From an uncultured virus (IMG/VR IMGVR_UViG_3300032931_000857) (lineage: Duplodnaviria > Heunggongvirae > Uroviricota > Caudoviricetes): DNA of 64,000 nt. Made by a program: the position numbers and the translations under genes. Shown here piece by piece: positions 1-64,000 of this stretch. Below the pieces are notes generated by a model, which was not told the DNA's origin, did no database searches, and saw only the letters and a program-made list of their open reading frames with translations. Numbering within the stretch: position 1 is the stretch's first letter; every line of letters begins with the position of its first letter. The stretch lies in the IMG/VR virus record IMGVR_UViG_3300032931_000857; one strand, 5' to 3'.

Positions 1-118
1 GAGGGATCCATAATAGTTCCTAGCAAGAAAATAAAAGTGACTATTGACTACAATCAACCACAGTTGACTTCGATTGATCTGACAACTGTGATAACATACA
101 AAATTTAAAGGAGTATTT

Positions 119-1552
119 ATGAATAATAAAGGAAGTACTTTAATTTTCTTTACTGTCTTTTCTGCAATGATTTTGATACTTTGCACAGGGTTCGTGAAAT
201 TTATTTCTATCGGTAGCGATAGAAATAAAAGAACGGCAGATTCCATTAAAAGTTTCTGGGCAAATGAAGCAGGTGTTAATGTTGGATTCCGCTATTTATC
301 ATTGGTTCAAACGGGTGGATCAATTGACTGTACAATCCTAAGCTTAGGAGATGTTAATGGACTTACTCCGTCTGTGAGTATAGTGGGGACAGAAATATCT
401 GATCCTCTCTATTCAGAGAGCATTTTGTCTACTTGTTTACTTCCAAATTCTACTATTATAAATTCTTCTGAAATTATAACCAATTTTAAAAGCATGCAGT
501 ACTGGACTTTGTTTGAGAACGATACTGGAACCGCAGCGTCGTTGTGGGTATCAAAAATAATTAATGGCGATTACCATACAAACGGCAATGTAAGAGTCGC
601 TAGTTTTATGGGTGGTGGCGCCCATGTAACTGGACTTCTTACTTCTGCAAGGAGGTTCCTAAAACCTCCAGCCTCACTAACTCAAGTTGATAGGGTTAAT
701 TACCCTGTCATTTATCAAAACGGAATAGCCCGTTTTGATAAGGCTGCCAATGATAAGCCTATTGTTGGGTGGTTGGAAGAGAGATTTCCAAATTACCAGT
801 TTGTTGAAAAGATAGATATACAAAATATATCACCATCTTCATTTACTGGTACTGCCTACAATTACAGCACTGCTGACGGATTCGATAGTGTCATGATCGT
901 CCTGAAGAATAAGGTTTTCGATCTAAGGAGAAAGTCAATTCTTGGGAAAACATGGCAGACATGGGTCTCTAATGTTTCGATTTTACAAAATCCCATTGTA
1001 AAAACTAACCAAATAGTATTGGTGTATGGAATTCTTGAGGGGAGACTCACTATAGTGACAACAAGAAAGGACATCGTCATTATAGGGAAGATCTTATATA
1101 AAGAATTAGATCTTACAAAATCAAGCGCTAAAGATGCCTTAGCATTAGTGTCAGGGGGTGACATTTCCATTCTCGATTCGTCTCTTGTCAGCAACTATGA
1201 CTTCAAAGATAATAGTGCTGACAATCGTGTGTATGGCTATTTATTTGCACAGGACACTCTCAGGGTTATGTTTCAGGGTCATTATAGGAATGTTTCTGGG
1301 TCTTATACAAGGAACATCTCCTTGTACGGTGGTACTTCCATGAGAGCTCCTGCGAGCACTTATGGAACGTCCTCTGGTGATGGCGGCCTTATTCCAATTT
1401 ATAATGCGGATCCGAGATTAGTGAATGGAACTATCTCTGCTCCAGGTATTCCTGTGGCAAAAATACTTGATAAAGAAATGACTATCCGTGCAGGTGCGGA
1501 TAGATTCATGAACTCATTCAGGACGAGTTCGTGGAATAACAAAATGATGTAG
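119..1552 (+). CDS. PilX-like minor pilin / pilus assembly family protein
   Basis: N-terminal prepilin-like G|STLIFF hydrophobic helix followed by SFWANEAGV, resembling PilX N-termini; GGAG RBS upstream. Confidence 0.55.
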   Translation: MNNKGSTLIFFTVFSAMILILCTGFVKFISIGSDRNKRTADSIKSFWANEAGVNVGFRYLSLVQTGGSIDCTILSLGDVNGLTPSVSIVGTEISDPLYSESILSTCLLPNSTIINSSEIITNFKSMQYWTLFENDTGTAASLWVSKIINGDYHTNGNVRVASFMGGGAHVTGLLTSARRFLKPPASLTQVDRVNYPVIYQNGIARFDKAANDKPIVGWLEERFPNYQFVEKIDIQNISPSSFTGTAYNYSTADGFDSVMIVLKNKVFDLRRKSILGKTWQTWVSNVSILQNPIVKTNQIVLVYGILEGRLTIVTTRKDIVIIGKILYKELDLTKSSAKDALALVSGGDISILDSSLVSNYDFKDNSADNRVYGYLFAQDTLRVMFQGHYRNVSGSYTRNISLYGGTSMRAPASTYGTSSGDGGLIPIYNADPRLVNGTISAPGIPVAKILDKEMTIRAGADRFMNSFRTSSWNNKMM

Positions 1553-1566
1553 AAATACATTGTTTT

Positions 1567-1593
1567 AAAATGGGTTTAATGCCCATTTTTTTT
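1567..1593 (+). terminator. Intrinsic terminator
   Basis: aaaatggg-tttaatg-cccatttt followed by T-run, just after ORF 119-1552. Confidence 0.7.
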
Positions 1594-1628
1594 GTTATTA
1601 ATCGTTATTATCTGGTATAACTATAATG
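1593..1628 (+). promoter_or_regulatory. Putative phage promoter, motif copy 1
   Basis: TGTTATT-N13-TGGTATAACTATAATG. Confidence 0.6.
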
Positions 1629-1663
1629 AACCGTTTACCTCACAATTTTTAAAGGAGCTTCTT

Positions 1664-1831
1664 ATGGAAAATCAGATCAACTTATTAACAGTCCAAGTGA
1701 AGGAAAGATGTGCCCTGATAAAACAACTGAGCGAAAGGGTGAGCTCAATCAATCTCATGTTCTCTGATTATCAGAAATTTAAAATAGAATATGCAAAAGA
1801 AGAAATGCTAGAAAATGCTGATAATATTTGA
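1664..1831 (+). CDS. Hypothetical protein
   Basis: ATG (MENQINLL) preceded by AAGGAG; more plausible start than TTG at 1592. Confidence 0.55.
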   Translation: MENQINLLTVQVKERCALIKQLSERVSSINLMFSDYQKFKIEYAKEEMLENADNI

Positions 1832-2279
1832 AACAGCCGCGTTGTGTTTTTTTGTCTCAGTATTTATTATTACTATGGATATAGTAATAAAAATATTGTT
1901 TTAAAAAAACAATGCTTGCGAATCGTTTCTGGAAACTAACTAACACTTTTCCATCCAATATTAATTATCTTAATATTGTTAAAGTTATTAGTTTCCAGTT
2001 TTTTTAATTATAATAGAAATAGGAGCTGAATAAATGAAAAAAAATACAACACTTTTATTAGCAATGGCAATGGCATCTATATCAAAAGAAATATTTAGAA
2101 ATGATTCTTATTATCAAAATTCAAATTCATTTGATATAAATCAAATAAATAAAATTAGTAAGAAAAATCGTAAAAAAAATAAATCTCGTAAAAAAAAATA
2201 ATAATTTACAAAAAATTCATATTAAAATATACTTACTGAACTGGCGAATTTTAAAATAAAAAAGAATAAGGAAAATTAT

Positions 2280-2675
2280 ATGATACCAAAAATTTTTTAT
2301 CAATTTGTTTGCAAACAACAAATTGAAGAATTAGAAAAAAGAGAAGAAGAAAAAGAAATTAAAGATAAAATAAACAAATTTGAAAAAATTTTTAATGATA
2401 TGCCAATAGTTAATGAACAATATGGCAATAAAAATAATGCAGTAATATATCTGCATTATTTTAAAAATTTACCTTCTAGTCTTACAATAATTAATTGGTA
2501 TATAATAGAAAAAGATAATAAAGAAAATCAAACAGAAGCTTTTGGAATGTATAATTTAGAAGAAACATTTGAATCGGGTTATATTTCTATTAAAGAGTTA
2601 ATTAAAGATAATATTAAACTTAATTTTGAATGGAAATTTAAAATAGTTAATGAAATTAAAAAAAATAATTTATAG
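2280..2675 (+). CDS. Hypothetical protein (DUF2958-like)
   Basis: LHYF...WYIIEKD...QTEAFG...ESGYISIKEL pattern. Confidence 0.5.
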   Translation: MIPKIFYQFVCKQQIEELEKREEEKEIKDKINKFEKIFNDMPIVNEQYGNKNNAVIYLHYFKNLPSSLTIINWYIIEKDNKENQTEAFGMYNLEETFESGYISIKELIKDNIKLNFEWKFKIVNEIKKNNL

Positions 2676-2684
2676 GATAAAAAT

Positions 2685-2906
2685 ATGGGGAAATTACATT
2701 GGGGAATAGTTGACAAAGACAATTCATACGGATCGCGAGATGTAGGCGATTTAATTTATGTAAAATCTTTAAAAGAAGCTTGTAAACGTATAAAAAAACT
2801 AAAAATATTTTATGAAAAAAGGGGTTATAAAATTTGGTTTGCAAACTATAAAGATTCTCCTGAAAGTAAATTTATAAATATTAAAAGAAAGGAATGCTTA
2901 TGGTAA
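2685..2906 (+). CDS. Hypothetical protein
   Basis: ORF with AGGA RBS. Confidence 0.55.
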   Translation: MGKLHWGIVDKDNSYGSRDVGDLIYVKSLKEACKRIKKLKIFYEKRGYKIWFANYKDSPESKFINIKRKECLW

Positions 2907-3097
2907 TTAAATTTGAAATTAGAATTAATATAAATAACGGAACTCTCAATACAGTAGAAATAGAAGAATTTGAAACATTATTAAATGAATGTATTCGGGA
3001 AAAAATTAATAAAAGTACTAATGAATTATATAATGCACAATGGGCAATAAGCTATAAAATTATTTTTATATAAATTTTTAACTAAGGAATTATAATA

Positions 3098-3754
3098 ATG
3101 AAATATTTTTTAATTATAAGTTTTATAGTTATTTTTTTATCAACATATTATATATGGTATAATAAATATTTTTCACATAAACAATGCAATTGTCAAATTT
3201 ATGAAAAGAAAATTGAACAATACAAGGACAAAGAACAGAAGTTATTGAATATGCAAAAATCTTTAATTATAGCATATCCAAAACTGTCTTCGTATGAGGC
3301 AAAATACTATTCATATATATTTGAAGATTTTGCAACTGTTTATAATATTCCTTGGGAAATTTATCCAGCCCTGATTAGAATCGAGTCCAATTTTGAAGTT
3401 GGATTAAGATCAGAAAAAGGAGCAAAAGGAATTGCTCAAATTCTTGAATCAACCGGTAAAGAGATTGCTAGTAAATTAGGTATTAAATATGTGGAGAACA
3501 TAACTTTGTGGAATGAAGTAATTAATCTAGTTATTGGATTCACATATTTTTCTGAAAATATCAAAAGCGATACCACATTAAAAGAAATTGATTCCATTCT
3601 TGAAATGGCTATAAAAAAATATATTGGGGGGCCTTTAGTATCTGTCAAAATAGTAAGCGACAAAACTTATATTGGAGAGTATCGCTCAACTGTCATGCAA
3701 GAATATAAAAGACTACATTATATTTATTTAGGAGTTATTAATGAAAATCGATGA
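3098..3754 (+). CDS. Lytic transglycosylase (SLT domain) with N-terminal TM anchor
   Basis: ALIRIESNF (catalytic Glu), SEKGAKGIAQI motif; hydrophobic N-terminus. Confidence 0.8.
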   Translation: MKYFLIISFIVIFLSTYYIWYNKYFSHKQCNCQIYEKKIEQYKDKEQKLLNMQKSLIIAYPKLSSYEAKYYSYIFEDFATVYNIPWEIYPALIRIESNFEVGLRSEKGAKGIAQILESTGKEIASKLGIKYVENITLWNEVINLVIGFTYFSENIKSDTTLKEIDSILEMAIKKYIGGPLVSVKIVSDKTYIGEYRSTVMQEYKRLHYIYLGVINENR

Positions 3755-3917
3755 TACTTTTATACTCAATCAAAGCAATAATAGAATTGATAAACTTTCG
3801 TGGCGTCAAATTAATTTAAAAATGAATAAAAAACTTTCTTTGTCATTGCGAAAATCTTATAAAAAAGAAACTGATTTTAATGCCTATTTAAGAAAAAAGA
3901 TTGCAAGTACATAACTT

Positions 3918-4025
3918 TCAAATGGACGATGTGGGAGGGGTGGCAGGCTAATCGGTTAAGCTTCGCGCCTAGCACTGATAGCCCACCGTGTATGTCAGTG
4001 CCCCTCGCCCACATCGTCTGTTTGA
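3918..4025. ncRNA. GC-rich three-way-junction structured RNA candidate
   Basis: 18-bp closing stem 3918-3935/4008-4025 enclosing aggc..gcct and gcactga..tcagtgc hairpins; intergenic; GC-rich in an AT-rich background. Confidence 0.5.
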
Positions 4026-4061
4026 TTTATATTTTATTCACTAATAAGAGGAGAATTAATT

Positions 4062-4262
4062 ATGGCAGAAATTAAAAATTTTAATGGTGAGGTTATTAAG
4101 ATTGTAGATTCAAATTTAACTGACACTAACTTAACTAATGTTAATTTAACTAACAAAGATTTAACGTTAGGTTTACAATCAGAATGGGGTAAAAAATCTA
4201 CAGTAGTAGAAAAAATTGAAAAACTAAATAAAGACATATCAGATCCTTTTTGTATTTTTTAA
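4062..4262 (+). CDS. Small protein with short pentapeptide-repeat-like tract
   Basis: SNLTD-TNLTN-VNLTN-KDLT; GAGGAG RBS. Confidence 0.45.
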   Translation: MAEIKNFNGEVIKIVDSNLTDTNLTNVNLTNKDLTLGLQSEWGKKSTVVEKIEKLNKDISDPFCIF

Positions 4263-4305
4263 AAAAAACATTATTAAAAATAAATAATTTTTAAGAGGTA
4301 ATAAA

Positions 4306-4668
4306 ATGGTATGTTTACATTGTGGATATTGTTGTATAACATATGATGTCGTAATAGTATTAAAAAATTTGGGTCCACGAAAAAGTGTTGAGAGAGAAGA
4401 AAATATTGAATATAAACCTACAAATCAAAGATGCAGACATATTACAGGTAATGTTCCAGGGGAATTTTTATGTGGCATTCATAAATTCCCTTGGTATAAA
4501 AAAACTCCGTGTTTTAATTATGTACAAATAGAACGAAAAAATACTAATTGTCGAATGGGAGAATTTGTGTTAAAAAATGAAAAAATGATTAAGTTGATTA
4601 AATCAAAATATAAAATTAAAAAAAAAGGAAGGTTAAATGAGAAGACTTGCTACTATTCAGGTTATTAA
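4306..4668 (+). CDS. YkgJ-like Cys-cluster protein
   Basis: CLHCGYCC...CRHI...CGIH...PCF. Confidence 0.6.
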   Translation: MVCLHCGYCCITYDVVIVLKNLGPRKSVEREENIEYKPTNQRCRHITGNVPGEFLCGIHKFPWYKKTPCFNYVQIERKNTNCRMGEFVLKNEKMIKLIKSKYKIKKKGRLNEKTCYYSGY

Positions 4669-5656
4669 TAATCTGACTCCAATAGAAGAAGCAGATAATA
4701 TAGAAATGGTTTGTATAAAAGGATGGAAGTGTGTTGTAAGAAAAAATGAATTTAAAGTTGGTGATAAATGTATATATCATGAAATTGATTCATTGCTTCC
4801 AAATGTTGAACAATATAGTTTTATGAATAAAGGTTCTACACTTAAAAAAAGTATAATTGATAATGGAAAAGAAGTTGAAGGTTATCGTTTAAAAACTATT
4901 AAATTAAAAGGTCAAATATCTCAAGGACTTGCCCTTCCATTAAGTATATTTCCTGAAATTAATAAAGATATTGAAACAAATACCGATGTGTCTGAAATTT
5001 TAAATATTTATAAATATAATCCTCCTTTAGACGCAAGTATATCTGGAGATGCAAAAGGAAGAATGCCTGGTTTTATACCTATAACTAATGAAGAAAGAAT
5101 ACAAAATTGTATTTCTTTATTAGAATTATATAAAAGTAATAGATTTTATATTACTGAAAAAATTGATGGCACTTCTTCAACTTTTTATAAATATGATAAC
5201 ACATTTGGAGTCTGTGGGCATAATTATGAATTTAAAGAAAGTAACAAAAATATTTTTTGGATATTAGCTAAAAAATATGATCTTTCAAATAAATTTCCAA
5301 ATGGTTATGCAATTCAAGGAGAAACTTCCGGGCCTGGTATTCAAAAAAATAGACTTAAATTAAAAGATGTTGATTTTTTTAGTTTTTATGTTTTTGATAT
5401 TTTAAATAGTAAATATTTATTACTTGATGAAATGATAGAATTTGTAAAAAATTTAGGTTTAAAAATGGTTCCTATAATTAATGATAATTTTATACTTAAT
5501 CATTCTTGCGATGAATTATTATCATTAGCTAATACAAAAAGTAAATTATCTCCAAATTATTTTCAAGAAGGAATGGTGTTTAGACTTTATTATAATAATG
5601 ATAAAATATCTTTTAAAGTAATATCGAATGATTATTTAATCCAACATGGATTATAA
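4637..5656 (+). CDS. RNA ligase (DRB0094/Rnl2-like)
   Basis: Nucleotidyltransferase motifs TEKIDGTS, IQGE, EGMV, SFKVISN; N-terminal RRLATIQ and GQISQGL. Confidence 0.85.
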   Translation: MRRLATIQVINNLTPIEEADNIEMVCIKGWKCVVRKNEFKVGDKCIYHEIDSLLPNVEQYSFMNKGSTLKKSIIDNGKEVEGYRLKTIKLKGQISQGLALPLSIFPEINKDIETNTDVSEILNIYKYNPPLDASISGDAKGRMPGFIPITNEERIQNCISLLELYKSNRFYITEKIDGTSSTFYKYDNTFGVCGHNYEFKESNKNIFWILAKKYDLSNKFPNGYAIQGETSGPGIQKNRLKLKDVDFFSFYVFDILNSKYLLLDEMIEFVKNLGLKMVPIINDNFILNHSCDELLSLANTKSKLSPNYFQEGMVFRLYYNNDKISFKVISNDYLIQHGL

Positions 5657-5658
5657 TA

Positions 5659-5696
5659 TGTTATTTAAAATAAAAATCTGGTATAATTATATAAAT
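5659..5696 (+). promoter_or_regulatory. Putative phage promoter, motif copy 2
   Basis: TGTTATT-N13-TGGTATAATTATA. Confidence 0.6.
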
Positions 5697-5853
5697 GCTG
5701 CAAATAATATATTGGCTGCGGGACTCGCAGTGTCCGCCTGTGGAGAATCTCCGTTAGGAGTTTCTGTGAAGCAGAAACCTGAAGTACGAAAAGTAGCACT
5801 CGCTGCATAAGTCTCAGCAATCCTCGTTCTTCAGGACGGGGGGGGTATGTCAA
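5691..5853 (+). mobile_element. IS200/IS605 right-end remnant (tnpB 3' end / omegaRNA scaffold) without tnpB body
   Basis: Translates INAANNILAAGLAVSACGE (TnpB C-terminus); ends in right-end hairpin aatcctcgttcttcaggacgggggg and TCAA. Confidence 0.7.
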
Positions 5854-5923
5854 AAAAAGATTTAATTAAATTATATAATTAAGTCTTTTTTTAATTATTA
5901 AATTAATAATTGAAAGGGTTTGA

Positions 5924-6013
5924 ATGAAAAAAATTATTACTATAATTGGAACTAGACCTCAGTTTATAAAGGCTTCAATTGTATTGGAAGAAATTAAAAA
6001 GATTATTTTATAG
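5924..6013 (+). pseudogene. wecB: 5' fragment of UDP-GlcNAc 2-epimerase
   Basis: MKKIITIIGTRPQFIKASIV then stop after 29 codons; GTRPxxIK is the family's N-terminal signature. Confidence 0.65.
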
Positions 6014-6181
6014 GAGTAATTAATTAATGGAAGAAAAGGATTCGTTTAATGTTTTGGAATTGCAAGAATTGACAGAAGGATTAGAATTATTAGTAGAAAA
6101 AATAAATAATAATAATAATAATTCTAATAATAATTCTAATAATATAGAAATTGAATTATAATTTTATTTAAAGGAGCAAGT

Positions 6182-6508
6182 ATGAGCGTTAATCAATTTG
6201 ACAATGACAATAGTAATGATAAAATTAAAATAGAAGGAATAAATGATATTATTGATTCTGCCATTAATTTATTTGAAAACATTGAAATAACGACAGAACA
6301 CATTAATGATATTAATAATTCATTTCATGACGTTGGCGAAACTATGAATAATATTAATGATACTATTGGAAATAATATGGATAGTATAATAAAATGTTTT
6401 AATAATTTAAATTCTAATTTAGAAAGAATTAATTCCACATTAAACATAATTGCAATTAGTATAGTGGAAAATACTAACACTATTAAAGAATTCAAAAAAA
6501 AAGAATAA
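6182..6508 (+). CDS. Hypothetical coiled-coil protein
   Basis: ORF with AAGGAG RBS. Confidence 0.6.
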   Translation: MSVNQFDNDNSNDKIKIEGINDIIDSAINLFENIEITTEHINDINNSFHDVGETMNNINDTIGNNMDSIIKCFNNLNSNLERINSTLNIIAISIVENTNTIKEFKKKE

Positions 6509-6603
6509 AAAAATAGAAGTTTATATATATTTGTAATAATTTCTTATTTTTTTTAAATTTATATAATATATTTTATTATATTTTATATTATATTATATAT
6601 ATT

Positions 6604-6798
6604 ATGAAAAAAATAGATATAGTAATATTAAATTTGAAACTATCAAGAATCGATAGGGACAAATTTAAAAAAATAGTTAAGAAAAACCATAGAAAAACAA
6701 TGCAGGAAATGTTAGAGTTATTTATAAAAACTTATAACAAATCTCCTGCAATGTTTAATATTAAATTGGAGGTGAGTAATGGAAAGCGATCAAAATGA
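6604..6798 (+). CDS. Small possible ribbon-helix-helix-like protein
   Basis: LNLKLSRIDRDKFKKIV..TMQEML pattern, weak. Confidence 0.35.
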   Translation: MKKIDIVILNLKLSRIDRDKFKKIVKKNHRKTMQEMLELFIKTYNKSPAMFNIKLEVSNGKRSK

Positions 6799-7144
6799 TA
6801 ATCTTCAACTAAATGATAAATTAAAAAACATTACTTTAAATATAATACCTGAAAATATTACTTATGGATATTCTTATTATAGTCAATTTACAGTTAGAAA
6901 AGTTTATATAAATAATGTTTTAAAAGGAGAATATCATATAGCTGTTAACGATATTACAATACAAAATATGATATTTTTTCTTAATAAATATTTAGGAAAT
7001 GAATGTGATATTGGATTGATAGATCCAACTATGGTTTTAAATCTTGATTATCCTATTTTTATAATTATTAAAAAAGAAATAATAAAGGATGTAATAGACG
7101 ATATTTTTGAAACAATTTATAAGGAGTTAAAATTTCATGAATGA
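6779..7144 (+). CDS. Hypothetical protein
   Basis: GGAGG RBS, overlapping operon arrangement. Confidence 0.6.
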   Translation: MESDQNDNLQLNDKLKNITLNIIPENITYGYSYYSQFTVRKVYINNVLKGEYHIAVNDITIQNMIFFLNKYLGNECDIGLIDPTMVLNLDYPIFIIIKKEIIKDVIDDIFETIYKELKFHE

Positions 7145-7745
7145 AAATTTAAATGAAGATAGTGTTTTAGAAGAAAACAACCCAATGTTAAATTTGGTTA
7201 ATGAAGAAAATAATAATAATTTAGAAATTAATACTAATGAAGCTATTGAATATCCTGCCTATACAGAGAATGAAAAGGATGATAGTAAAGAGTCTAATAA
7301 TCCTATATTTGTTAAAACTCCTATATTAAAAAATTCTGGTAAACCAGGATTTAATAACAATGAAATTCAAGATGCACGAATTGATGAAGAATTGGAAGGG
7401 GGTATTGCAAGACCGTCAACTATAAGATTTAGTGAAAGAGACGGCTCCCAAGAAGAGGGGTATATAATGAAATATAATAAACAAAAAAAAGAAATTGATA
7501 AATGGGAAGTATCTGGATTTTCTGTTATGATTGAAATCACTAAAGGATCTGGGTATATGAGTAAAGAAATTATTAATTTCTTTGATGATTGTGAAACTGC
7601 TAAGGCAAGTATTGTCGGAGGTATGTATTTGATGCCAATCGATAAAACTTATAAGTTAGTTAGAATAGTAAAAGGAGCTCCTATCATTACTTATAATGAT
7701 AGGCAGTTGTTCCAATACATTGATAACAAATGGAGAAATATTTAA
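7137..7745 (+). CDS. Hypothetical protein
   Basis: AAGGAG RBS, 202 aa ORF. Confidence 0.65.
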   Translation: MNENLNEDSVLEENNPMLNLVNEENNNNLEINTNEAIEYPAYTENEKDDSKESNNPIFVKTPILKNSGKPGFNNNEIQDARIDEELEGGIARPSTIRFSERDGSQEEGYIMKYNKQKKEIDKWEVSGFSVMIEITKGSGYMSKEIINFFDDCETAKASIVGGMYLMPIDKTYKLVRIVKGAPIITYNDRQLFQYIDNKWRNI

Positions 7746-7775
7746 TTAAATTTAAAAAAATAATTATATAATTAA

Positions 7776-7812
7776 TAAAAGGTTCGTGTGTTTATATACA
7801 CGAACCTTTTAT
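7776..7812 (+). terminator. Hairpin/terminator
   Basis: aaaaggttcgtgt..acacgaacctttt. Confidence 0.6.
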
Positions 7813-8719
7813 TTATGTTATTAATTTGTAAACAATTAAGGATATTAATATGACTTGCAAAAAAATAGAGACTATTTTAGTTAAAATTGTAGAAGTAAAA
7901 ACTAAATCAAAAACAGTATGTGCTATTGATAGAGACGACTGTGACGGTGAGGACAAAAATTGTCCTTATAGAGAAGATGAGCCTAACACTCGTGCTCTTA
8001 ATGAAGAGTGCGAACGGTACGCTAATGTAAAAAAGCTTACAGACGTACAACAACTGCAAGCAAAAATTCGCGCTATTGCAGATAGGCTTGAAATTTCGTA
8101 TCGTACCGCTGATCCTATGGCGGTAAATAATGCCGTCAACGAACTGCGCGAACTATCAGACGTTTATCAACCGTTATAAACAATTTGCACTCGCAAAACT
8201 TATTTATAAGCGAACATAAGAAAGGAAAGGAAAATGAATATAATAGACAAATCTGGTGAAATTACCACCATTGAAGATATACAGGAATCAATTGGTGCAA
8301 TAACAAATTTTATGAAAAATGATTTGATAAAACTACCATCGTTGGCAGTATATTCGTTAACAATCAGACGGTGTTTAATGGAATATTTAGCAATAAGAAA
8401 GAGTGCGCCCGCAGAAAGTAATGTTTTAAATCTTTAATTTATAGGCGGCAATATGAGAGCAGGTTCGGTTTTGTTATTTATCTTTTTGCTTATTGGAAGT
8501 ATCACTGCGATAATAAACATCCGTGATATTGCCTCTGACATTAAGGTAATTAAAAACACATCTTACAACAAAAAAAGTACGCCATGTTCGTGTCCAGATA
8601 CTGTTTACATTCATGACACAATTTATACTCGTGCGTGGACTTGTTTTCCTAAGCGGTAGACACGGCGTACATTTGTTATACGTTGGTTAACATTTTAAAA
8701 TCACTAAAAGGATTATTAT

Positions 8720-9037
8720 ATGCCCGATAAGATAAAAAAATGTCCATTTTGCGGAGGTATTGCCAGTATTAAACATAAACGATACAAGGGAACATTACAC
8801 AGATGCAATGGATTTGGTTATTGGGGAAATAAAGATAAAGTGAAAATATTATGGTGGGTGGGATGTTTTAACAAAGGTTGTTCTATTAAACCAAGTGCAT
8901 ACGGAGATAAAGATGAAGCAATAAAAAATTGGAATAATCGGGCTGATACTTTGGAAGGTGATTTTAAAACGTCAACCAACACCAAAAGTTTTCAATGTCC
9001 GGGTGAAGTGGTTGGCGTAACACTAAAAACGTTTTGA
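8720..9037 (+). CDS. Lar-like restriction alleviation protein
   Basis: KKCPFCGG...C..KGC...DEAIKNWNNRA. Confidence 0.7.
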   Translation: MPDKIKKCPFCGGIASIKHKRYKGTLHRCNGFGYWGNKDKVKILWWVGCFNKGCSIKPSAYGDKDEAIKNWNNRADTLEGDFKTSTNTKSFQCPGEVVGVTLKTF

Positions 9038-10221
9038 ATCCGTTGTTCAAAATAACTGACGAGCCTAATTTGTAGTCCGCTAATCTTGCAAAGGAGCATT
9101 TATTATGCGCAAAGAGTTTCAGATGACACCGAAAGAACTGAAAGACATTATGGAGGCATGTTGCCCCGTCCCGATGATTATGTTGCAGTGCGGAACACCA
9201 TCTTCCCCTCAAGAAAACGCGAATAGTGCGTGGAGGTCATTGGCGGCAAAATACGGTTTTAATTGGGAGTCAGTTCGACCGGTATCAGGAAAAGATAGTC
9301 ATTATTTCACAGCTGAGAGCGCGGCAGAACTGGTGGAGTTGCCAGTTACTTCGCACAATAAATAAAGTGTGTTCGTTTTACATAAGGAGAAACAAAATGA
9401 AATTATGTGATAATGATTGTAATCATTGTCAAATTATCAGGCACGAAAACTCTCGTATGGTTACGTTTATTCTCAACAGTCTGTTTGAAAAATTTGGTGA
9501 TGAAGTTTACTCGGTAGTTCAAAGTGCGTGTCCGAATTTGACTTGTTGCTTTGATTGTCGTATTGACGATTTTTGTCATGTTGAGAGTTGTGAAATAGCG
9601 GCTGCGGCGGAAGAAAAATATGGAAAGCCAACTGCATAGTCTACAACAACCGAAACACAAAATATAAATTTTATCGAAATGTTTTTATGACGCGATATTT
9701 TATAACTTTTAAAATAGTCCGAAATTTTTCATTAGGTTTTACAATTTATAGTCCGAAATATAATGGGTGGATAACTTTTGATATTAATTTTATGTATTTT
9801 TCTTTATGTTTTGATTGTAAAGGAAAGGTATTTTTTGGAATTCAAAATTATTGGAAAGTAAGAGATATTAAATTAAAACGACAGTACATTTATCACACAT
9901 TGTACAAAATTATTATGCTTTTTAAATTATAATGAACGGCTGAAAATTGGAGTTTTTATGAATGTTATGCAAATGCAAAAATTAAGTAGTTTAAGTCAAG
10001 AGCAACTTTCAAAAATTGAAACAGGATATCAAATTGCATATGTTCCTGGCCATGCAATAGATGAATTTAATATAATAGAAGATTCGTATATTGAATATGG
10101 CTTTGTAACTTCAAAATCATGTTCAGGATATTTCTGTAGATATTGGATAAAAGGAAAAGAAGGAATAAAGTTAAGAACAACTGCAAACAGTGAATCTACT
10201 AATTTATATGATCTCTTTAAA

Positions 10222-10344
10222 TATGAAAAAGTAGATCAAGATATAATTAATAAATTTTTAAAAAAAATTTTAGTAAATAATGTTATTAAAATTTAAATAT
10301 GATATCAAAATGTATAAAACATTTTTAACGTGCAAATACGAACC
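10222..10344 (+). repeat. 123-bp direct repeat, copy 1 (copy 2 at 12519-12641)
   Basis: Near-identical sequence tatgaaaaagta...caaatacgaacc. Confidence 0.9.
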
Positions 10345-12101
10345 GGATTGGACTCCTTTTTCAATAGGTGAACATTCGAGATGTAATGGAGAGTGTAAAT
10401 TTCATTTGCCTAAATTAATATCTTTGAAATTGTAAAGTGTGGGAGAAGAAAGAAGAGAAAATAAAATTCTTTAATACAAACAAAAAAAATAAATTAAGGA
10501 ACTATATAGAAAGGTTGTTATGTATGGCAGAAAATTTCGAGCAGTGGTTTAACGATAAGTATGGCAAAAATCAAAGTTACGGTCGTGGCGTTGCATTAGA
10601 AGCGTGGAATTACATCTTAAGCAAACAAAGTACGCCATTTATCAAGTGCGACGATTGTGATGAAATAGCAGAGTATCATTATTGTGCCGATTGTATGTCT
10701 AATCATCGTGACTAAACAGCGTGTATTTGTCAAACGTTGTATGGAAGTCTTATTTATTCTAATAAACATCAACCGTGTTGGAAAGGAAAATATGAAATTA
10801 TGGATTACATTTGAATTTGACACAGACAAAGAAACATTATTAAAAGGTAAATCAAAAAAAGAAATAGTTGCATTTGTAGAAAATGAATGTAACGATGAAG
10901 TTTTTTCTGGTGTTATTAAATTAGTAAAAATACAAGACGCAAGGTGTGACGTGGAAGAAAAACCGAACGGTAAAAATAAATTTTATAGGAGGTTCGATTT
11001 GAGATTGAGAAAAGAAATGAAACTTGTTAAGAAAGGAAAATGCATTAGTGGAGATATAGTTGTATCGAAAGAATTTGGTGTTGACGCAGTTGTAAATTTG
11101 ATAGGTTTATCTGTATCAAAATGTAATAGTCTTGGTTATAAGGTATATCGCAAACATCCGAAAATTATAACTGGTAGTTCCTCATCTGACAATCCACAAG
11201 ATAAAAAAATACCTTGGTTTCGTTCCAAAAAAAAGATTGGAAATTTATTATGAAATGCAGAAATTGTCAAAAAGAGATAGATCATTTATGGAATGATATG
11301 TGGGAATTGTGTGATGAGTGTGGATATCGGTATGACATCGAGACTCAACGCAGTCTCGATGGAAATTGTCAATCTATCTTACGACAATTACATATTAAAA
11401 TATATGAAATTATTAGTAGATGGGCAATAGATAATAAAATAAATGTAACTCCTGGACAAAAGAGATTGTTGGAGTTACTAGTGGAAGAAAAATTTAAATT
11501 CATCAACCAAACACAAATGGATGCCATTGCAGACCTAAACGATGCATTGGCTTATTTGCGTTGTTTACAAGTAGATAACGCAGTTAATCATATCAAAGCA
11601 GCTATTACTTGTCTACAACAGCACCATTTGTAAAGCATTGGAGAAATAAATTTTTTTATTAGGAGGAGCAAATGTCAAACTGCTATTCATGCTTAGAAAA
11701 TTTTAATAATTTAATAGAAATTTTGGTTGCTCAAAGAGATGAATGCGCCTCTAAAGCTGCGGAATTGGCCGTTACAACAGTCAACAACGCAAGGGAAAAA
11801 TTCTTGCCTGATTGCTGTGATGAATCTAAGCAAGATTTGCGTGATTGGATTGAGTGCGGCTTTAAGTTCTGTCCGTGGTGTGGGCGAGAACTTCGCCCTA
11901 TTACGTAACCGTTGAAGAAATAAATTTTTTTATGGAATTATTATATAAAATTCTAATTTGATAGACCTTCACAAGAAAGTAATAATTTGTGGCTTAATAT
12001 CACGAAAACGGTTGTGTTTTGGACGTAACCGTATTAGAGAATAATAGTACTACCGAGTTGTATGTCTATACGTTACTAATTAACAAAATTATTAAATCTT
12101 C

Positions 12102-12479
12102 ATGAATTTTAATATTTTGAAAGAAAGGAATTGGAACTTTATGCCAATATTTATGTTACCATCGAAAGCAGGGACCTGCCAAGTATGTGCAGCTTTACAC
12201 AATTCCACACAACCACATAATGCACAATCATTACCATATCAGATATGGTTTCAATCAACATATGGACGTAGTGTTACATGGGCTGATGCGGTTGCTCATT
12301 GCTCTGCTGAAGTTTCATCTACTTGGAAAAATGAGTTACTTAAAATAGGCAAATGGTCTGAACCAAAAAGTGGTATTCCTATTGTAACAGTTGATAAAAA
12401 TGAAATAGTTCCTAAACTGAAACCGTTACCTAATATGGAACCAACGATTGTGGATATAAAATCAAAATCAAATTTATAA
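12102..12479 (+). CDS. Hypothetical Cys/His-containing protein
   Basis: CQVCAALH...PHNAQS...TWADAVAHC. Confidence 0.6.
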   Translation: MNFNILKERNWNFMPIFMLPSKAGTCQVCAALHNSTQPHNAQSLPYQIWFQSTYGRSVTWADAVAHCSAEVSSTWKNELLKIGKWSEPKSGIPIVTVDKNEIVPKLKPLPNMEPTIVDIKSKSNL

Positions 12480-12729
12480 AATAAATAGAAATAATTATAC
12501 GTTATTATTATGAAAAATTATGAAAAAGTAAATCAAGATATAATTAATAAATTTTTAAAAAAAATTTTAGTAAATAATGTTATTAAAATTTAAATAGGAT
12601 GTCAAAATGTATAAAACATGTTTAACGTGCAAATACGAACCTTTTATTTATGTTATTAATTTACAAACAATTAAAGGTATTAAGTTTTTTCGCAATAATC
12701 ATAGTATTTTATAGAAAAGAATGGTTGTT

Positions 12730-13882
12730 TATGATTCAAAAACGTGCTTATAAATTTCGCATATATCCTAACAACACCCAAAAGATCTTGTTATCAAAGA
12801 CCTTTGGGTGTGTCAGGTATATATGGAATCAATTTGTAGAATCTTTTAATAAAAAAGAAAATCCTAAATCTACTACTCTATTCAGAAAAGAGATTGAATG
12901 GTTAAAAGAGGTTTCTTCTGCAGCTATTCAACAGAAAGAGATAGATTTTAAAGAATTTAAAAAACAGTTCTTCTCTAAAAAAAGAAAGAAGAAGATAGGA
13001 AAACCTGTATTTAAAAAGAAGTTTCAAAAGCAATCTTATAGATTGCCTAATCAGAAATTTGTTCTGAAAGATAATAAGATCAGACTTGAGAAAATAGGAT
13101 GGATCTCTATTATTCTCGATAGAGAAATACCTTCATGTAAATTCTTATCAGTAACAATATCTAAAGATCATGTTGGAGATTATTACGCTTCGATCCTTGT
13201 AGAGGAAGAGATTCAAGAACTTCCTAAAACAAATCGATCAGTAGGAATAGATTTAGGATTAAAAGATTTTATTACTACTTCTGATGGATTTCAGATAAAA
13301 ATGTTCAATGAAAGTGAGAGCCAAGCTAGAATTGAACACTTATCCATACATCTATCTAGGAAAACAGTAGGATCTTTAAGATTCAAAAAGATCAAAAGAA
13401 AGATAGCTAAAATTCATCGTAAAATTGCAAGAAGGAGAGAATGGTTGCATCATAACATCTCTTCTTATCTTGTAAATAATTATGATGAGATAGTTATAGA
13501 AGATCTTAATGTCCAGGGGATGATGAGTAATCATAAATTAGCTAGAAGCATAGGAAATCAAGGATGGTCTACTTTAGGCAATCAGATTGAGTACAAATCA
13601 AGATGGTATGGAAAGAAAGTAAAGAAAGTAAGCCGATGGTTTCCTTCCTCTAAATTATGTAATAAGTGCGGAAATGTTAAGAAAGATCTTTCTTTATCTG
13701 AAAGAATCTATGAATGTGAATGTGGTAATAAAATGAATAGAGATCTAAATGCATCTCTAAACATTTTATCCGCAGGAGTTAATACGGATCAACGATCATC
13801 GATGGAATGTAAGGCTTTTAATGATCAGGAGAGATTAAGAGCAATTCCAAGTGAAATGATTAATTTAATAGGAATTGAATAA
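12730..13882 (+). CDS. tnpB: RNA-guided endonuclease TnpB
   Basis: RAYKFRIYP HTH start, RuvC GIDLG / VIEDL / RDLNA, Zn ribbon CNKC..CEC; start at MIQKRAY. Confidence 0.92.
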
Positions 13883-15090
13883 ATTTCTATAAAAAGTGTA
13901 ACTATTATGTTAATACAATTAAGTATTAACAATTAAAAGGATTTTTTTTATGTTTAAGTTAATAATTATTAATAAGAAAAAAGAAAAATTAATTAAAAAA
14001 GCCTTTTTAATTTATGGGCAGATAAGTCCCATAAATAAAAAGTATTTTTCTTCAAATGATTTTAATTTCCTGATAGGGAAATTATCATTTTGGTTTTTAA
14101 AGAAAAATGGAAGCTCATGCTTTATTCAATAGCTTCCTATAAGAATGAATTTTTATTCATTCTTTTTTTTATTATGTAAAACTTTGGAGGCTGCATATGA
14201 TATTCATTATATTATTTCTGTTATTAATTCCAATATTTGGTTTTGGAGTATGGTGCGGTTATTTGATATTTACGCAACAGTACTCTAAATATGGCGCCCA
14301 TTCTGTATCATATAACCAGAAAAGTATGCAATGCTGTTCCGAATGCGGTTATGCACTTGGATCAAAAAATCAGTGTTTAAATAGAAATTGTGTACGGTTA
14401 GGAAAGTAACACTGCATACATTTGCTAAATTGTGTGAAATAAACAGCGCTTTTAATTTATAGGCGCACTGGAGGAAAAATGAAAGTATTAGTTTACACGG
14501 TCGCTATCATATTAACCATTGCCATCGTCGGTTTCATTTCTTATGGAGGTTGGCAAATTAGTCGTAAAAAGTGCGTTTGCTTCGCACATGCGGAGTACCG
14601 CACGTCGCACATTTATCGGACGTTGGGCGAAATGCCCGTTTTGAAAACAATTTATTATAGGCCGCGCGGGAAAGGAAAAAATCATGGGATGCGTTGTAAC
14701 AATCGAAAGTCCACATAAGTCATTTTTAAAGAAACTTACTCACTACCTATTTCATTGTCCGAGTTTTTGGAGTATAAAACCGAGGTATCACTGTTCAAAG
14801 TGCGGAGCTGGGTTTCGGTGCTATTGGGATGCAAACGATATTGAAGGTCACGGTATAGATATTTGTAACCGATGCGCAAAGAAAATTGAAGAGGCGCGGC
14901 AGAACATTAAAGAAGCACCGGGTCGCAGAAGCTATCGTTGCAAAGTAGCATTCAATGCTGGAAGGGATTTCAAACATGGCGGCAAAAAATTTTAGGAGTC
15001 GCCAAAAACAATTTACAACACAGAAAGGCTATCATTTTGAAAGTATCTAGTAGTGAAAATATTGTAGTTCAAAACGACAGCCCTTTCATT

Positions 15091-15154
15091 CCGTTGTACA
15101 AAATTTCAGTTGGTAACGAAAAAATTTATTTAATATAAGGAAAAAAAATGAAAC
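15091..15154 (+). repeat. 64-bp direct repeat, copy 1 (copy 2 at 15493-15556)
   Basis: ccgttgtac..aaggaaaaaaaatgaaac with 2 mismatches. Confidence 0.9.
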
Positions 15155-15549
15155 TCAAAAAGTATGCAATGCTGTTCCGACTGTATACATTTGCTAAATT
15201 AACTTCAATTTTGCTCTTAAATTTTTTTGAAAGGAGTTTACCATGCTTTCTGGTAAAGAGGCACTATCAATCATAGAATCTGAATTTCCGCAATTGAACT
15301 ATGGTGTAAAATTAAAGGACGCATGGCAAGCTCTGAAACGTGTTGTAGAAATTGCCAACAGCGCACAGCAGCTAAAGAATGAAATTGACGCTTTTGCAAA
15401 CGAACTTTCTGATATTCATATTAAGGATTGTGATATAGCGAATGTTAAAGATTTGGTTGAGCGAATGCGGCAACTATCAGCCATTTAGCGAACCGTTGTA
15501 CGAAATTTCAGTTGGTAATGAAAAAATTTATTTAATATAAGGAAAAAAA

Positions 15550-15819
15550 ATGAAACCCGGATATGATGATATTTTTACTATAGAAAAAAAAATATTAGAA
15601 TATACAAAATGTACAGAAATTAATACCATAGACATTATTTTATCTATGATGTATTTCCAAGAATATAAAGGAATAAAAGCATTTTATGATCTGAATACTT
15701 TTATTGATTTGGCAGAAAAAAATCAAATGGATAAAAATTTTATAATTGATATCATTATTCATGATCTTAATTGTAATAAAATAGATTCACTAAAATCAAA
15801 ATCATATATCAAAGGATAA
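15550..15819 (+). CDS. Hypothetical protein
   Basis: AAGGA RBS. Confidence 0.55.
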   Translation: MKPGYDDIFTIEKKILEYTKCTEINTIDIILSMMYFQEYKGIKAFYDLNTFIDLAEKNQMDKNFIIDIIIHDLNCNKIDSLKSKSYIKG

Positions 15820-15823
15820 AAGT

Positions 15824-16285
15824 ATGGAAGAAAAAAAATATTTTAATTGTTATGCATGCGATTTGAACAAAATATGTTCAATAAGAAAAGCAACAAATGA
15901 ACTATTGGAACTAATAATTAAAAAAGAAATATCAGAACAATTTCCAATTAATTATATTCCAGAGTTTATTGCTTCAATTTGTAAATACTATTCTAATAAT
16001 AATAAAAAAAAAGAGGATAATGAAATAGTTAATGCAGAATTTACAAGTGAATGGAGCGACGGAATAATAATTAAAACACCGTGTAAATATAACAAAAAAC
16101 TTGGACATCCGTTTGAAGTAACAAGTTATGATTATAATAGCAAAGGATGTTTAGTGGAACAGTATATTACTTATTATGATTTAGAAGCAAAAGAATATAT
16201 AGTTAAAAATATTTGTCAAGAATGCAATGAATACATTATTGAAAATGGTAAGTGCTTCGGAAATTGTTCAGCAATATTGGATTGA
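15824..16285 (+). CDS. Hypothetical Cys-containing protein
   Basis: CYAC, CQEC motifs; RBS. Confidence 0.55.
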   Translation: MEEKKYFNCYACDLNKICSIRKATNELLELIIKKEISEQFPINYIPEFIASICKYYSNNNKKKEDNEIVNAEFTSEWSDGIIIKTPCKYNKKLGHPFEVTSYDYNSKGCLVEQYITYYDLEAKEYIVKNICQECNEYIIENGKCFGNCSAILD

Positions 16286-17461
16286 AAATTTATAAATGAA
16301 TTACATAGCAGTAAGATATGATTGAAATTTAGTGACGTACAAGAAATTCTTAAAACGCCGTCCACAAATAAAAAAAAATATTAATCCTTTAGCGTACATT
16401 TGAGGTATAGTTTATGCTTAAAGACGACTGTGAAATTGTAGAGGGATATTTTGATTTTGTATGCATTCGCCCATCAATTAGAGATGCATGGAATCGCATA
16501 AAGGATTTTGTTAAAGTGCAAAACAAGACGCACAACAAAGTTATGAATACCATTTGTCCTAAGTGTAGCACCGATACTTCTCACGAGGAGTAAATAGTTC
16601 TTCGGTCGTGTGTCGGTTGTGGTTTAACATACGCGGTCAAACAGAACCCGTAATGCATATGAAAATATTAATCGGTGGTGCGTGTGCGAGATTTGTAGTG
16701 GCAGGTTAAAACTTAATTATAGCGGCTGAAAGTCCGTTCCTGCCCATACTGAATCATGCACCACCTTTACATTATTGTAGCAAATTTTACATGCACACAA
16801 CTCGCAAAGTACCACATTGAAACGATGGTACATTTGCGGAGTGTTGGTTGTAATTTGTAAATCTATTGATTTATAGGTTGCGCCAAAGAAAGGAATATAT
16901 GTTTAGATACGAACTTGAAAAATTAATTAATCAATATTCTATTGAAAACGGATCAAACACACCCGATTTTATGCTGGCAGGATTTTTGAATAGCTGTCTG
17001 GATGCTTTCGATCACGCTGTTCGTGAACGTGATAAATGGTATGGCGTTCACCTTTCTCCTGGCAACTCACATTTTGAAGATGCGCAACAGGATAATGTGG
17101 AAGAAAACAGCTCATCGCATAACACATCTATCCCAAAATTTCCTACTTGGGAGGAAGTTTACAAGTGGGCTATAGATAGTCATGGTTCACCTGATATTGA
17201 CCAAGGTAGGTACGCTATTCTCCGGGGTTGTTATGATTTTATAGCCGGAAACTTCGGGTTTAGATAATCAGTCGTTAATGATATTGGATTGAAAGTTTAA
17301 TTATATCGGGACTGTTTATATGTAACAAAAATCCTTATTATTACCGATGTAATAAGGTACTTTCAATTCATTTTATATTATTCATTATAAAAAATTATAA
17401 AATTACCAGATAGATATATTTTACTATTGGGTATTTTTTTAGTTATTAATTATTAAAATTT

Positions 17462-17497
17462 AGTTATTATTAACAAAATTATGAAATAACTATTATA
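17462..17497 (+). promoter_or_regulatory. Putative phage promoter, motif copy 3
   Basis: AGTTATT-N13-TGAAATAACTATTATA. Confidence 0.5.
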
Positions 17498-17577
17498 GAT
17501 TGGTTTAAATTAATTGTCAATGTTATATTAATATATATATAAAATATTTTTTTTAATAAAAAGAAAGGAAATAAAAA

Positions 17578-18171
17578 ATGCATTTTAGAGAAATACAAAA
17601 AAATATTTTTTTAAGTAATCAACAAAAAACTGTTGATTTCAAAATTCATTTTTTAATTGAACTTAAAACAAATAAAATAACAGAAAAACTTTCCATGTTG
17701 GAAGTATTGGTTTCAATATTGTCATTAGACATTTTTGAAACATTTCCAGATGAATTAAAAAAAAATTATAAAACAATTAAAGATAAAATATTATACCTTT
17801 ATAACATTGGATTATTTATTCCATATTTTAATATTGAAGGAAGAAACTGTTTAGAAGAATCAAAATTTAAAATATCAGAATCATTTGATAATATAGAAGA
17901 AGAATTATCTTTACCAAAATATAAAAATAATTTAACTGGTAGAGATATTCTTAGGGGAAGAGAAAATTCAAATTGTTTTACAATGTCTGATGGAATTGTT
18001 GATAATGGAACTCTAAAAATAACTAATGAAAAAAAAATAAATCAGGGAAGTTTAACAAGTGAATGTTGGCTAATTCAAATGAATGGTTTAACTGCTTGTA
18101 ATTCGTGTCCTGCTATAAATACTGAAGATTGTGGTGGGAAAAGAATTCGTAAAAAATTATTGAATAAATAA
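17578..18171 (+). CDS. Hypothetical protein with C-terminal Cys cluster
   Basis: ECW...ACNSC...DCGG; RBS. Confidence 0.6.
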   Translation: MHFREIQKNIFLSNQQKTVDFKIHFLIELKTNKITEKLSMLEVLVSILSLDIFETFPDELKKNYKTIKDKILYLYNIGLFIPYFNIEGRNCLEESKFKISESFDNIEEELSLPKYKNNLTGRDILRGRENSNCFTMSDGIVDNGTLKITNEKKINQGSLTSECWLIQMNGLTACNSCPAINTEDCGGKRIRKKLLNK

Positions 18172-18261
18172 ATTAAATTAAAAGTACGACGTTTTATGTA
18201 TTAAATAATCTCACCTCGTCCCCAATTAATACTAAAACTCGTACTTTTTAAAAGGAATAAA

Positions 18262-18633
18262 ATGGATAAAACTTTTATTAAAAGAATTTATGTTTCTGAT
18301 CATTATTGCAGTGGCTATCCTAACAGCGCTCTAATTGTAATGAATGAAAATCTAGTTAATAGAATAAAAAAATTATGTGAAGCGGTAAAAAGTCTTAATG
18401 CATATTGTATAGAAATTTTTGATATTACTCCAATTTTTTATGAAGATGATTTAGACGAAATTGATATACAATTTAAATACATAGAATTGGTAAAAAAATG
18501 GAATGGAACTATTGATATATTAACTGCGTGTGTTACTGATAGAATGGTATATTGGAAAGGATTAATTAAAAATACTTCAATAAATATTGAAACTGAACCA
18601 ATACATATAACAGAAATAGTAGAAAATATTTAA
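18262..18633 (+). CDS. Hypothetical protein
   Basis: AAGGA RBS. Confidence 0.6.
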   Translation: MDKTFIKRIYVSDHYCSGYPNSALIVMNENLVNRIKKLCEAVKSLNAYCIEIFDITPIFYEDDLDEIDIQFKYIELVKKWNGTIDILTACVTDRMVYWKGLIKNTSINIETEPIHITEIVENI

Positions 18634-18659
18634 AAAAAAAATTTACAAAAGGAAAATAA

Positions 18660-19577
18660 ATGAATATAATTAAGAGAATGGAAATATTAGAAAATTTTGC
18701 CAATTCATTAAATCAATATAATCAATATAGTAAAAATTTTAAAACAGCAGAATTAATATTCATGTATTTATCATTACTAAATAAAATAAAAATATGGCAA
18801 ATGACAGGATCTAAAACTTTTAAATTATCATCAGATCTTGTTGAAGCTTTTAATAATACAGATATTAATCTTAATTATACACCAAATGATTTTCAATATC
18901 CTTTTGGGTGCTTTATGATAGAAAGTGAAGACCCAATGTTTGACGTATTTTTTAGTGATGGAAGAAAAACAAATGTATATAATATTCTTTATATTGATAA
19001 AGAAACTGCAACTAAAAATTCTAAACTAATTAGTATTGATGGCTATGTTCAGAATATTGAATGGGATATTTCAATATCGGCCATAGTTCCTGGTGTAAAA
19101 ATATTAGATATAGATACTGGTCTGGATTATATTTGGTTAAATTTAAAAAAAGATAATGTTATTAAAGAAATGTATGAAAAGCAAATACATCCAATAGCAA
19201 AAGATTTGGACATAAGAATAACAAAAAATGAAACTCAAAAAGTTGTTAATATATTTTATAATACAGTAATGTATATTAATGAAAGGGTTGACAATGGTTG
19301 TGTGCAAAAAATATGTACACGAAAAACAAATGTTAAAAGTAATAGTAAAAATAAAAAAATTACTAATACTTATATATATTTAACAACTCCAAAAGATTAT
19401 AAATCTTTGAATAGTTCTAAACATAGAACTATAGATAAAAGATTTATAGTCAGGGGCCATTGGACAAATCAAGCTTATGGCGAAAAATTAACTTTAAGAA
19501 GAAAGCAATGGATTTTACCATATTGGAAAGGTCCAGAATTATCTGAAATAATATCAAAACCTTACAAAGTCAATTGA
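18660..19577 (+). CDS. Phage hypothetical protein with VRGHW..Q.YG..WI.PYWKGP C-terminal motif
   Basis: Motif recognisable from phage hypothetical proteins; function unknown. Confidence 0.65.
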   Translation: MNIIKRMEILENFANSLNQYNQYSKNFKTAELIFMYLSLLNKIKIWQMTGSKTFKLSSDLVEAFNNTDINLNYTPNDFQYPFGCFMIESEDPMFDVFFSDGRKTNVYNILYIDKETATKNSKLISIDGYVQNIEWDISISAIVPGVKILDIDTGLDYIWLNLKKDNVIKEMYEKQIHPIAKDLDIRITKNETQKVVNIFYNTVMYINERVDNGCVQKICTRKTNVKSNSKNKKITNTYIYLTTPKDYKSLNSSKHRTIDKRFIVRGHWTNQAYGEKLTLRRKQWILPYWKGPELSEIISKPYKVN

Positions 19578-19614
19578 TGTTATTTATATGTTTTTTTTGT
19601 AATAATATTAATGT
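19578..19614 (+). promoter_or_regulatory. Putative phage promoter, motif copy 4
   Basis: TGTTATT-N13-TGTAATAATATTAATG. Confidence 0.55.
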
Positions 19615-20125
19615 ACAAAGAAATTTTAATGGCGTATCGCCATTTATTATTTTTTTTAACTTTCAATTTATATTAGTCAGAAAATAATATGCGAAATATG
19701 TAACCATATAAATTGAAAGTTAAAAATACCCACCAGGAGTAATTTTATTAGTTAGTAGGATAATCCTCCACGGTCTGGGAGTTCAATTCTATAAGTATTA
19801 TATCGAATCAAGTGAAGTTTGTACAAGTCTTAGAGTTGAATAGAATGGAGTTTCTCCATTCTTCAATTTTTATTTAATATCCTCCAAGTTATAACAGAAT
19901 AGGTGTATAAGAGAAATTTATTAACTTGGAGGATATTAAACCGATGGCTGACTGACAAAAGCCTAAGGAGCAATGACTTCTGGCTTCGTTGGTGTGGCGC
20001 CGCGTCGCGAATCTGATGTTACCACCAAGACGTTGGGAAATAGTGGATGTAACTCTTCCGAATAGAGCCATCTAATCAATTTAAGGTAAGACTAAAAAGG
20101 CCACATTGTAAGTGGCCTTTTTTTT
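19615..20125 (+). ncRNA. ~500-nt multi-hairpin non-coding RNA candidate
   Basis: Perfect 21-bp (19653-19673/19706-19726) and 19-bp (19873-19891/19922-19940) stems plus several others; no credible ORF. Confidence 0.55.
20094..20125. terminator. Bidirectional intrinsic terminator
   Basis: aaaaaggccac-attgtaa-gtggcctttttt at the convergence of + and - transcription. Confidence 0.8.
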
Positions 20126-20148
20126 AGCTATTAAATTCACTAAAATTA

Positions 20149-20943
20149 CTATCCTTTATTAATTAAAGGAGATATGATATTAACATCAGCAAGATTTGTA
20201 CCTTTTATATAATCATACGAAGCTGCTGTATTAATTGGTCTTACTCTAATAAATTCAATAGATACTCCCTCAGACAACACATTCATTGCTGCTGAAATAC
20301 CAAGCTGATGAGTACTTATTCTACATCCTTCAAAATAAATTTGACTTACCGTATCACTTTGCTGATCTTTAAAGTAAAAGGCAAGTCCAGTTGGTTGATC
20401 AAAAAATGAAGAAGCTAAATTTATAGACATTTGACCAGAACCTATTGGTTCAAACTCTTGATAACTTTCATTGCCTGAAGAGTCTAAATATTTATTAGAC
20501 ATAAATTTAGCAAACTTTTTATCTACAGTAGAATAATCAGCCTTTACCTCTCCCATATATAAAGCTTTTAATATATTGGCGCCATCAAAAAACACTCTAC
20601 TCATATTTATGGCTCCAACAGTTTTCCCTGGTATTAAATAACTTAATCGAGAGCCAATTTCAAATATTCTACTAAGTGGTTTAGACATACTTATTTGAGC
20701 AGTGTCAACAAGACCTATTGGAACTATTCTAATACCTACAGATCCTGAAAGAGCTTGCTCAAAATCAGCAGGTCCTGCACATATTAAAACAGTTCCAGAT
20801 TCAACTATATCGTTTATAGCTATACCTTGTTTGTTAGCTTGAAATCCTGTCTTGTCAATATAAGCCTGTGAGACATGTTTATTTTTCCAATCCCACCCAC
20901 CACTAAGATCAACTAAGCTATCTAAATTAATAGGGTTTCCCAT
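20149..20943 (-). CDS. Putative tail tube protein
   Basis: Immediately downstream of sheath; RIFEIGS and IYFEGCRI beta-rich pattern; GGAGG RBS. Confidence 0.5.
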   Translation of the reverse strand: MGNPINLDSLVDLSGGWDWKNKHVSQAYIDKTGFQANKQGIAINDIVESGTVLICAGPADFEQALSGSVGIRIVPIGLVDTAQISMSKPLSRIFEIGSRLSYLIPGKTVGAINMSRVFFDGANILKALYMGEVKADYSTVDKKFAKFMSNKYLDSSGNESYQEFEPIGSGQMSINLASSFFDQPTGLAFYFKDQQSDTVSQIYFEGCRISTHQLGISAAMNVLSEGVSIEFIRVRPINTAASYDYIKGTNLADVNIISPLINKG

Positions 20944-20984
20944 AAAATTTCCTCCTAGATTATTTCAATTTATATATATATATA

Positions 20985-23546
20985 TTAACGTGATTTAATA
21001 ATCAATGTAATGTCATAATAATTACCCGCAACAAATACAGTTGCTTCGCATACAATATTAATTTTATCAGCAATAACTTCATCACGAGCAATTGATTTTA
21101 CATAAAGTGATTGCAAAATTCCTTTTCTGGTAAGTGTTGTTGATACTATTCCACATACAGACGCTATAAATTTCAATAAATCGTTAGTAATATTATACTT
21201 TCCAACATATGGATTTATAGCTGATCGTAATGTTTTCGCAGCAACATCCGCCTGTTTAGTAATAGAATGCTCTCTATATTCTACAGCATCCATATTTGAA
21301 GTCAAATCATGTCTTGACTTAATTGATTGGCTTGGAGATACATCCTGAATCATAACATCAACTCCACTGCCTCCAATTTCATCAAGTTGAGATTTCTTAA
21401 AATAATGATTTGTTTTTAATGAAATATTAGCTATTCCTGGTATGCTAAAATTCATATTTGTAAATGATTGAGAAACTATTACTCCCGAATCCAATCCAAC
21501 AATTGCTGCAGAGATATAATATGGAGGAAGAAGATACTGGATACTATTATAATATCCATAAAACCATCCTGGCCACAACACTTTAACTCTACGATTCCCA
21601 TAATCTATAGCGGCTATTTTAATTGCTTGATTATCTTTTCGTCCACTTATGAATTTAAAACTTGGAGTAGTTATTGAATCTCCACTATAATCTGTTTGTA
21701 TTTCAAAAGGAGTTTCTGAATCTGGAGTTGCAATAACATTAACAGTTGTAACAAGTTCACCATCAACATCATATATTTCAACAATGTCATTAACTGTTAT
21801 TCCAGCAGAAACAGGATCAAAGGATCCATTTATAGTTATAACTCCTGTAGATTCATCAATACTACCATCATCTGATCCCATTAAATAAATATCATTTTCA
21901 TCATAAACTACAGTGGCAATACGTTCATGACCTTCGTAAGGCTCAGACTGTTCATCACAATATGGCCCCGCAAGAGCATTAACACCCACATCGGTAGTTC
22001 CAAATGCATGGCTATATACATCATAAAGTTTAAGCTCCTCAAGAGCTTCTGCATATTGTTCAGATAGATTATTTTCAGTAGCATCAACATGAACACCATA
22101 TAAAACTTGTTGTCCTGATTGAGAAAAAGCTGCAGAAGCCATAAAAGCCAACTCATTATGTAAATTAATACTACCATCATTTGACCACGCATCGGTAATA
22201 TCTTTCAAACTTGCGATACGTTTTACAACTCCAATTTCTTCAGTTCTTACTGCACGAAAATCAGAAAGAATATCACTTTCAATTTTAGGATGCCATGCAG
22301 TTAAAAAATCTCCGGTAATAAACTTAGTATCATTAGGAGACACTACCGATTTATATATAACTGAATTTGTAGTGATAGTATAAACTTCACCACTTTTAAC
22401 AATAGTATTAATACGATATAATCTTATATTGTCAATAGTACGTTCGTCAACACCATCATCTATAATGGCAGTAGTTACTAAAAATAAATCTCCTGCAGAA
22501 AGTACTGGAGCTAACCCGCCAGTGTCTGTAATACTAAATGAATAATCATTTATTTTCTCTACAATTGAAGCGTCGCCAACGAGTTTTAATCCATAGTTTT
22601 GAGAAAATCCAAGATATCTTTTAATGGTATAATAACTTAAATAAAGAGTAGAAAATGGAGTTTGTTCAAATGCCTTGTATTGAGTAAATGAATAATCAAC
22701 CCTACCTGTATCAAGCGGAATAGTATTAAATTTTAATGTAGTTTCATTTAATATAGAAGTAATGCTTACCTGAATTGGAGTATCTATTGAATCCGAAATT
22801 GCCAACGATGATAAATATAATACATCTCCAATTTTAACTTTATTAGTTACAAATTTCGCATTTACATCATACAATGTATTAGGAATATCAATAGTCGAAA
22901 CATTATGAGCTCCAACAACAATCCCTTCACCATTAAGTATAGCAGCAGAATAAGCTTTTTGAAGATTTATTTTTGTTTCGTCGGTACTAATATTAGCAAC
23001 CGTTCCTACAAATGTCCAAACATCACTAATATTAATAAAAACATTTTGACCTGTTTTAATTTTTGAAGTAACTACAGCTCCGTCAGTAATTAAAATCGTT
23101 TTAAGATCAGAAGCAAGAATTTTAACTTCACCTGAAACCCCTTCTTTTCTATAATAAGGAATTATACCTTCGCATTCCCCTTCTACTTGTTCTGTGTTTG
23201 GAACTGTATAATTATCATCATATCCAATAGAAATACCATCTTCTGATATATTATCACTATCTATATCAAGATCAATATTTCCAAATGGTGAAGATCCTTT
23301 TACTTTTACAGGATAAAAATCGTATGCTCTTTTATTAATAACATCTTTATTATATACTACTTTTTCAACACCCCATTCTAAAACATTATCTTTAATTCCA
23401 TATGACGATCCTATCAATTCATTAAGATACACATCAAATGCAGTAGCAACTATTGCAGATGGAATGTCTTCCACAGCAATTGCGCCTGGACTTGTAACAA
23501 ACTGTTGAGTTACTGAAACATTTGGTCCTTGATATGTTGTAGCCAT
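20985..23546 (-). CDS. Putative contractile tail sheath protein
   Basis: N-terminal YQGPNVSVTQQF, C-terminal LPPYYISAAIVG..RHDLTS..INIVCEATVFVAGNYYDITL, size and position. Confidence 0.65.
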   Translation of the reverse strand: MATTYQGPNVSVTQQFVTSPGAIAVEDIPSAIVATAFDVYLNELIGSSYGIKDNVLEWGVEKVVYNKDVINKRAYDFYPVKVKGSSPFGNIDLDIDSDNISEDGISIGYDDNYTVPNTEQVEGECEGIIPYYRKEGVSGEVKILASDLKTILITDGAVVTSKIKTGQNVFINISDVWTFVGTVANISTDETKINLQKAYSAAILNGEGIVVGAHNVSTIDIPNTLYDVNAKFVTNKVKIGDVLYLSSLAISDSIDTPIQVSITSILNETTLKFNTIPLDTGRVDYSFTQYKAFEQTPFSTLYLSYYTIKRYLGFSQNYGLKLVGDASIVEKINDYSFSITDTGGLAPVLSAGDLFLVTTAIIDDGVDERTIDNIRLYRINTIVKSGEVYTITTNSVIYKSVVSPNDTKFITGDFLTAWHPKIESDILSDFRAVRTEEIGVVKRIASLKDITDAWSNDGSINLHNELAFMASAAFSQSGQQVLYGVHVDATENNLSEQYAEALEELKLYDVYSHAFGTTDVGVNALAGPYCDEQSEPYEGHERIATVVYDENDIYLMGSDDGSIDESTGVITINGSFDPVSAGITVNDIVEIYDVDGELVTTVNVIATPDSETPFEIQTDYSGDSITTPSFKFISGRKDNQAIKIAAIDYGNRRVKVLWPGWFYGYYNSIQYLLPPYYISAAIVGLDSGVIVSQSFTNMNFSIPGIANISLKTNHYFKKSQLDEIGGSGVDVMIQDVSPSQSIKSRHDLTSNMDAVEYREHSITKQADVAAKTLRSAINPYVGKYNITNDLLKFIASVCGIVSTTLTRKGILQSLYVKSIARDEVIADKINIVCEATVFVAGNYYDITLIIKSR

Positions 23547-23549
23547 TTT

Positions 23550-24479
23550 CTATTCTCCTTGGTTATTATTTGGTATTTCGCCTGTTAAATGTATACAATT
23601 CCAATATAATTCATACTTAACATCATCAGCATTATTAGGAGCCGCCCATGGTATAGGAATATTATATTCATCATGAGTTAATAATTTTAATGTATTTTTA
23701 TCTTCTATACTATTAATAGGATATAATTGTGGATTTTCATTAAATTTAATATAATAATATCCACTTGATAATTCTTTCTCATTTAGTCTTGGATCATCAT
23801 CTTCTTCAAATCCAAAACTTTTACTATTATCATACAATGTATCTTTATCTTTTTCAATAACTCCATTTTCAGAAAATGTTTTAGACTCTTTATTTACTGC
23901 AAATATAGATACTGAATTCCACAATTCAGGCTCTCTTAATACGTTTAACCATCCAAGTTGCATTGACGCAGAAATACGTAACACAACTTCATACCTTCTT
24001 ACTTCGGTATTAATAACTACAGGGGTTTCAGGTCCAATATCAACACAATTCATATTACGTAAAAATTTTAAAGTATCCATAATTCCATGTCTATCGGCTT
24101 GTAAATTAATAGCTAAAAAATTAGCTAATGATGAAGCTTCAGACCCAACCCGTGAACCACATATAATATTAATATATCCATCTAATATTACTACTTGCTC
24201 TATTTGTTCAAATGTATTTTCTGATCCTGACTTAACATCATTTATAATATTATGTTGAAATGAAAAACCGCTTCTTTCTACTACTATAAATGGGGCGCTC
24301 ATTGGTTTTTGATTATCTATAACAAATGGTGACGATATACGAATTTTACTTAATCTATCGTCCGCAACCCATCTATAATATTCAGGAACCTTCTCTTCAT
24401 TTCCAAACATCCATTGTATATAACTTATAAATGCATCACTTATAAGAGCCAATGGAAATTTTTTTAATACTGATGACAT
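23550..24479 (-). CDS. Putative tail completion/terminator protein
   Basis: Position upstream of sheath; PFIVVERS pattern. Confidence 0.4.
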   Translation of the reverse strand: MSSVLKKFPLALISDAFISYIQWMFGNEEKVPEYYRWVADDRLSKIRISSPFVIDNQKPMSAPFIVVERSGFSFQHNIINDVKSGSENTFEQIEQVVILDGYINIICGSRVGSEASSLANFLAINLQADRHGIMDTLKFLRNMNCVDIGPETPVVINTEVRRYEVVLRISASMQLGWLNVLREPELWNSVSIFAVNKESKTFSENGVIEKDKDTLYDNSKSFGFEEDDDPRLNEKELSSGYYYIKFNENPQLYPINSIEDKNTLKLLTHDEYNIPIPWAAPNNADDVKYELYWNCIHLTGEIPNNNQGE

Positions 24480-24538
24480 CCTGATCCTTCAACATAAATA
24501 TAAGCTATAAAGATAAAATAAACAAATTGTTATTAAAT

Positions 24539-25042
24539 TTAATTATGAATTAATTTGAAAAAAGTTATAGCCATTGATGCTATACTTATTAATAAAGCAA
24601 TAAAACTTATTATACTAACAAAAACTTTTACCGCTTTAAAAGAAATATCAATATTAGTATCAATCCTTTGCTGGTTAGTATCAATATCATCTATTTTAAT
24701 TTCATGTTCATTTAATCTATTTTCAAACAAGGTAAATAATTTCTCACAATTTTCTCTTTTTTCTTTTGTTACGTTCAAATGCGAATTTAGGGATGAATAA
24801 ATTTTAGAAATTTCTTTAACTGTTTCCTTAGAATTATTTTCTATTTTATTAGATAATGAATGCAAATGAATATTTACTGATTCATAAATCTTAGCTATTT
24901 CTTTTATTGTATCTTTAGAATCAGAATCTAATTTATTAAATAATAAAGTAATACTATCTCGTAATAAAGTAATATTTTCTACAGCAGTGTCTAATTGTTG
25001 TTGTATTTTTCCAAGCTCTCTTTCGTTATCAATCATAGTCAA
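24539..25042 (-). CDS. Coiled-coil protein with C-terminal TM helix (possible lysis accessory)
   Basis: Heptad pattern, C-terminal hydrophobic helix; near endolysin. Confidence 0.45.
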   Translation of the reverse strand: MTMIDNERELGKIQQQLDTAVENITLLRDSITLLFNKLDSDSKDTIKEIAKIYESVNIHLHSLSNKIENNSKETVKEISKIYSSLNSHLNVTKEKRENCEKLFTLFENRLNEHEIKIDDIDTNQQRIDTNIDISFKAVKVFVSIISFIALLISIASMAITFFKLIHN

Positions 25043-25045
25043 CTC

Positions 25046-25882
25046 CTATACAATAATATCATATTCATTATCACTACTAACTATTTCATCAATAGTTAAT
25101 ATCTGACTTATAATATAATTTTGTTTAGATAATATTGCAGAACTTTCGCTTAATTTTGGAAGTTTAGTAATATCAACTTTACTTATTACAAATCTTTTAT
25201 TATTATCATTATTAACTATTAAATCTTTTGGACGAACAATTGGATAATTACTCATTCTAGCTTCATTTAGAAGAAAAACATTTTCCCAATTTTGTTGAGG
25301 AACTGATATTTTATGGGAAGCTCCGAAAGATATTTGAACTACAATAGGTGAAAAAAAACCTGAAATAAATCCAGTGCTATTACATACATCACAAAATGAA
25401 AGTGTTCGTTGTTGTCTTTCTTCGGACCAACATTTATTACATCTTGTTCCGGTATTTTTTCTTTTGTAAAGTTTGCATGGTTCTCCATGATACATATTAT
25501 AAAGAATATACTCAGCGTGGCGCATGGTATCATGAATACCATTATAATGCATTCCTATAAAAACAACTTTAGAAAAAAAACTATAATTAGGATCATTTTT
25601 ATTTACAGCAAAAATTTTATAATAATGATCAACATTAAATTCGTATTGTTTAATTCTATGAGTATAAGATAAAGGGCCGGTATACCCATCAATTTCGATA
25701 GGATACCCGTCAACATCATTAATAGTTTCAAATTCATTTTCAGGATGTTTAGACCAATAAATATTAAAAAAATAATTATCTATATAATCATCAGTAATTG
25801 GCGGATCGTCTGGAATTAAATCCCATTCTATAAAGAATTCATTTTCTATAGTTTTTATGACTTCTACTGATGAAAAAATCAT
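25046..25882 (-). CDS. Putative head closure/neck protein with Zn motif
   Basis: RCNKCW..CDVCNSTGFISGF; located in head-tail module. Confidence 0.4.
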   Translation of the reverse strand: MIFSSVEVIKTIENEFFIEWDLIPDDPPITDDYIDNYFFNIYWSKHPENEFETINDVDGYPIEIDGYTGPLSYTHRIKQYEFNVDHYYKIFAVNKNDPNYSFFSKVVFIGMHYNGIHDTMRHAEYILYNMYHGEPCKLYKRKNTGTRCNKCWSEERQQRTLSFCDVCNSTGFISGFFSPIVVQISFGASHKISVPQQNWENVFLLNEARMSNYPIVRPKDLIVNNDNNKRFVISKVDITKLPKLSESSAILSKQNYIISQILTIDEIVSSDNEYDIIV

Positions 25883-26463
25883 AATAGTTTATTAATTTCT
25901 TGATAAGTTTTTCCACTATCTATACTCGATAAGAATAATTTTTTATCAATTAAATTTACTATTGATTCATTAAAATAATATTTTGCATATCCACCTAAAT
26001 GAATCCATTCAACTCTTCTAACAGGATCTCTTTCATAAATAACTTGACCAAATTTACATTTATTATTTATGACTAAATCCATAGTTAAATTGAATAACTC
26101 TTTAGCAGTAATTCCATTAGGTACACAATCAACCGCTCCAACTGAAAAATTATAAGTTGGTCCATATTTTAAATATTTATCAGATCCGTATTTTAACAAT
26201 ACAGCATTACCATAATTATGATCACTTGTTTCCGATGGATTGTATCCATTTGAAACAAGTCTATCATAATCCTCTTTATTTCTTACTCCAGATGAAATAC
26301 TAATAGATGAATTTATAGGCATAGCATCTCTTACTATTTGCATATTATTTGCAAGATTAACAATTAATAACTGCAAATATTTACTATCAGGAACCCAACC
26401 CTTACCAAACAGATTGGGTGCAAACTCATAAAAAGAAAAATTTTTTGTTATTTTTTGTTCCAT
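25879..26463 (-). CDS. Peptidase M15-family endolysin
   Basis: ITKNFSFYEF, ISSGVR, SDH, GAVD, EWIHLG zinc-peptidase motifs. Confidence 0.75.
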   Translation of the reverse strand: MEQKITKNFSFYEFAPNLFGKGWVPDSKYLQLLIVNLANNMQIVRDAMPINSSISISSGVRNKEDYDRLVSNGYNPSETSDHNYGNAVLLKYGSDKYLKYGPTYNFSVGAVDCVPNGITAKELFNLTMDLVINNKCKFGQVIYERDPVRRVEWIHLGGYAKYYFNESIVNLIDKKLFLSSIDSGKTYQEINKLL

Positions 26464-26495
26464 TATTTAAATTTAAACCTAGTTAAATTTACCTG

Positions 26496-27335
26496 TTAAA
26501 TTTGTCCTTGTTTAGCCAATTCAATTAATTTAGCTACTGTTTCTTCATCATACATATTCACCCCATTAACGTTTACTGGGCCTTTTACCGCATTTTGATC
26601 TTGAGATGCTACTTGACTACCATTAACTGAATTTGGTTTAATAGATGAACCTGTAGAAGCTTTAGAAGGAGCTGCTGGAGGAACTATATCATTAGCAACA
26701 TCTTCTTCAGGAGTTACAACTCCCTGTGCTACATTTGAATTTACAGGAATAGCATTTTGATCTATAGGAACACCATTTTGATCCACCGGAACAGCGTTAG
26801 GATCTATTACTCCACCTTCTTGTGGAGCATAACCATCAGGAGTGGCTGCATATCCTTCATTTTGTGACATAGATTGCTGTTGAATCATTTGATCCATTTG
26901 ATTTGATGCTGAATCTGTTCCAACCTGTGCAATATGAGCAGCTACACGACCTATTAAATCTTGCGCATTTGGATTTCCTTGCATAGCCATATTAAAAACT
27001 TCAGGACCAAGAAATGCCCTTGCTGACATAGCACCTATTTCTTGAGGAGCAGGAGTGTTAGTTTCTTGAGGTACTTGGGCGTCAACTATAGGTTGTTCAA
27101 CTTCTTGTTCTTCCTGGGCCACATCTTCAACAGGCTCTTCTTCAGTAGATTCGCCTTCAACACTTTCACCTTCTTCATTATCTGTAGTGCTATCTTCATT
27201 TTTCTTATCTTTATTTGATTTTTCATTAAAATTAGATTCTTCATCCTTAGCAGCTAATTTTAATAATGCATTTAAAATATTACCCATTTCAGCAATTTTT
27301 TGAAGATCTTCAATAACAATTTTTACTTTTTCCAT
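26496..27335 (-). CDS. Acidic low-complexity virion/scaffold-like protein
   Basis: E/Q/P-rich, DLQKIA motif. Confidence 0.5.
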   Translation of the reverse strand: MEKVKIVIEDLQKIAEMGNILNALLKLAAKDEESNFNEKSNKDKKNEDSTTDNEEGESVEGESTEEEPVEDVAQEEQEVEQPIVDAQVPQETNTPAPQEIGAMSARAFLGPEVFNMAMQGNPNAQDLIGRVAAHIAQVGTDSASNQMDQMIQQQSMSQNEGYAATPDGYAPQEGGVIDPNAVPVDQNGVPIDQNAIPVNSNVAQGVVTPEEDVANDIVPPAAPSKASTGSSIKPNSVNGSQVASQDQNAVKGPVNVNGVNMYDEETVAKLIELAKQGQI

Positions 27336-27350
27336 ACATCTCCCCTTTTA

Positions 27351-27839
27351 TTAATCGTCAATAACAGTTCCTTCTAAACCATGCAAAGATGCATATGGAG
27401 AGGCAACACCTCCCCATCCTGCATTTATATTTATTGCTATTTTTATTTTAGTTAAAACATCTATTTCTTTATCAGCAACAGCATATAAAGTTTGTAATTG
27501 CTGTAGATATCGAGTTCCATCAGAAATTTTTACATTTATTCCACCGTTGTTATAAGCAAGATCGTTACGAGCCATTACTATACCATTAGAAATTAAACAT
27601 TCAATTGATGCTTGGTGTATAAGTAAAGATGGCAATGGAAATGTAGATATAGTATATGATTGAATCATTGGAGGTGTAGAATTTAAAAAACCCAATGCCA
27701 TATGGATATACATATCCAATTCATTACTTGAATTTTCTTCTTTAAACTCTATTAATCTATTTAATATATCGTGATCTTTAATAAAGTTTTTTAAAGCTAC
27801 TCTATATTCACTTAATGTCATTTTTATCCTATTTAACAA
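27351..27839 (-). CDS. Putative head-tail adaptor
   Basis: Directly downstream of capsid; helical, ~155 aa. Confidence 0.45.
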   Translation of the reverse strand: MLNRIKMTLSEYRVALKNFIKDHDILNRLIEFKEENSSNELDMYIHMALGFLNSTPPMIQSYTISTFPLPSLLIHQASIECLISNGIVMARNDLAYNNGGINVKISDGTRYLQQLQTLYAVADKEIDVLTKIKIAININAGWGGVASPYASLHGLEGTVIDD

Positions 27840-27842
27840 AAA

Positions 27843-27873
27843 AACCCAGCCCTTCCAAATTGGGGCTGGGCTT
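27843..27873 (-). terminator. Terminator after capsid gene
   Basis: cccagccc..gggctggg stem with A-run on + (U-run on -). Confidence 0.7.
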
Positions 27874-27906
27874 TCATGATAACAAAAAAAAATAAATTAC
27901 AACTTT

Positions 27907-28932
27907 TTACAGTTTTAAACCTTTATAATAGTTTGTAATATGTGCAGGAAGAATTCCGTCATCCTTAACCTCAATATTAGTTGACCCTCCTGGATTTACC
28001 GAACCCAAAAGTGTAAGCAACGCAACGGACAATGCATTACCAATATTAAAACCAACCGATTCCTTTGTCTGCCATTCAATAAGACCAAAATTTGATTTAA
28101 TTTCAAAATTAGGATCTCCTAATGAGAAATTATGACCAAGAAAATCTGGAGTTGTAAACGCCCAAATATGGCCGACAGGAAGAATATCACTTTTAATGGT
28201 TTTAATAACTTTGGTTCCATGAAGAGTGTCTGAAGTAATACCATTCAAAACCCTGTCTTTACCAAAATCATCGCCAGCACCTGGAAGAAATACCGCTGTC
28301 TCAAAAACTTCCTGACACATTAAAATACATCCCACTTCTTTACGTTTTGAATCCGAGCCATTAATACCTGAAGCAAGAGTGTTCTTAATTTTTACAAGAT
28401 CTTTTTGATCAATTGTAAGCGCTGTTGCTCCTGCATACTTTACGCATTTTCTTTTGGTATCAATTGCAACGCCAAGAGCGGATCCGCAAATACGAAGGAA
28501 AAACTTATCTTCAAGTTTTTCAAGAATAGGAACGGATTTATCTTCAATGCGTTTGGTGATTTTATATTGATACGAACGAAGATCTTCATAGGTAATCTGA
28601 AAACGTTTTGTGGTAAAATTAACGATAGGTATAATATACTTGTCGCCTTTTACATATTGGCCATCCGGCTCTCCAAGATTATCTACAGCTACGGCAGCTG
28701 CATCCGGTTCAATATCACGTATAAGATACAATGATGTATCATTAACATTTCTTTGACAATCTGCTACAGTAATTGGTTCCTGTGGAACAATAGCTCGTGA
28801 GAATGCTGCTTCCTGAAGTTCAGTTTTAACATACTGTTTTCCTGCCTCTGAAAGCTGAGCCTGCCCCTCAAGAGTGGCAATTTTTTCCATAAAAGCTTCA
28901 TTAGCTTGAATGGCGGCATGTGTTTCTAACAT
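27907..28932 (-). CDS. Major capsid protein (HK97-fold, inferred)
   Basis: 341 aa, AAGGAG RBS, own terminator, AFSRAIVP and LEDKFF patterns, position in head module. Confidence 0.7.
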   Translation of the reverse strand: MLETHAAIQANEAFMEKIATLEGQAQLSEAGKQYVKTELQEAAFSRAIVPQEPITVADCQRNVNDTSLYLIRDIEPDAAAVAVDNLGEPDGQYVKGDKYIIPIVNFTTKRFQITYEDLRSYQYKITKRIEDKSVPILEKLEDKFFLRICGSALGVAIDTKRKCVKYAGATALTIDQKDLVKIKNTLASGINGSDSKRKEVGCILMCQEVFETAVFLPGAGDDFGKDRVLNGITSDTLHGTKVIKTIKSDILPVGHIWAFTTPDFLGHNFSLGDPNFEIKSNFGLIEWQTKESVGFNIGNALSVALLTLLGSVNPGGSTNIEVKDDGILPAHITNYYKGLKL

Positions 28933-29033
28933 AAAAAACTCCTTTGGTATAATTTAAATAGTTTCACATATTTTTATTATAACATATTATTAATAATTTG
29001 TACATATATAGATAATATAATTAATTTTTAACA

Positions 29034-29963
29034 TTATACATACTTTTTTTCGTTAATTAAATTTTTTAAATAACTTGAAGCCACTTCCATTGACAATTCA
29101 TTTTGATATGTATCGCTTATTTCTTTATGATTAATATCAGAATTTAATATTTTATTTATATCATTCCAAAAATTTTCTTTATTTGAAATAATAACATCTC
29201 TATAAATTTCAGGCCAAAAATTTACTGTATCAAGAGCAATAACGGGTAGGCCACATGCAAGCATTTCAGGCATTGCACGAGGACAATAATCTATTGAAGA
29301 TGGAATTATTCCAACTTTACATTTACCTATCCAATATGACATTTCATTTCTTGATACTAATTTATTAATTACATTATTCAAATCATCAATTTCAGATTTA
29401 TATCCAAGATGTAAAATACTTAAATTTTTAGGACACGTTTCTTTTACAAACTTATGACCCTTATGTGGTCTAGGTTCTTTTGTATTTCCAATATAACAAA
29501 TATCATATTCATGACTATAAGACAATGGAGGAGCAAAATCAGGATGTGCAGGCTTTATCCATGGAACTACTTTAGAATTATTATGATCTAATTTACAATT
29601 AGTTAAAAATTCTTTACAATCTGTTAAAATTATATCATAATAAATATCATTCTTTGGATTATAACGAGGGCCTGCTCCATAATAAATTTTAATTGTAGAT
29701 TTATATTTATTTAAAATAATATCATTCCATCCAAATCCACCTCTTGAAAATATAACATCTGGTTCAAATGGAGCTTCATAATTTTTCATATCATCAGTGC
29801 ATATAATACTAAAATTATTTAATATTTGATGAAATTCTTTCTTTCCATAACATATCATTTCTCCATTTTCTTTCCCATCGATCATATTAATAAATAAACT
29901 TTGCCACATATCTGACTTTTCATATATAGCAGCAGCTTTCCCTCTAAGAAATAAATAATTCAT
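29034..29963 (-). CDS. Glycosyltransferase (GT-B, family 4-like)
   Basis: PHKGH and CPRAMPEMLACGLPVI motifs. Confidence 0.75.
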   Translation of the reverse strand: MNYLFLRGKAAAIYEKSDMWQSLFINMIDGKENGEMICYGKKEFHQILNNFSIICTDDMKNYEAPFEPDVIFSRGGFGWNDIILNKYKSTIKIYYGAGPRYNPKNDIYYDIILTDCKEFLTNCKLDHNNSKVVPWIKPAHPDFAPPLSYSHEYDICYIGNTKEPRPHKGHKFVKETCPKNLSILHLGYKSEIDDLNNVINKLVSRNEMSYWIGKCKVGIIPSSIDYCPRAMPEMLACGLPVIALDTVNFWPEIYRDVIISNKENFWNDINKILNSDINHKEISDTYQNELSMEVASSYLKNLINEKKYV

Positions 29964-29971
29964 GATCTTAC

Positions 29972-31176
29972 GCGAAAAGGAAACCTACGGTTTTAACCGT
30001 AGGATGAATTTTCGCATCTCCCTTCAAAATAAATTTTATTTTTTCAAATAAATGAAGTATATTAATAATATGAAACTGACACTTCAAATTAAACTTCTGC
30101 CGACGAATGAACAAGCAAAGAGTCTTGGGAAAACCCTGAAGGCTTGTAATGCCACTTGCAATGATATTTCTGAAACAGCATGGCAGACAAAAACATTCAA
30201 TCAGTTTAAGCTTCATAATCTGATTTACCATCAACAAAAAGAATTTTCGCATCTTACAGCACAAGCTATTGTTCGTTGTATTTCCAAGGTATCCGATTCT
30301 TATAAGCTCGATAAAAATGTTAAACGAATTTTCAGGCTTGAAGGTGGTATTACCTATGATTCCCGCATCCTTTCGTATAAAGAGAATGTTGTTTCGATCT
30401 GGTCTGTCGATGGAAGATTGAAGATTTCGTTTGTTTGTCACAATCAGAAATATCTTCCTCACATTAAAGGTGAAGCCGACCTTATTACCAAAAAGGGCAA
30501 ATGGTTTCTTTTTCAGACCGTTGAAATACCAGAAGAAATTATACATGATGTCGAAGAATTTATCGGAGTAGACTTTGGCATTGTCAATATTGCCACGCTG
30601 TCTTCCGGTGAAATAATGTCCGGCAAAGAGCTTAAAACATACAGAGAAAAACGTCAGAAGATTCGTTCGAGTCTCCAATCCAAAGGCACAAAGGGCTGCA
30701 AAAAGGTCTTGAAACGGCTTTCGGGAAAAGAGAAACGAACAACTTCTATCGTGAATCACACTATTGCAAAGAAAATCGTTGCGAATGCTGTACAGGAAAA
30801 TAAGGGAATTGCTCTTGAAAAGCTTAAAGGTATTCGCAAATCCGCCAATAATAAGGGAAAGAAATTTTGTTCTCGCGTTGGCAAATGGAATTTTGCAGAC
30901 CTTCGGACAAAGATTGAGTATAAAGCAAAACTTAATGGCGTTCCTGTAATCGTCGTTAATCCAGCATATACTTCGCAGACATGTTCTCATTGTCATAATC
31001 TTGGTTCCAGAAACGGCGAATCTTTTAAGTGTCCGCATTGTGGTTTTGAAACACATGCGGATGTTAATGCAGCTAAGAATATCGGGGCAGATGTAAATCT
31101 GCCTGAAAAATCGGTTAAAGAACATAAGGTTCCTAATCAGGTTTAAAGCCCACGGATTTATCCGTGGGATATTTAC
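29972..31176 (+). mobile_element. IS200/IS605-family tnpB-only element
   Basis: Left hairpin cctacggttttaaccgtagg, right hairpin cccacggatttatccgtggg, TTAC at both boundaries; higher GC than flanks. Confidence 0.8.
30070..31146 (+). CDS. tnpB: RNA-guided endonuclease TnpB
   Basis: GVDFG, ALEKL, HADVNAAKNI, Zn ribbon CSHC..CPHC. Confidence 0.92.
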   Translation: MKLTLQIKLLPTNEQAKSLGKTLKACNATCNDISETAWQTKTFNQFKLHNLIYHQQKEFSHLTAQAIVRCISKVSDSYKLDKNVKRIFRLEGGITYDSRILSYKENVVSIWSVDGRLKISFVCHNQKYLPHIKGEADLITKKGKWFLFQTVEIPEEIIHDVEEFIGVDFGIVNIATLSSGEIMSGKELKTYREKRQKIRSSLQSKGTKGCKKVLKRLSGKEKRTTSIVNHTIAKKIVANAVQENKGIALEKLKGIRKSANNKGKKFCSRVGKWNFADLRTKIEYKAKLNGVPVIVVNPAYTSQTCSHCHNLGSRNGESFKCPHCGFETHADVNAAKNIGADVNLPEKSVKEHKVPNQV

Positions 31177-31784
31177 TATTTTATCGCTTTTATTAATATC
31201 CAATATGAAGATGATCCATGGCCTGATAACATTTTATAAATCTCAATTATTTTAAATTTTACTATAGTAAGTAAATCTATAATTGATTGTTCTGAATATA
31301 TACGAAGATGATTTCTTGAAATTCTTCCACCTTCTGGAATTGTTACAATAATTGTTCCTTTATCTTTTAATACCCTATAAGCTTCAGAAATAGCATCCTT
31401 ATCATTAAAAACATGTTCAAGAGTTTCTCCCATTATTATACAGTCAAAAAAACTATTTTCAAACTCAAGCTCTTCTGCCATTCCTGTTTTAATAATAATT
31501 TTTTTATTAGAATGACAATTATTAATTTTAGCCATTTCAATTATTTTTTCACATATATCAATTCCACATATTTCTTCCACATCATTTATTTTTGAAGAAA
31601 GAAAAATACCTAATCCATTAGAGCATCCAATATCAATTACTCTTGGGCCATGTACTCTATCAATAATCCAGTTAAATCTATTTACAACTTGTTGATGCTT
31701 AGGATGCGTTTTATCAAAATATCTTTCCCATATTTGATCTAAATTTCCTGTGTTTCTATCTAATATAAATTTTTCTTTATCCAT
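31176..31784 (-). CDS. Class I SAM-dependent methyltransferase
   Basis: VIDIGCSNG, ETLEHV, EAYRVLKDKG. Confidence 0.85.
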   Translation of the reverse strand: MDKEKFILDRNTGNLDQIWERYFDKTHPKHQQVVNRFNWIIDRVHGPRVIDIGCSNGLGIFLSSKINDVEEICGIDICEKIIEMAKINNCHSNKKIIIKTGMAEELEFENSFFDCIIMGETLEHVFNDKDAISEAYRVLKDKGTIIVTIPEGGRISRNHLRIYSEQSIIDLLTIVKFKIIEIYKMLSGHGSSSYWILIKAIK

Positions 31785-31787
31785 AAT

Positions 31788-32469
31788 TTATTTTTGTAAA
31801 GTAATTCCAATTAACTGCGCTTCATCTATTCCGCATTCGATAGGAAACGGAAGCCTATCTCCAACATGCCAATCCGTTTCCCACGCTTTCCAATATATAA
31901 TTTCCAAACACTTAGAAAATTTTTTTATCCATTCATCAACTTCTTGTTGATATATTGTAAAACACCCATTAGTCTTAACTTTATTTTTATTACAAATATA
32001 TCCTCTAACTGATAAATCTTTTTTTTTCTTTACTAAAACCAGCAGTAATAACAGCAAGTCCATTATTTTTTAATATTCTATGAATATTATTAATAGCCAA
32101 TAAATGATCATAACATAATTGTATAACATTAATACAGAAAACTGCATTAAATTCATTTGACAAAAGTTTTGTTTCACAAATATCATCTTTTATAATTCTA
32201 TCAGCATTTGGCCCGACATCTATAATAACAACATTATAATTCATATATTGTAATATTTGTGGAAAAACATAAAATGGACCTGGACCAATATCCAATATTT
32301 TTTCTCTTTTTCCACTTTTAATATATTTTAAAAATTTTAAAGCCCATGGATACTCAACAGCTCTTTCTATATTATGATTATTACTAAACGATCTATAACC
32401 ACAATAATCATTTCCAAATTGAGCAGTTCTTGGTGTGCCCGTATAATTTATTAAACATTGGTATGGCAT
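31788..32469 (-). pseudogene. SAM-dependent methyltransferase split by a frameshift in an A9 tract
   Basis: ILDIGPG..IHRILKNNG in 32005-32469; removing one A at 32019-32027 joins it in frame to the 31788 ORF. Confidence 0.6.
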
Positions 32470-33044
32470 TTGTGTAACTCATAAAATTCTTGTTCAAGTG
32501 GATCTTTACTGTCTATATATAATGATAACCCTTTTATGTTGGCAAGTTTGGTTAATAATTTATTATGATTATCAATTCCAAAAAATATTTTTTTTTCATG
32601 AAATTGAACAAATAATTTATTTATTAAATTAATACTTCCATCATTAATACATTTATTTAAAACATTATATTCAGCCCCTTCAATATTCATTTGTATAATA
32701 ATATAATCATTAATAGTAAAATTATTTTTTAACCATAAACTAAAATCTATAGTATCAACTTTTATAGGATTATTTTTATCAAGAGATCCTGTAATTTTTT
32801 CTTTAATAATGGAAGACCCGCATTGTTTATTAGTATTTTTTGTATTTATATAAAAATCAATAACACCATTAGATGTCCAAACAGCCTTTTTAATAAAAAT
32901 AATATTATCATAATAATTTGATTGAGTTAATCTTGGATTTGGATCAAATGCATAAATTTTAAAATCATTAGAGTAATAATCACTTTTCATAAATTTTCTT
33001 ATTGTTCCACCTTCGTATGATCCACAATCAATATATACTTTCAT
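32451..33044 (-). CDS. FkbM-family methyltransferase
   Basis: YIDCGSYEG, YAFDPNP, MNIEGAEY. Confidence 0.8.
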   Translation of the reverse strand: MKVYIDCGSYEGGTIRKFMKSDYYSNDFKIYAFDPNPRLTQSNYYDNIIFIKKAVWTSNGVIDFYINTKNTNKQCGSSIIKEKITGSLDKNNPIKVDTIDFSLWLKNNFTINDYIIIQMNIEGAEYNVLNKCINDGSINLINKLFVQFHEKKIFFGIDNHNKLLTKLANIKGLSLYIDSKDPLEQEFYELHKCHTNV

Positions 33045-33052
33045 TTTTAATC

Positions 33053-33304
33053 CTATTCTGCTAAATATGATTTATCAATCCTTTTTTCTAAATCTTTTTC
33101 ATAATCTTTATTTTCTTTCCACCAATCAGGAAAACCATTTCTATTATATTCAAGAAGTTTTTTTTCCATTTTTTTTGCCATATATTCAATTTCTATTAAT
33201 TTTGGCAATATTTCTTTATGAATTTCTTTATTTTGAAGTATATCATTAACTTCTCTAATTACTTCACATATAGTTCTAAGTTTGGATGCACTTCTTAAAC
33301 TCAT
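33053..33304 (-). CDS. Hypothetical protein
   Basis: ORF coupled within cluster. Confidence 0.55.
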   Translation of the reverse strand: MSLRSASKLRTICEVIREVNDILQNKEIHKEILPKLIEIEYMAKKMEKKLLEYNRNGFPDWWKENKDYEKDLEKRIDKSYLAE

Positions 33305-34185
33305 AAAATATGCCTTAAAACATTCATTGATACAAATTCAGGACTACAATATCTATCAACCCATTTTTTTTGTTTTTCTATAAACAAATTTCTATAACCA
33401 ACATTACATATAATTCTTTCTAAATCATCTTTAAAATTATCATAATCAGTTATAACGATAGGAGGAAATGGAAAGTATGGTTCTGTTTCAACTTCATCCA
33501 TACTTGTAATTACACAACACCTTAAACACATTCCTTCTATTCCAGATTTACCAAGTCCACCATTATATAATATATCACCTCCAAATCTTTTTTGATCAAC
33601 AAATTTATTTCCTTTTATTAATTGATCAACAAAAATATGAGCAGAACTTTTTTCTTTTATACATTGCTCATTTGATAAACCTGTTAATAATTTATATTCT
33701 ATTTTATATTCTTTTGATAATTCATTAACAATTTTTTCGATTTGGTTTGTGCCTTTCCAATTATTAGAACATTTTATTCCAGGAGAATGGCATATAACTG
33801 TTCTATCAGTTGGCTTTTCAACAATAATATTTGGACATGTTATTGTTTGATAAGCTGGAACATATTTACATCGTATAAAATTATTAAGATCTGGCATGGC
33901 ATAAACTGGTATATTATTTTTAATAACATAATCATTGCACCATTTATGTTCAATGCAAAATCTTGTATCACTAAATATAACCGATACTGATTTAAAATTT
34001 TTATCATTTAATTTACTATAAGTATCTAAACCTTTCATACCAATAATTATTAAATGATCAATTCCTTCTATTTTTTTAATTCCTATTTGAAATAATTTTG
34101 CATTTAATGCATTTGCTAAATTTTTTGAAGAAAAATATTTATTCATGTGTACAGGAGTATGACTTACTAATATTCCAATACTCAT
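33301..34185 (-). CDS. Glycosyltransferase-like protein
   Basis: ICHSP..KGT, HIFVDQL, GKSGIEGM GT-B-like motifs. Confidence 0.65.
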   Translation of the reverse strand: MSIGILVSHTPVHMNKYFSSKNLANALNAKLFQIGIKKIEGIDHLIIIGMKGLDTYSKLNDKNFKSVSVIFSDTRFCIEHKWCNDYVIKNNIPVYAMPDLNNFIRCKYVPAYQTITCPNIIVEKPTDRTVICHSPGIKCSNNWKGTNQIEKIVNELSKEYKIEYKLLTGLSNEQCIKEKSSAHIFVDQLIKGNKFVDQKRFGGDILYNGGLGKSGIEGMCLRCCVITSMDEVETEPYFPFPPIVITDYDNFKDDLERIICNVGYRNLFIEKQKKWVDRYCSPEFVSMNVLRHIL

Positions 34186-34189
34186 GATA

Positions 34190-35659
34190 CTATACCTGAT
34201 TATTAATATAAAGATCTACATGCTTATTTATTATATTTATTTTTAAATCAACTAATTTATCGAATATTTCATTATGTAAATGTTTAATAGAATCTATTTT
34301 ATTATAACTCCATTGTACTAATAATTTTTTAATTAAATAAATGGTTCCATCATTAATACATTTTTTTAAAACTTCATATTCAGCGCCAGCAATATTCATT
34401 CTTACAATTACATTATCATTTTCATTAAAATTACTACCCAACCAATTACTAAAATCAATACATGGAACCTGATATTGTTTAATTGTATTTAAATTTAAAT
34501 TTCTATTATATTTATATAAAGAAGAATTTTTTAAATTTTCCAATCTAACATCTGATAGATAATAATCTACAAATCCATCATATATCCATACAGCTTTATT
34601 AATTTTAATTATATGATTTCTATATATAGCTAACGATAAAAAAGGATTACATTCAAAAGCAAAAACTTTATAATGAAGATTTTTTAATTTAAAAGTTTTT
34701 GCGATTCCACCTTTAAAAGATCCACAATCTACAAATACATTTTTTGATTTTATATCGATATTTTTATATTTTATTTTATTTTCATTAATATCTTTTACTA
34801 ATTCTATTTTATTTTTATCAATATCTTTTACTAATTCTATTTTATTTTTATCAATATCTTTTACTAATTCTATTTTATTTTTATCAATATCTTTTATTAA
34901 CTCTATCTTATTTTTATCGATATCTTCAACTAGTTCTATTTTATTTTTAATTTCTATTAAATTTTTACTAAAATTAAAATATTTTTTCCAAAAGGCTGAC
35001 CCTCCTCCAAACTCATGTTGTATAATAGATTTTGGATTATATGGTTTCCACATGAATATATCGTCTTTAATTTCAATATTTTTAATAACGGCATTAGTAT
35101 AATGTGTTGTCATTGATAAAGCAGGCATTTCCCTACCACCACCATCTTCTTTCCAATTTTTGTTCCATTTTATAAAAAAATCAGACACATTATCATTTTT
35201 TTTAAATCCTATAAATGCCCCATAATATATACAAACAGGAGATTCAATATTAAATTTTTTAAATATACTAGTATAAGGCGATTGGCGACGAACAACATCT
35301 GAAGTTCTATAAAATCCATAATTTACTAAAAGTAAATCATTTCCTTCATCAAAATATTTAAAAACATTTTCTATGCCATAATTTTGTATTACCGCATCAC
35401 AATCAATATAAATAGTTTCATCAAATACTGAATGTAAATGCATTAATGTTTTTATTTGTCTATTAAGTTCAGTATTCAAATTAGAATATGTAAATATTGT
35501 ATTATTAATTTTTAAATAATCTGGAAGATCTTTAATATTGTATATAATCTGTATAGGAAGATTTGTAAATTGACGAGAATATGTAATTGTTTGTATTGCT
35601 AATTTATAATAATCACCAAATACTATAAATAATATTCCTCTTGTCATGATAAAATCCAA
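34190..35659 (-). CDS. GT-A glycosyltransferase fused to FkbM-like methyltransferase
   Basis: TIYIDCD (DxD) N-domain; FVDCGS..AFECNP..MNIAGAEY C-domain. Confidence 0.7.
   Translation of the reverse strand: MDFIMTRGILFIVFGDYYKLAIQTITYSRQFTNLPIQIIYNIKDLPDYLKINNTIFTYSNLNTELNRQIKTLMHLHSVFDETIYIDCDAVIQNYGIENVFKYFDEGNDLLLVNYGFYRTSDVVRRQSPYTSIFKKFNIESPVCIYYGAFIGFKKNDNVSDFFIKWNKNWKEDGGGREMPALSMTTHYTNAVIKNIEIKDDIFMWKPYNPKSIIQHEFGGGSAFWKKYFNFSKNLIEIKNKIELVEDIDKNKIELIKDIDKNKIELVKDIDKNKIELVKDIDKNKIELVKDINENKIKYKNIDIKSKNVFVDCGSFKGGIAKTFKLKNLHYKVFAFECNPFLSLAIYRNHIIKINKAVWIYDGFVDYYLSDVRLENLKNSSLYKYNRNLNLNTIKQYQVPCIDFSNWLGSNFNENDNVIVRMNIAGAEYEVLKKCINDGTIYLIKKLLVQWSYNKIDSIKHLHNEIFDKLVDLKINIINKHVDLYINNQV
34770..34950 (-). 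repeat. 33-bp tandem repeat (KIELVKDIDKN, about 5 copies) as interdomain linker
   Basis: Visible in both DNA and protein. Confidence 0.85.
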
Positions 35660-35690
35660 AAAATCCCATAGTTAAAACTATGGGATTTTT
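35659..35690. terminator. Terminator
   Basis: aaaaatcccatagtt-aa-aactatgggattttt. Confidence 0.75.
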
Positions 35691-35727
35691 ACTAATAAGT
35701 GTGTGAATTTTATACAAATATAATTAA

Positions 35728-36201
35728 TTACGTTAATGTAATATATGAAGGAGACAATGTTCTGAATATAATCCAACCTTCTGTATCATTAACCTCTTCA
35801 GCACGAGCTACAACTTCATATATTCCTGTCTCTGCTGTTTCTGCTACAGACACAAGTTTACCTTCAATGCCTGCTCCTGTGGCTACAACAAGATCATCAT
35901 TAACATTTATAGTTCCATCATATCCTTCCGAATCAACTTTACAACGAATACCATGAGATTCTATGGTAGTTACTCTACCGGCCTTTGTATCGTTATTTTC
36001 GTAAACATTGTCTGAAACTCCACTAAATACAAGTTTATTGCATTTAGCAGGAGTATCAGTAACAACGTTTTTAATAGAACCATCATCAACAACTTCAGCC
36101 CATATTCCAGGAACTGCAACGAAATTGTCAAGTTCAAACAAACGTGACACACGCTCAACTTTATTCAAAAGAGTCAATACATCTAGCATAAGTTTCTCCA
36201 A
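35728..36201 (-). CDS. Putative capsid decoration/cement protein
   Basis: Small beta-rich protein upstream of the capsid gene once the glyco-cluster is discounted. Confidence 0.45.
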   Translation of the reverse strand: MEKLMLDVLTLLNKVERVSRLFELDNFVAVPGIWAEVVDDGSIKNVVTDTPAKCNKLVFSGVSDNVYENNDTKAGRVTTIESHGIRCKVDSEGYDGTINVNDDLVVATGAGIEGKLVSVAETAETGIYEVVARAEEVNDTEGWIIFRTLSPSYITLT

Positions 36202-36250
36202 TCATTTCAATCCATATACAATGGTGAAATTATTAATAGTTAAAAAAAAA

Positions 36251-36766
36251 TTATAAAATACCATCAAATATACCACGTTTAATTCGTGATTTAGATCCTT
36301 CATTAGTACTTTGTTCAAATATTAAACTTTCACTTTCTTTATTATTTGCAAGTTTTATAGCTTCTTTTAATATTAAAAGATTATTATGATCTTTTTTCAT
36401 TAATTCAGCTACCTTTTCTTCGACATTATTATCACTAACAAGGCCATTTTTAATCATGTCATCCAATAAACATCTGATTTCAGCGGCCTTCTCTAATTCA
36501 ACAACTTGCGAATTTGAAGTTTTAAGTGTTTGTAATAAAGAATTAATACAATTTGAAGCAATCTTCATTATCTCCTGAATAGATCCATACACATTTTCAT
36601 TATATGAATATGAAGCTATTTTAAATAATCCTTCAGATATTTTTTTAGCTTCATTAAGATTAATGTTTGATGCTATTTTTTCAGTATTTTCAGTAGAATT
36701 TTTAGAAGATATAAAATCTAAAATCATTCTACCTATATTAATATCTTGTTGCATATTGATACTCAC
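36251..36766 (-). CDS. Putative scaffolding-type head protein
   Basis: Helical; multiple KxA motifs. Confidence 0.4.
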   Translation of the reverse strand: MSINMQQDINIGRMILDFISSKNSTENTEKIASNINLNEAKKISEGLFKIASYSYNENVYGSIQEIMKIASNCINSLLQTLKTSNSQVVELEKAAEIRCLLDDMIKNGLVSDNNVEEKVAELMKKDHNNLLILKEAIKLANNKESESLIFEQSTNEGSKSRIKRGIFDGIL

Positions 36767-36787
36767 AAAAATTAATTAATTTTGTGA

Positions 36788-37693
36788 TTAAATTATATTT
36801 CTACTTTTCAATACTTTTACTGCATTAACAACTGCAGGATCTTTCATAAGATTATCTATTGCCTGTTGCTCTGACGATGCTTGTTTTTCAATAGCAGAAA
36901 CCTCTTCTGTACTTTTAGCCACCATCTCAACAAGAGCATGAGCGTCTTCTCTTCCTCTATTTTCTGCATCAGCCGCATTCTTTTCAAACTCAACAACCTG
37001 ATAAGCAGCTCCAATAATATCCTGGCGCGTTAAAGGTTGACGACTTGAAATTTTTTCAAGATAATCAATATTTTCTGAAGCTGACTTTTCAATACCTTCA
37101 TCATGAATATTGTATCCTTCAAGAACACCGGCCTCTTTTAAAATTTCAAGAGCCTGAGAATATTCAGCATCTTCAGCTTGCTTTACAAGAGTATTTTGAA
37201 AAGCATATGCAATTTTTTCACCAATATTTGCAGCCTCTTCATCAATAGCTTCAGCATTAACAGGTCCTTCAATAGCAGACTTTCCTGATTCATCACCTCC
37301 ACCACCAACTGCAGCAGCGGCAACAGCTTCAGGTTCCCTGCTAAAATTATTAGCATCAGTAATTACTGAATCACCATCTGAAATAGGAAGATTTTGATCT
37401 GTAGGAGTTGCAGCGGCAGGAACTTCCCCAGCAGCTATTTCAACAGGATCTCCGCCGGAAAGAATAAGTTGATCGCCAATAACTTGATCCATAGCAGATT
37501 CAACATTAGGATCTGTACCCGCAACCGTTGTGTTGTCAGGTATTACATCTTCTGTTGAAAATCCCATTTCTTGTGCTAATTTGTCAAGAAAAGAACTTTG
37601 AATTTTTCCTGTTTTTGGATTGAGACCTGCAACTTTTTGATGACCAGCTTCTATTATTTTAACATGGTCTTCGAATGTAGTTTTTTTACTCAT
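36788..37693 (-). CDS. Acidic scaffolding-type head protein
   Basis: Many EKxA/KQA motifs; GGAGG RBS. Confidence 0.45.
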   Translation of the reverse strand: MSKKTTFEDHVKIIEAGHQKVAGLNPKTGKIQSSFLDKLAQEMGFSTEDVIPDNTTVAGTDPNVESAMDQVIGDQLILSGGDPVEIAAGEVPAAATPTDQNLPISDGDSVITDANNFSREPEAVAAAAVGGGGDESGKSAIEGPVNAEAIDEEAANIGEKIAYAFQNTLVKQAEDAEYSQALEILKEAGVLEGYNIHDEGIEKSASENIDYLEKISSRQPLTRQDIIGAAYQVVEFEKNAADAENRGREDAHALVEMVAKSTEEVSAIEKQASSEQQAIDNLMKDPAVVNAVKVLKSRNII

Positions 37694-37788
37694 ACAATTC
37701 CTCCATTAAAATTAAATGTTAAATTTTATTCTACATTAATTTATCTATTTTTTTTATTTATACAAAGCCACAATACAAATATACTAAC

Positions 37789-39633
37789 TTATTTTAGTTT
37801 TAACAACTTTTCTTTTAAATCATATTCTTTTTGTTCATTAATTACAAGTGTTTTATTTAAAAAATTATTTTTATTAATATAAGAAGACGCCTTAATTAAA
37901 CCATTTTTAATAAATTTAGATGTTTTAATAATATAAGAAGTGTCTTGATTGTATGAATTATAAATATATGCTCCAGGCAAAACTATTGCACCTAAAATCA
38001 TACCTTCAGTAATTATATTATTTTCTTTAGAAGCTTGTTTTATAAGTTTTCCAGAAAAATTAGTATTCTGCAATACATCTGAATAATTAGATGCAGGTAC
38101 TAAAGTGTCAGAAAGTTTTTCTTGATTTAATCTATTAAGAAGTAGATATAAAATTCCACCTCCAATAATTGATTTTAACCATGGTCTTTTTGCAAATTCA
38201 AAAGCCACATCTTTAGACGTGTATCCTAATGCTTTAGCCTTAAGTCCTGTGTATAATGCAGCTATTCCAGCAAGTAACGAAAGTTTTTTATTAATAGTAT
38301 ATTTTTTTTCTTCAGTCAAATCGTTAGCAACGATACCACTTTCTTTAATAATAGTATGATTTAAACGAGGTTCAAGAAATGAAGGATGAGCACTTCTTTG
38401 ATCTAAAAGACCAGATAAAATTTTTCCCAATGTGTCACTAAAATTATTTTGTGATATATCAATATTTTGTGATTGAGAATTATCGGTATAATCAAACACT
38501 TGATTATTCTCATCAAGATAATCAGCAATAGGTTTAGCGTTAATTTTAATAAGTATTATACGTTGAAATTCTTGAGGTTTAGGCTGGATACCCATTCCAA
38601 GCATTGTAGAAAATATAGTACTCAACGGAAGCGTTGGAGCAACACTATCAATAATTTCATTTGGTATTGCAGGCTCAGCAACTATAATATTTTTCATTTT
38701 TTCATCAATAGAATTTTTTAATTCTATCTTTTGATCTATTGGATTAACCTGGCCATCTATATCATCAGGGCCTAAAGCCCCAACTTCTTTATCAATTTCA
38801 CTTTTTTTTAAAACCTGAGCAAATTTATCTACCATCATATCGGTTACTCCATACGCATCCGCAAGCGCTAAAGACGATATTTTATGCAATGACGCAGCTT
38901 TTCCAAGAATATATGATATACGATCAGCTCCTATAAATACTCTCGATAAATCAAAAAATTTTGGAAAATCATTAAAGGCAAAAACCTGTTGGCCTGGAAA
39001 AATACTAACTCCTAATTCTTTAGACCATATCTGAGATAGATCATGGGTTACTATTTCTCCTATATGTAAAGCAAGGTGTTTGCAATATTCTTTACGAGTG
39101 GTTGATTTATGTTGACAAATAGAGCATCTATCAAACTTAACTTTAGCACCCATCGATACTCCTACATTGTCACCATTTTCAAGTTCTTCAATTATATCAG
39201 CACCTGTAACTGTATCAATTGCAACAATTAATTCAACACGATGTAATATAGGATTCCAATACGAATATAATACTTCTCCAAAATTCATTTTAGGATTTTT
39301 ATTACAATGATGCTTGAAAAACTTAGCATAATATTCAAAAGTTTTATAACCATAATCATTAACGGTTCCCATATCAGTTCTAAGAGATTTATGAATTAAA
39401 CCTGATTCAGGAAAAGCATCCCCATTTCTATTAGCCCCCCAAACTTCATAAGAACCAAGAGCGTTGACAACTACATAATAACGATCTGACCTACGAGTCA
39501 TATGAGTAATATAATCCATTATCTCCTGAGAATAATTTGACGCTGTTTTAGTCATTGACATCATATTATTAACAGGAATAATTAATTGCTGTCCATCATC
39601 ACCAATCGAATTATATTCAATATATTTAATCAT
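37789..39633 (-). CDS. Putative prohead protease
   Basis: NRNGDAF, FKHH, VSMGAKV..CSIC..YCKH (His/Ser catalytic pattern plus Zn knuckle). Confidence 0.6.
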   Translation of the reverse strand: MIKYIEYNSIGDDGQQLIIPVNNMMSMTKTASNYSQEIMDYITHMTRRSDRYYVVVNALGSYEVWGANRNGDAFPESGLIHKSLRTDMGTVNDYGYKTFEYYAKFFKHHCNKNPKMNFGEVLYSYWNPILHRVELIVAIDTVTGADIIEELENGDNVGVSMGAKVKFDRCSICQHKSTTRKEYCKHLALHIGEIVTHDLSQIWSKELGVSIFPGQQVFAFNDFPKFFDLSRVFIGADRISYILGKAASLHKISSLALADAYGVTDMMVDKFAQVLKKSEIDKEVGALGPDDIDGQVNPIDQKIELKNSIDEKMKNIIVAEPAIPNEIIDSVAPTLPLSTIFSTMLGMGIQPKPQEFQRIILIKINAKPIADYLDENNQVFDYTDNSQSQNIDISQNNFSDTLGKILSGLLDQRSAHPSFLEPRLNHTIIKESGIVANDLTEEKKYTINKKLSLLAGIAALYTGLKAKALGYTSKDVAFEFAKRPWLKSIIGGGILYLLLNRLNQEKLSDTLVPASNYSDVLQNTNFSGKLIKQASKENNIITEGMILGAIVLPGAYIYNSYNQDTSYIIKTSKFIKNGLIKASSYINKNNFLNKTLVINEQKEYDLKEKLLKLK

Positions 39634-39635
39634 AA

Positions 39636-42600
39636 TTACTTTTTAATAATAGGAAAAAAATTCTTACTTACTAAAGAACTTTTTGATCTTTGTAAATTTC
39701 CAATATTAATACCAGTCGTAGAATGTAAAAAACGTTTTACAATTTCTTTATTCGCATATGGCCCTTTAAGAATTGATCTTTGAATATTTTTAACAAGTTC
39801 CGAATTGGGAGGCATCGCTGTTTTAATCAACTCATCACAAAAGGAATTTCTATATATTTTATTAAATATATTCATAAAATTAACGAGTCAATCCTTTTAC
39901 CTGTTTAATATTAGTAGACTGTGGAGCACTCCCTATCAATCCTTCGATTTGTGAAATATTCTTAGATAAAGGTTTTTTTACTTCCAAACCTTTCACTTGA
40001 GATATTCTTTGGCTGAATCCACCACCTTTACTATTTAATAAAATTTTAGACAATGGACCTTTTCCCCTTATAGGATTTAATCTTTTAAAAATTTCTTGAC
40101 CTCTAAATGCTGATTGTTTATTAAGATCTTCTAAAGTCAATTTAGATATTTTACTCAATTCATCTTCAAATGATTGATTATATACTTGTTCCAATAATTT
40201 ATTCATAAAATCCGCCTTTATTTTTAAGACATTGGATTAATAATTAACTTTTGTTGTAATGGCAATTTATTAATATCATTTTTATTATTAGATAAATTCT
40301 TAATAGCTTTTAATTCTTCAAGTTGTTGTTTAAGTAAAGATTTTTTTTGTAATTCATTTATAATAGTAACAGGAGAACTTAAAATATCAAAAATAGGTTT
40401 GGCCAATATCCCAGCACCTATAACCCCAATAGTTATCTTTGGATGCTTTTTAATAATAGCAATAATATTAGAATTTTTGTCCATAATAATAATTAACCAT
40501 GAAATTCTTGACTTTTAAAACCCTCTGAATACACTCCCCTTGTAGCTCCTTCAATAGCTTTATTAATAGCTCCTGAAATAACAGGTTCACCTTCTATAGA
40601 GCCAAGGTCTTGTATTAATTTATGATCAACACCCCCAAATTGTATCATTTTATTAACTAAAGCCCCTGCCACTAAAGGATTAGCTGCTGCTTTAGGAGAA
40701 TACTGTTTTACAACATTAAAATAATCATTAACAAGTTCAGGATCTTGATCCTCTAATATTGGAACCTTTGATATCATTTCTTTTTTAGCTTTATATATTT
40801 TAAGCAATTGCATTAACGGATCAACAACAGCCTCTTTTCCAGCATAAGCTGCAGCACCTATAAGACCAATAGGAATTGCATATCTACCGGCATAATCAAC
40901 CATTTTTTGAGCAAATGGTCCAACAGGAGTTATTCCAAGAATTCTATTATATACCTGTTTTGGTTGAATTGGAATAGCTGAAATTTTTTCCAATTGTTGA
41001 TATTCATCTTGAGTAATACTACCTTTATTTAATAAACGATCTGCGGCTTCTTTAATTTTTGAATTCATTTTTTTTCCCTCACTGAGCATATGGACTAATA
41101 GTATCTGATATATTTCTGGAAGAATACGGTTGTCTATACGCAGTTGATGGTTGTAACTTAAGTTCCTGATTTGTTAATTTATTAACACCTTTATATGGAA
41201 TATCTTGTTTTTCTTGTTTTATTTTTGTTTTCATTTCATCAATAGCCATTATAGGCATCATTGAATTCATAAGAATTGATCCTATTCCAGCAGCTCTTTT
41301 TTCCATAGCATTAAAAAAATAATTTAATACATTATCCATTTATCTCATTCCTATTCTTTTTACATCAATAAGATCAGGTTGTGATAATTGCTCCTGATCT
41401 ATATTTCCAGAAAGAATATTATTTCTTAACATTGTAGTATAATTATTACCAGATAAATTTTTATTTCTATTTTTTAGATATTCAAACCCCTTATAACCGC
41501 CATATAAAGCCCCACCACCGATACCAACTTTAGCAGCTCTTCTTATAGGCGTTACTCCCCATGCCTTTCCAATCCCTGACTTCAATACAGTTCCAGCCCC
41601 TTTTAATGCAGATCCATACCATGATGATGTTTTTGCTAATTGAGAAATTTGACCTATTGGAATTAATAATTTATTCGTAGTGGAATAAACTTTATTCATA
41701 CCTTTTAATAATTTAACAACATCCTTATATCTATCTTTATTATTATTAATTTCTTGTAATTTTTTAAATGTATCTGGTAAAAAATATCCAACAACTGCGC
41801 CCGCCGCTGTCAATGGTATTAAATATTTTTTATTAAATAAAGGTTCTGATTTTATTTTAATTAATCTAGCCAGCGTTCCACCAACCAAATGAGAAGTGGC
41901 GCCAAGAGAACTCATTAAATATTTATTACTTAATAATTTATTAGGCTCTTTATTTTTAGACTCTTCAATACTTTTTTTTGAAATTTCATATGTTTTATTT
42001 GCCAAATAATCAATAACTTTATCATCAATCTTTTTGACAATACCAGACACTTCTTTATTTTTTAAAATTTTTGTAATTGGATCAACCATAATTATTTCTT
42101 TACTATTTCTTCATTAATTACCTTTTTAATAGATTGATTTAATTTAAATATATTATCAATCATTTCCTGACATGCCGCAGCCTTTTCAATACACAACATA
42201 AACTCTTTTACAGGTTTTAAAATTTCTGAATTTTTATTAATAGTTAATGATGATACTTTTGTAAATTCAGTTGAAACGATAAAGCCATCTTTAATAAGAT
42301 CTTTATGTATTAAATTATATACAGCAGCTATCTTATCAATATCAAAACCTTCAGATTTAAGATATCGAGATGATAATTTAGCTATATCCCCAATGGATTC
42401 TTTATTAAAAACCATTGATTTTGTTTGTTTAGCTATTTTTAATAATTCTTCTTTAGAGTTACGAATTTCCTGAGATTTAATACATTGCAATGTATTTACA
42501 AATTTATCAATAGAATTATTATACTGACTTAATTTTGTAAAATCATTAAGATAAGAATATTTACTTTCAGGAATTGATTCTAAAGAAATATCATTATCAT

Positions 42601-43601
42601 TAATAATGGTCATTACATTATTATGAAAATCTTCAGGTGGCATTTCATAATCATTCATATTTTTCTCACTTTGTTGAATTTCATTTTTTAAATATTCGAA
42701 ATCCGCAAGTGGAAATTGAATATTTGTTTTATCCGCAGAAGAATCATTATATATAGCAAGATAAACATTTTGATTAACCAACTCACATATTCTTTTCAAT
42801 ATTTCAAAATTATCTATCCCTCCATTATAATATACTTCTAATATAGATTCATTTAAATCTTTTTTATATATTATATAATTTTCTGAAATATCATGAGCAA
42901 TGTTTTTTATATGATCTATTAATGACATGCTAATATCCATAAGGTTCTGCTGATGTCCGTAATGGTCTTGGCATTTTAGATCCTGCATATATAGTAGTTG
43001 CCAAGGCTGTCCCACCAACTGATAATGGTAATGTTTTAGCATCATTTAAAAAAGCATGAACATAAGGATGGTGTAATTTAAATTTCTCACCTCTAGTTAA
43101 TGGCTTGACTCCTTCTTCAGCTAAAACATCGGTAGAAATATTTTGTCCTTTAACAGATCTGTTATATTCAATACGTTTTGGTTTTTTTAATACACTTGTA
43201 TCTTCAAGTTCTAAAGGTTTAAAATTAATTTCTTTTGATTGTTTTGAATTTGATCCCATAGTTATTTTATTCATTTTAGGAGTAGCTACATGAATTTTAT
43301 TAGAAGTTAATGGAGTAATGTTAGTTGTTGAAATGGAAGGGGTAGCGGCATGTAATTTAGTAGCTGAAGACGCAACCTGTTCAGGGGAAGCGCTACCAAT
43401 AGGTTTTATCAAATTAGGTCTAGCATCATTAACTTTAGATTTTAAACTTTTAAATATTTTTTTTGAATATTTAATAACCTTTGGTAAGTATTTAACTCCC
43501 AGTCTTGATAAAGCACTTCCAACCTGGCCTATAAAAGCCTCTTTTGAAAATTCATTAGTAAATGAAGTTAGTATTTGCTGATTATTTAAAAATTTTTCCA
43601 T
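39636..43601 (-). CDS. Cluster of 8 basic, Gly/Ala-rich putative internal virion proteins (39636-39875, 39880-40206, 40224-40484, 40493-41089, 41079-41339, 41340-42089, 42092-42928, 42930-43601)
   Basis: Tightly packed ORFs between protease and terminase; several carry an FxxELxKxA-type motif. Confidence 0.5.
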
Positions 43602-43713
43602 AGATATCCAAAAAATTTAATATCTACTATTGTATTTATATATATTATAATATAATATATTTAATAAGCAAGTATTTTAATTTTATTTAAATAAGTTAAA
43701 CAAGGAGAGTTAA

Positions 43714-44142
43714 ATGTCAAATCAAGAATACAATTTTCAAAAAGATCTTGAAGATGCCATTTTCAATTCAGACTCATCAAAAATAAATAGACATGAATTA
43801 CTTATTGATATTTTTAAAAATTATGTAGCAAAACTTTTTGAATATATATTATCTAAAAAGGAAAAAAATAGAATAGAATTAGATGCAATGATACAGATTA
43901 AACGTAACTTAATAAATGAGTTTACAAAAGCAAGTCTTGGTGAATATCAAAAAACAGACGATCAATATGATGAATTATTTGAACAAACTATTAAAGAAAT
44001 ATTTAACGATGCCGCGCTTAATCATGAAGGTGAAAATATAGTAAGTGTAAATCAAAATCTTGAAATTAATAAAACCATATATACAAATGAACATGGATTA
44101 TTTGTTCCATTCCATGGGAACACGCCAACATATATTAATTAA
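43714..44142 (+). CDS. Hypothetical protein
   Basis: AAGGAG RBS; opposite strand to neighbours. Confidence 0.65.
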   Translation: MSNQEYNFQKDLEDAIFNSDSSKINRHELLIDIFKNYVAKLFEYILSKKEKNRIELDAMIQIKRNLINEFTKASLGEYQKTDDQYDELFEQTIKEIFNDAALNHEGENIVSVNQNLEINKTIYTNEHGLFVPFHGNTPTYIN

Positions 44143-44618
44143 TGTTTAAAAGATTGTGCGTTTCGACTAAAAGAATTGTTCTTTGATTTAACATCCTGAG
44201 TTCTTTTTTCTGCAGGACTCAATCCTTTAAATTTCTTTTGTTTTGCAAAATCTATTTCTAATTTAATTTTTTCTTCAGGTTTGATTGATGGATTTTCTTT
44301 TAAACTTAAAATTTTTTCAGTTATTTTCTGAAAATTTTTAACGTAATCAATATTAGCTTTTTTAACATGTTCTGGAAGTTTTTTAATATTCTTTGTATGC
44401 TTAGCCCATCTATCTGCAGTTCCTTTAGGAACTTCTCCACGGTCCTCTGCAGCAAACATCCATCTTCTTTGAGCATCTGATTTAAAAGGAGCAATTTTTT
44501 CAAATTCAGCCTTTTTAGCCATATCTTTATGTTTTTTAGCAGCAAGTTCTTTAGGTGTTGCTTGTGCGTAAAAAGCTTTTCTTTGAGCATTGGTTTTAAA
44601 AGAAGCTACAATTTTCAT
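44139..44618 (-). CDS. Basic putative virion protein
   Basis: Duplicated motif FKTNAQRKAF / FKSDAQRRWM. Confidence 0.55.
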   Translation of the reverse strand: MKIVASFKTNAQRKAFYAQATPKELAAKKHKDMAKKAEFEKIAPFKSDAQRRWMFAAEDRGEVPKGTADRWAKHTKNIKKLPEHVKKANIDYVKNFQKITEKILSLKENPSIKPEEKIKLEIDFAKQKKFKGLSPAEKRTQDVKSKNNSFSRNAQSFKH

Positions 44619-44666
44619 AAACTTACCTCATCTTAATATTTAAATTTTTTATAATATTTTGACATA

Positions 44667-46334
44667 TTATTGAACTGTTATAGCCGTATTTGAATCCGAT
44701 TCTTCACTATCTCCACCAATTAAATATTTAGAATACTCTCCACGAATAACTTTACATGCTATATTGCTAAACATGAATGAATGAAATGCATCATCAGGAA
44801 CTATATGATCATATTTTGTCATTCTTGTTTGTTCACTATATTCAGAAATTATACCGGTAAAATCCGGTTCAAATTCTTTAAACTGTTCATATCTAAAAAA
44901 AGATACTTCAGTTCTTTTTATTTCCATGATAATATCAGTCATTACTCGTGTTCTATTAATAATATAATGCCCTTTATTATGATCCCATTTTATTTTTTTT
45001 ATTAATGTTCCATGTTCATATATTTCAGCAAATTTAACAGGACCAAGAGCAGCTACCATTATGGCATTGGAAGTTCTTCCATCTCCACTATCTGCAATGG
45101 TAAGAGAGCAATCAAATTTTTTAATAATTTTTAACATATCTTTAATTTGAATTGTAGCTTCAGATAATTTTCCTGTATATTTTTTTTTAAATATAACAAT
45201 AAATTTATTAATATCATACATTCCAATTGTTAACATAGAATACGATGTACCCGATGCGGTATCTCCTTTTCCCCAATCTATACCGGCATATGTTTTTTTT
45301 CCTTTTAATCTTTTATCGGTATTTCCTATACCTTCTTCTATCATATCAACATTTTCACAACATCTTTTAATATCGGCAGAAGTAATAGGATGTCTGGCAG
45401 CTGCATATGACAATGCAAGAACCTCATTATAATACTTTTCAATACTATACTGAGTTTTAGTTTGTATTACGTTAATTTGCCATACTTTAGGATTTTTTTC
45501 ATTATTAATCCAATTTAAAACTATTTGAGGAAGTCTATATCCATCTATGAATCCGCTTCCCATTGATACCCATTGACCATTTTCGTAATAAATAGGCTTG
45601 CCACATTTATTACATATAAGACACGTATCACCAATATTGTTTTCATTAATATAATTATACTTTTTACATCCAGTATTTTCACATTTAATAATCCATTCAT
45701 TTTGAGTAGAATTAGCCCAACAATATCTTTCAAGAGTATTTTCAACAGTTTTTGGAGTTCCTGCATATAATTTACAATTGAATAAATGCATTGGAAGATT
45801 GGGTATAGTATCTTTCATTCTTTCCCATTTAGCAAGACTATGACTCATTGATTGTTCAACAACTGATATTTGATCGCTTATAATATCTTGAACTTCATCT
45901 ATTTCAATAACGTCAGCAGAAATTCCTCTTATTGAATCTGCAGTATGAAACATAGATCGTAAATAAATTTTACTTCCATTTACTAATTCTTTATAAGATA
46001 TTTGATCTTTAGTTTTAGTATCAAAATAATGATTTTTAATTATAGGAGAATCTTTTAAAGCAGTATCCAATTTATCAGTTGAAAATACTGATATTTGTTT
46101 ACCGGTTGGAGCCGCATACAATACATGATAATATGGATACTTAATAGCAGGTATAGCTGTTTTAAAACCTAATATAGTTGATTTATGTGTTTGCCTGCCA
46201 AATTTAAGAACTATAGCAGATGATGGTTTGTTGTAAATAGGAATTAAATGTTTCATGGAATTCTTTGGCATTTGCAAAGGTATTCCATTAAGTTGAAATA
46301 TATTTGATGCAAATTGAATAGGAGTTATAAACAT
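44667..46334 (-). CDS. terL: Terminase large subunit
   Basis: Walker A GRQTHKST, Walker B IEIDEVQD, GTP coupling motif, Zn ribbon, nuclease GIDWG and DDAFH. Confidence 0.8.
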   Translation of the reverse strand: MFITPIQFASNIFQLNGIPLQMPKNSMKHLIPIYNKPSSAIVLKFGRQTHKSTILGFKTAIPAIKYPYYHVLYAAPTGKQISVFSTDKLDTALKDSPIIKNHYFDTKTKDQISYKELVNGSKIYLRSMFHTADSIRGISADVIEIDEVQDIISDQISVVEQSMSHSLAKWERMKDTIPNLPMHLFNCKLYAGTPKTVENTLERYCWANSTQNEWIIKCENTGCKKYNYINENNIGDTCLICNKCGKPIYYENGQWVSMGSGFIDGYRLPQIVLNWINNEKNPKVWQINVIQTKTQYSIEKYYNEVLALSYAAARHPITSADIKRCCENVDMIEEGIGNTDKRLKGKKTYAGIDWGKGDTASGTSYSMLTIGMYDINKFIVIFKKKYTGKLSEATIQIKDMLKIIKKFDCSLTIADSGDGRTSNAIMVAALGPVKFAEIYEHGTLIKKIKWDHNKGHYIINRTRVMTDIIMEIKRTEVSFFRYEQFKEFEPDFTGIISEYSEQTRMTKYDHIVPDDAFHSFMFSNIACKVIRGEYSKYLIGGDSEESDSNTAITVQ

Positions 46335-46338
46335 TAAA

Positions 46339-47367
46339 TTAAATATCACCTTTAATATTTTCAAATAAATTTGGAATATCATCTATTTTAGTAATATGTT
46401 CTTCACAATTATCAAATTCTAATTGTACCTGTTTCATTTGATTAAAAAATTTAGTTGTAGAATCTTGATCAGACGCTCCAGTATGTTCTTTAACTTTAAT
46501 AAAAATATCTAACCATTGTTTAGCCAACTTAACACGCATTTCTTCTACATTACGTTTTGTAGTTTTTGTACTATCGAATACTCCAAACTTATCGTTCTGA
46601 CCCTCTTCTTTAATCTCTTCAATACTTTGAGTAGAATTCATTACTTCATAAAATTTGTATATACTATCAGTTTGAACCTGTTTAAGAAAATCATCAGTAT
46701 TAGGAGTTGTAATAGGAATTCCTAATTTCCATTTTATATAATTAATATTATGAAAATTAACCGTAACATCACTACCATCATTAGATGGACACTCAATTTC
46801 AGTATCATTATTAAATTTACGTATAATTAAAGTATTGTCATGAAAAGGAATGCAATACTTTAATGCATCTTTTGCAGTTAAATTATCAGTATCCCAAAAT
46901 ATTTTTTTATACAAATTTAACGCATCAATACCTATCTTTTTTTTATACTTTAACATTATTATATCAGATATATTTTCAAGTGGTTCGTTATTGAAAATGA
47001 ATATATTAACAATTGACATAACATCATAATAAGAATGAATCCAAACACAATCTTCACACCATTTAAAATAATTAGGAACATCTGAATTATTTTTATTATT
47101 ACTAGTTATATAATGATATAACTCAAATATATTTAATTTTTTCAACCATTCAACATGAATATTATTTTCTAAATTTAGTAATAATCTGTTATTTAAAATA
47201 TCAATAACACTTTTAGGAAGTGTAGATTTTAATTCATTTGAAATTAATAATATTTCATCTTCTGTTATATCATAATTAAATGATTTAAGCTTATCAATTA
47301 TATCATTGATAGTCTTACCACAAAATAATAAAGTAATAATAAAATTTTTAAATGGCACTTTATTCAT
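46339..47367 (-). CDS. Hypothetical protein, possible terminase small subunit
   Basis: Directly upstream of terL. Confidence 0.4.
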   Translation of the reverse strand: MNKVPFKNFIITLLFCGKTINDIIDKLKSFNYDITEDEILLISNELKSTLPKSVIDILNNRLLLNLENNIHVEWLKKLNIFELYHYITSNNKNNSDVPNYFKWCEDCVWIHSYYDVMSIVNIFIFNNEPLENISDIIMLKYKKKIGIDALNLYKKIFWDTDNLTAKDALKYCIPFHDNTLIIRKFNNDTEIECPSNDGSDVTVNFHNINYIKWKLGIPITTPNTDDFLKQVQTDSIYKFYEVMNSTQSIEEIKEEGQNDKFGVFDSTKTTKRNVEEMRVKLAKQWLDIFIKVKEHTGASDQDSTTKFFNQMKQVQLEFDNCEEHITKIDDIPNLFENIKGDI

Positions 47368-47498
47368 ATATACCCATACTAATATTATATAACAAAATAT
47401 ACATTATGTAATTATTTTTAAATTTAATTGTATAATATTTAAAAATATGTTATATTTAATTATAACAGAAATTATATAAATTATCAGAAAGGTAAACA

Positions 47499-48572
47499 AT
47501 GAATACTCAAACAAAAATTGCTGGATCTTTTTTGAATAAGATGTTAACAGTAGGAGCTGGAGCTGCTATTGCTACTCCAGCTGCTGCTATAATAGGACAT
47601 AAACTTGGCTACCAATCAGGTGCTAGAAAGGCAAGTAATGAAATGGCTACACAATTTGATATTGCAAATCAAGAGGAAAATTCTCAAATTGCAAATGAAT
47701 TTTTTAATCGTGGAGTTAGAGCTGCTTCGGAAATACCAAAAGAAGCAATGGAATGCTATTATGAAGGGTTTAATGATGAACTTGAAAAGATTGGCGCTGG
47801 AGTACCTAAGTGGATGAAGGAAATGATGCCAAGTCTAAAAAAAGCATTAACTACTGGATACAAAGCAATTAAAGGCGCTCCAGGACAGGCTATAAAAGGA
47901 ACTAAAGAATCTTTTAAAGCAATGTATGGGAAAGGTCCAGGATCTATAACACAAGCTATTCAAGGAAAATCGTCTTTGAATAAAGCTTTTAAATCTTTAA
48001 AAGGTGAAAAAATTACTTCCCAATCACATCCTGCATTATGGCATGCAGGAGCCGAGGCCCCATCAGTAATAAAAGCTGTTGTTAAATCACTACCTGCTAT
48101 AGCAATCCAAGGTGCTGCAGCAACTGGAGCAGTATATGGTGGAGCTAAAGGAGTTAAAGCATTAACTGGTCATAAAAAAGAAGCTGGAATAAAAGAAGCT
48201 GGAGCGAAAGAAATATATCAAGCAGTTAAAGGTGCTGTTAAAGGCGTCGCCAAAGCAGGATATAAAGGAACCAAAGAATCTTTTGGAGCAGCATATGGAA
48301 AAGGGCCAGGAAGTATTAGAGCAAGTAGAATTATGGCCAATCCAAATTTATTTGATACAAAAACAAAAAAAGTTTTTGATAAAACAAAATTACTTGCAGC
48401 TGCTAAAAAAGCAGCTCCTGCAGTTGGGTTAACACTTGCAGGAGGCGGGGCAGCAGCGTATGGCGGAGTTAAAGGTGTTCAAGCTTTAACTGGTCATAAA
48501 AAAACAGCAGAACTAAATCAAACTAACAATCCTCAAATTCCAACAGGAACTGGGGCTGAACGTCGTTACTAA
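47499..48572 (+). CDS. Ala/Gly/Lys-rich putative virion protein with internal duplication
   Basis: KGTKESF.A.YGKGPGSI and YGG.KGV.ALTGHKK each twice; GFNDELEKIG motif. Confidence 0.6.
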   Translation: MNTQTKIAGSFLNKMLTVGAGAAIATPAAAIIGHKLGYQSGARKASNEMATQFDIANQEENSQIANEFFNRGVRAASEIPKEAMECYYEGFNDELEKIGAGVPKWMKEMMPSLKKALTTGYKAIKGAPGQAIKGTKESFKAMYGKGPGSITQAIQGKSSLNKAFKSLKGEKITSQSHPALWHAGAEAPSVIKAVVKSLPAIAIQGAAATGAVYGGAKGVKALTGHKKEAGIKEAGAKEIYQAVKGAVKGVAKAGYKGTKESFGAAYGKGPGSIRASRIMANPNLFDTKTKKVFDKTKLLAAAKKAAPAVGLTLAGGGAAAYGGVKGVQALTGHKKTAELNQTNNPQIPTGTGAERRY

Positions 48573-48642
48573 AATATTAATTGATTGACCATTCCTTAAC
48601 CTAAAGTACGAAGATCCCTGGTTCTTAAGTAGTTAACTATTA

Positions 48643-48678
48643 TGTTATTTTTTACAAAAATATGGTATAACAATAATG
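48643..48678 (+). promoter_or_regulatory. Putative phage promoter, motif copy 5
   Basis: TGTTATT-N13-TGGTATAACAATAATG. Confidence 0.6.
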
Positions 48679-48980
48679 AGTATGTTTAACCTACTTAAAG
48701 CATGTATATTATGGTTAAATGTTTCTGTTCACTAACAGATTCATGAAGTTGATTTTAACCCAACTGTCATGAATAAAAAATGAGGTTAAAGGTAAAAATA
48801 ATAATATCACGACCTACCTCGTTTTATTATTATAATTTAAAAAATATATATCGAAAGATATATAAGGTAGGATAATTTGATTTTATTTAGAGCAAAGACT
48901 TCTGCATAGATGTTAAAATGCAAGATAGAGTTTCCAGTTCTGTATTCAATGATTTTAATTGAACTGGCATGCTTTTTATT
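48676..48980 (+). ncRNA. Structured ncRNA candidate upstream of RT operon (msr/msd-like?)
   Basis: Serial hairpins 48724-48739, 48740-48773, 48777-48825, 48845-48864 (GAAA loop), 48934-48967; terminal pairing aaagcatg/catgcttt. Confidence 0.5.
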
Positions 48981-49034
48981 ATAATATTATATTATATTAT
49001 TTTATTATTTTTTTTTAATTATAAACAAAAAAAA

Positions 49035-49070
49035 TGTTATTTTCATGATAATTATGTAATAACAATTATA
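49035..49070 (+). promoter_or_regulatory. Putative phage promoter, motif copy 6
   Basis: TGTTATT-N13-TGTAATAACAATTATA. Confidence 0.55.
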
Positions 49071-49084
49071 GAAGATTTTTAAAG

Positions 49085-49118
49085 AGAGAATTAGATTCGT
49101 CTGATTCTCTTTTTTTTA
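49085..49118 (+). terminator. UUCG hairpin plus U-run in the operon leader
   Basis: agagaattaga-ttcg-tctgattctct-ttttttt. Confidence 0.6.
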
Positions 49119-49140
49119 TTTATTACCCAAAAAAAAGGAG

Positions 49141-50328
49141 ATGCATGTGGGATTAGAAAATTATTGTAATAAAAAGAAACACTATATTTTTTTTCATGAT
49201 GATATGGATGGCATATACACATCAGCCATATTTATTAAATCTTTTATTGAAAATGACACTAAAAATTTTCCAATCAAATTATGCCCTGTCAAAACATCAA
49301 TGAGAGGAATTAAATTTAATTCATTTATTAAAGAAATCTGTTTAAAAAATATAAATCCAAATATTATAATCATTGATTACCAATACAACGATTTATGTAA
49401 TATATGGATTGATCATCATCAAAACAAAGAGTTCACCGATAAAACAACTAATGAATTAATAGAAATATATAATAAAAAACATATTATATACTCAATAGGT
49501 GAAAAATCCGCAACACGAGTTTTATATAATTATATAATAAAAAATCAATCAAATAAATTAGATGTAATCAACAATTTTATTGATGATATTAATATTATAG
49601 ATATGATTGATTCTGCAAATTATACTAATGTAAATTCTGTTTTTAATAGTTTACATCCATTAATGATTTTAAGAGCATACCTTGAAAATATGAAATTATA
49701 TATTGATAATACATATTGTCGTATAGTTGAAAATATAGTTAAATATGATTTTGATATTGATGATCTATTATTTTCGATGAATATAGATAATTCAGAAGTT
49801 TTAAATTTAAAAAAAAGAGCTTTAAAAATTGAAAAAAATATAGTTAAAAATATTAATGTAGGAATAATATACTGTAATTCATTATATGAATATCCTAGAT
49901 ATTCTGAATTTTTTGTCAATCAAGACCTTCCTTATTCTATTAGAATTATAAATCATGGAGAAGAATCTATTCATTGTGAAATAGGAGCTAATCCATGGGT
50001 TGAATTTAGATACGATCTTAATATTGGTAAATTTCTTTCAGATCTTTCATATCCTATATCAGGAGGTGGGCATAAAAAAGTTGGAGGAGCAATATTGAAA
50101 ATTGGTGATTTAGATAAATTTTTAAATCAAATAACAACTTATATAAATGAAGGAGAAGATATTAGTATGGAAAAATATTCAGTTGACAAAGAAGATTCAG
50201 TTGAAAAAAAAGCTAATGAAATAGTTAAACAAGCATCATCTGAAAATAAAGAAATCACTATTGATGACGCACGCGAACAAGCTGTTAAAAAAATAGATAA
50301 AAAGGAGACTGGAGATGTTCAAGGATAA
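49141..50328 (+). CDS. DHH/DHHA1 family phosphoesterase
   Basis: HDDMDG, IIIIDY, WIDHH, GGGHKKVGG. Confidence 0.85.
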   Translation: MHVGLENYCNKKKHYIFFHDDMDGIYTSAIFIKSFIENDTKNFPIKLCPVKTSMRGIKFNSFIKEICLKNINPNIIIIDYQYNDLCNIWIDHHQNKEFTDKTTNELIEIYNKKHIIYSIGEKSATRVLYNYIIKNQSNKLDVINNFIDDINIIDMIDSANYTNVNSVFNSLHPLMILRAYLENMKLYIDNTYCRIVENIVKYDFDIDDLLFSMNIDNSEVLNLKKRALKIEKNIVKNINVGIIYCNSLYEYPRYSEFFVNQDLPYSIRIINHGEESIHCEIGANPWVEFRYDLNIGKFLSDLSYPISGGGHKKVGGAILKIGDLDKFLNQITTYINEGEDISMEKYSVDKEDSVEKKANEIVKQASSENKEITIDDAREQAVKKIDKKETGDVQG

Positions 50329-51385
50329 TAGTAATTTCGACATTCAATACTTTATGAATTCATCAATAGATGAAATTGATGAAATCATTGCAAATAAAGA
50401 TAAACATATAAGAAGAATGAATATACCTAAAAGTGACGGATCGTTAAGAAGTATAATTGCTCCTGATAACAAATTAAAATATATACAAAAAAGTATTTAT
50501 TGGAAATTTCTAAAAAAATATAAACCAAGCGATGCAGCTCATGGATTTGTTAATAAGAGGGGCATTGTAACAAACGCAAGATTGCACGTAGGAGCAATGT
50601 CTTTAGGAAAGATAGATATAAAAAATTTTTTTGATTCAATATCTCAAGATCATTTAAAAAATTGTCTTTTTGGAAACAAAGTAATTTGTAGGTTTTGTAA
50701 ATTTTATGATAGAATGCTTGAAAATGGATGCAATCCGTCATTGTATCATAATAAATTAAAAGATTATGAATTTAAATGCGAAGAAATTAAAGCCGTATTT
50801 ATTCCTGAATATTGTATCGAAACAGGATACCAATCATTAATGACACGAGTAATTGATATCTGTACTTATAATGGATTTTGCGCTCAAGGATTTCCAACAT
50901 CACCAATTCTTGCAAACCTCATTATGAGAGGTTTTGATAAAAAATTACTTGAACATTGTGAAAAAAATAATATAATATACACCAGATACGCTGATGACTT
51001 AACTTTCTCCAGTAAAACTATTAATAAAATCGAACTTGAAAAACAAGTAAAAAATTTAGCATATCAACAATTGTGGGCTTACAAACTGCGACCCAATAAG
51101 AAAAAAACTAAATTTAAATCTAAATCTGGAAGACTCAAAACATGCGGAATAATAGTTAATGTAAAAACGTCAGTCCCCAGATACGATGTAAGAATTTTTA
51201 GAGCAAAAGTTCATAATGCAACAAAAAAAAATCCAGATCAAACTACTAAAAAAATATTAAGAAAATTAAAAGGATGGGCGTCATATTTAATGTCTATTGA
51301 TGCTTATCAAGGTAAAAAATATATGGAAAAATTAAAACAGTTTGAAAAAGAAAAATTTGGCCTTACGACAAAGGGGGCCAAATGA
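50315..51385 (+). CDS. Reverse transcriptase, retron-like
   Basis: IPKSDGSLRSI, AAHGF, NARLH (NAxxH), DIKNFFDSI, QGFPTSP, RYADDLTFS, TCGIIVN (VTG-like). Confidence 0.9.
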   Translation: MFKDNSNFDIQYFMNSSIDEIDEIIANKDKHIRRMNIPKSDGSLRSIIAPDNKLKYIQKSIYWKFLKKYKPSDAAHGFVNKRGIVTNARLHVGAMSLGKIDIKNFFDSISQDHLKNCLFGNKVICRFCKFYDRMLENGCNPSLYHNKLKDYEFKCEEIKAVFIPEYCIETGYQSLMTRVIDICTYNGFCAQGFPTSPILANLIMRGFDKKLLEHCEKNNIIYTRYADDLTFSSKTINKIELEKQVKNLAYQQLWAYKLRPNKKKTKFKSKSGRLKTCGIIVNVKTSVPRYDVRIFRAKVHNATKKNPDQTTKKILRKLKGWASYLMSIDAYQGKKYMEKLKQFEKEKFGLTTKGAK

Positions 51386-51867
51386 TTTTTGAAATATATA
51401 CAGACGGAGCATGTTCTGGAAACAGATTAAATAGCGAATGCAAAGGAGGATACGGATATATAATTATATTAAATTATAAAAAAATTATGAAAGGTGGTGG
51501 ATTCCGTATCAATGTAACAAATAATCAAATGGAATTGATTGCAGTAATAGGAAGTTTATTACGATTAAAAAAATTTTTACGGTCATCACAATCATTAATA
51601 AAAGATCATGATTGCATTATTAATAGCGATTCTCAGTATGTAACTGAAAATTGGAATGATTATATTATAGAATGGGCAAATAATGGTTGGAGAAAATCCA
51701 ATGGAAAAGCTTTATTAAATAAAAAATTGTGGAAAAAAATATATTCATTAGTTTTAGAATTTAAAACTGTTAAATTTAAATGGGTTGAAGGTCATGGGGA
51801 TGATAAAAATAATCAAGAAGTTGATCATATAGCAAAAGATTTCATTAAAAGAAGTCCACATGAATAA
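51382..51867 (+). CDS. rnhA: Ribonuclease HI
   Basis: YTDGACSGN, TNNQMEL, NSDSQY, WVEGH, NQEVD. Confidence 0.92.
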   Translation: MIFEIYTDGACSGNRLNSECKGGYGYIIILNYKKIMKGGGFRINVTNNQMELIAVIGSLLRLKKFLRSSQSLIKDHDCIINSDSQYVTENWNDYIIEWANNGWRKSNGKALLNKKLWKKIYSLVLEFKTVKFKWVEGHGDDKNNQEVDHIAKDFIKRSPHE

Positions 51868-52075
51868 AAGTGATTACAAAACTCCTAATGCTAAAAAAAT
51901 AATTAAACACGTAAAAAAAATTACCGATACTATATTTGATTTGGCAGATGCTATTGTTGATAATAGCAACACCATTTCAAATGAAGTAAAAGAAATTAAA
52001 AATATAAAAAAAGAATTCAGAAGAAAGAATCTTAGTAAAAGTAAAGATTCTAAGTTGGGTGAATCGCCCAACTAA
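51860..52075 (+). CDS. Small basic hypothetical protein, last gene of RT operon
   Basis: Overlaps the RNase H stop. Confidence 0.55.
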   Translation: MNKSDYKTPNAKKIIKHVKKITDTIFDLADAIVDNSNTISNEVKEIKNIKKEFRRKNLSKSKDSKLGESPN

Positions 52076-52260
52076 GTAGGTAATTAGTTCATTGTTCCAC
52101 TTTAGTTTAAAGTGGAACAATTTCTATTACCTGCCTGTTCACGAACTTTTTATAAAAGTTCGTGCAGGGCCATACAGGTTAAGATCCCTGTCTGGCCCCG
52201 ACCCCAGCCAGGTATTGTCTGATAATTCTTACTCTCGTATTCGACACGGGAGTTTTTTTT
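52076..52260 (+). ncRNA. Structured segment downstream of RT operon ending in terminator
   Basis: ttgttccacttt/aaagtggaacaa, cacgaactttt/aaaagttcgtg, GC-rich small stems, actctcgt..acgggagt plus T-run. Confidence 0.5.
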
Positions 52261-52262
52261 AG

Positions 52263-54470
52263 CTATTTACCAATAGCAATTTTAATTTGTTCAAGATTTT
52301 GTATAACTTCAGTTATTCCATCAATAGCTTTCTTAGTAGCAGACTCATTAATCATTGTTAATCCCATGCGAGATGCAATTAGATATTTAGATAATTCGTT
52401 GACAACTTTTTCCATTTCATCAATATTATCAACATAATCTATTAAACTATCTTTATTAATAAAATTAAGAGACAGAACAACATCAACAGCATCAGGACTT
52501 GCCAATTCACTAGCTTCTTTTACTAAATTTAATTTTATTTTATCAGATATCTGCGAAAACAAACTATCAATATTAGCTTTTTTTTCTATTGATTTAAATG
52601 AATCAGGATTAATATAATCATCATTAACGCCAAAAATTGAAACATCTTTATCAATAATAGAATTATTAGATAATTTTAAAAGAGCAGATGTCATTGCAAT
52701 CTTTATCATATCATCAGACATTCCCATTATTTTTAATACAGTTTTAGTATGAATAGTCGATAATGGATTTACTAAATGAGCAACCTTTTTTAAAGGATCA
52801 AATGCTGTTCCTTTAATTTTATATCCATCATTTGTCGCTTTAATTTTTATTTCATTTATACCCGAATTTTCATATATTTCTTTTATTGGTAAACTTGGAG
52901 TCATAAATCCATTCCTACCGGTTGTAGGAATATATCTCATACGCTGTGTATTAATAACTATTGAAGATTCAGGAATTAAATAAATATTTTTAACATTACC
53001 TAATGCCATTTTGTATATTGGATTTTTAACTGCAGTTACTTTTTGAACTGATATAATATTAGCTGGAATTATAGCTGATTCATTACTGACATATGCATTA
53101 TTATCATTAATTTTAATTTTTTTAAATTTATCATTAAAAAGAATACATTCATAAGAATTATTAGCTCCATAAATTATAATTAATGACGAACTCGACGAAC
53201 TCACAGAAGAATCACATGAACAAAACGAATTATATCCAATTCCTTGATTCATATCTTTTATATAATTAAAAGATTTGTCAGCTCCATCATTTTTATTTTC
53301 AGAAGAAATATTAATAATATCATTATTAGTATTATCTTTAATCATGTCAATAGCTTTTTCAAGAGCGCCAACTCCAGTCAATGTTTTTAATCCATAAAAT
53401 CCAATACCTTTTTTATCATAATCTGAAAATTCAGAATATAAATTTCCATCAAGAGAAATAAATATCTGATCTCGTCTATTTTTTATTAACATTTTATCCT
53501 TATTTTTTTCTTCATATTTACCTGATAATGGCGCTGCAGTTGCACATTCATTTGAATCATACAAATCACTAGATTTTTTATAATCAAGAACAACTCCAGA
53601 TATAGGAATCCCATTATTAGAAGATTCAAATCTCCCAATTGCACTATTTCCACTCTCAATAAATTGTTCTAACGATGGTTGTTCATATATTCTTAATTCA
53701 CATACAGTAGGAGCTATCATTGGTTGTAATTTATTTACATCAAATATTTGAGAATCTATTGTAGTAACAACTCGCTTTGCTTGTATTACATCATTTACAT
53801 CTAAGACACCAGATTTTTCATTGTTAGGAATAACTTTAGGAGTTTCAAGATCTATAAGATTGGTCATTAAATCTCCTGTATTTTCAACAAATTTTTGACT
53901 TATAGTAGGATCACTTTCTAATTGTATAGCAAATTTTTCAAGATCTTCTTTTAATATCTTTTTATTCCATGATGATAATTTAGCAAAAGTTGGATATGAA
54001 GCATCGTCAATATTTCCAATAGTATTTGCTCTTTTAGGATATACACCACCAACACTTTTAATAGATTCTGAATTTCCCTGATCTTTATAAATATCTTCAG
54101 GTTTGCCAATTTTTTGACTAATTAACAATTTGGTCATATTAATAATATTTGCAGGATAATATTTAATAATATCTTTATCTTGATGTACGAATGTATCAAA
54201 TGGAGATAATTGATAATTATTAACTATAATAGGAAAATTAATTTGCTTATTATTATAAGACACTACAATACTTCCCTTAGCATATCCCTTATCTTCATCA
54301 ATATTATTAACTACAATATCTACATTATATTCTTTAGGAATGTAATTAATCTCTTCAAAAAATTTACTCATTATTTCATCATTCCAATCAGAAATATTAT
54401 TTGAAAGTTTATAAGTAGAAAGTTTAATAAACTCAGTTTGAGGAATAACAGCATCTTTAATACTAACCAT
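52263..54470 (-). CDS. Large hypothetical virion-associated protein
   Basis: 735 aa; multiple KxA motifs; AAGGA RBS. Confidence 0.6.
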   Translation of the reverse strand: MVSIKDAVIPQTEFIKLSTYKLSNNISDWNDEIMSKFFEEINYIPKEYNVDIVVNNIDEDKGYAKGSIVVSYNNKQINFPIIVNNYQLSPFDTFVHQDKDIIKYYPANIINMTKLLISQKIGKPEDIYKDQGNSESIKSVGGVYPKRANTIGNIDDASYPTFAKLSSWNKKILKEDLEKFAIQLESDPTISQKFVENTGDLMTNLIDLETPKVIPNNEKSGVLDVNDVIQAKRVVTTIDSQIFDVNKLQPMIAPTVCELRIYEQPSLEQFIESGNSAIGRFESSNNGIPISGVVLDYKKSSDLYDSNECATAAPLSGKYEEKNKDKMLIKNRRDQIFISLDGNLYSEFSDYDKKGIGFYGLKTLTGVGALEKAIDMIKDNTNNDIINISSENKNDGADKSFNYIKDMNQGIGYNSFCSCDSSVSSSSSSLIIIYGANNSYECILFNDKFKKIKINDNNAYVSNESAIIPANIISVQKVTAVKNPIYKMALGNVKNIYLIPESSIVINTQRMRYIPTTGRNGFMTPSLPIKEIYENSGINEIKIKATNDGYKIKGTAFDPLKKVAHLVNPLSTIHTKTVLKIMGMSDDMIKIAMTSALLKLSNNSIIDKDVSIFGVNDDYINPDSFKSIEKKANIDSLFSQISDKIKLNLVKEASELASPDAVDVVLSLNFINKDSLIDYVDNIDEMEKVVNELSKYLIASRMGLTMINESATKKAIDGITEVIQNLEQIKIAIGK

Positions 54471-54508
54471 AATTTTTTCCTTTATAAATTGTTAAATTTT
54501 AAAATTAA

Positions 54509-54790
54509 CTATTCCTTTGTTATTATTGACAAAGCATTATGTATCAACATTCCTGGATTTCCTCCAACTGTGGGTGGAACAATTCCTGTATAAAAAGCTG
54601 TCTGAACAGACACATCAGAAAGAGCTCGTGATATGCCATAAGCTATTGCATTTGCCAATGCTTTTGCTCCATCTTCATGTGTAGAACTTTTATCATTTTC
54701 AGAAGCATTTGCATTATCATTAATAAATTTTTCAATATCAGAAACTATTGATACTCCAAGAGCTGATTTAGAAAAACGTACAGTTGGCAT
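54509..54790 (-). CDS. Small putative baseplate/spike-associated protein
   Basis: Follows the spike-like gene; GGGAG RBS. Confidence 0.4.
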   Translation of the reverse strand: MPTVRFSKSALGVSIVSDIEKFINDNANASENDKSSTHEDGAKALANAIAYGISRALSDVSVQTAFYTGIVPPTVGGNPGMLIHNALSIITKE

Positions 54791-54825
54791 AAAAAAACTC
54801 CCATTATAAATATAATAAAATAAAT

Positions 54826-56196
54826 CTAAACAGTTTCAAAAATTGAACTATTATCATTAATAGTTCCTTTTTGGCCATTAACTCCAATTGACGTATAACC
54901 TTTATTATCAGCAATTTTTTTAGCATCAGCTTCAAGAATTGGAAGTATCGCCGGATGTATTGGTGCTGGTCCACCAATAGATGTAACTTGACATAATTGA
55001 GTTTTATTATTAATAAAAAAATCAACAAATGGTTTTAAAACAACAGGTTGATCATTAATTTTTAATCCATTCTTAGCTTTAATATCGATTCCTTTTATAG
55101 GATCAAGAACAATTGAATTGTTAGATTTTTCATTATCTCCATGAGATATTGTAATAATTCCAATTGAATGAATTGTTAAATTTCCAGAAGTATCAAGAGA
55201 TACATGCAATCCATTTTTATTAGATTGATTTAAACCAGCCCCAGATGCCCTTATATCAATAGCACCTTTGTCACTTATACCAACCTTCATTCTATTACCA
55301 AGTATCGCTGTAGTGGCTCCTGGAGGCACTATACTAAATCCCTCATCCTTAATAACATCATCAACTCTAATATTAACAAAACTATCCCCAGGTTCTCCCA
55401 TTTCAATAGTAATTCTTGATTTTTTTTGATTTATAACTTTTGATAAAAGTACTTCTTTTCCTTTCTCAATAACAGGAGTATCCATATTTGCTCCAACAAA
55501 TGGAGCATACGTTCCTTCACATGTAGAAATCCAATCATCAGGATTTTTATTACAAGTAACATATCTTCTATAATTAATTAAATAATCTTCAGGACTAACC
55601 ATAGTAGATTTTTCATTTATATCATTACCTGCATATAATCCAAATTGTTCTCTTGCATACGAAGCTTTACTATTATGAGAAATAACTCTATGAATATTTT
55701 GAGCATATGTATAATGAAGATTTTCTTTAACTCCAAATCCAAAAGGTTTCATGGTTGTATTTATTACATTTCCAGATGCTAATACAACCTGCCCATTATC
55801 TGTAGCAATAACGCCTGCCCCAGAATTTTTATTAACAAATCTAAATGTATTATCGTCAGGTTCAGAAACAGGATTTTCTATTTTTATAGGAGCGATGGAT
55901 CTTTCTGAATAAATTCCAATAATTACTTTTTCATGATTAGGGGCTATTCCTATAAATTCATTTTTAGGACCTCCAAAATGAAATTGAACTAATACTTTAA
56001 CAAATTCTCCAATTTTAAAATTATCTTCCAATCCTGGAGGGTATGATAAAGAACAATATGTTTGACCTATAGATCCTAATGGAGATTTATGAATGGCAAC
56101 TTCATATGATTCAGTATCATCAAGTTTATTAGTGATAACCCCATCACAAATACATGGTACTACAGTATACGATATTGTATCATTGGAATTAAACAT
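54826..56196 (-). CDS. Putative baseplate spike/hub protein
   Basis: OB-like N-terminus and C-terminal beta-strand repeats (VSLDTSGNLTI, SIVLDPIKGIDI). Confidence 0.45.
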   Translation of the reverse strand: MFNSNDTISYTVVPCICDGVITNKLDDTESYEVAIHKSPLGSIGQTYCSLSYPPGLEDNFKIGEFVKVLVQFHFGGPKNEFIGIAPNHEKVIIGIYSERSIAPIKIENPVSEPDDNTFRFVNKNSGAGVIATDNGQVVLASGNVINTTMKPFGFGVKENLHYTYAQNIHRVISHNSKASYAREQFGLYAGNDINEKSTMVSPEDYLINYRRYVTCNKNPDDWISTCEGTYAPFVGANMDTPVIEKGKEVLLSKVINQKKSRITIEMGEPGDSFVNIRVDDVIKDEGFSIVPPGATTAILGNRMKVGISDKGAIDIRASGAGLNQSNKNGLHVSLDTSGNLTIHSIGIITISHGDNEKSNNSIVLDPIKGIDIKAKNGLKINDQPVVLKPFVDFFINNKTQLCQVTSIGGPAPIHPAILPILEADAKKIADNKGYTSIGVNGQKGTINDNSSIFETV

Positions 56197-56198
56197 AA

Positions 56199-59100
56199 TT
56201 ACTTATTTTTTCCATATTCCCCTGTAATAAGTTGAGTAATTGGATTTCCTACATTAGGATCAATAACACTTTTAAATCCCTGAGTTGTCCCTTCTTCAAG
56301 AACTTTTGCTATTCTATTATGTGCTAATCGTGAAATCCAATCTTCGCTTGTTTGAGCCTTTGCGCTTATTCCTGCAGGAGTTAAAAATGGTTCATGTTTA
56401 ATTTTATCTTTAAAAATATTTATTCTTTTAACTCCTTTATTACTTAAATCTTCAATAATATTATTTGTAATTTTAGTATTTTTTTTGTATATGCCATAAT
56501 TTTGAGATAAATGATCGCCTTCAGTATTTTCAATATCATCTTCTTTATTATTATTGTTATTATAATATTCTACAGTTGTTAATGGAGCAACATCATAAGG
56601 GGCGTATGTACTTGATCCTGGATGTAATATTCTTGTTGTATTCGTTATACCCCTAACAACAGTCTCGATATCTCTTGAATCAAGTTTTCCTTCATTAATA
56701 TTATTTATTTCTTTTACAAGAAATTTTTGAGCGTCTTTAAATCCTCTATATTTTAAAACATCATGCACACTTGTTGTTCCTGTTGAAATATTATCACCCA
56801 TAAATACTTTATCACCTTTTTTAACAAGCAGCTCAGTATTAGGATCTATATAATGAACGTCTTCTTTTTTATCATTTTGCAATACAACATCCCATCCGCC
56901 AATAGGAGATTTAATAATATTTTTTACTATCCCATCAATACTTGCAAGGGTTGATTTGTTAGGTATATTTGTAGTAAATCTTAAGACTCTTTCCAATACA
57001 TCAAATGCAGATCCAGTTTTTCCTGCGGCTACAGTTCCTCCTGTATGAAAAGCCTTCATAGCTAATTTTAATGAAGGTTCGGTTATTGTATGAGAGGAAA
57101 TAATTCCTATATTATCACCTATATTATGTAATTTTCCATCATAATCAGCTCCATAAGAATAACTTGAAAATCCATCACCTGGAGTTGGATCGGTAATAGG
57201 TGATTGTACAAATATATTTTTTACTTTATGACTGTTCAATTTATTTACAAGATCACTATCGACAAGATCATTTCTTTTTGCAAGAATTTTTCCATGAGTA
57301 TCTTTAACGTCTTTTGCCAAATATCTATTAATAATAGATTTCTTATCATCAATATTAAATTCAAAACCAACCGTATCGACAGGATCTTCACTGCTAATTC
57401 TTGTTTCATAAATAGAATTAGTAAGATCTTTTGTTAACCATCCTGGCTTAAACGATTGTACTGATTTCTGTATATTTCCACTTCTTGCCCCATGAGCTGC
57501 GGCCCAATATTGAGAAGTATTAAGTCCTTCAGAATAAGATTTAGTAATTGGAACAGGAACAGCGGCTCCATCTATATCCGTAACTATTCCAGGCATTAAT
57601 GCTATAGATGCAAAATTACTTATACCCTTACCTGCTCCTGATTTTAAACCAATACCAACCATAGTGTTTTCATCATAATCAGATTCTAATTTTTTAATAC
57701 CTTTTGATACCGCTTCATTAAATGACTTAACAATAGAAGAACTATCATCCTTACTAACATTTTTCCATGCATCAGACACTAATTTATCTTTAAATTTTTT
57801 ATCAATAATGGTATCTGATACTCCTAATGTCAATCCATAAGTTGTAACATAATTATTTCCAACATCTTTAATCTTGTCCGCAAGGGCAAGTGCCTGTTTT
57901 CCATTATATTTTTTTACTACATCACGAATCCATCCTTCGGTATTTTTGCTTGTTAATTCTATATTATATTTTTTCATATCATCAGGAACTATAGAATTGA
58001 TTTCATGCATACCAAATGGAGCCTTTATATTATTAATAGTCACATTGTCACCATAAGTAAATTTATTATTTTTAAAAGACTCACGAGCATCGTCTATATT
58101 ATTAAAAGATAAATTGGTTTCTTTTCCACCTTTACCTTTTGAGACAAGCCAACTTCCTGCAGTTATATCAAGAGATGGCTTATTAAGAACTGTATCATAA
58201 CCGGTTTTAAGCATACTGGCAGAGGGTTTCATTAATTCTGCCTCTTGTAAAGCTTTTGACGAAATAGGAACATGTAATTGAAATGTGTCTTGACAAATAA
58301 TACCATTATTTAACATAAACGTATATGAACCAGGAGCTGTTATATCATACATGGTAAGAAGTTCTTTATTTAATTCTATATTTTTAGCATATACCCATGT
58401 AATATTTTTATTATTAACTATTTCAATCCATCTATCATCCGCAATACCTTTAGGCAGTATAGTAATTATTTTAATAGCTGTTGGTCTTGATATACATCCA
58501 GAATTTACAGCATCATACATTGAACTATATAAGTTAGAATATTTATTTGATTTTATATGTAACCTGAATTTTATATACATATCATCACTAAAAGGAACCA
58601 TATCAAGTCTGGCAGCCATTGAAGCGGATGTTTCGCCACCTGTTGCTTGAAATTTTTCAAAAGCTTCTTTTTTATCAGGATTTATAAAATTAAGTTTTTT
58701 ATCAACAATAGTCTGGGTTGAAAATACAACAGTATACTCAACACATGTATCACGTTCAGAAGAAGTAATTGATGCTGAAATTCCAAGAGTTCGTGAAAGA
58801 GTTACTATTTCTTCCGCAAGACGTACAGACGTCGTAGAATACAATAATATATACTGTGATTTTTTACCTTGTGAATGGTTCCATGTAGACGTTCCATCCG
58901 TATCTATAAGACCGGATAGAAGGCCAAGACGAAACTCTTCTGAGGTAGACATAAAAAATATAGGAAGATGTTTGTTTCTAGCTAAATGACCAATCCAAAT
59001 TTTAATATTTTGTGCAAGAGAAATACTTGTTTTAGTGTGTTTTGTACTAAAACAATCATAACCCATAAATGAATGAGGAGAATCGATAGAATAAATTCCT

Positions 59101-62100
59101 ATATCTTCTTTCATCATTTTATTAATAGTATTATTAAATATTTTTTTTATTTCTGGATGAACAGTAGCCATACAAATATCAACATTATTAGAAATCCAAC
59201 CATTACCAATCATAATTCCAATAAAATGTCCAACTTCTCTTGTTAATTCAATTTCATCAATACATTTAATAGTATTTTTTCCAGTTATTAAATTAATATC
59301 ACTTTTTGAATAATCAATTAATGGAATTTTAAATAATGACGGTATTATATCAAGTTTTCTAAGTTTTGGAATAGCTTTTTTTAATAAATCTCTAGGAGAA
59401 ATTCTTTCAAGTTCAAATGTAATCATATTAAGTGCTATTGCACTTTGATCACTTGATAATATCAATTCATTTTTATCTGATAATTTTACAATATAATTAG
59501 TAAGATTCTTATGAATTGAAAATTGTGTAACAGGAACTTCTAAAAATTTATGAGTCTTACTATCTATTGTAAATATAGATACTCCATCAGGAACTTTATA
59601 TAATTCATTTCCATTATTTTGAATTTCACATGAATCTTTAATTCTTGGAAAATTCTCAATATTAATGTGAATAATAGACTTATCACCTATTATTACAGGA
59701 AGATTATTAAGACATGGCATATTAACCTCCAGCGATTTAAGTAAATAATACATTTGTTTGCTGGAATTAATATACATATTTTCACAATTAATGTCAAGAT
59801 CTTTTTTAAAAAAAAGTGAACCAAAATCTATTTTATCAAATTGTTCACATAAATCGTTTATTTTTAATGAGATATACAATCCACAAAAAATAGAATCTCC
59901 GTCAAAATCACCACCCATGTTTTCTACTACTGTTATGCCAGGAACTTCAATAGATTTGCCATCAGTTAATTTAGGTTTAAATGCAGTCATATTCCATCTA
60001 TGCAATGTAGGCGCCCTGTTAGCTATAACCAGTCTCTCGTCGCTTACAACCTGTAATGCTCTCTGATATATAGGATCATTATCCTTAATAAGTTTCTGAG
60101 CCTCAACGGGCTTATATCCCCACTCAACCATCTTCTTCATAATAAATGGCTGGAAAATTTTCCCAGCCATTATTTTGGGGATTCCCAATTCGTCACCGCC
60201 AAGTTCAGGGTTCAATATAATAGTCGATCTTCCAACCAAGTCCTGCCTGCGCTCAAGCACTTTATCCTGAAAAAAACCTTCCTTAGTTTGTTTTGTAGCG
60301 CCTCCATCAATCTGAGGAATAAATCCTTTCTTATTTTTTACTTTATGCAAATAAGACGTAGGATCTCCCATACCAACAACAGCCTTTAAATCATTATACA
60401 ATGCCCCTCTCGCTTCTGCAAGTTGTAAATTTTTTATATCTTCATTATCAATAGATTCATCTAAAGTTGTTTTCAAATTCTTTAATGCACTTGATGTATA
60501 AGCGGTTTGTTGATACAAATCATTAATATCAGATACAACAACAGTTCCTTCTGTTCCAATTTGAAATACAGGACGAAATTTTGAAGGAGTAACTAAAACA
60601 TTCGATATAATATAATCAGAAGGTTTCATATTGTTATCTTTAATCGATTTCAAATAACGAATTTTTTTATGTATCTTATTAAGTTCAGTAGGATTGGTTA
60701 TTGTTTTTGAATCTTCTTCAGCATTTTTAAGTTCATTTTTTACATTAATACGTTCAAGAAGAAGTTTAACTGCAGGCCCTCCTGATATAGAATTTGGAGA
60801 CCCAGGCTCAACAATTTTACCATTTGACTTATCTATAAATTTTTTTCCTATTAAAATATTATCTAAATGAGTAATAGGCATATCTAACAAATTTGCAGTT
60901 GCTGAAGTTGTTATAGGGTTCAATGTTGGTTCTGGAAGTTTAAAATAAGTGAAATTATTACCATATAAACCACCAGCTTTTACAGGATCAAATAATCCAT
61001 CTTTAATTGGAGCAAGATCCTTTTTACGATATGACAATTCAGGTCTGGTTATTTCTCCACTAGATATTTCAATAATATCTTTATCAGTCATAGGTTTTAA
61101 TGCAAACGTTTTTCCTTTTTGTTCAACATTAATTCCAGCCCCTGACATCATAGCCAACATCTTATCCCATGCAAATGATCTTTTAGGAGGAGGAAGGCTT
61201 TGTCCGGTTTCCATAGCCCTCCAATACTCATCATTTTTTTGACCTTTAATCTGAAACATTTCACGCAAATTCTCATTAGCTCCTCGTGCTAATAATGCAG
61301 CCATTTCCATTCTACCTAAATTTTTTCCTCCCGTTATACCGCCAGTAGCGGCCTGCTCATTAGCATCATAACTATCTTTATATCGAGCTGAAAATTTATG
61401 ATCAACAATATGTTCAAGTTTTAAAATATGAGCCGTGCCTGTAGCAATAGGATTTAATAATGGTTTTTTGGTCTCAGGATCAATTAAAATATCTTTATCT
61501 GACAATCCTTCTTTTTTTAACTCACTAATAATTTTACGAGAATTATCCTCTCCTGAAAAATTATTTATATCATAAGTTTTTCCTGTTTTACTTACTAATT
61601 TACCTACAGCAGCTTCAAGTAATTGAGATGTATTTATTCTATTTGAAACTCCTAAAGGACTCATTGTTAAATCAATTTTTTCTCCAGTTTCCAAATTATA
61701 AGGCATCTCATCGTCAGGAACAATTTTAGAAATGATATGTTTATTTCCATGCAATCCAGATATTTTATCAGCAACCTTTAACTGCTCTTCAGTCTTTATA
61801 TTAACAACTACATTATTTCCACTTTTAGTAACTTTTTTTACAACTCCTATTATATCTTTATCCCATAGCAAAGCATTATTAGACATATCTCTTTTTAATT
61901 GCTTGTCAAGCCTTCCTAAAATTATATCATCTGACGTTGGTGATTTTCTTTCAAGATGAGCAATAACAACATCGTCTCTTTCAACTGTCTCTCCAACTTT
62001 AATAACTCCGTCACTATCTAATTTTTTTGATTTATTTGATGGCAATACTTCAGGATAATATGCTTTAAATTTATCACGCGAAAAAACTCCATTAGAAGTT

Positions 62101-63950
62101 CTTTTAGTTTTAAAATCATACATATGTTCAGATGTTAATTTTTTAGCAGCACTTTCTGAAATGATAGCTGAATCCTCAAAATTATAACCTTTATAAGGAA
62201 CATAAGCAACTTTTAAATTAGCTCCAATAGCTATATTACCATCTTTCGTAAAATTATTATCGGCAAGAACATCATCCTGTTTAACAGAATCACCTATTTT
62301 TACCTTAGATTCATTATGTAAAAAACTCTCTCCATTTAAAGAAAAATTATTATATAACTGAATAGTATATTTATTTTTATTTTTATCTTTAATAATAATT
62401 TTATTTTCATTAACATCCTCAACAATTCCATCAACAGGAGACTTGGGAAGTGCTATAATGCTTGCAATATTTTTTCCAAAATTTCTTCCATTTTCATCAA
62501 CAATATTAAATAATGGCTTATCTCTATATTTTAAAGGAAGAGCCTGTTCTTGCATTTTTGATGCAGTCAATCCCCTATTACCTTGAATAGAATTAAGAAA
62601 TGGAATCATATTAACAGACGAATCAAACATTCCAATAGGATTGGCTATTATTACATCGACATCAGAACTGTTAACACTTTTTATTTTTCCTTGATTTACA
62701 ACTTTTATTTTATTATTTTTAGGAACAGGAATCTTTTTAGTTACATCATATTCATCAGGAAATGCTACATTTTTATCCCAAACATCTTGAGGAGATAAAA
62801 GAACTTTCTCACCATTCTTTTTTAACATTTTCGAATATAAATTATTACCAACCTTTATTGTATCAACAGATGTATGAACGGCAACTCCAATAGCCTGCCC
62901 TTCAGGAGTATGAAGAGGATCTACAAATCCAACTTCACTATTAGAAATTTTTCTAATATCATTAGTTATAGCATTTGTTGATCCAATTCCACCTTCTCCC
63001 ATAACAGTAAACTTAGACGACCCTCCGATAATAGACATTATATTTGTTTGTTCAGGAGGTGTTGATAATTGACTAGTAGTAATTGTTCCAACAACAAAAG
63101 GATCAAAAGACTGAGCGCTAATTGATTTATTTATAAATTTATTTTTTTTTAACTTATACTTAATGTTATTAATTATTTTATTACTGTTTTTAACAAGACG
63201 TTCACGTATATGATCTTCTACATCAAAAAAAGATTTAAACACTAAAGATTCACGATCATCAGATTCTATCTCACCTTTATTAATATCAATAATCTTTTTA
63301 GACGCATCAAGAATAACATCTTTATTAACATTTGTATATGATTTTCCCAAAGTTATTTTTGTTGTTTCAGGATCAAGATTTGTCGCAAATAATCTTTCTT
63401 TTATTTGACTTCTTATTGTATCATTATTTATATTATTTGCAGGAGCAATTCCAAAAACCGCTTCATATAACTTATTCTGATCCCTCAATTCATGCTTATC
63501 ATAAGATTTAGAATTTGCATCGTAAACTTGCTGTCCCCATTTTTTAATTAATTCACTTGGACTTACTCCAATAACTTTTAAAGCATTAATAAGTGGAATA
63601 TTTTTATTTCCATATCCCATTGTAAATATTTTAGTTTCCGGTTCAAAATTCAATTTAAAATTATTATTAAATCCTCTATCAAAATCTATAGTTTTATCAA
63701 CATTAAAAAATGAACTTATTTCACCGTTAGATTGCCTCTTTGTATATACACCGGGCTTAAGTCTTGACTGTTTAGTAAAAACATATTCATTCCCATTAAT
63801 AAGATATGTTCCTCTATCGGTTATTTTTGGAATTGTAGTAATTTTAAGATTTTGAACTTTATCAATTGATTTGCCTGTTTTTTTATCTATAATTTCAAGA
63901 TCGGCTCTTAAATCATTTGCCCATATTTGATTTTTATTTCTTACTGTCAT
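56199..63950 (-). CDS. rpoBC: Fused beta-beta' multisubunit RNA polymerase with intein; frame stays open to the window edge, so the true start may lie upstream
   Basis: beta: TPEGQAIG, GYNFEDS, DKISGLHGNK, LKLEH, GRME; beta': GLFDP, GRSTI, NRAPTLH, DFDGD, FHTGG. Confidence 0.9.
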   Translation of the reverse strand: MTVRNKNQIWANDLRADLEIIDKKTGKSIDKVQNLKITTIPKITDRGTYLINGNEYVFTKQSRLKPGVYTKRQSNGEISSFFNVDKTIDFDRGFNNNFKLNFEPETKIFTMGYGNKNIPLINALKVIGVSPSELIKKWGQQVYDANSKSYDKHELRDQNKLYEAVFGIAPANNINNDTIRSQIKERLFATNLDPETTKITLGKSYTNVNKDVILDASKKIIDINKGEIESDDRESLVFKSFFDVEDHIRERLVKNSNKIINNIKYKLKKNKFINKSISAQSFDPFVVGTITTSQLSTPPEQTNIMSIIGGSSKFTVMGEGGIGSTNAITNDIRKISNSEVGFVDPLHTPEGQAIGVAVHTSVDTIKVGNNLYSKMLKKNGEKVLLSPQDVWDKNVAFPDEYDVTKKIPVPKNNKIKVVNQGKIKSVNSSDVDVIIANPIGMFDSSVNMIPFLNSIQGNRGLTASKMQEQALPLKYRDKPLFNIVDENGRNFGKNIASIIALPKSPVDGIVEDVNENKIIIKDKNKNKYTIQLYNNFSLNGESFLHNESKVKIGDSVKQDDVLADNNFTKDGNIAIGANLKVAYVPYKGYNFEDSAIISESAAKKLTSEHMYDFKTKRTSNGVFSRDKFKAYYPEVLPSNKSKKLDSDGVIKVGETVERDDVVIAHLERKSPTSDDIILGRLDKQLKRDMSNNALLWDKDIIGVVKKVTKSGNNVVVNIKTEEQLKVADKISGLHGNKHIISKIVPDDEMPYNLETGEKIDLTMSPLGVSNRINTSQLLEAAVGKLVSKTGKTYDINNFSGEDNSRKIISELKKEGLSDKDILIDPETKKPLLNPIATGTAHILKLEHIVDHKFSARYKDSYDANEQAATGGITGGKNLGRMEMAALLARGANENLREMFQIKGQKNDEYWRAMETGQSLPPPKRSFAWDKMLAMMSGAGINVEQKGKTFALKPMTDKDIIEISSGEITRPELSYRKKDLAPIKDGLFDPVKAGGLYGNNFTYFKLPEPTLNPITTSATANLLDMPITHLDNILIGKKFIDKSNGKIVEPGSPNSISGGPAVKLLLERINVKNELKNAEEDSKTITNPTELNKIHKKIRYLKSIKDNNMKPSDYIISNVLVTPSKFRPVFQIGTEGTVVVSDINDLYQQTAYTSSALKNLKTTLDESIDNEDIKNLQLAEARGALYNDLKAVVGMGDPTSYLHKVKNKKGFIPQIDGGATKQTKEGFFQDKVLERRQDLVGRSTIILNPELGGDELGIPKIMAGKIFQPFIMKKMVEWGYKPVEAQKLIKDNDPIYQRALQVVSDERLVIANRAPTLHRWNMTAFKPKLTDGKSIEVPGITVVENMGGDFDGDSIFCGLYISLKINDLCEQFDKIDFGSLFFKKDLDINCENMYINSSKQMYYLLKSLEVNMPCLNNLPVIIGDKSIIHINIENFPRIKDSCEIQNNGNELYKVPDGVSIFTIDSKTHKFLEVPVTQFSIHKNLTNYIVKLSDKNELILSSDQSAIALNMITFELERISPRDLLKKAIPKLRKLDIIPSLFKIPLIDYSKSDINLITGKNTIKCIDEIELTREVGHFIGIMIGNGWISNNVDICMATVHPEIKKIFNNTINKMMKEDIGIYSIDSPHSFMGYDCFSTKHTKTSISLAQNIKIWIGHLARNKHLPIFFMSTSEEFRLGLLSGLIDTDGTSTWNHSQGKKSQYILLYSTTSVRLAEEIVTLSRTLGISASITSSERDTCVEYTVVFSTQTIVDKKLNFINPDKKEAFEKFQATGGETSASMAARLDMVPFSDDMYIKFRLHIKSNKYSNLYSSMYDAVNSGCISRPTAIKIITILPKGIADDRWIEIVNNKNITWVYAKNIELNKELLTMYDITAPGSYTFMLNNGIICQDTFQLHVPISSKALQEAELMKPSASMLKTGYDTVLNKPSLDITAGSWLVSKGKGGKETNLSFNNIDDARESFKNNKFTYGDNVTINNIKAPFGMHEINSIVPDDMKKYNIELTSKNTEGWIRDVVKKYNGKQALALADKIKDVGNNYVTTYGLTLGVSDTIIDKKFKDKLVSDAWKNVSKDDSSSIVKSFNEAVSKGIKKLESDYDENTMVGIGLKSGAGKGISNFASIALMPGIVTDIDGAAVPVPITKSYSEGLNTSQYWAAAHGARSGNIQKSVQSFKPGWLTKDLTNSIYETRISSEDPVDTVGFEFNIDDKKSIINRYLAKDVKDTHGKILAKRNDLVDSDLVNKLNSHKVKNIFVQSPITDPTPGDGFSSYSYGADYDGKLHNIGDNIGIISSHTITEPSLKLAMKAFHTGGTVAAGKTGSAFDVLERVLRFTTNIPNKSTLASIDGIVKNIIKSPIGGWDVVLQNDKKEDVHYIDPNTELLVKKGDKVFMGDNISTGTTSVHDVLKYRGFKDAQKFLVKEINNINEGKLDSRDIETVVRGITNTTRILHPGSSTYAPYDVAPLTTVEYYNNNNNKEDDIENTEGDHLSQNYGIYKKNTKITNNIIEDLSNKGVKRINIFKDKIKHEPFLTPAGISAKAQTSEDWISRLAHNRIAKVLEEGTTQGFKSVIDPNVGNPITQLITGEYGKNK
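58287..59894 (-). mobile_element. Intein with LAGLIDADG homing endonuclease (536 aa)
   Basis: Interrupts DFDGD|TFQLHVP; starts Ser, contains GLLSGLIDTDG and MYDIT..FMLNNGIICQD. Confidence 0.8.
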
Positions 63951-64000
63951 CTGAGATTCAATATCTTTATTATCAAATTTTTCATTAACAAAAATTTTAT

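Follow-up and report, generated by a model that had tools for sequence, protein, structure and literature searches.

The window analysed here, a 64,000-nucleotide stretch of DNA from an uncultured virus (Caudoviricetes), contains between positions 7850 and 17280 what is probably, at roughly 0.55, an integron-like array of mobile cassettes, each with a small gene, that lacks an integrase and belongs to a low-GC, virulent-looking phage of ~164 kb. Its sites would be a new attC-like variant, served by a putative enzyme. Each cassette is proposed to comprise one small open reading frame (ORF), preceded by a short leader that holds a ribosome-binding site and followed by an attC-like site. A tyrosine recombinase of the Xer/IntI clade may use the sites, folded as single-stranded DNA, as its substrates; this enzyme would be supplied in trans by a host, a co-infecting phage or another element. 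A folded single-stranded substrate of a tyrosine recombinase is the mode in which integron attC sites work. The description of the region as a hyperplastic array of small same-strand ORFs closing in imperfect AAC...GTT palindromes is largely right, and its GC content forms a mosaic of 0.28–0.35 as against 0.23–0.26 in the flanks. The features are collected in Table 1.

Table 1. Features of the cassette array and its surroundings, in window coordinates
Feature	Position	Strand	Remarks
Intrinsic-terminator-like hairpin	7774..7813	+	Strong, 18-pair stem; just 5' of array
Cassette array	7850..17280	+	~25 small same-strand ORFs, most without known family
Site A	8047..8176	+	Weak fold; left-arm homologues in 2 unrelated contigs
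Site B, main subfamily	8565..8685	+	Encodes Cys-rich ORF tail
Lar-like cassette, 360 bp	8686..9045	+	ORF 8720-9037 (restriction-alleviation) plus site C 8976-9045
Site C	8976..9045	+	End of Lar-like cassette
Site D, main subfamily	10624..10739	+	
Site E	11505..11640	+	Fold z -3.6
276-bp cassette	11636..11911	+	ORF 11672-11908 plus site F 11783-11914
Site F	11783..11914	+	End of 276-bp cassette
TnpB-only IS605-family insertion	12523..13895	+	ORF 12650-13882; splits array
Site G	14314..14432	+	Right core degenerate, TTGTG; no GTT on right
Site H	14565..14625	+	Right arm matches main-subfamily profile; left AAC missing
Site I, non-coding	15017..15096	+	Best fold: z -4.3 antisense, -2.4 sense
Collapsed copy of site G	15155..15200	+	Arms joined, centre gone; fused behind ATGAAAC
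Site J	15357..15498	+	Weak fold; right arm common to 13 unrelated contigs
1138-bp block with sites K and L	16321..17458	+	Missing from G001
Site K, minimal, non-coding	16797..16846	+	11-nt loop; bulged A, right arm
Site L	17121..17277	+	Weak; GTTA core

Integrons are regarded as bacterial devices. A complete integron has intI, with its IntI-specific extra segment, and attI beside the array; the classical attC site (~57–141 bp, with variable terminal structure) folds and recombines as the bottom strand, antisense to the cassette ORF, with crossover at G/TT of the ORF-distal box R'. To our knowledge, what has been published from phages is limited to small clusters that lack an integrase and were detected with the bacterial attC model. 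The consensus of the attC boxes is RYYYAAC/GTTRRRY (Nivina, 2016) and, in the parts of the literature drawn on here, extrahelical bases lie on the R''-L'' arm and an unpaired central spacer occupies 5–6 nt of each arm (Bouvier, 2009; Nivina, 2016). The sections of Qi et al. used here describe attC clusters without an integrase (CALINs, minimum two attC per cluster) from temperate and virulent phages, with DNA methyltransferases among the phage cargo (Qi et al., 2023, PMC9892861).

A sequence-only reading of this DNA had listed 12 palindromes bounded by AAC and GTT at the ends of small ORFs. All are in place (lengths 50 to 157 nt), with small co-oriented ORFs, but only five exceed dinucleotide shuffles in whole-site folding energy (E, F, H, I and K; z <= -2.3, antisense), while A, B, C, D, G, J and L fold no better than the shuffles. 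The bounding boxes hold for the family, with site H departing from them on the left and site G on the right. Site K, singled out as the clearest case, is real, with z -3.3 on both strands and a bulged base. The antisense strand gives the more stable fold in only 7 of the 12 sites, and a structure-only scan of the window (threshold 9.5) accepts 5 of 45 cores inside 7850–17300 and 6 of 277 outside. The window has no match to Rfam 15 at gathering thresholds; Rfam 15 contains no attC model. Short-query BLAST (blastn-short) found arm homologues in unrelated contigs for A (2 contigs), B (52), D (49), H (4), J (13) and K (1) and none for C, E, F, G, I and L, in a contig set picked by one subfamily pattern. 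The whole 122 nt of site B is 91% identical to sites in unrelated contigs, with divergence among its variants beginning directly 3' of GTTG. A generic AAC..GTT palindrome is thus a weak observation; the palindromes taken as a sequence family are a strong one.

Scanning with the main-subfamily pattern gave at least 82 matches on at least 80 metagenome loci (64 distinct, all but three with an ACAAC box), and the family pattern also matches two further unrelated viral contigs, G002 and G003. The carriers belong to unrelated phage lineages with a GC content of 0.28 to 0.55, and these two contigs and the nearest complete phage relative (G001, 164 kb) have no non-structural protein in common (BLASTP, 1e-4). 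Profiles of the arms, made from 60 metagenomic family members, match only B and D (both arms) and H (right arm) in the 64-kb window; in the 164-kb G001 they match its array and nowhere else at E<1. It had been expected that genuine sites would align into a consistent structural model, and they fit one, with compensatory changes. Across 60 distinct family sites, paired cells make up 84.9% (78.4% in shuffles), double-change cells number 119 against 52, and stem covariation is 0.200 against 0.081, a value reached by 0 of 500 shuffles; with slid partners it is 0.024–0.090. AAC is present in 59 of the 60 aligned sites, GTT being fixed by the search pattern. The outer boxes read nnACAAC and GTTGTnn, most commonly (G/T)(C/T)ACAAC and GTTGT(A/G)C, each one position off RYYYAAC/GTTRRRY, and the inner stem varies in sequence with complementarity kept. 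The centre, 11 to ~110 nt long and often coding the last ~27 residues of the ORF, is unalignable across the family, and validated sites measure 46 to 152 nt. An AAC-bearing complementary partner exists for 74 of 103 distinct breakpoint right cores, as opposed to 3 of 309 with the left region shuffled. On these alignments, the site family is conserved and its stems covary.

The folds are asymmetric in two respects. In the 44 sites outside the ascertained subfamily, 74 A.C juxtapositions stand against 9 G.T on the ORF strand; an excess of A.C there means G.T wobbles on the antisense strand, and these non-Watson–Crick positions favour a fold of the antisense strand, which is also the one that folds in integrons. 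In the same 44 sites the right spacer is longer by 2–4 nt in 40 (typically 4–5 vs 1–2 nt), and a bulge lies on the right, crossover-side arm (R'-L') in 24, on the left in 4 and on neither in 16; in the main subfamily it is on R'-L' in 30 of 30. To call these variant sites, as had been done, is apt because the choice of arm for the unpaired bases, one of the features that define attC, is a different one here.

Comparison of cassette order among relatives had been proposed, and the order is not fixed: relatives have, lack or substitute whole cassettes, and the junctions lie at the GTT core. The window differs by whole cassettes from G001, three other contigs and four sediment runs, the evidence from runs (X1, X2, X4, X5) coming from contigs only. 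The Lar-like cassette is precisely absent from L090, L116 and contigs of X1, X2 and X5 (three of the four runs), excised exactly between two GTTG cores with a joint that shares only 5 letters. At site D, G001 has an extra 255-bp cassette between two copies of a 16-nt stretch ending CGTTGT, and it carries an unrelated 278-bp cassette in place of the 276-bp one. Three different cassettes lie 3' of site E, in the window, in G001 and in L090/X1/X2; a joint of 14429 to 15094, in the region of site G, is present in runs X1 and X2; and site I forms the right boundary of a swap of 626 vs 270 bp with G001. One cassette start recurs after site C (X4), after site E (X1, X2, L090) and after a site in the unrelated L094. 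As far as these assemblies can be compared, close relatives, and likewise different samples, differ through gain, loss and replacement of cassettes.

Homology breakpoints among the 82 loci comprise 144 distinct internal 3' ends and 157 distinct 5' starts, with an expectation of ~0.8 per position. The 3' ends cluster at +2 to +5 (33) and +10 to +13 (26) after the G and the 5' starts at -7 to -2 (52), and the left box has no pile of 3' ends. The exchange point lies within ~4 bases of the conserved C-G/TT-G, at the ORF-distal end. About half of the breakpoints (73 of 144 3' ends) are away from cores, and several junctions in the window are plain microhomology or fall inside ORFs.

That no integrase is visible was upheld: the window ORFs include no tyrosine recombinase or integrase, and a six-frame search of the complete G001 gave no PF00589 match. 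Nor is there such a match in G002–G006 or G009–G014, or a recombinase among the 87 ORFs of at least 140 aa on the metagenome loci. Ten of the 12 array-bearing viral records, 8 of the 12 being <60% complete, have no recombinase over cut-off, and the other two (G007, G008) have one that is Xer/IntI-like. Some other phages with arrays of such sites encode an enzyme of this kind beside the array. In G007 it is a 271-aa protein of the Xer/IntI clade, 1.3 kb from the nearest of five sites, with NCBIfam matches to XerA/integron-integrase (5e-36) and integron integrase (3e-23) that are both under cut-off (82.8 bits against 265 for the latter). The sites of that array have the core and spacer asymmetry of the family, and the ORFs run opposite to site orientation as defined in the window. 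A homologue of this enzyme, 76% identical, is found in L157, where recombinase and terminase are kept and the site-bearing side has no DNA shared with G007. The G007 and G008 recombinases are 24% identical over 154 residues; the latter adjoins a DnaC/IstB-like gene and may be an ordinary integrase.

The region resembles integrons and CALINs in its co-oriented, mostly promoterless small cassettes, a likeness of site features and not of attC-model calls. As with integron attC, a terminal imperfect palindrome of about 50–155 nt has AAC/GTT boxes and a variable centre, exchange falls at G/TT of the ORF-distal box, and the non-Watson–Crick pairs point to the antisense strand as the one that probably folds. 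Several co-oriented sites with no integrase nearby, and methyltransferase cargo in related arrays, recall CALINs as the cited sections present them, although the ~12 sites here contrast with the minimum of 2 given there (Qi et al., 2023, PMC9892861). Unlike attC, the sites have their unpaired base and their long spacer on R'-L', the arm on the crossover side, and not on R''-L'', with spacers of 1–2 vs 4–5 nt instead of 5–6 nt on each arm; in classical attC, the arm bearing these features here would direct recombination to the other box, on the portion of that work used here (Bouvier, 2009). The boxes GTTGTAC/GTTGTGC are one position off GTTRRRY, the site centre often codes a Cys-rich protein tail, and the arm sequences are strongly conserved across unrelated phages, with two exact family patterns matching 0 of 185,579 prokaryote species genomes. 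In contrast to a complete integron, the window and the complete G001 have no intI.

It is unlikely, without being negligible, that the palindromes are mainly regulatory or processing elements between early genes and that shuffling is a by-product of general or short-homology phage recombination. The model here is the PeSL of T4-type phages, a strong sigma-70-like promoter with a compact terminator stem-loop, for which cassette exchange by homologous recombination is proposed in the parts of the two reports drawn on (Arbiol et al., 2010, PMC2839356; Comeau et al., 2014, PMC4122927). The setting those parts describe is the same, a hyperplastic region of a large virulent phage with repeated short structured motifs beside small ORFans, and indel and replacement ends between close relatives fall at the motifs. 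A dedicated recombinase is missing from the window and G001, many other junctions in the region are microhomology events, and the conserved 12–16 nt round the core are usable as homology, as in the 16-nt duplication flanking the extra G001 cassette; a 12-nt consensus 3' of GTT (GTTGTACGCAAT-like) could serve as a substrate for short-homology recombination, against the reading preferred here, and there is the second breakpoint pile at +10 to +13. However, positions 7000–18500 are not enriched in sigma-70-type promoters (70 vs 67 +/- 8.7) or intrinsic terminators (5 vs 4.2 +/- 2.2), and no terminator-like call there coincides with an attC-like site. The stems are long-range, overlap ORF ends and enclose up to ~110 nt of coding sequence, and the A.C excess favours the strand antisense to mRNA. 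Joints have as few as 5 shared letters, as at the Lar-like cassette, breakpoints concentrate at a single box, and the family spans unrelated lineages differing widely in GC, whereas the cited parts report PeSLs within T4-type phages.

We consider it improbable that a site is simply a conserved gene end, common to a family of small phage genes (linker, zinc-ribbon tail at the C terminus, conserved element in the 3' untranslated part) and spread by paralogy and domain shuffling, although this may be true alongside the cassette explanation. As had been noted, ORFs run on into the sites, with their stop codons within the right arm or shortly 5' of it. Left arms of the main subfamily are translated in a single frame (..N-K-Q-S-T/M-P); tails with at least 3 Cys occur in 56 of 60 sites (exactly 4 in 33) and tails of 25–30 residues in 55 of 60, and the stop codon lies 9–16 nt ahead of the right-arm ACATTTG motif in 57 of 60. 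This constancy of frame, cysteines, length and stop suggests that the peptide is under selection. Yet some sites built in the same way are non-coding (I and K in the window, short ones in G002), synonymous left-arm positions are fixed and covary with the non-coding right arm, and the bodies that bear the tails are unrelated, among them ORFs with membrane helices in the window and, in L119, a Dam methylase. The joints between cassettes are at the core and lie beyond all coding sequence. This reading accounts for the tails and leaves the exchange unexplained. Chance palindromes of an AT-rich genome, over-read by eye, are a scarcely credible explanation: the seven sites that fold like shuffles and the comparable palindromes accepted elsewhere in the window fit it, and chance is possible for single weak sites (A, L or the left arm assigned to J), but for the family as a whole it is refuted by the spread over at least 80 independent contigs, the covariation of the stems, profile matches confined to arrays and breakpoints enriched at the core.

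The proposal of a platform for gene capture and shuffling is supported by these results; its recombinase and single-strand mechanism are what we infer. The cargo, a Lar-like anti-restriction gene in the window array and DNA methyltransferases in related arrays, suggests an exchangeable tool-kit of early and counter-defence genes. More tentatively, and at somewhat less than an even chance, unrelated uncultured phages may share a phage-native gene-capture system absent from prokaryote genomes. Its mini-cassettes would form a pool and be delimited by attC-like sites of 'mirror-image' build, in which the unpaired features are on the crossover arm, and many of these sites would also code a ~27-residue tail with four cysteines; a short Xer/IntI-like recombinase would stand beside some arrays and be used in trans by others, as here, and cassettes and bare sites with tails would move between phages across the GC range of the family. 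If the cassette reading is true, large virulent phages hold arrays of considerable size in which early genes can be swapped, anti-restriction and methylase genes among them, and exchange these genes via a site family unlike attC in the very feature that sets strand and box choice. The 'hyperplastic regions' of phage genomes would then have a concrete mechanism behind them, the influence of attC geometry on recombination could be studied in a natural experiment, and the site family could serve as a marker in the search for new counter-defence genes. The mirrored geometry leads to a sharp, testable prediction of which strand and box the cognate recombinase cuts.

The 1138-bp block has, relative to G001, a junction with 8-nt microhomology away from any site, and the TnpB-only IS605 insertion, missing from G001 and four metagenome runs, is outside the cassette system.

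The region at 7850-17280 is an integrase-less, integron-like cassette array, and its sites (A to L, 12 imperfect AAC...GTT palindromes at cassette ends) are a new attC variant. An array of this kind had been proposed in a sequence-only reading of the phage, and the evidence supports that proposal in outline, with both the exchange point and the fold of the sites shown. The palindromes it listed are present in the window, but as individual folds only E, F, H, I and K beat shuffled sequences, while the remaining seven of 12 do not, and the AAC/GTT bounds break down at site H (no left AAC) and site G (no right GTT). By eye, the better sites have on the left ACAAC, a 1-3-nt spacer and a stem opening with CAAA, followed by a variable centre, and on the right the complementary stem, with one extra base ahead of TTTG, a 4-7-nt spacer and CGTTG. 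Structure-only scans found comparable palindromes outside the array, and generic energy or structure scans for AAC..GTT hairpins were dropped as support because they separated the array poorly from the remaining AT-rich window. Small seed profiles of the 12 window sites performed weakly and gave way to profiles of 60 metagenomic sites.

The window is low in GC (about 0.23-0.36) and encodes a large terminase, RNA ligase, SLT lysozyme, reverse transcriptase and an RNA-polymerase beta/beta'-like fusion protein with a LAGLIDADG insertion. Its nearest record, G001, is a viral contig of 164,446 bp with terminal repeats, rated 100% complete, with 61% of sampled words in common. Neither window 1-25000 nor site B matched any isolated phage by megablast or blastn, and scanning the window for Rfam families and tRNAs returned nothing.

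The exchange point was located by comparing 82 oriented loci all against all, in blocks at least 88% identical, which gave 144 distinct internal 3' ends and 157 distinct 5' starts. Measured from the G of C-G-TT-G in the right core, the box at the ORF-distal end of a site, 3' ends cluster at +2 to +5 (33) and +10 to +13 (26), and 5' starts at -7 to -2 (52), where chance would give about 0.8 per position; at the left box, there is no cluster of 3' ends and a weak one of 5' starts. The 3'-end and 5'-start clusters bracket about four bases around the junction of G and TT, the crossover point of classical integrons. The +10 to +13 cluster reflects a further GTTGTACGCAAT-like consensus common to many cassette starts. 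Roughly half of all breakpoints fall away from right cores, and therefore other processes act too.

The shuffling that the sequence-only reading had attributed to the array is borne out, as gene order is not fixed: whole cassettes are missing or replaced in G001, in two further contig stretches (L090 and L116) and in sediment runs. Against G001 the array region is a mosaic. The two part ways beyond the site B GTTG, site D in G001 is followed by an additional 255-bp cassette flanked by two copies of a 16-nt stretch ending CGTTGT, the 276-bp cassette after site E corresponds to an unrelated one of 278 bp, and a 626-bp stretch is represented by 270 bp, ending at CGTTGTAC of site I. Off-site differences comprise a TnpB insertion, insertions of 77 bp and 150 bp, and a 1138-bp block whose junction shows 8-nt microhomology. 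In L090 and L116, precisely the 360-bp Lar-like cassette is missing, and the site B GTTG joins directly to sequence otherwise 3' of the site C GTTG. Among four independent sediment-metagenome runs, compared as contigs only, this joint is also found in three, with five letters fitting both sides. The TnpB element is missing from all four, and an identical cassette start, found behind site C in one run, stands behind site E in two others and behind a site in the unrelated contig L094 as well.

A pattern taken from site B matched two copies in G001 and two unrelated viral contigs, G002 and G003, which are siphovirus-like, have a GC of 0.46 and 0.50, and both carry rows of family sites behind small ORFs. 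A tighter pattern matched at least 80 metagenome contigs; among the matches listed (82, of which 64 distinct), all but three have the ACAAC box. Neither this pattern nor a right-arm-only pattern had a match among 185,579 prokaryote species (one genome each). The metagenome contigs encode phage genes (three kinds of methyltransferases, RusA, dUTPase, ribonucleotide reductase, lysozyme, YopX), and no integrase was present among 87 ORFs of at least 140 residues on those listed. Sixty distinct sites align cleanly (alignment A1), and paired cells, double changes and covariation score on the derived structure exceed all 500 shuffles and all slid controls, as a consistent structural model of the sites would have it. 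Two-arm profiles matched only sites B, D and H in the window and only the array in G001. With blastn-short, arm homologues were found in unrelated contigs for sites A, B, D, H, J and K, and over its full 122 nt, site B has 91% identity to sites joined to different genes. The site family is large and widespread and, as far as the searches reach, confined to uncultured phages. No phage-restricted cassette pool is described in the available parts of the literature found on phage integrons, PeSLs and attC structure.

Many sites are also coding. Across the 60 sites of A1, the left arm of the main subfamily (B and D in the window) always reads ..N-K-Q-S-T/M-P, and the variable centre encodes a tail of 25-30 residues (roughly 27) in 55. 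The tail has at least three cysteines in 56 of 60, as in window sites B, D and G, and the stop codon lies 9-16 nt upstream of the right-arm ACATTTG motif in 57. Tails are highly diverse with their cysteines kept, on carriers as unrelated as window membrane-helix ORFs and a Dam methylase (L119), which argues that the site centre is also a mini-domain, predicted to be functional. The non-coding sites I and K have the same shape, and the tail is therefore not required for a site.

The strand that folds was sought in helix composition. An initial count of wobbles in the pattern-selected subfamily was discarded as biased because the pattern fixed an A/C-rich left arm, and was replaced by an unascertained set; the A.C juxtaposition invariant in 60/60 sites cannot alone discriminate strands. 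For the unbiased set, the best AAC-bearing partner of 103 distinct right cores at breakpoints was sought with symmetric rules, and 74 cores passed, against 3/309 when the left region was shuffled. Among the 44 sites that do not belong to the selected subfamily, ORF-strand helices hold 74 A.C and 9 G.T juxtapositions; read on the antisense strand, the strand folded by integrons, each A.C would become a G.T wobble. The right spacer is longer than the left by 2-4 nt in 40 of these 44 sites, and a bulged base lies in the right arm in 24, in the left arm in four and in neither in 16. Classical attC sites, in the parts available of the two sources, have extrahelical bases on the R''-L'' arm, 5-6-nt spacers in both arms and the crossover in R', and with the extrahelical bases placed on the opposite arm, it is the other strand and the other box that recombine (Nivina 2016; Bouvier 2009). 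Here, in contrast, the crossover box adjoins the arm that carries the unpaired features, so the sites lack this defining attC feature and are not filed as classical attC, although they resemble attC in the remaining respects tested. Integrons and CALINs (attC clusters without integrase) occur in phages, according to the available part of Qi et al. (2023, PMC9892861). No attC-like family whose unpaired features are mirrored is described in the accessible parts of the literature found; similar phages may be listed in the supplements of Qi et al.

A six-frame search with PF00589 gave no match in the complete G001 or in G002, G003 and G004 (other viral records). A Pfam scan of 112 G001 ORFs returned IS607-type and IS200/IS605-type transposases and several TnpB genes, and no tyrosine recombinase, and BLASTP found no non-structural protein, recombinases included, common to G001, G002 and G003. 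An extended-core scan added nine viral contigs with at least two sites, and two of 12 array-bearing viral records have a tyrosine recombinase over the cut-off. The recombinase of the viral record G007 (271 residues, SAM-like N-terminal domain) has XerA/integron-integrase and integron-integrase as its best models, both below their cut-offs; the closest of five sites is 1.3 kb away from it, and RtcB and terminase are its neighbours. Contig stretch L157 encodes a homologue 76% identical to it, with recombinase and structural genes kept and no DNA similarity on the site-bearing side, a layout that would be expected of a capture platform. The enzyme of G008, another viral record, is 24% identical to that of G007 and may be an ordinary integrase. 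The pairing of recombinase and sites is suggestive. The G007 ORFs run opposite to the site orientation of the window, which means that genes and sites do not keep one fixed relative orientation.

We consider recombination of single-stranded, folded sites by a tyrosine recombinase the best-supported mechanism, with a probability of roughly 0.55. Its main rival, short-homology recombination at regulatory hairpins, could draw on the consensus beyond the core and on the off-core breakpoints. It is less likely, given that sigma-70-type promoters and intrinsic terminators are not enriched in the array region, where no site was called as a terminator, and that the A.C excess points to an antisense fold. 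The distance from GTTG to start codon, about 35 nt in many cassettes, holds a ribosome-binding site and leaves no space for a promoter. The promoter/terminator result and the strand evidence also set the sites apart from the PeSLs (promoter/stem-loop cassettes) of T4-type phages, as the available parts of PMC2839356 and PMC4122927 present them.

Other readings were rejected or set aside. Against a Bacteroidota-type promoter reading of TACATTTG, this sequence is missing from most sites, and Shine-Dalgarno sequences precede the genes. DGR variable regions, MITE ends and IS200/IS605 ends were set aside, since the centres are mutually unrelated, the sites bound cassettes, and phages devoid of such genes have the family too. 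The varying phase of AAC (N-N, Q-Q and other readings) speaks against in-frame domain shuffling at the left box, as do the 3' breakpoints, which do not cluster there. Replication slippage at a bottom-strand hairpin is predicted to place junctions at the other box.

Coordinates of features in the window and in related viral records (L-numbers are contig stretches)
Feature	Location	Coordinates	Remarks
Strong terminator	Window	7774-7813	The only one; directly upstream of array
Cassette array	Window	7850-17280 (+)	About 25 small ORFs
Lar-like restriction-alleviation protein	Window	8720-9037	Only array ORF of known family
TT(T)ATAGG(C)G motif	Window	8187-8200, 8440-8452, 14455-14466, 14650-14662, 16865-16876	Also in G001 and G002 cassettes
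TnpB-only IS605-family insertion	Window	12523-13895	Specific to this phage; missing from G001
Chimeric left flank of TnpB insertion	Window	12515-12641; 12635-12683	Repeat 10219-10344 and 7800-7848, respectively
Joint	Sediment-run contigs	14429->15094	Between two right cores
Joint	L118 and three runs	16077->14316	Start of ORF 15824 fused at AAC to left arm of site G
64-nt direct repeat	Window	15091-15154, 15493-15556	97% identical; right core, leader and ATGAAAC
Fusion	Window	15155-15200	ATGAAAC after first repeat copy fused to collapsed copy of site G
Reverse transcriptase, 356 residues	Window	50315-51385 (+)	Small same-strand gene group with 49141-50328 and 51382-51867
RNA-polymerase beta-like and beta'-like domains	Window	56199-63950 (-)	One ORF of 2583 residues
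TnpB genes (four)	G001	L035 357-1451, 12014-13646; L042 12793-14493	One paired with IS607-type serine recombinase, one with IS200-type Y1 transposase
Fibrobacter-succinogenes-major-domain, Listeria-Bacteroides-repeat and pilin N-methylation motifs	G001	L043 11197-11775, L041 3783-7835, L038 9562-9966	
Cargo	G007	L140/L156 944-6418	Two cytosine-5 methyltransferase genes; RtcB ligase beside recombinase

The TT(T)ATAGG(C)G motif recurs 10-20 nt upstream of ribosome-binding sites in many cassettes and is also found in unrelated phages; it could mark promoters or start sites used by an unknown polymerase or sigma factor. The LAGLIDADG/homing-endonuclease segment of the RNA-polymerase fusion (residues about 1663-1742) has an intein-like appearance. 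The reverse transcriptase group of the window is possibly a diversity-generating retroelement, and the G001 copy of the reverse transcriptase adjoins an RNase H gene. The load of insertion elements in G001 is unusual for a phage, and motifs in its proteins hint at a host in the Fibrobacterota/Bacteroidota group.

Follow-up and report, generated by a model that had tools for sequence, protein, structure and literature searches.

The window, the stretch of 64,000 nucleotides of viral DNA that was analysed, carries an operon of four genes that encode a DHH/DHHA1 phosphoesterase, a retron-clade reverse transcriptase (RT), an RNase HI and a small protein, and that ends in a conserved structured RNA. 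This module is best read as a self-contained, retron-like machine for cDNA of the msDNA type, probably kept as a core function of the phage; we put the probability of this reading at roughly 0.6. The identities of the four proteins, the structure and covariation of the RNA and the linkage of all parts are documented below. Conservation of the module in the phage lineage suggests that a small DNA copy of the RNA is made for the phage's own use.

Organization of the locus

The positions of the genes, the RNA and the associated signals are given in Table 1. An earlier note on this DNA had described four overlapping ORFs as a plus-strand island amid minus-strand genes, and the coordinates and overlaps (14, 4 and 8 nt between consecutive ORFs) were confirmed. 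The flanking minus-strand genes are TerL (44667-46382) with a 342-aa ORF, and a 735-aa ORF (52263-54470) that is portal-like. The plus-strand island holds a fifth ORF as well (47499-48572).

Table 1. Features of the module and its flanks, numbered from the first letter of the window. Helix coordinates of the RNA were read by hand from the sequence.
Feature	Position	Strand	Evidence or remark
Promoter-like motif, copy 1 (…TATGGTATAACAATAAT)	48642-48677	+	Exact motif match at 48661-48677
Structured non-coding stretch, this phage only	48681-48985	+	MFE z = −3.4; module membership doubtful
Promoter-like motif, copy 2, directly before the operon	49034-49069	+	3 mismatches at 49053-49069
15-bp hairpin then U-run ahead of the DHH gene, in its 5' leader	49081-49114	+	Terminator-like site
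DHH/DHHA1 phosphoesterase, NrnA/PggH-like, 395 aa	49141-50328	+	Motifs, profile and structure search
Retron-clade RT, 356 aa, with Cys-rich insert of ~57 aa (residues ~113-169)	50315-51385	+	PF00078, 4.5e-20
RNase HI, 161 aa	51382-51867	+	PF00075, 5.2e-27, 95.2 bits (cut-off 25.8)
Small protein, 71 aa, weakly conserved family	51860-52075	+	3' end overlaps the structured RNA
Conserved structured RNA of ~250 nt, retron msr/msd-like	52011-52260	+	Covariance model R1, fold, covariation
Closing helix P0	52011-52021 with 52218-52230	+	Hand-read
Candidate priming G	52023	+	Hand-read
Hairpin S1	52025-52032 with 52044-52051	+	Hand-read
Hairpin S2	52055-52061 with 52065-52071	+	Hand-read
Hairpin S3	52091-52121	+	Hand-read
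Helix P-J	52130-52137 with 52205-52212	+	Hand-read
Hairpin S4	52140-52150 with 52154-52164	+	Hand-read
Hairpin S5	52167-52178 with 52187-52198	+	Hand-read
Conserved motif CCCCGACCCCAG	52196-52207	+	Hand-read
Intrinsic terminator ending operon and RNA	52231-52260	+	Site 52231-52253, then U-run

The recurring promoter motif that had been placed ahead of the operon was indeed found there in two copies, which belong to direct repeat family D16 and are 75% identical to each other; the motif also occurs at 1611-1627 with one mismatch. With up to 3 mismatches allowed, the window has 8 matches where 3.1 would be expected, a count that a single one of 100 shuffles reached. In relatives, the motif comes after the terminator of the module. 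Viral contigs were also scanned with CCCCGACCCCAGNCNG; among the matches listed (at least 120), 4 of 120 stretches carry module genes, all from contigs already known to carry the module, and the remaining listed matches are probably due to chance.

Structured RNAs had been proposed on both sides of the genes. Compared with shuffled sequences, both stretches fold more stably (z-scores in Table 1 and below), but conservation and covariation were found for the downstream stretch only. The upstream stretch is specific to this phage; it has no plus-strand ORF of at least 40 aa and no Rfam or tRNA match, and in relatives it is replaced by ORFs of about 85-130 aa. The template-like RNA is the one downstream of the genes, and the end of the 71-aa ORF runs into it.

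The reverse transcriptase

The top PADLOC matches of the RT were all retron RTs, the best being RT_XIII (4.5e-63, 212 bits in two stretches). The nearest solved chain is the retron Ec86 RT (7v9u, 7e-27), which aligns from fingers to thumb in two stretches flanking the Cys-rich insert. With NCBIfam models, the RT scored 206 bits on retron_St85_RT, just under the cut-off of 235, compared with 63 bits for group II and 50 bits for Drt2. These matches bear out the assignment to the retron class made in the earlier note. The best matches among GenBank phages were Staphylococcus phage records related to MarsHill, at 32% identity.

The motifs YADD, QGFPTSP and NAxxH are conserved, and so are C125, C128, C139 and C155. 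NAxxH reads TNARLH in the window, with N87 and H91 invariant among 20 homologues. The RT of the window lacks the VTG triplet of retrons: it has TCG, its KTCGIIVN aligning with KVTGLVIS of Ec86, and relatives have mostly (I/V)CG. Of the two motifs on which the class had been based earlier, NAxxH therefore stands, together with YADD, and the VTG-like one falls.

In a tree of 56 sequences, a check proposed beforehand, the insert-bearing RTs form one group of their own (SH-aLRT 99) beside types II-A and III-A. Labelled neighbour RTs reach 1e-76 to 1e-182 on PADLOC models, whereas 4.5e-63 is the best value of the window RT, and no PADLOC retron RT model gave a value as good as 1e-75 with any of seven distant insert-bearing RTs. 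Judged by these scores, the RT lies below member level on the type XIII, II-A and III-A models. The Cys-rich insert corresponds to no PADLOC retron type at member level.

Proteins encoded with the reverse transcriptase

The motifs HxDxDG, D, DHH, D and GGGH of the DHH protein are invariant in 12 homologues. An alignment profile matched PggH (7d62) at 6e-11 and also the PAP phosphatase 8a8k; the Pfam DHH and DHHA1 scores are under their cut-offs. When an AF2 model (pLDDT 81.9) was submitted to Foldseek, PggH came first (7.9e-15, probability 1.00), followed by PAP phosphatase, archaeal RecJ, NrnA and GdpP. The protein has the two-domain fold and all catalytic motifs of the PggH, NrnA and PAP-phosphatase DHH-DHHA1 enzymes, from which it differs by its low identity (14-17%) and by a conserved C-terminal tail of its own (MEKYxVD…EAR). 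The subfamily comprises 38 proteins, all scoring at least 279 bits and all from this phage lineage in a word-index search, which can miss distant relatives.

The 161-aa protein matched the NCBIfam ribonuclease HI model at 1.1e-30, and the D/E/D/D positions are present as read by eye. With the Pfam match of Table 1 and the Foldseek result, the DHH and RNase H ORFs named in the earlier note proved genuine. In P0129, a distant relative, the RT and RNase H are fused. In the complete 164-kb relative G001, the module RNase HI is the sole PF00075 match and, being the only RNase H of that phage, it could serve replication instead.

Relatives have a small ORF at the position of the 71-aa protein, even at loci without RNase H, and its family motif there is FNxVVDATxxFLKxIFP. 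The 71-aa protein itself gave no above-threshold family match in Pfam, PADLOC or NCBIfam. No PADLOC family, and hence no known retron effector model, was matched by the DHH, RNase H, 71-aa or 357-aa protein.

The structured RNA

A covariance model, R1, was made from a hand-defined structure on a subgroup of six sequences; MAFFT with RNAalifold on a diverse set recovered hairpin S2 alone. The sole match of R1 in the window (52025-52259) scored 71.2 bits with an E value of about 1e-18. The structured RNA is present at all 41 close loci with at least 600 nt beyond the RNase H or RT gene, at 39 as a full-length plus-strand match of R1 and at 2 as a reduced copy seen by eye. R1 gave no match in four phages that are further removed, in which partial features alone were seen by eye. 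Wherever R1 matched, the RNA comes after the RT, the RNase H and the small ORF.

The RNA is closed by a 15-bp helix (P0). Its 5' part has two hairpins and its 3' part has further ones, some variable and some conserved; a CCCCGAC motif that is invariant and the terminator complete it. G residues border the closing helix: an unpaired one follows its 5' arm in 37 of 39 copies, and a G precedes its 3' arm in 39 of 39. The two 5' hairpins, S1 and S2, presumably resemble those of the Ec86 msr. For 52008-52262 the fold z-score is −9.9, and the MFE structure reproduces P0 and the hairpins.

Covariation was assessed on an alignment of 40 rows (the 39 full-length copies and one short antisense match). 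Pairing was possible in 93.3% of the cells, compared with 64.8% in shuffles, and the covariation score was 0.527, compared with 0.146 in shuffles and 0.055-0.095 with slid partners. Compensatory changes were seen in 65 of the 73 modelled pairs, including 15 of 15 in P0, counts that are biased in favour of the model by the fitting of the alignment to R1. RNAalifold re-predicted 73 of 73 pairs from the same alignment, and of 26 single-sequence MFE folds, made as an alignment-free check, 21 contained P0. P-J is the weakest helix, with pairing in 86% of the cells, and an extended S3 competes with it in the MFE fold. In the terminator helix (helix 8), 9 of 9 pairs covary.

The 735-aa gene converges on the operon, and its stop codon is directly next to the terminator. 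The terminator loop repeats the CCGAC motif: CCGA(C/T) occurs in 24 of the 36 terminator-including copies and TCGAC in 5 more. With up to 3 mismatches allowed, the conserved motif was found nowhere else in the G001 genome. The RNA family is newly recognised; no Rfam family matched it at E values up to 10 in the window and six relatives.

Conservation in the phage lineage

The phage lineage that carries the module is one of uncultivated large sediment phages, with contigs of up to about 208 kb. A blastn search of 48600-52300 against GenBank phages gave no match, and the best GenBank phage matches of TerL are just 26-27% identical, a distance at which an assignment to the crAss-like phages was not made with confidence. 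The sole crAss-like hint is a 2583-aa protein with RNA-polymerase-beta-like segments. The cellular genomes searched contained two close loci only, both on MAG contigs (one of 168 kb), which are taken to be mis-binned phage DNA.

The earlier note had named a synteny search as a check, and homologous RTs apart from DHH and RNase H as evidence against a module. The linkage held over 69 distinct RT loci: the DHH gene is directly upstream of the RT gene at 46 of 46 informative loci, and the RNase H gene is downstream at 47 of 50, being absent from 3. Among TerL-anchored loci with enough flank, 12 of 12 have the module. Its position between TerL and the portal-like gene is constant across relatives; even phages whose RT is merely 38-47% identical retain the order TerL-p342 / DHH-RT-(RNase H) / p735, and throughout the lineage the divergence of the module parallels that of TerL and of the portal-like gene. 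Overall, the module is a fixed, vertically inherited component of the lineage and not a variable island. A gene set of DHH, retron RT, RNase HI and small protein was found neither in the papers searched nor among the PADLOC retron types, in agreement with the earlier remark that the architecture is unlike that of described retrons.

Proposed mechanism and alternative explanations

From the protein identities and the layout of the RNA we infer cDNA synthesis, its start site and the roles of the RNase H and DHH proteins. The module is a single plus-strand operon behind the phage promoter motif, with the ~250-nt RNA and its intrinsic terminator at the 3' end. The long-range helix P0 would join the ends of the RNA, as the a1/a2 repeats of retrons do, the RT would bind S1 and S2 (the msr-like part), and the near-invariant unpaired G beside P0 may be the point of priming. 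The 3' part of the RNA (msd-like) would then be copied into a small single-stranded DNA, GGUUCUG first, then the CCCCGAC motif, S5 and finally S4. The phage-encoded RNase HI would strip the copied RNA, and the NrnA/PggH-like DHH protein may degrade the resulting short RNA pieces or trim the product. Several observations count against the retron-like reading: the downstream position of the RNA, the lack of VTG, the lack of a match to any known retron effector, the absence of RNase H from 3 of 50 loci, the presence of this RNase H as the only one in the G001 genome, the weakness of helix P-J, and the four distant phages missed by R1.

Because the module is at one place in every informative relative, a role in the phage's own infection cycle is favoured, in host takeover or counter-defence, or in replication or packaging; abortive-infection defence cargo is less likely. 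More specifically, and only tentatively, a retron-made DNA or RNP might be needed for the phage life cycle and be produced early in infection with the phage's own RT, RNase H and DHH protein. Such a cDNA could act as a primer or cofactor for replication or packaging, or as an obligatory decoy against host immunity; replication or packaging is suggested by the position of the module between the terminase and portal-like genes.

The RT and RNA could also be a real retroelement to which the DHH and RNase HI are merely adjacent as ordinary phage enzymes, the RNase H removing replication primers and the DHH protein acting as a nanoRNase or a signalling-nucleotide phosphodiesterase. This would fit an RNase HI that is alone of its family in G001 and is missing at 3 of 50 loci though the RT and RNA stay, and a DHH protein whose nearest structures act on dinucleotides and pAp. 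We consider it unlikely in view of the invariable DHH-RT adjacency (46 of 46) with overlapping ORFs, the RT-RNase H fusion in P0129, and the limitation of the DHH subfamily (38 proteins, word-index search) to this lineage. Known retrons are tripartite defence systems, some of them carried by temperate phages, and a retron-class RT would be expected if the module were a phage-carried system for defence or superinfection exclusion, with the DHH or small protein as an effector restrained by the RT-DNA complex. Defence cargo is usually variable; this module has kept a single site, with a divergence that follows that of TerL and the portal-like gene, no neighbouring protein matches a PADLOC effector model, and a PggH/NrnA-like enzyme is no obvious toxin, which makes a defence retron rather improbable.

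A still different role for the RNA, as a cofactor, scaffold or regulatory 3' UTR and not a template, with the RT making another product or copying other RNA, is in our view quite improbable. Some defence-associated RTs do make other products, the RT has an unusual Cys-rich insert and no VTG, and the recurrence of CCGAC in the terminator loop resembles a protein-binding site more than a template; set against this are the retron layout of closing helix, flanking conserved Gs and two 5' hairpins, and the alignment of the RT with the Ec86 RT through the thumb. Diversity-generating retroelements (DGRs) and group II introns both occur in phages according to the available text of two papers (PMC11054128, PMC12386605), and the probability that the module is either is minimal, its position being fixed in all relatives. 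A search of 40000-64000 gave no template/variable repeat pair, which makes genome diversification of the DGR kind, a form of the diversification considered in the earlier note, unlikely; the RT matches, too, are of the retron type. For a group II intron, the RT scored 63 bits against a cut-off of 300 (group_II_RT_mat), and no intron RNA family of Rfam matched in the window or six relatives at E values up to 10.

Relation to known systems

Bacteria are known to use retrons against phages. The maturation of retron msDNA involves RNase H, which is normally supplied by the host, and in described retrons the ncRNA lies upstream of the RT, a usual order that is not strictly defining. With the bacterial retrons, of which II-A (Ec86) and III-A are nearest, the module shares an RT of the retron clade and an adjacent RNA with an inverted-repeat closing helix, a conserved unpaired G, 5' hairpins and longer 3' hairpins. 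It is unlike them in having its RNA downstream of the RT, an RT with an insert of ~57 aa rich in Cys and (I/V/T)CG instead of VTG, and RNase HI, DHH/DHHA1 and a small protein as partners with no known effector, and in belonging to the syntenic core of a phage lineage. The pairing of RT with RNase H, fused in P0129, is also found in retroviruses and LTR elements; this is an analogy only, the RT here being of the retron clade, the RNase H of the bacterial HI type and the element not mobile.

The available text on the lytic jumbo Staphylococcus phage MarsHill describes a retron-like RT (gp206) with no recognisable effector and a suspected ncRNA nearby (10.1101/2020.12.14.422802), all of which recalls the module in its large phage. 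It differs in an RT of 501 aa with an N-terminal domain and in the upstream position of the presumed ncRNA, and no RNase H or DHH partner is mentioned in that text (10.1101/2020.12.14.422802). The viral RT clusters RTC3 and RTC5 from global metagenomics are reported to have common ancestry with retron RTs, the available text describing no gene neighbourhood, RNA or mechanism for them (PMC13681634). In the same texts the role of the retron-like RT is left open, both for the jumbo-phage RTs (10.1101/2020.12.14.422802) and for the viral clusters (PMC13681634).

Here a retron-type RT and its RNA are no less strictly conserved than the phage's packaging genes, and they are accompanied by enzymes that would normally come from a host, which points to a viral use of RNA-templated DNA. 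Should the function in the core life cycle hold, the module would be the first example of a retron-type system whose role is pro-viral and not defensive. The module offers a compact system of four genes and an RNA for asking what retron-like RTs do in lytic phages, and the RNase H that it brings along might be relevant to tools that produce DNA with retrons.

Organization of the locus

The module of this uncultivated sediment phage comprises four overlapping + strand ORFs (overlaps of 14, 4 and 8 nt), whose coordinates in the earlier note were confirmed by ORF reading. These genes stand in a + strand island between − strand genes, as had been proposed, with the large terminase (TerL) and a 342-aa ORF (p342) on one side and a portal-like 735-aa ORF (p735) on the other. 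The first gene of the island encodes a 357-aa protein and has direct repeats within it (families D2 and D4, 79–81% identical). Of this protein, relatives show no more than a short recognizable N-terminal part, and a search for a family match to it gave none. The promoter-like motif does recur: its core is exact at 48661-48677 and carries one mismatch at 1611-1627, and in relatives the element is also found behind the module terminator. Directly behind such a terminator and motif copy, locus L004 carries a tRNA (L004:7063-7127, Rfam 39.7 bits); a tRNA search of the window gave none. Structured non-coding segments had been claimed on both sides of the genes. Both flanks form more stable folds than shuffled sequences (z = −3.4 upstream, −9.9 downstream), but conservation is confined to the downstream side; upstream, relatives have small ORFs in place of the intergenic stretch.

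Positions of the module, its flanking genes and other features in the window, with the basis of each assignment
Feature	Position	Strand	Basis
RNA ligase	4637-5656	+	phrog_968, 2.7e-74
Transposase	12650-13882	+	phrog_506, 2.2e-109
411-aa ORF	29968-31203	−	
364-aa ORF	30052-31146	+	
Large terminase (TerL)	44667-46382	−	phrog_675, 7.6e-56
357-aa ORF, repeat-rich, Ala/Gly/Lys-rich; first gene (fifth ORF) of the + strand island	47499-48572	+	
Promoter-like element (36 nt), first copy	48642-48677	+	
Promoter-like element (36 nt), second copy	49034-49069	+	
DHH/DHHA1 phosphoesterase (ORF1)	49141-50328	+	motifs, profile, fold match
Retron-clade RT (ORF2)	50315-51385	+	PF00078, 4.5e-20
RNase HI (ORF3)	51382-51867	+	PF00075, 5.2e-27; NCBIfam, 1.1e-30
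71-aa small ORF (ORF4)	51860-52075	+	ORF reading
RNA closing helix (P0)	52011-52021 with 52218-52230		
Module RNA, full-length match	52025-52259		covariance model R1, 71.2 bits, E ~1e-18
Terminator hairpin	52231-52253		
735-aa ORF (p735)	52263-54470	−	ORF reading
2583-aa ORF (longer if read to the window end)	56199-63950	−	phrog_3295, 2.5e-23

Conservation of the module

Searching a collection of 5.8 billion proteins yielded 364 RT homologues at E ≤ 0.001, the best 120 of which are 54–99% identical and lie on contigs of up to 208 kb. The window is 99% identical to an IMG/VR genome of 164 kb that is bounded by direct terminal repeats. An RT-alignment search of viral loci found 19, and the 17 close ones all have TerL and p342, then DHH-RT-RNase H, then p735, as far as the contig extends. 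With 71 metagenome loci added, the set held 69 distinct RT genes. The co-occurrence of the three enzymes, on which the earlier note had staked its reading, holds in the loci with enough sequence: DHH lies directly upstream of the RT in 46/46 and RNase H downstream in 47/50, the exceptions being L188, L190 and L195. A TerL-anchored search found the module in 12/12 loci with enough flank (the remaining 8 of 20 end too early). The arrangement is kept in L216, L228/L229, L230 and L231, where the RT is 38–47% and TerL 55–59% identical; RNase H was not detected in L228/L229. Bacterial and archaeal genomes contributed two close loci only, both on MAG contigs (one of 168 kb), which we read as mis-binned phage DNA. 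Among GenBank phages there was no RT closer than 32% and no TerL closer than 27%.

The reverse transcriptase

By sequence comparison, ORF2 is an RT of the retron clade. Its top PADLOC matches are all retron RT models (RT_XIII 4.5e-63, III-A 2.1e-58, II-A 2.7e-57). In NCBIfam it reaches 206 bits on retron_St85_RT (cut-off 235), and the group II and Drt2 models give 63 and 50 bits. Among solved structures the RT of retron Ec86 is closest (7e-27). The Ec86 alignment falls into two stretches that flank an insert of ~57 aa (residues 113–169). Among 20 homologues YADD and QGFPTSP are invariant, as are N87 and H91 of the NAxxH motif. The insert, too, has several invariant cysteines, of which the wider family keeps four. 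NAxxH, one of the two retron RT motifs named in the earlier note, is thus present. The other, VTG, is replaced: the window RT has TCG, and the relatives mostly (I/V)CG.

A library of 1.84 billion proteins, searched at a threshold of 1e-30, gave 83 RT representatives; ~13 match in a single stretch and are insert carriers, the others being ordinary retron RTs with two-stretch matches. Of seven distant insert-bearing RTs tested against the PADLOC retron RT models, none reached 1e-75. The RTs closest to them either carry the label XIII, II-A or III-A, with scores of 1e-76 to 1e-182, or carry no label. A quick IQ-TREE tree was built from 56 sequences (16 insert-bearing RTs and the 40 nearest others from the 1e-30 set) over 308 alignment columns, the 50% fill rule having removed the insert columns. 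In this tree, which has no outgroup and samples the retron types in part, one branch separates the insert-bearing RTs from the others (SH-aLRT 99), and they join types II-A and III-A weakly (84). P0129 (565 aa), a distant relative with the insert, joins RT and RNase H in one protein, and both domains exceed the Pfam cut-offs. In another homologue, P0124, residues 140–161 of the insert gave a weak match to Pfam LRV_FeS (FeS4 cluster; E = 0.00096, below cut-off), and the four conserved cysteines might hold an Fe-S cluster rather than zinc.

The accessory proteins

In Pfam, ORF1 stayed below the thresholds of the DHH and DHHA1 models. In an alignment of 12 homologues all catalytic motifs are kept (HxDxDG, D, DHH, D, GGGH), and the alignment profile picks out PggH, which is a pGpG phosphodiesterase (6e-11), as well as a PAP phosphatase. 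The AlphaFold model (pLDDT 81.9) also matched PggH best (7.9e-15), followed by PAP phosphatase, archaeal RecJ, NrnA and GdpP. On the basis of the motif alignment, the profile and the predicted fold, ORF1 is therefore assigned as a small two-domain NrnA/PggH-like phosphoesterase rather than a bacterial RecJ. The DHH and RNase H assignments of the earlier note were both upheld; the RNase H of the module is the only PF00075 match in the complete 164-kb relative genome (G001). No protein family match to ORF4 was found; relatives have a small ORF at the same position with the common motif FNxVVDATxxFLKxIFP.

A structured RNA downstream of the genes

The conserved RNA element lies downstream of the genes, where common blocks and hairpins are found between RNase H and p735 (13 loci). 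A covariance model (R1) was made from a hand-written structure on a six-sequence subgroup with a clean consensus; it matches once in the window and in 39 of the 41 close loci whose sequence runs on for 600 nt or more past RNase H or the RT, including all three without RNase H. The two misses (L183, L185) hold a reduced copy readable by eye, and in five loci with RTs 25–28% identical R1 gave no match. Short versions in more distant or divergent phages (L228:6190-6340, L185:6600-6770) retain, besides the closing helix, a hairpin of the S2 type and one or two others, which suggests a minimal core of ~110–170 nt. The RNA has no match in Rfam.

From its 5' end the RNA consists of the 5' arm of P0, an unpaired G and hairpin S1; hairpin S2 with a UUU loop on top, closed by an invariant G-C; a variable hairpin S3, outside the R1 model; helix P-J around the variable long hairpin S4 and the conserved hairpin S5; an invariant single-stranded CCCCGAC(C)CCAG followed by GGUUCUG; and the 3' arm of P0, followed by an intrinsic terminator. 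A G follows the 5' arm in 37/39 copies and precedes the 3' arm in 39/39. In the window the RNA starts inside the 71-aa ORF, the last ~60 nt of which overlap the P0 5' arm, S1 and S2.

The alignment of 40 rows (39 full-length copies and one short antisense match) was fitted to R1, which biases it in favour of that structure; in it 93.3% of the cells pair (64.8% in shuffles), and the covariation score is 0.527 (0.146 in shuffles, 0.055–0.095 with slid partners). Compensatory changes occur at 65/73 pairs, including 15/15 of P0, and RNAalifold returned the identical 73 pairs from the same alignment. Independently of any alignment, the closing helix appears in 21/26 single-sequence MFE folds and in that of the window itself. 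The loop of the terminator hairpin, in the window and in relatives, repeats the core of the invariant motif: of the 36 copies extending over the terminator, 24 have CCGA(C/T) there and another 5 have TCGAC. The repeat might serve as a further binding site or pair with another part.

Relation to known systems and proposed function

A full-text literature search for phage or viral retrons, for RTs of crAss-like phages and for DHH- or RNase H-linked RTs found no description of this gene set among the papers listed; the earlier note had not recognized the architecture among described retron/DRT types either. The crAss-like RTs in the available text of two papers are DGR enzymes (PMC11054128, PMC12386605), and a survey, in its accessible part, names viral retron-like RT clusters without neighbourhood or mechanism (PMC13681634). 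As far as the accessible account goes, a preprint on Staphylococcus jumbo phages describes a retron-like RT that lacks an effector, with an ncRNA presumed to lie upstream (10.1101/2020.12.14.422802), whereas the module RNA is downstream. The module shares with bacterial retrons the RT clade and the RNA architecture, but departs from them in the VTG motif, the gene order (retron RNA normally lies upstream of the RT) and the lack of a known effector. By this comparison it would be a retron variant, working like a retron outside any described type.

Retron RTs prime from the 2'-OH of a conserved G next to the paired RNA ends, and in bacterial retrons the host RNase H removes the copied template. 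The anatomy and linkage of the module parts are direct observations, and by analogy these parts match the requirements for copying one particular RNA into a small DNA that is set free. How synthesis is primed, which part of the RNA is copied and what RNase H and the DHH enzyme do are inferred. The retron-type polymerase would make DNA from the 3' part of the module RNA, with priming at the conserved G beside the paired ends (candidate 52023) as in retrons; the phage RNase H would remove the copied template RNA, and the nanoRNase-like DHH enzyme would clear RNA fragments or trim the product. The earlier reading as a cDNA-producing module is supported in part, namely in the retron-class RT and its linkage to RNase H and DHH, and is sharpened by the RNA family downstream and the core status of the module. 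Its weak points are the loss of the RNase H, the sole one of the genome, from 3/50 loci, the downstream RNA, the lost VTG and the CCGAC of the terminator loop. The module might instead be variable defence cargo, but its position and content are strictly conserved and it has diverged about as far as the packaging genes. This speaks against such cargo and makes a part in the infection cycle of the phage itself more likely.

Other features of the phage genome

The 2583-aa ORF has RNA-polymerase-beta-like segments and also matches two large PHROGs without known function; its product may be a virion RNA polymerase. A protein with such segments is reminiscent of crAss-like phages and hints at a possible affiliation with them. 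The transposase and RNA ligase genes belong to that half of the phage genome which is read from the + strand. The 411-aa and 364-aa ORFs, neither with a PHROG match, overlap almost completely in antisense, in a stretch with GC up to 0.37 and a reversal of the GC skew.
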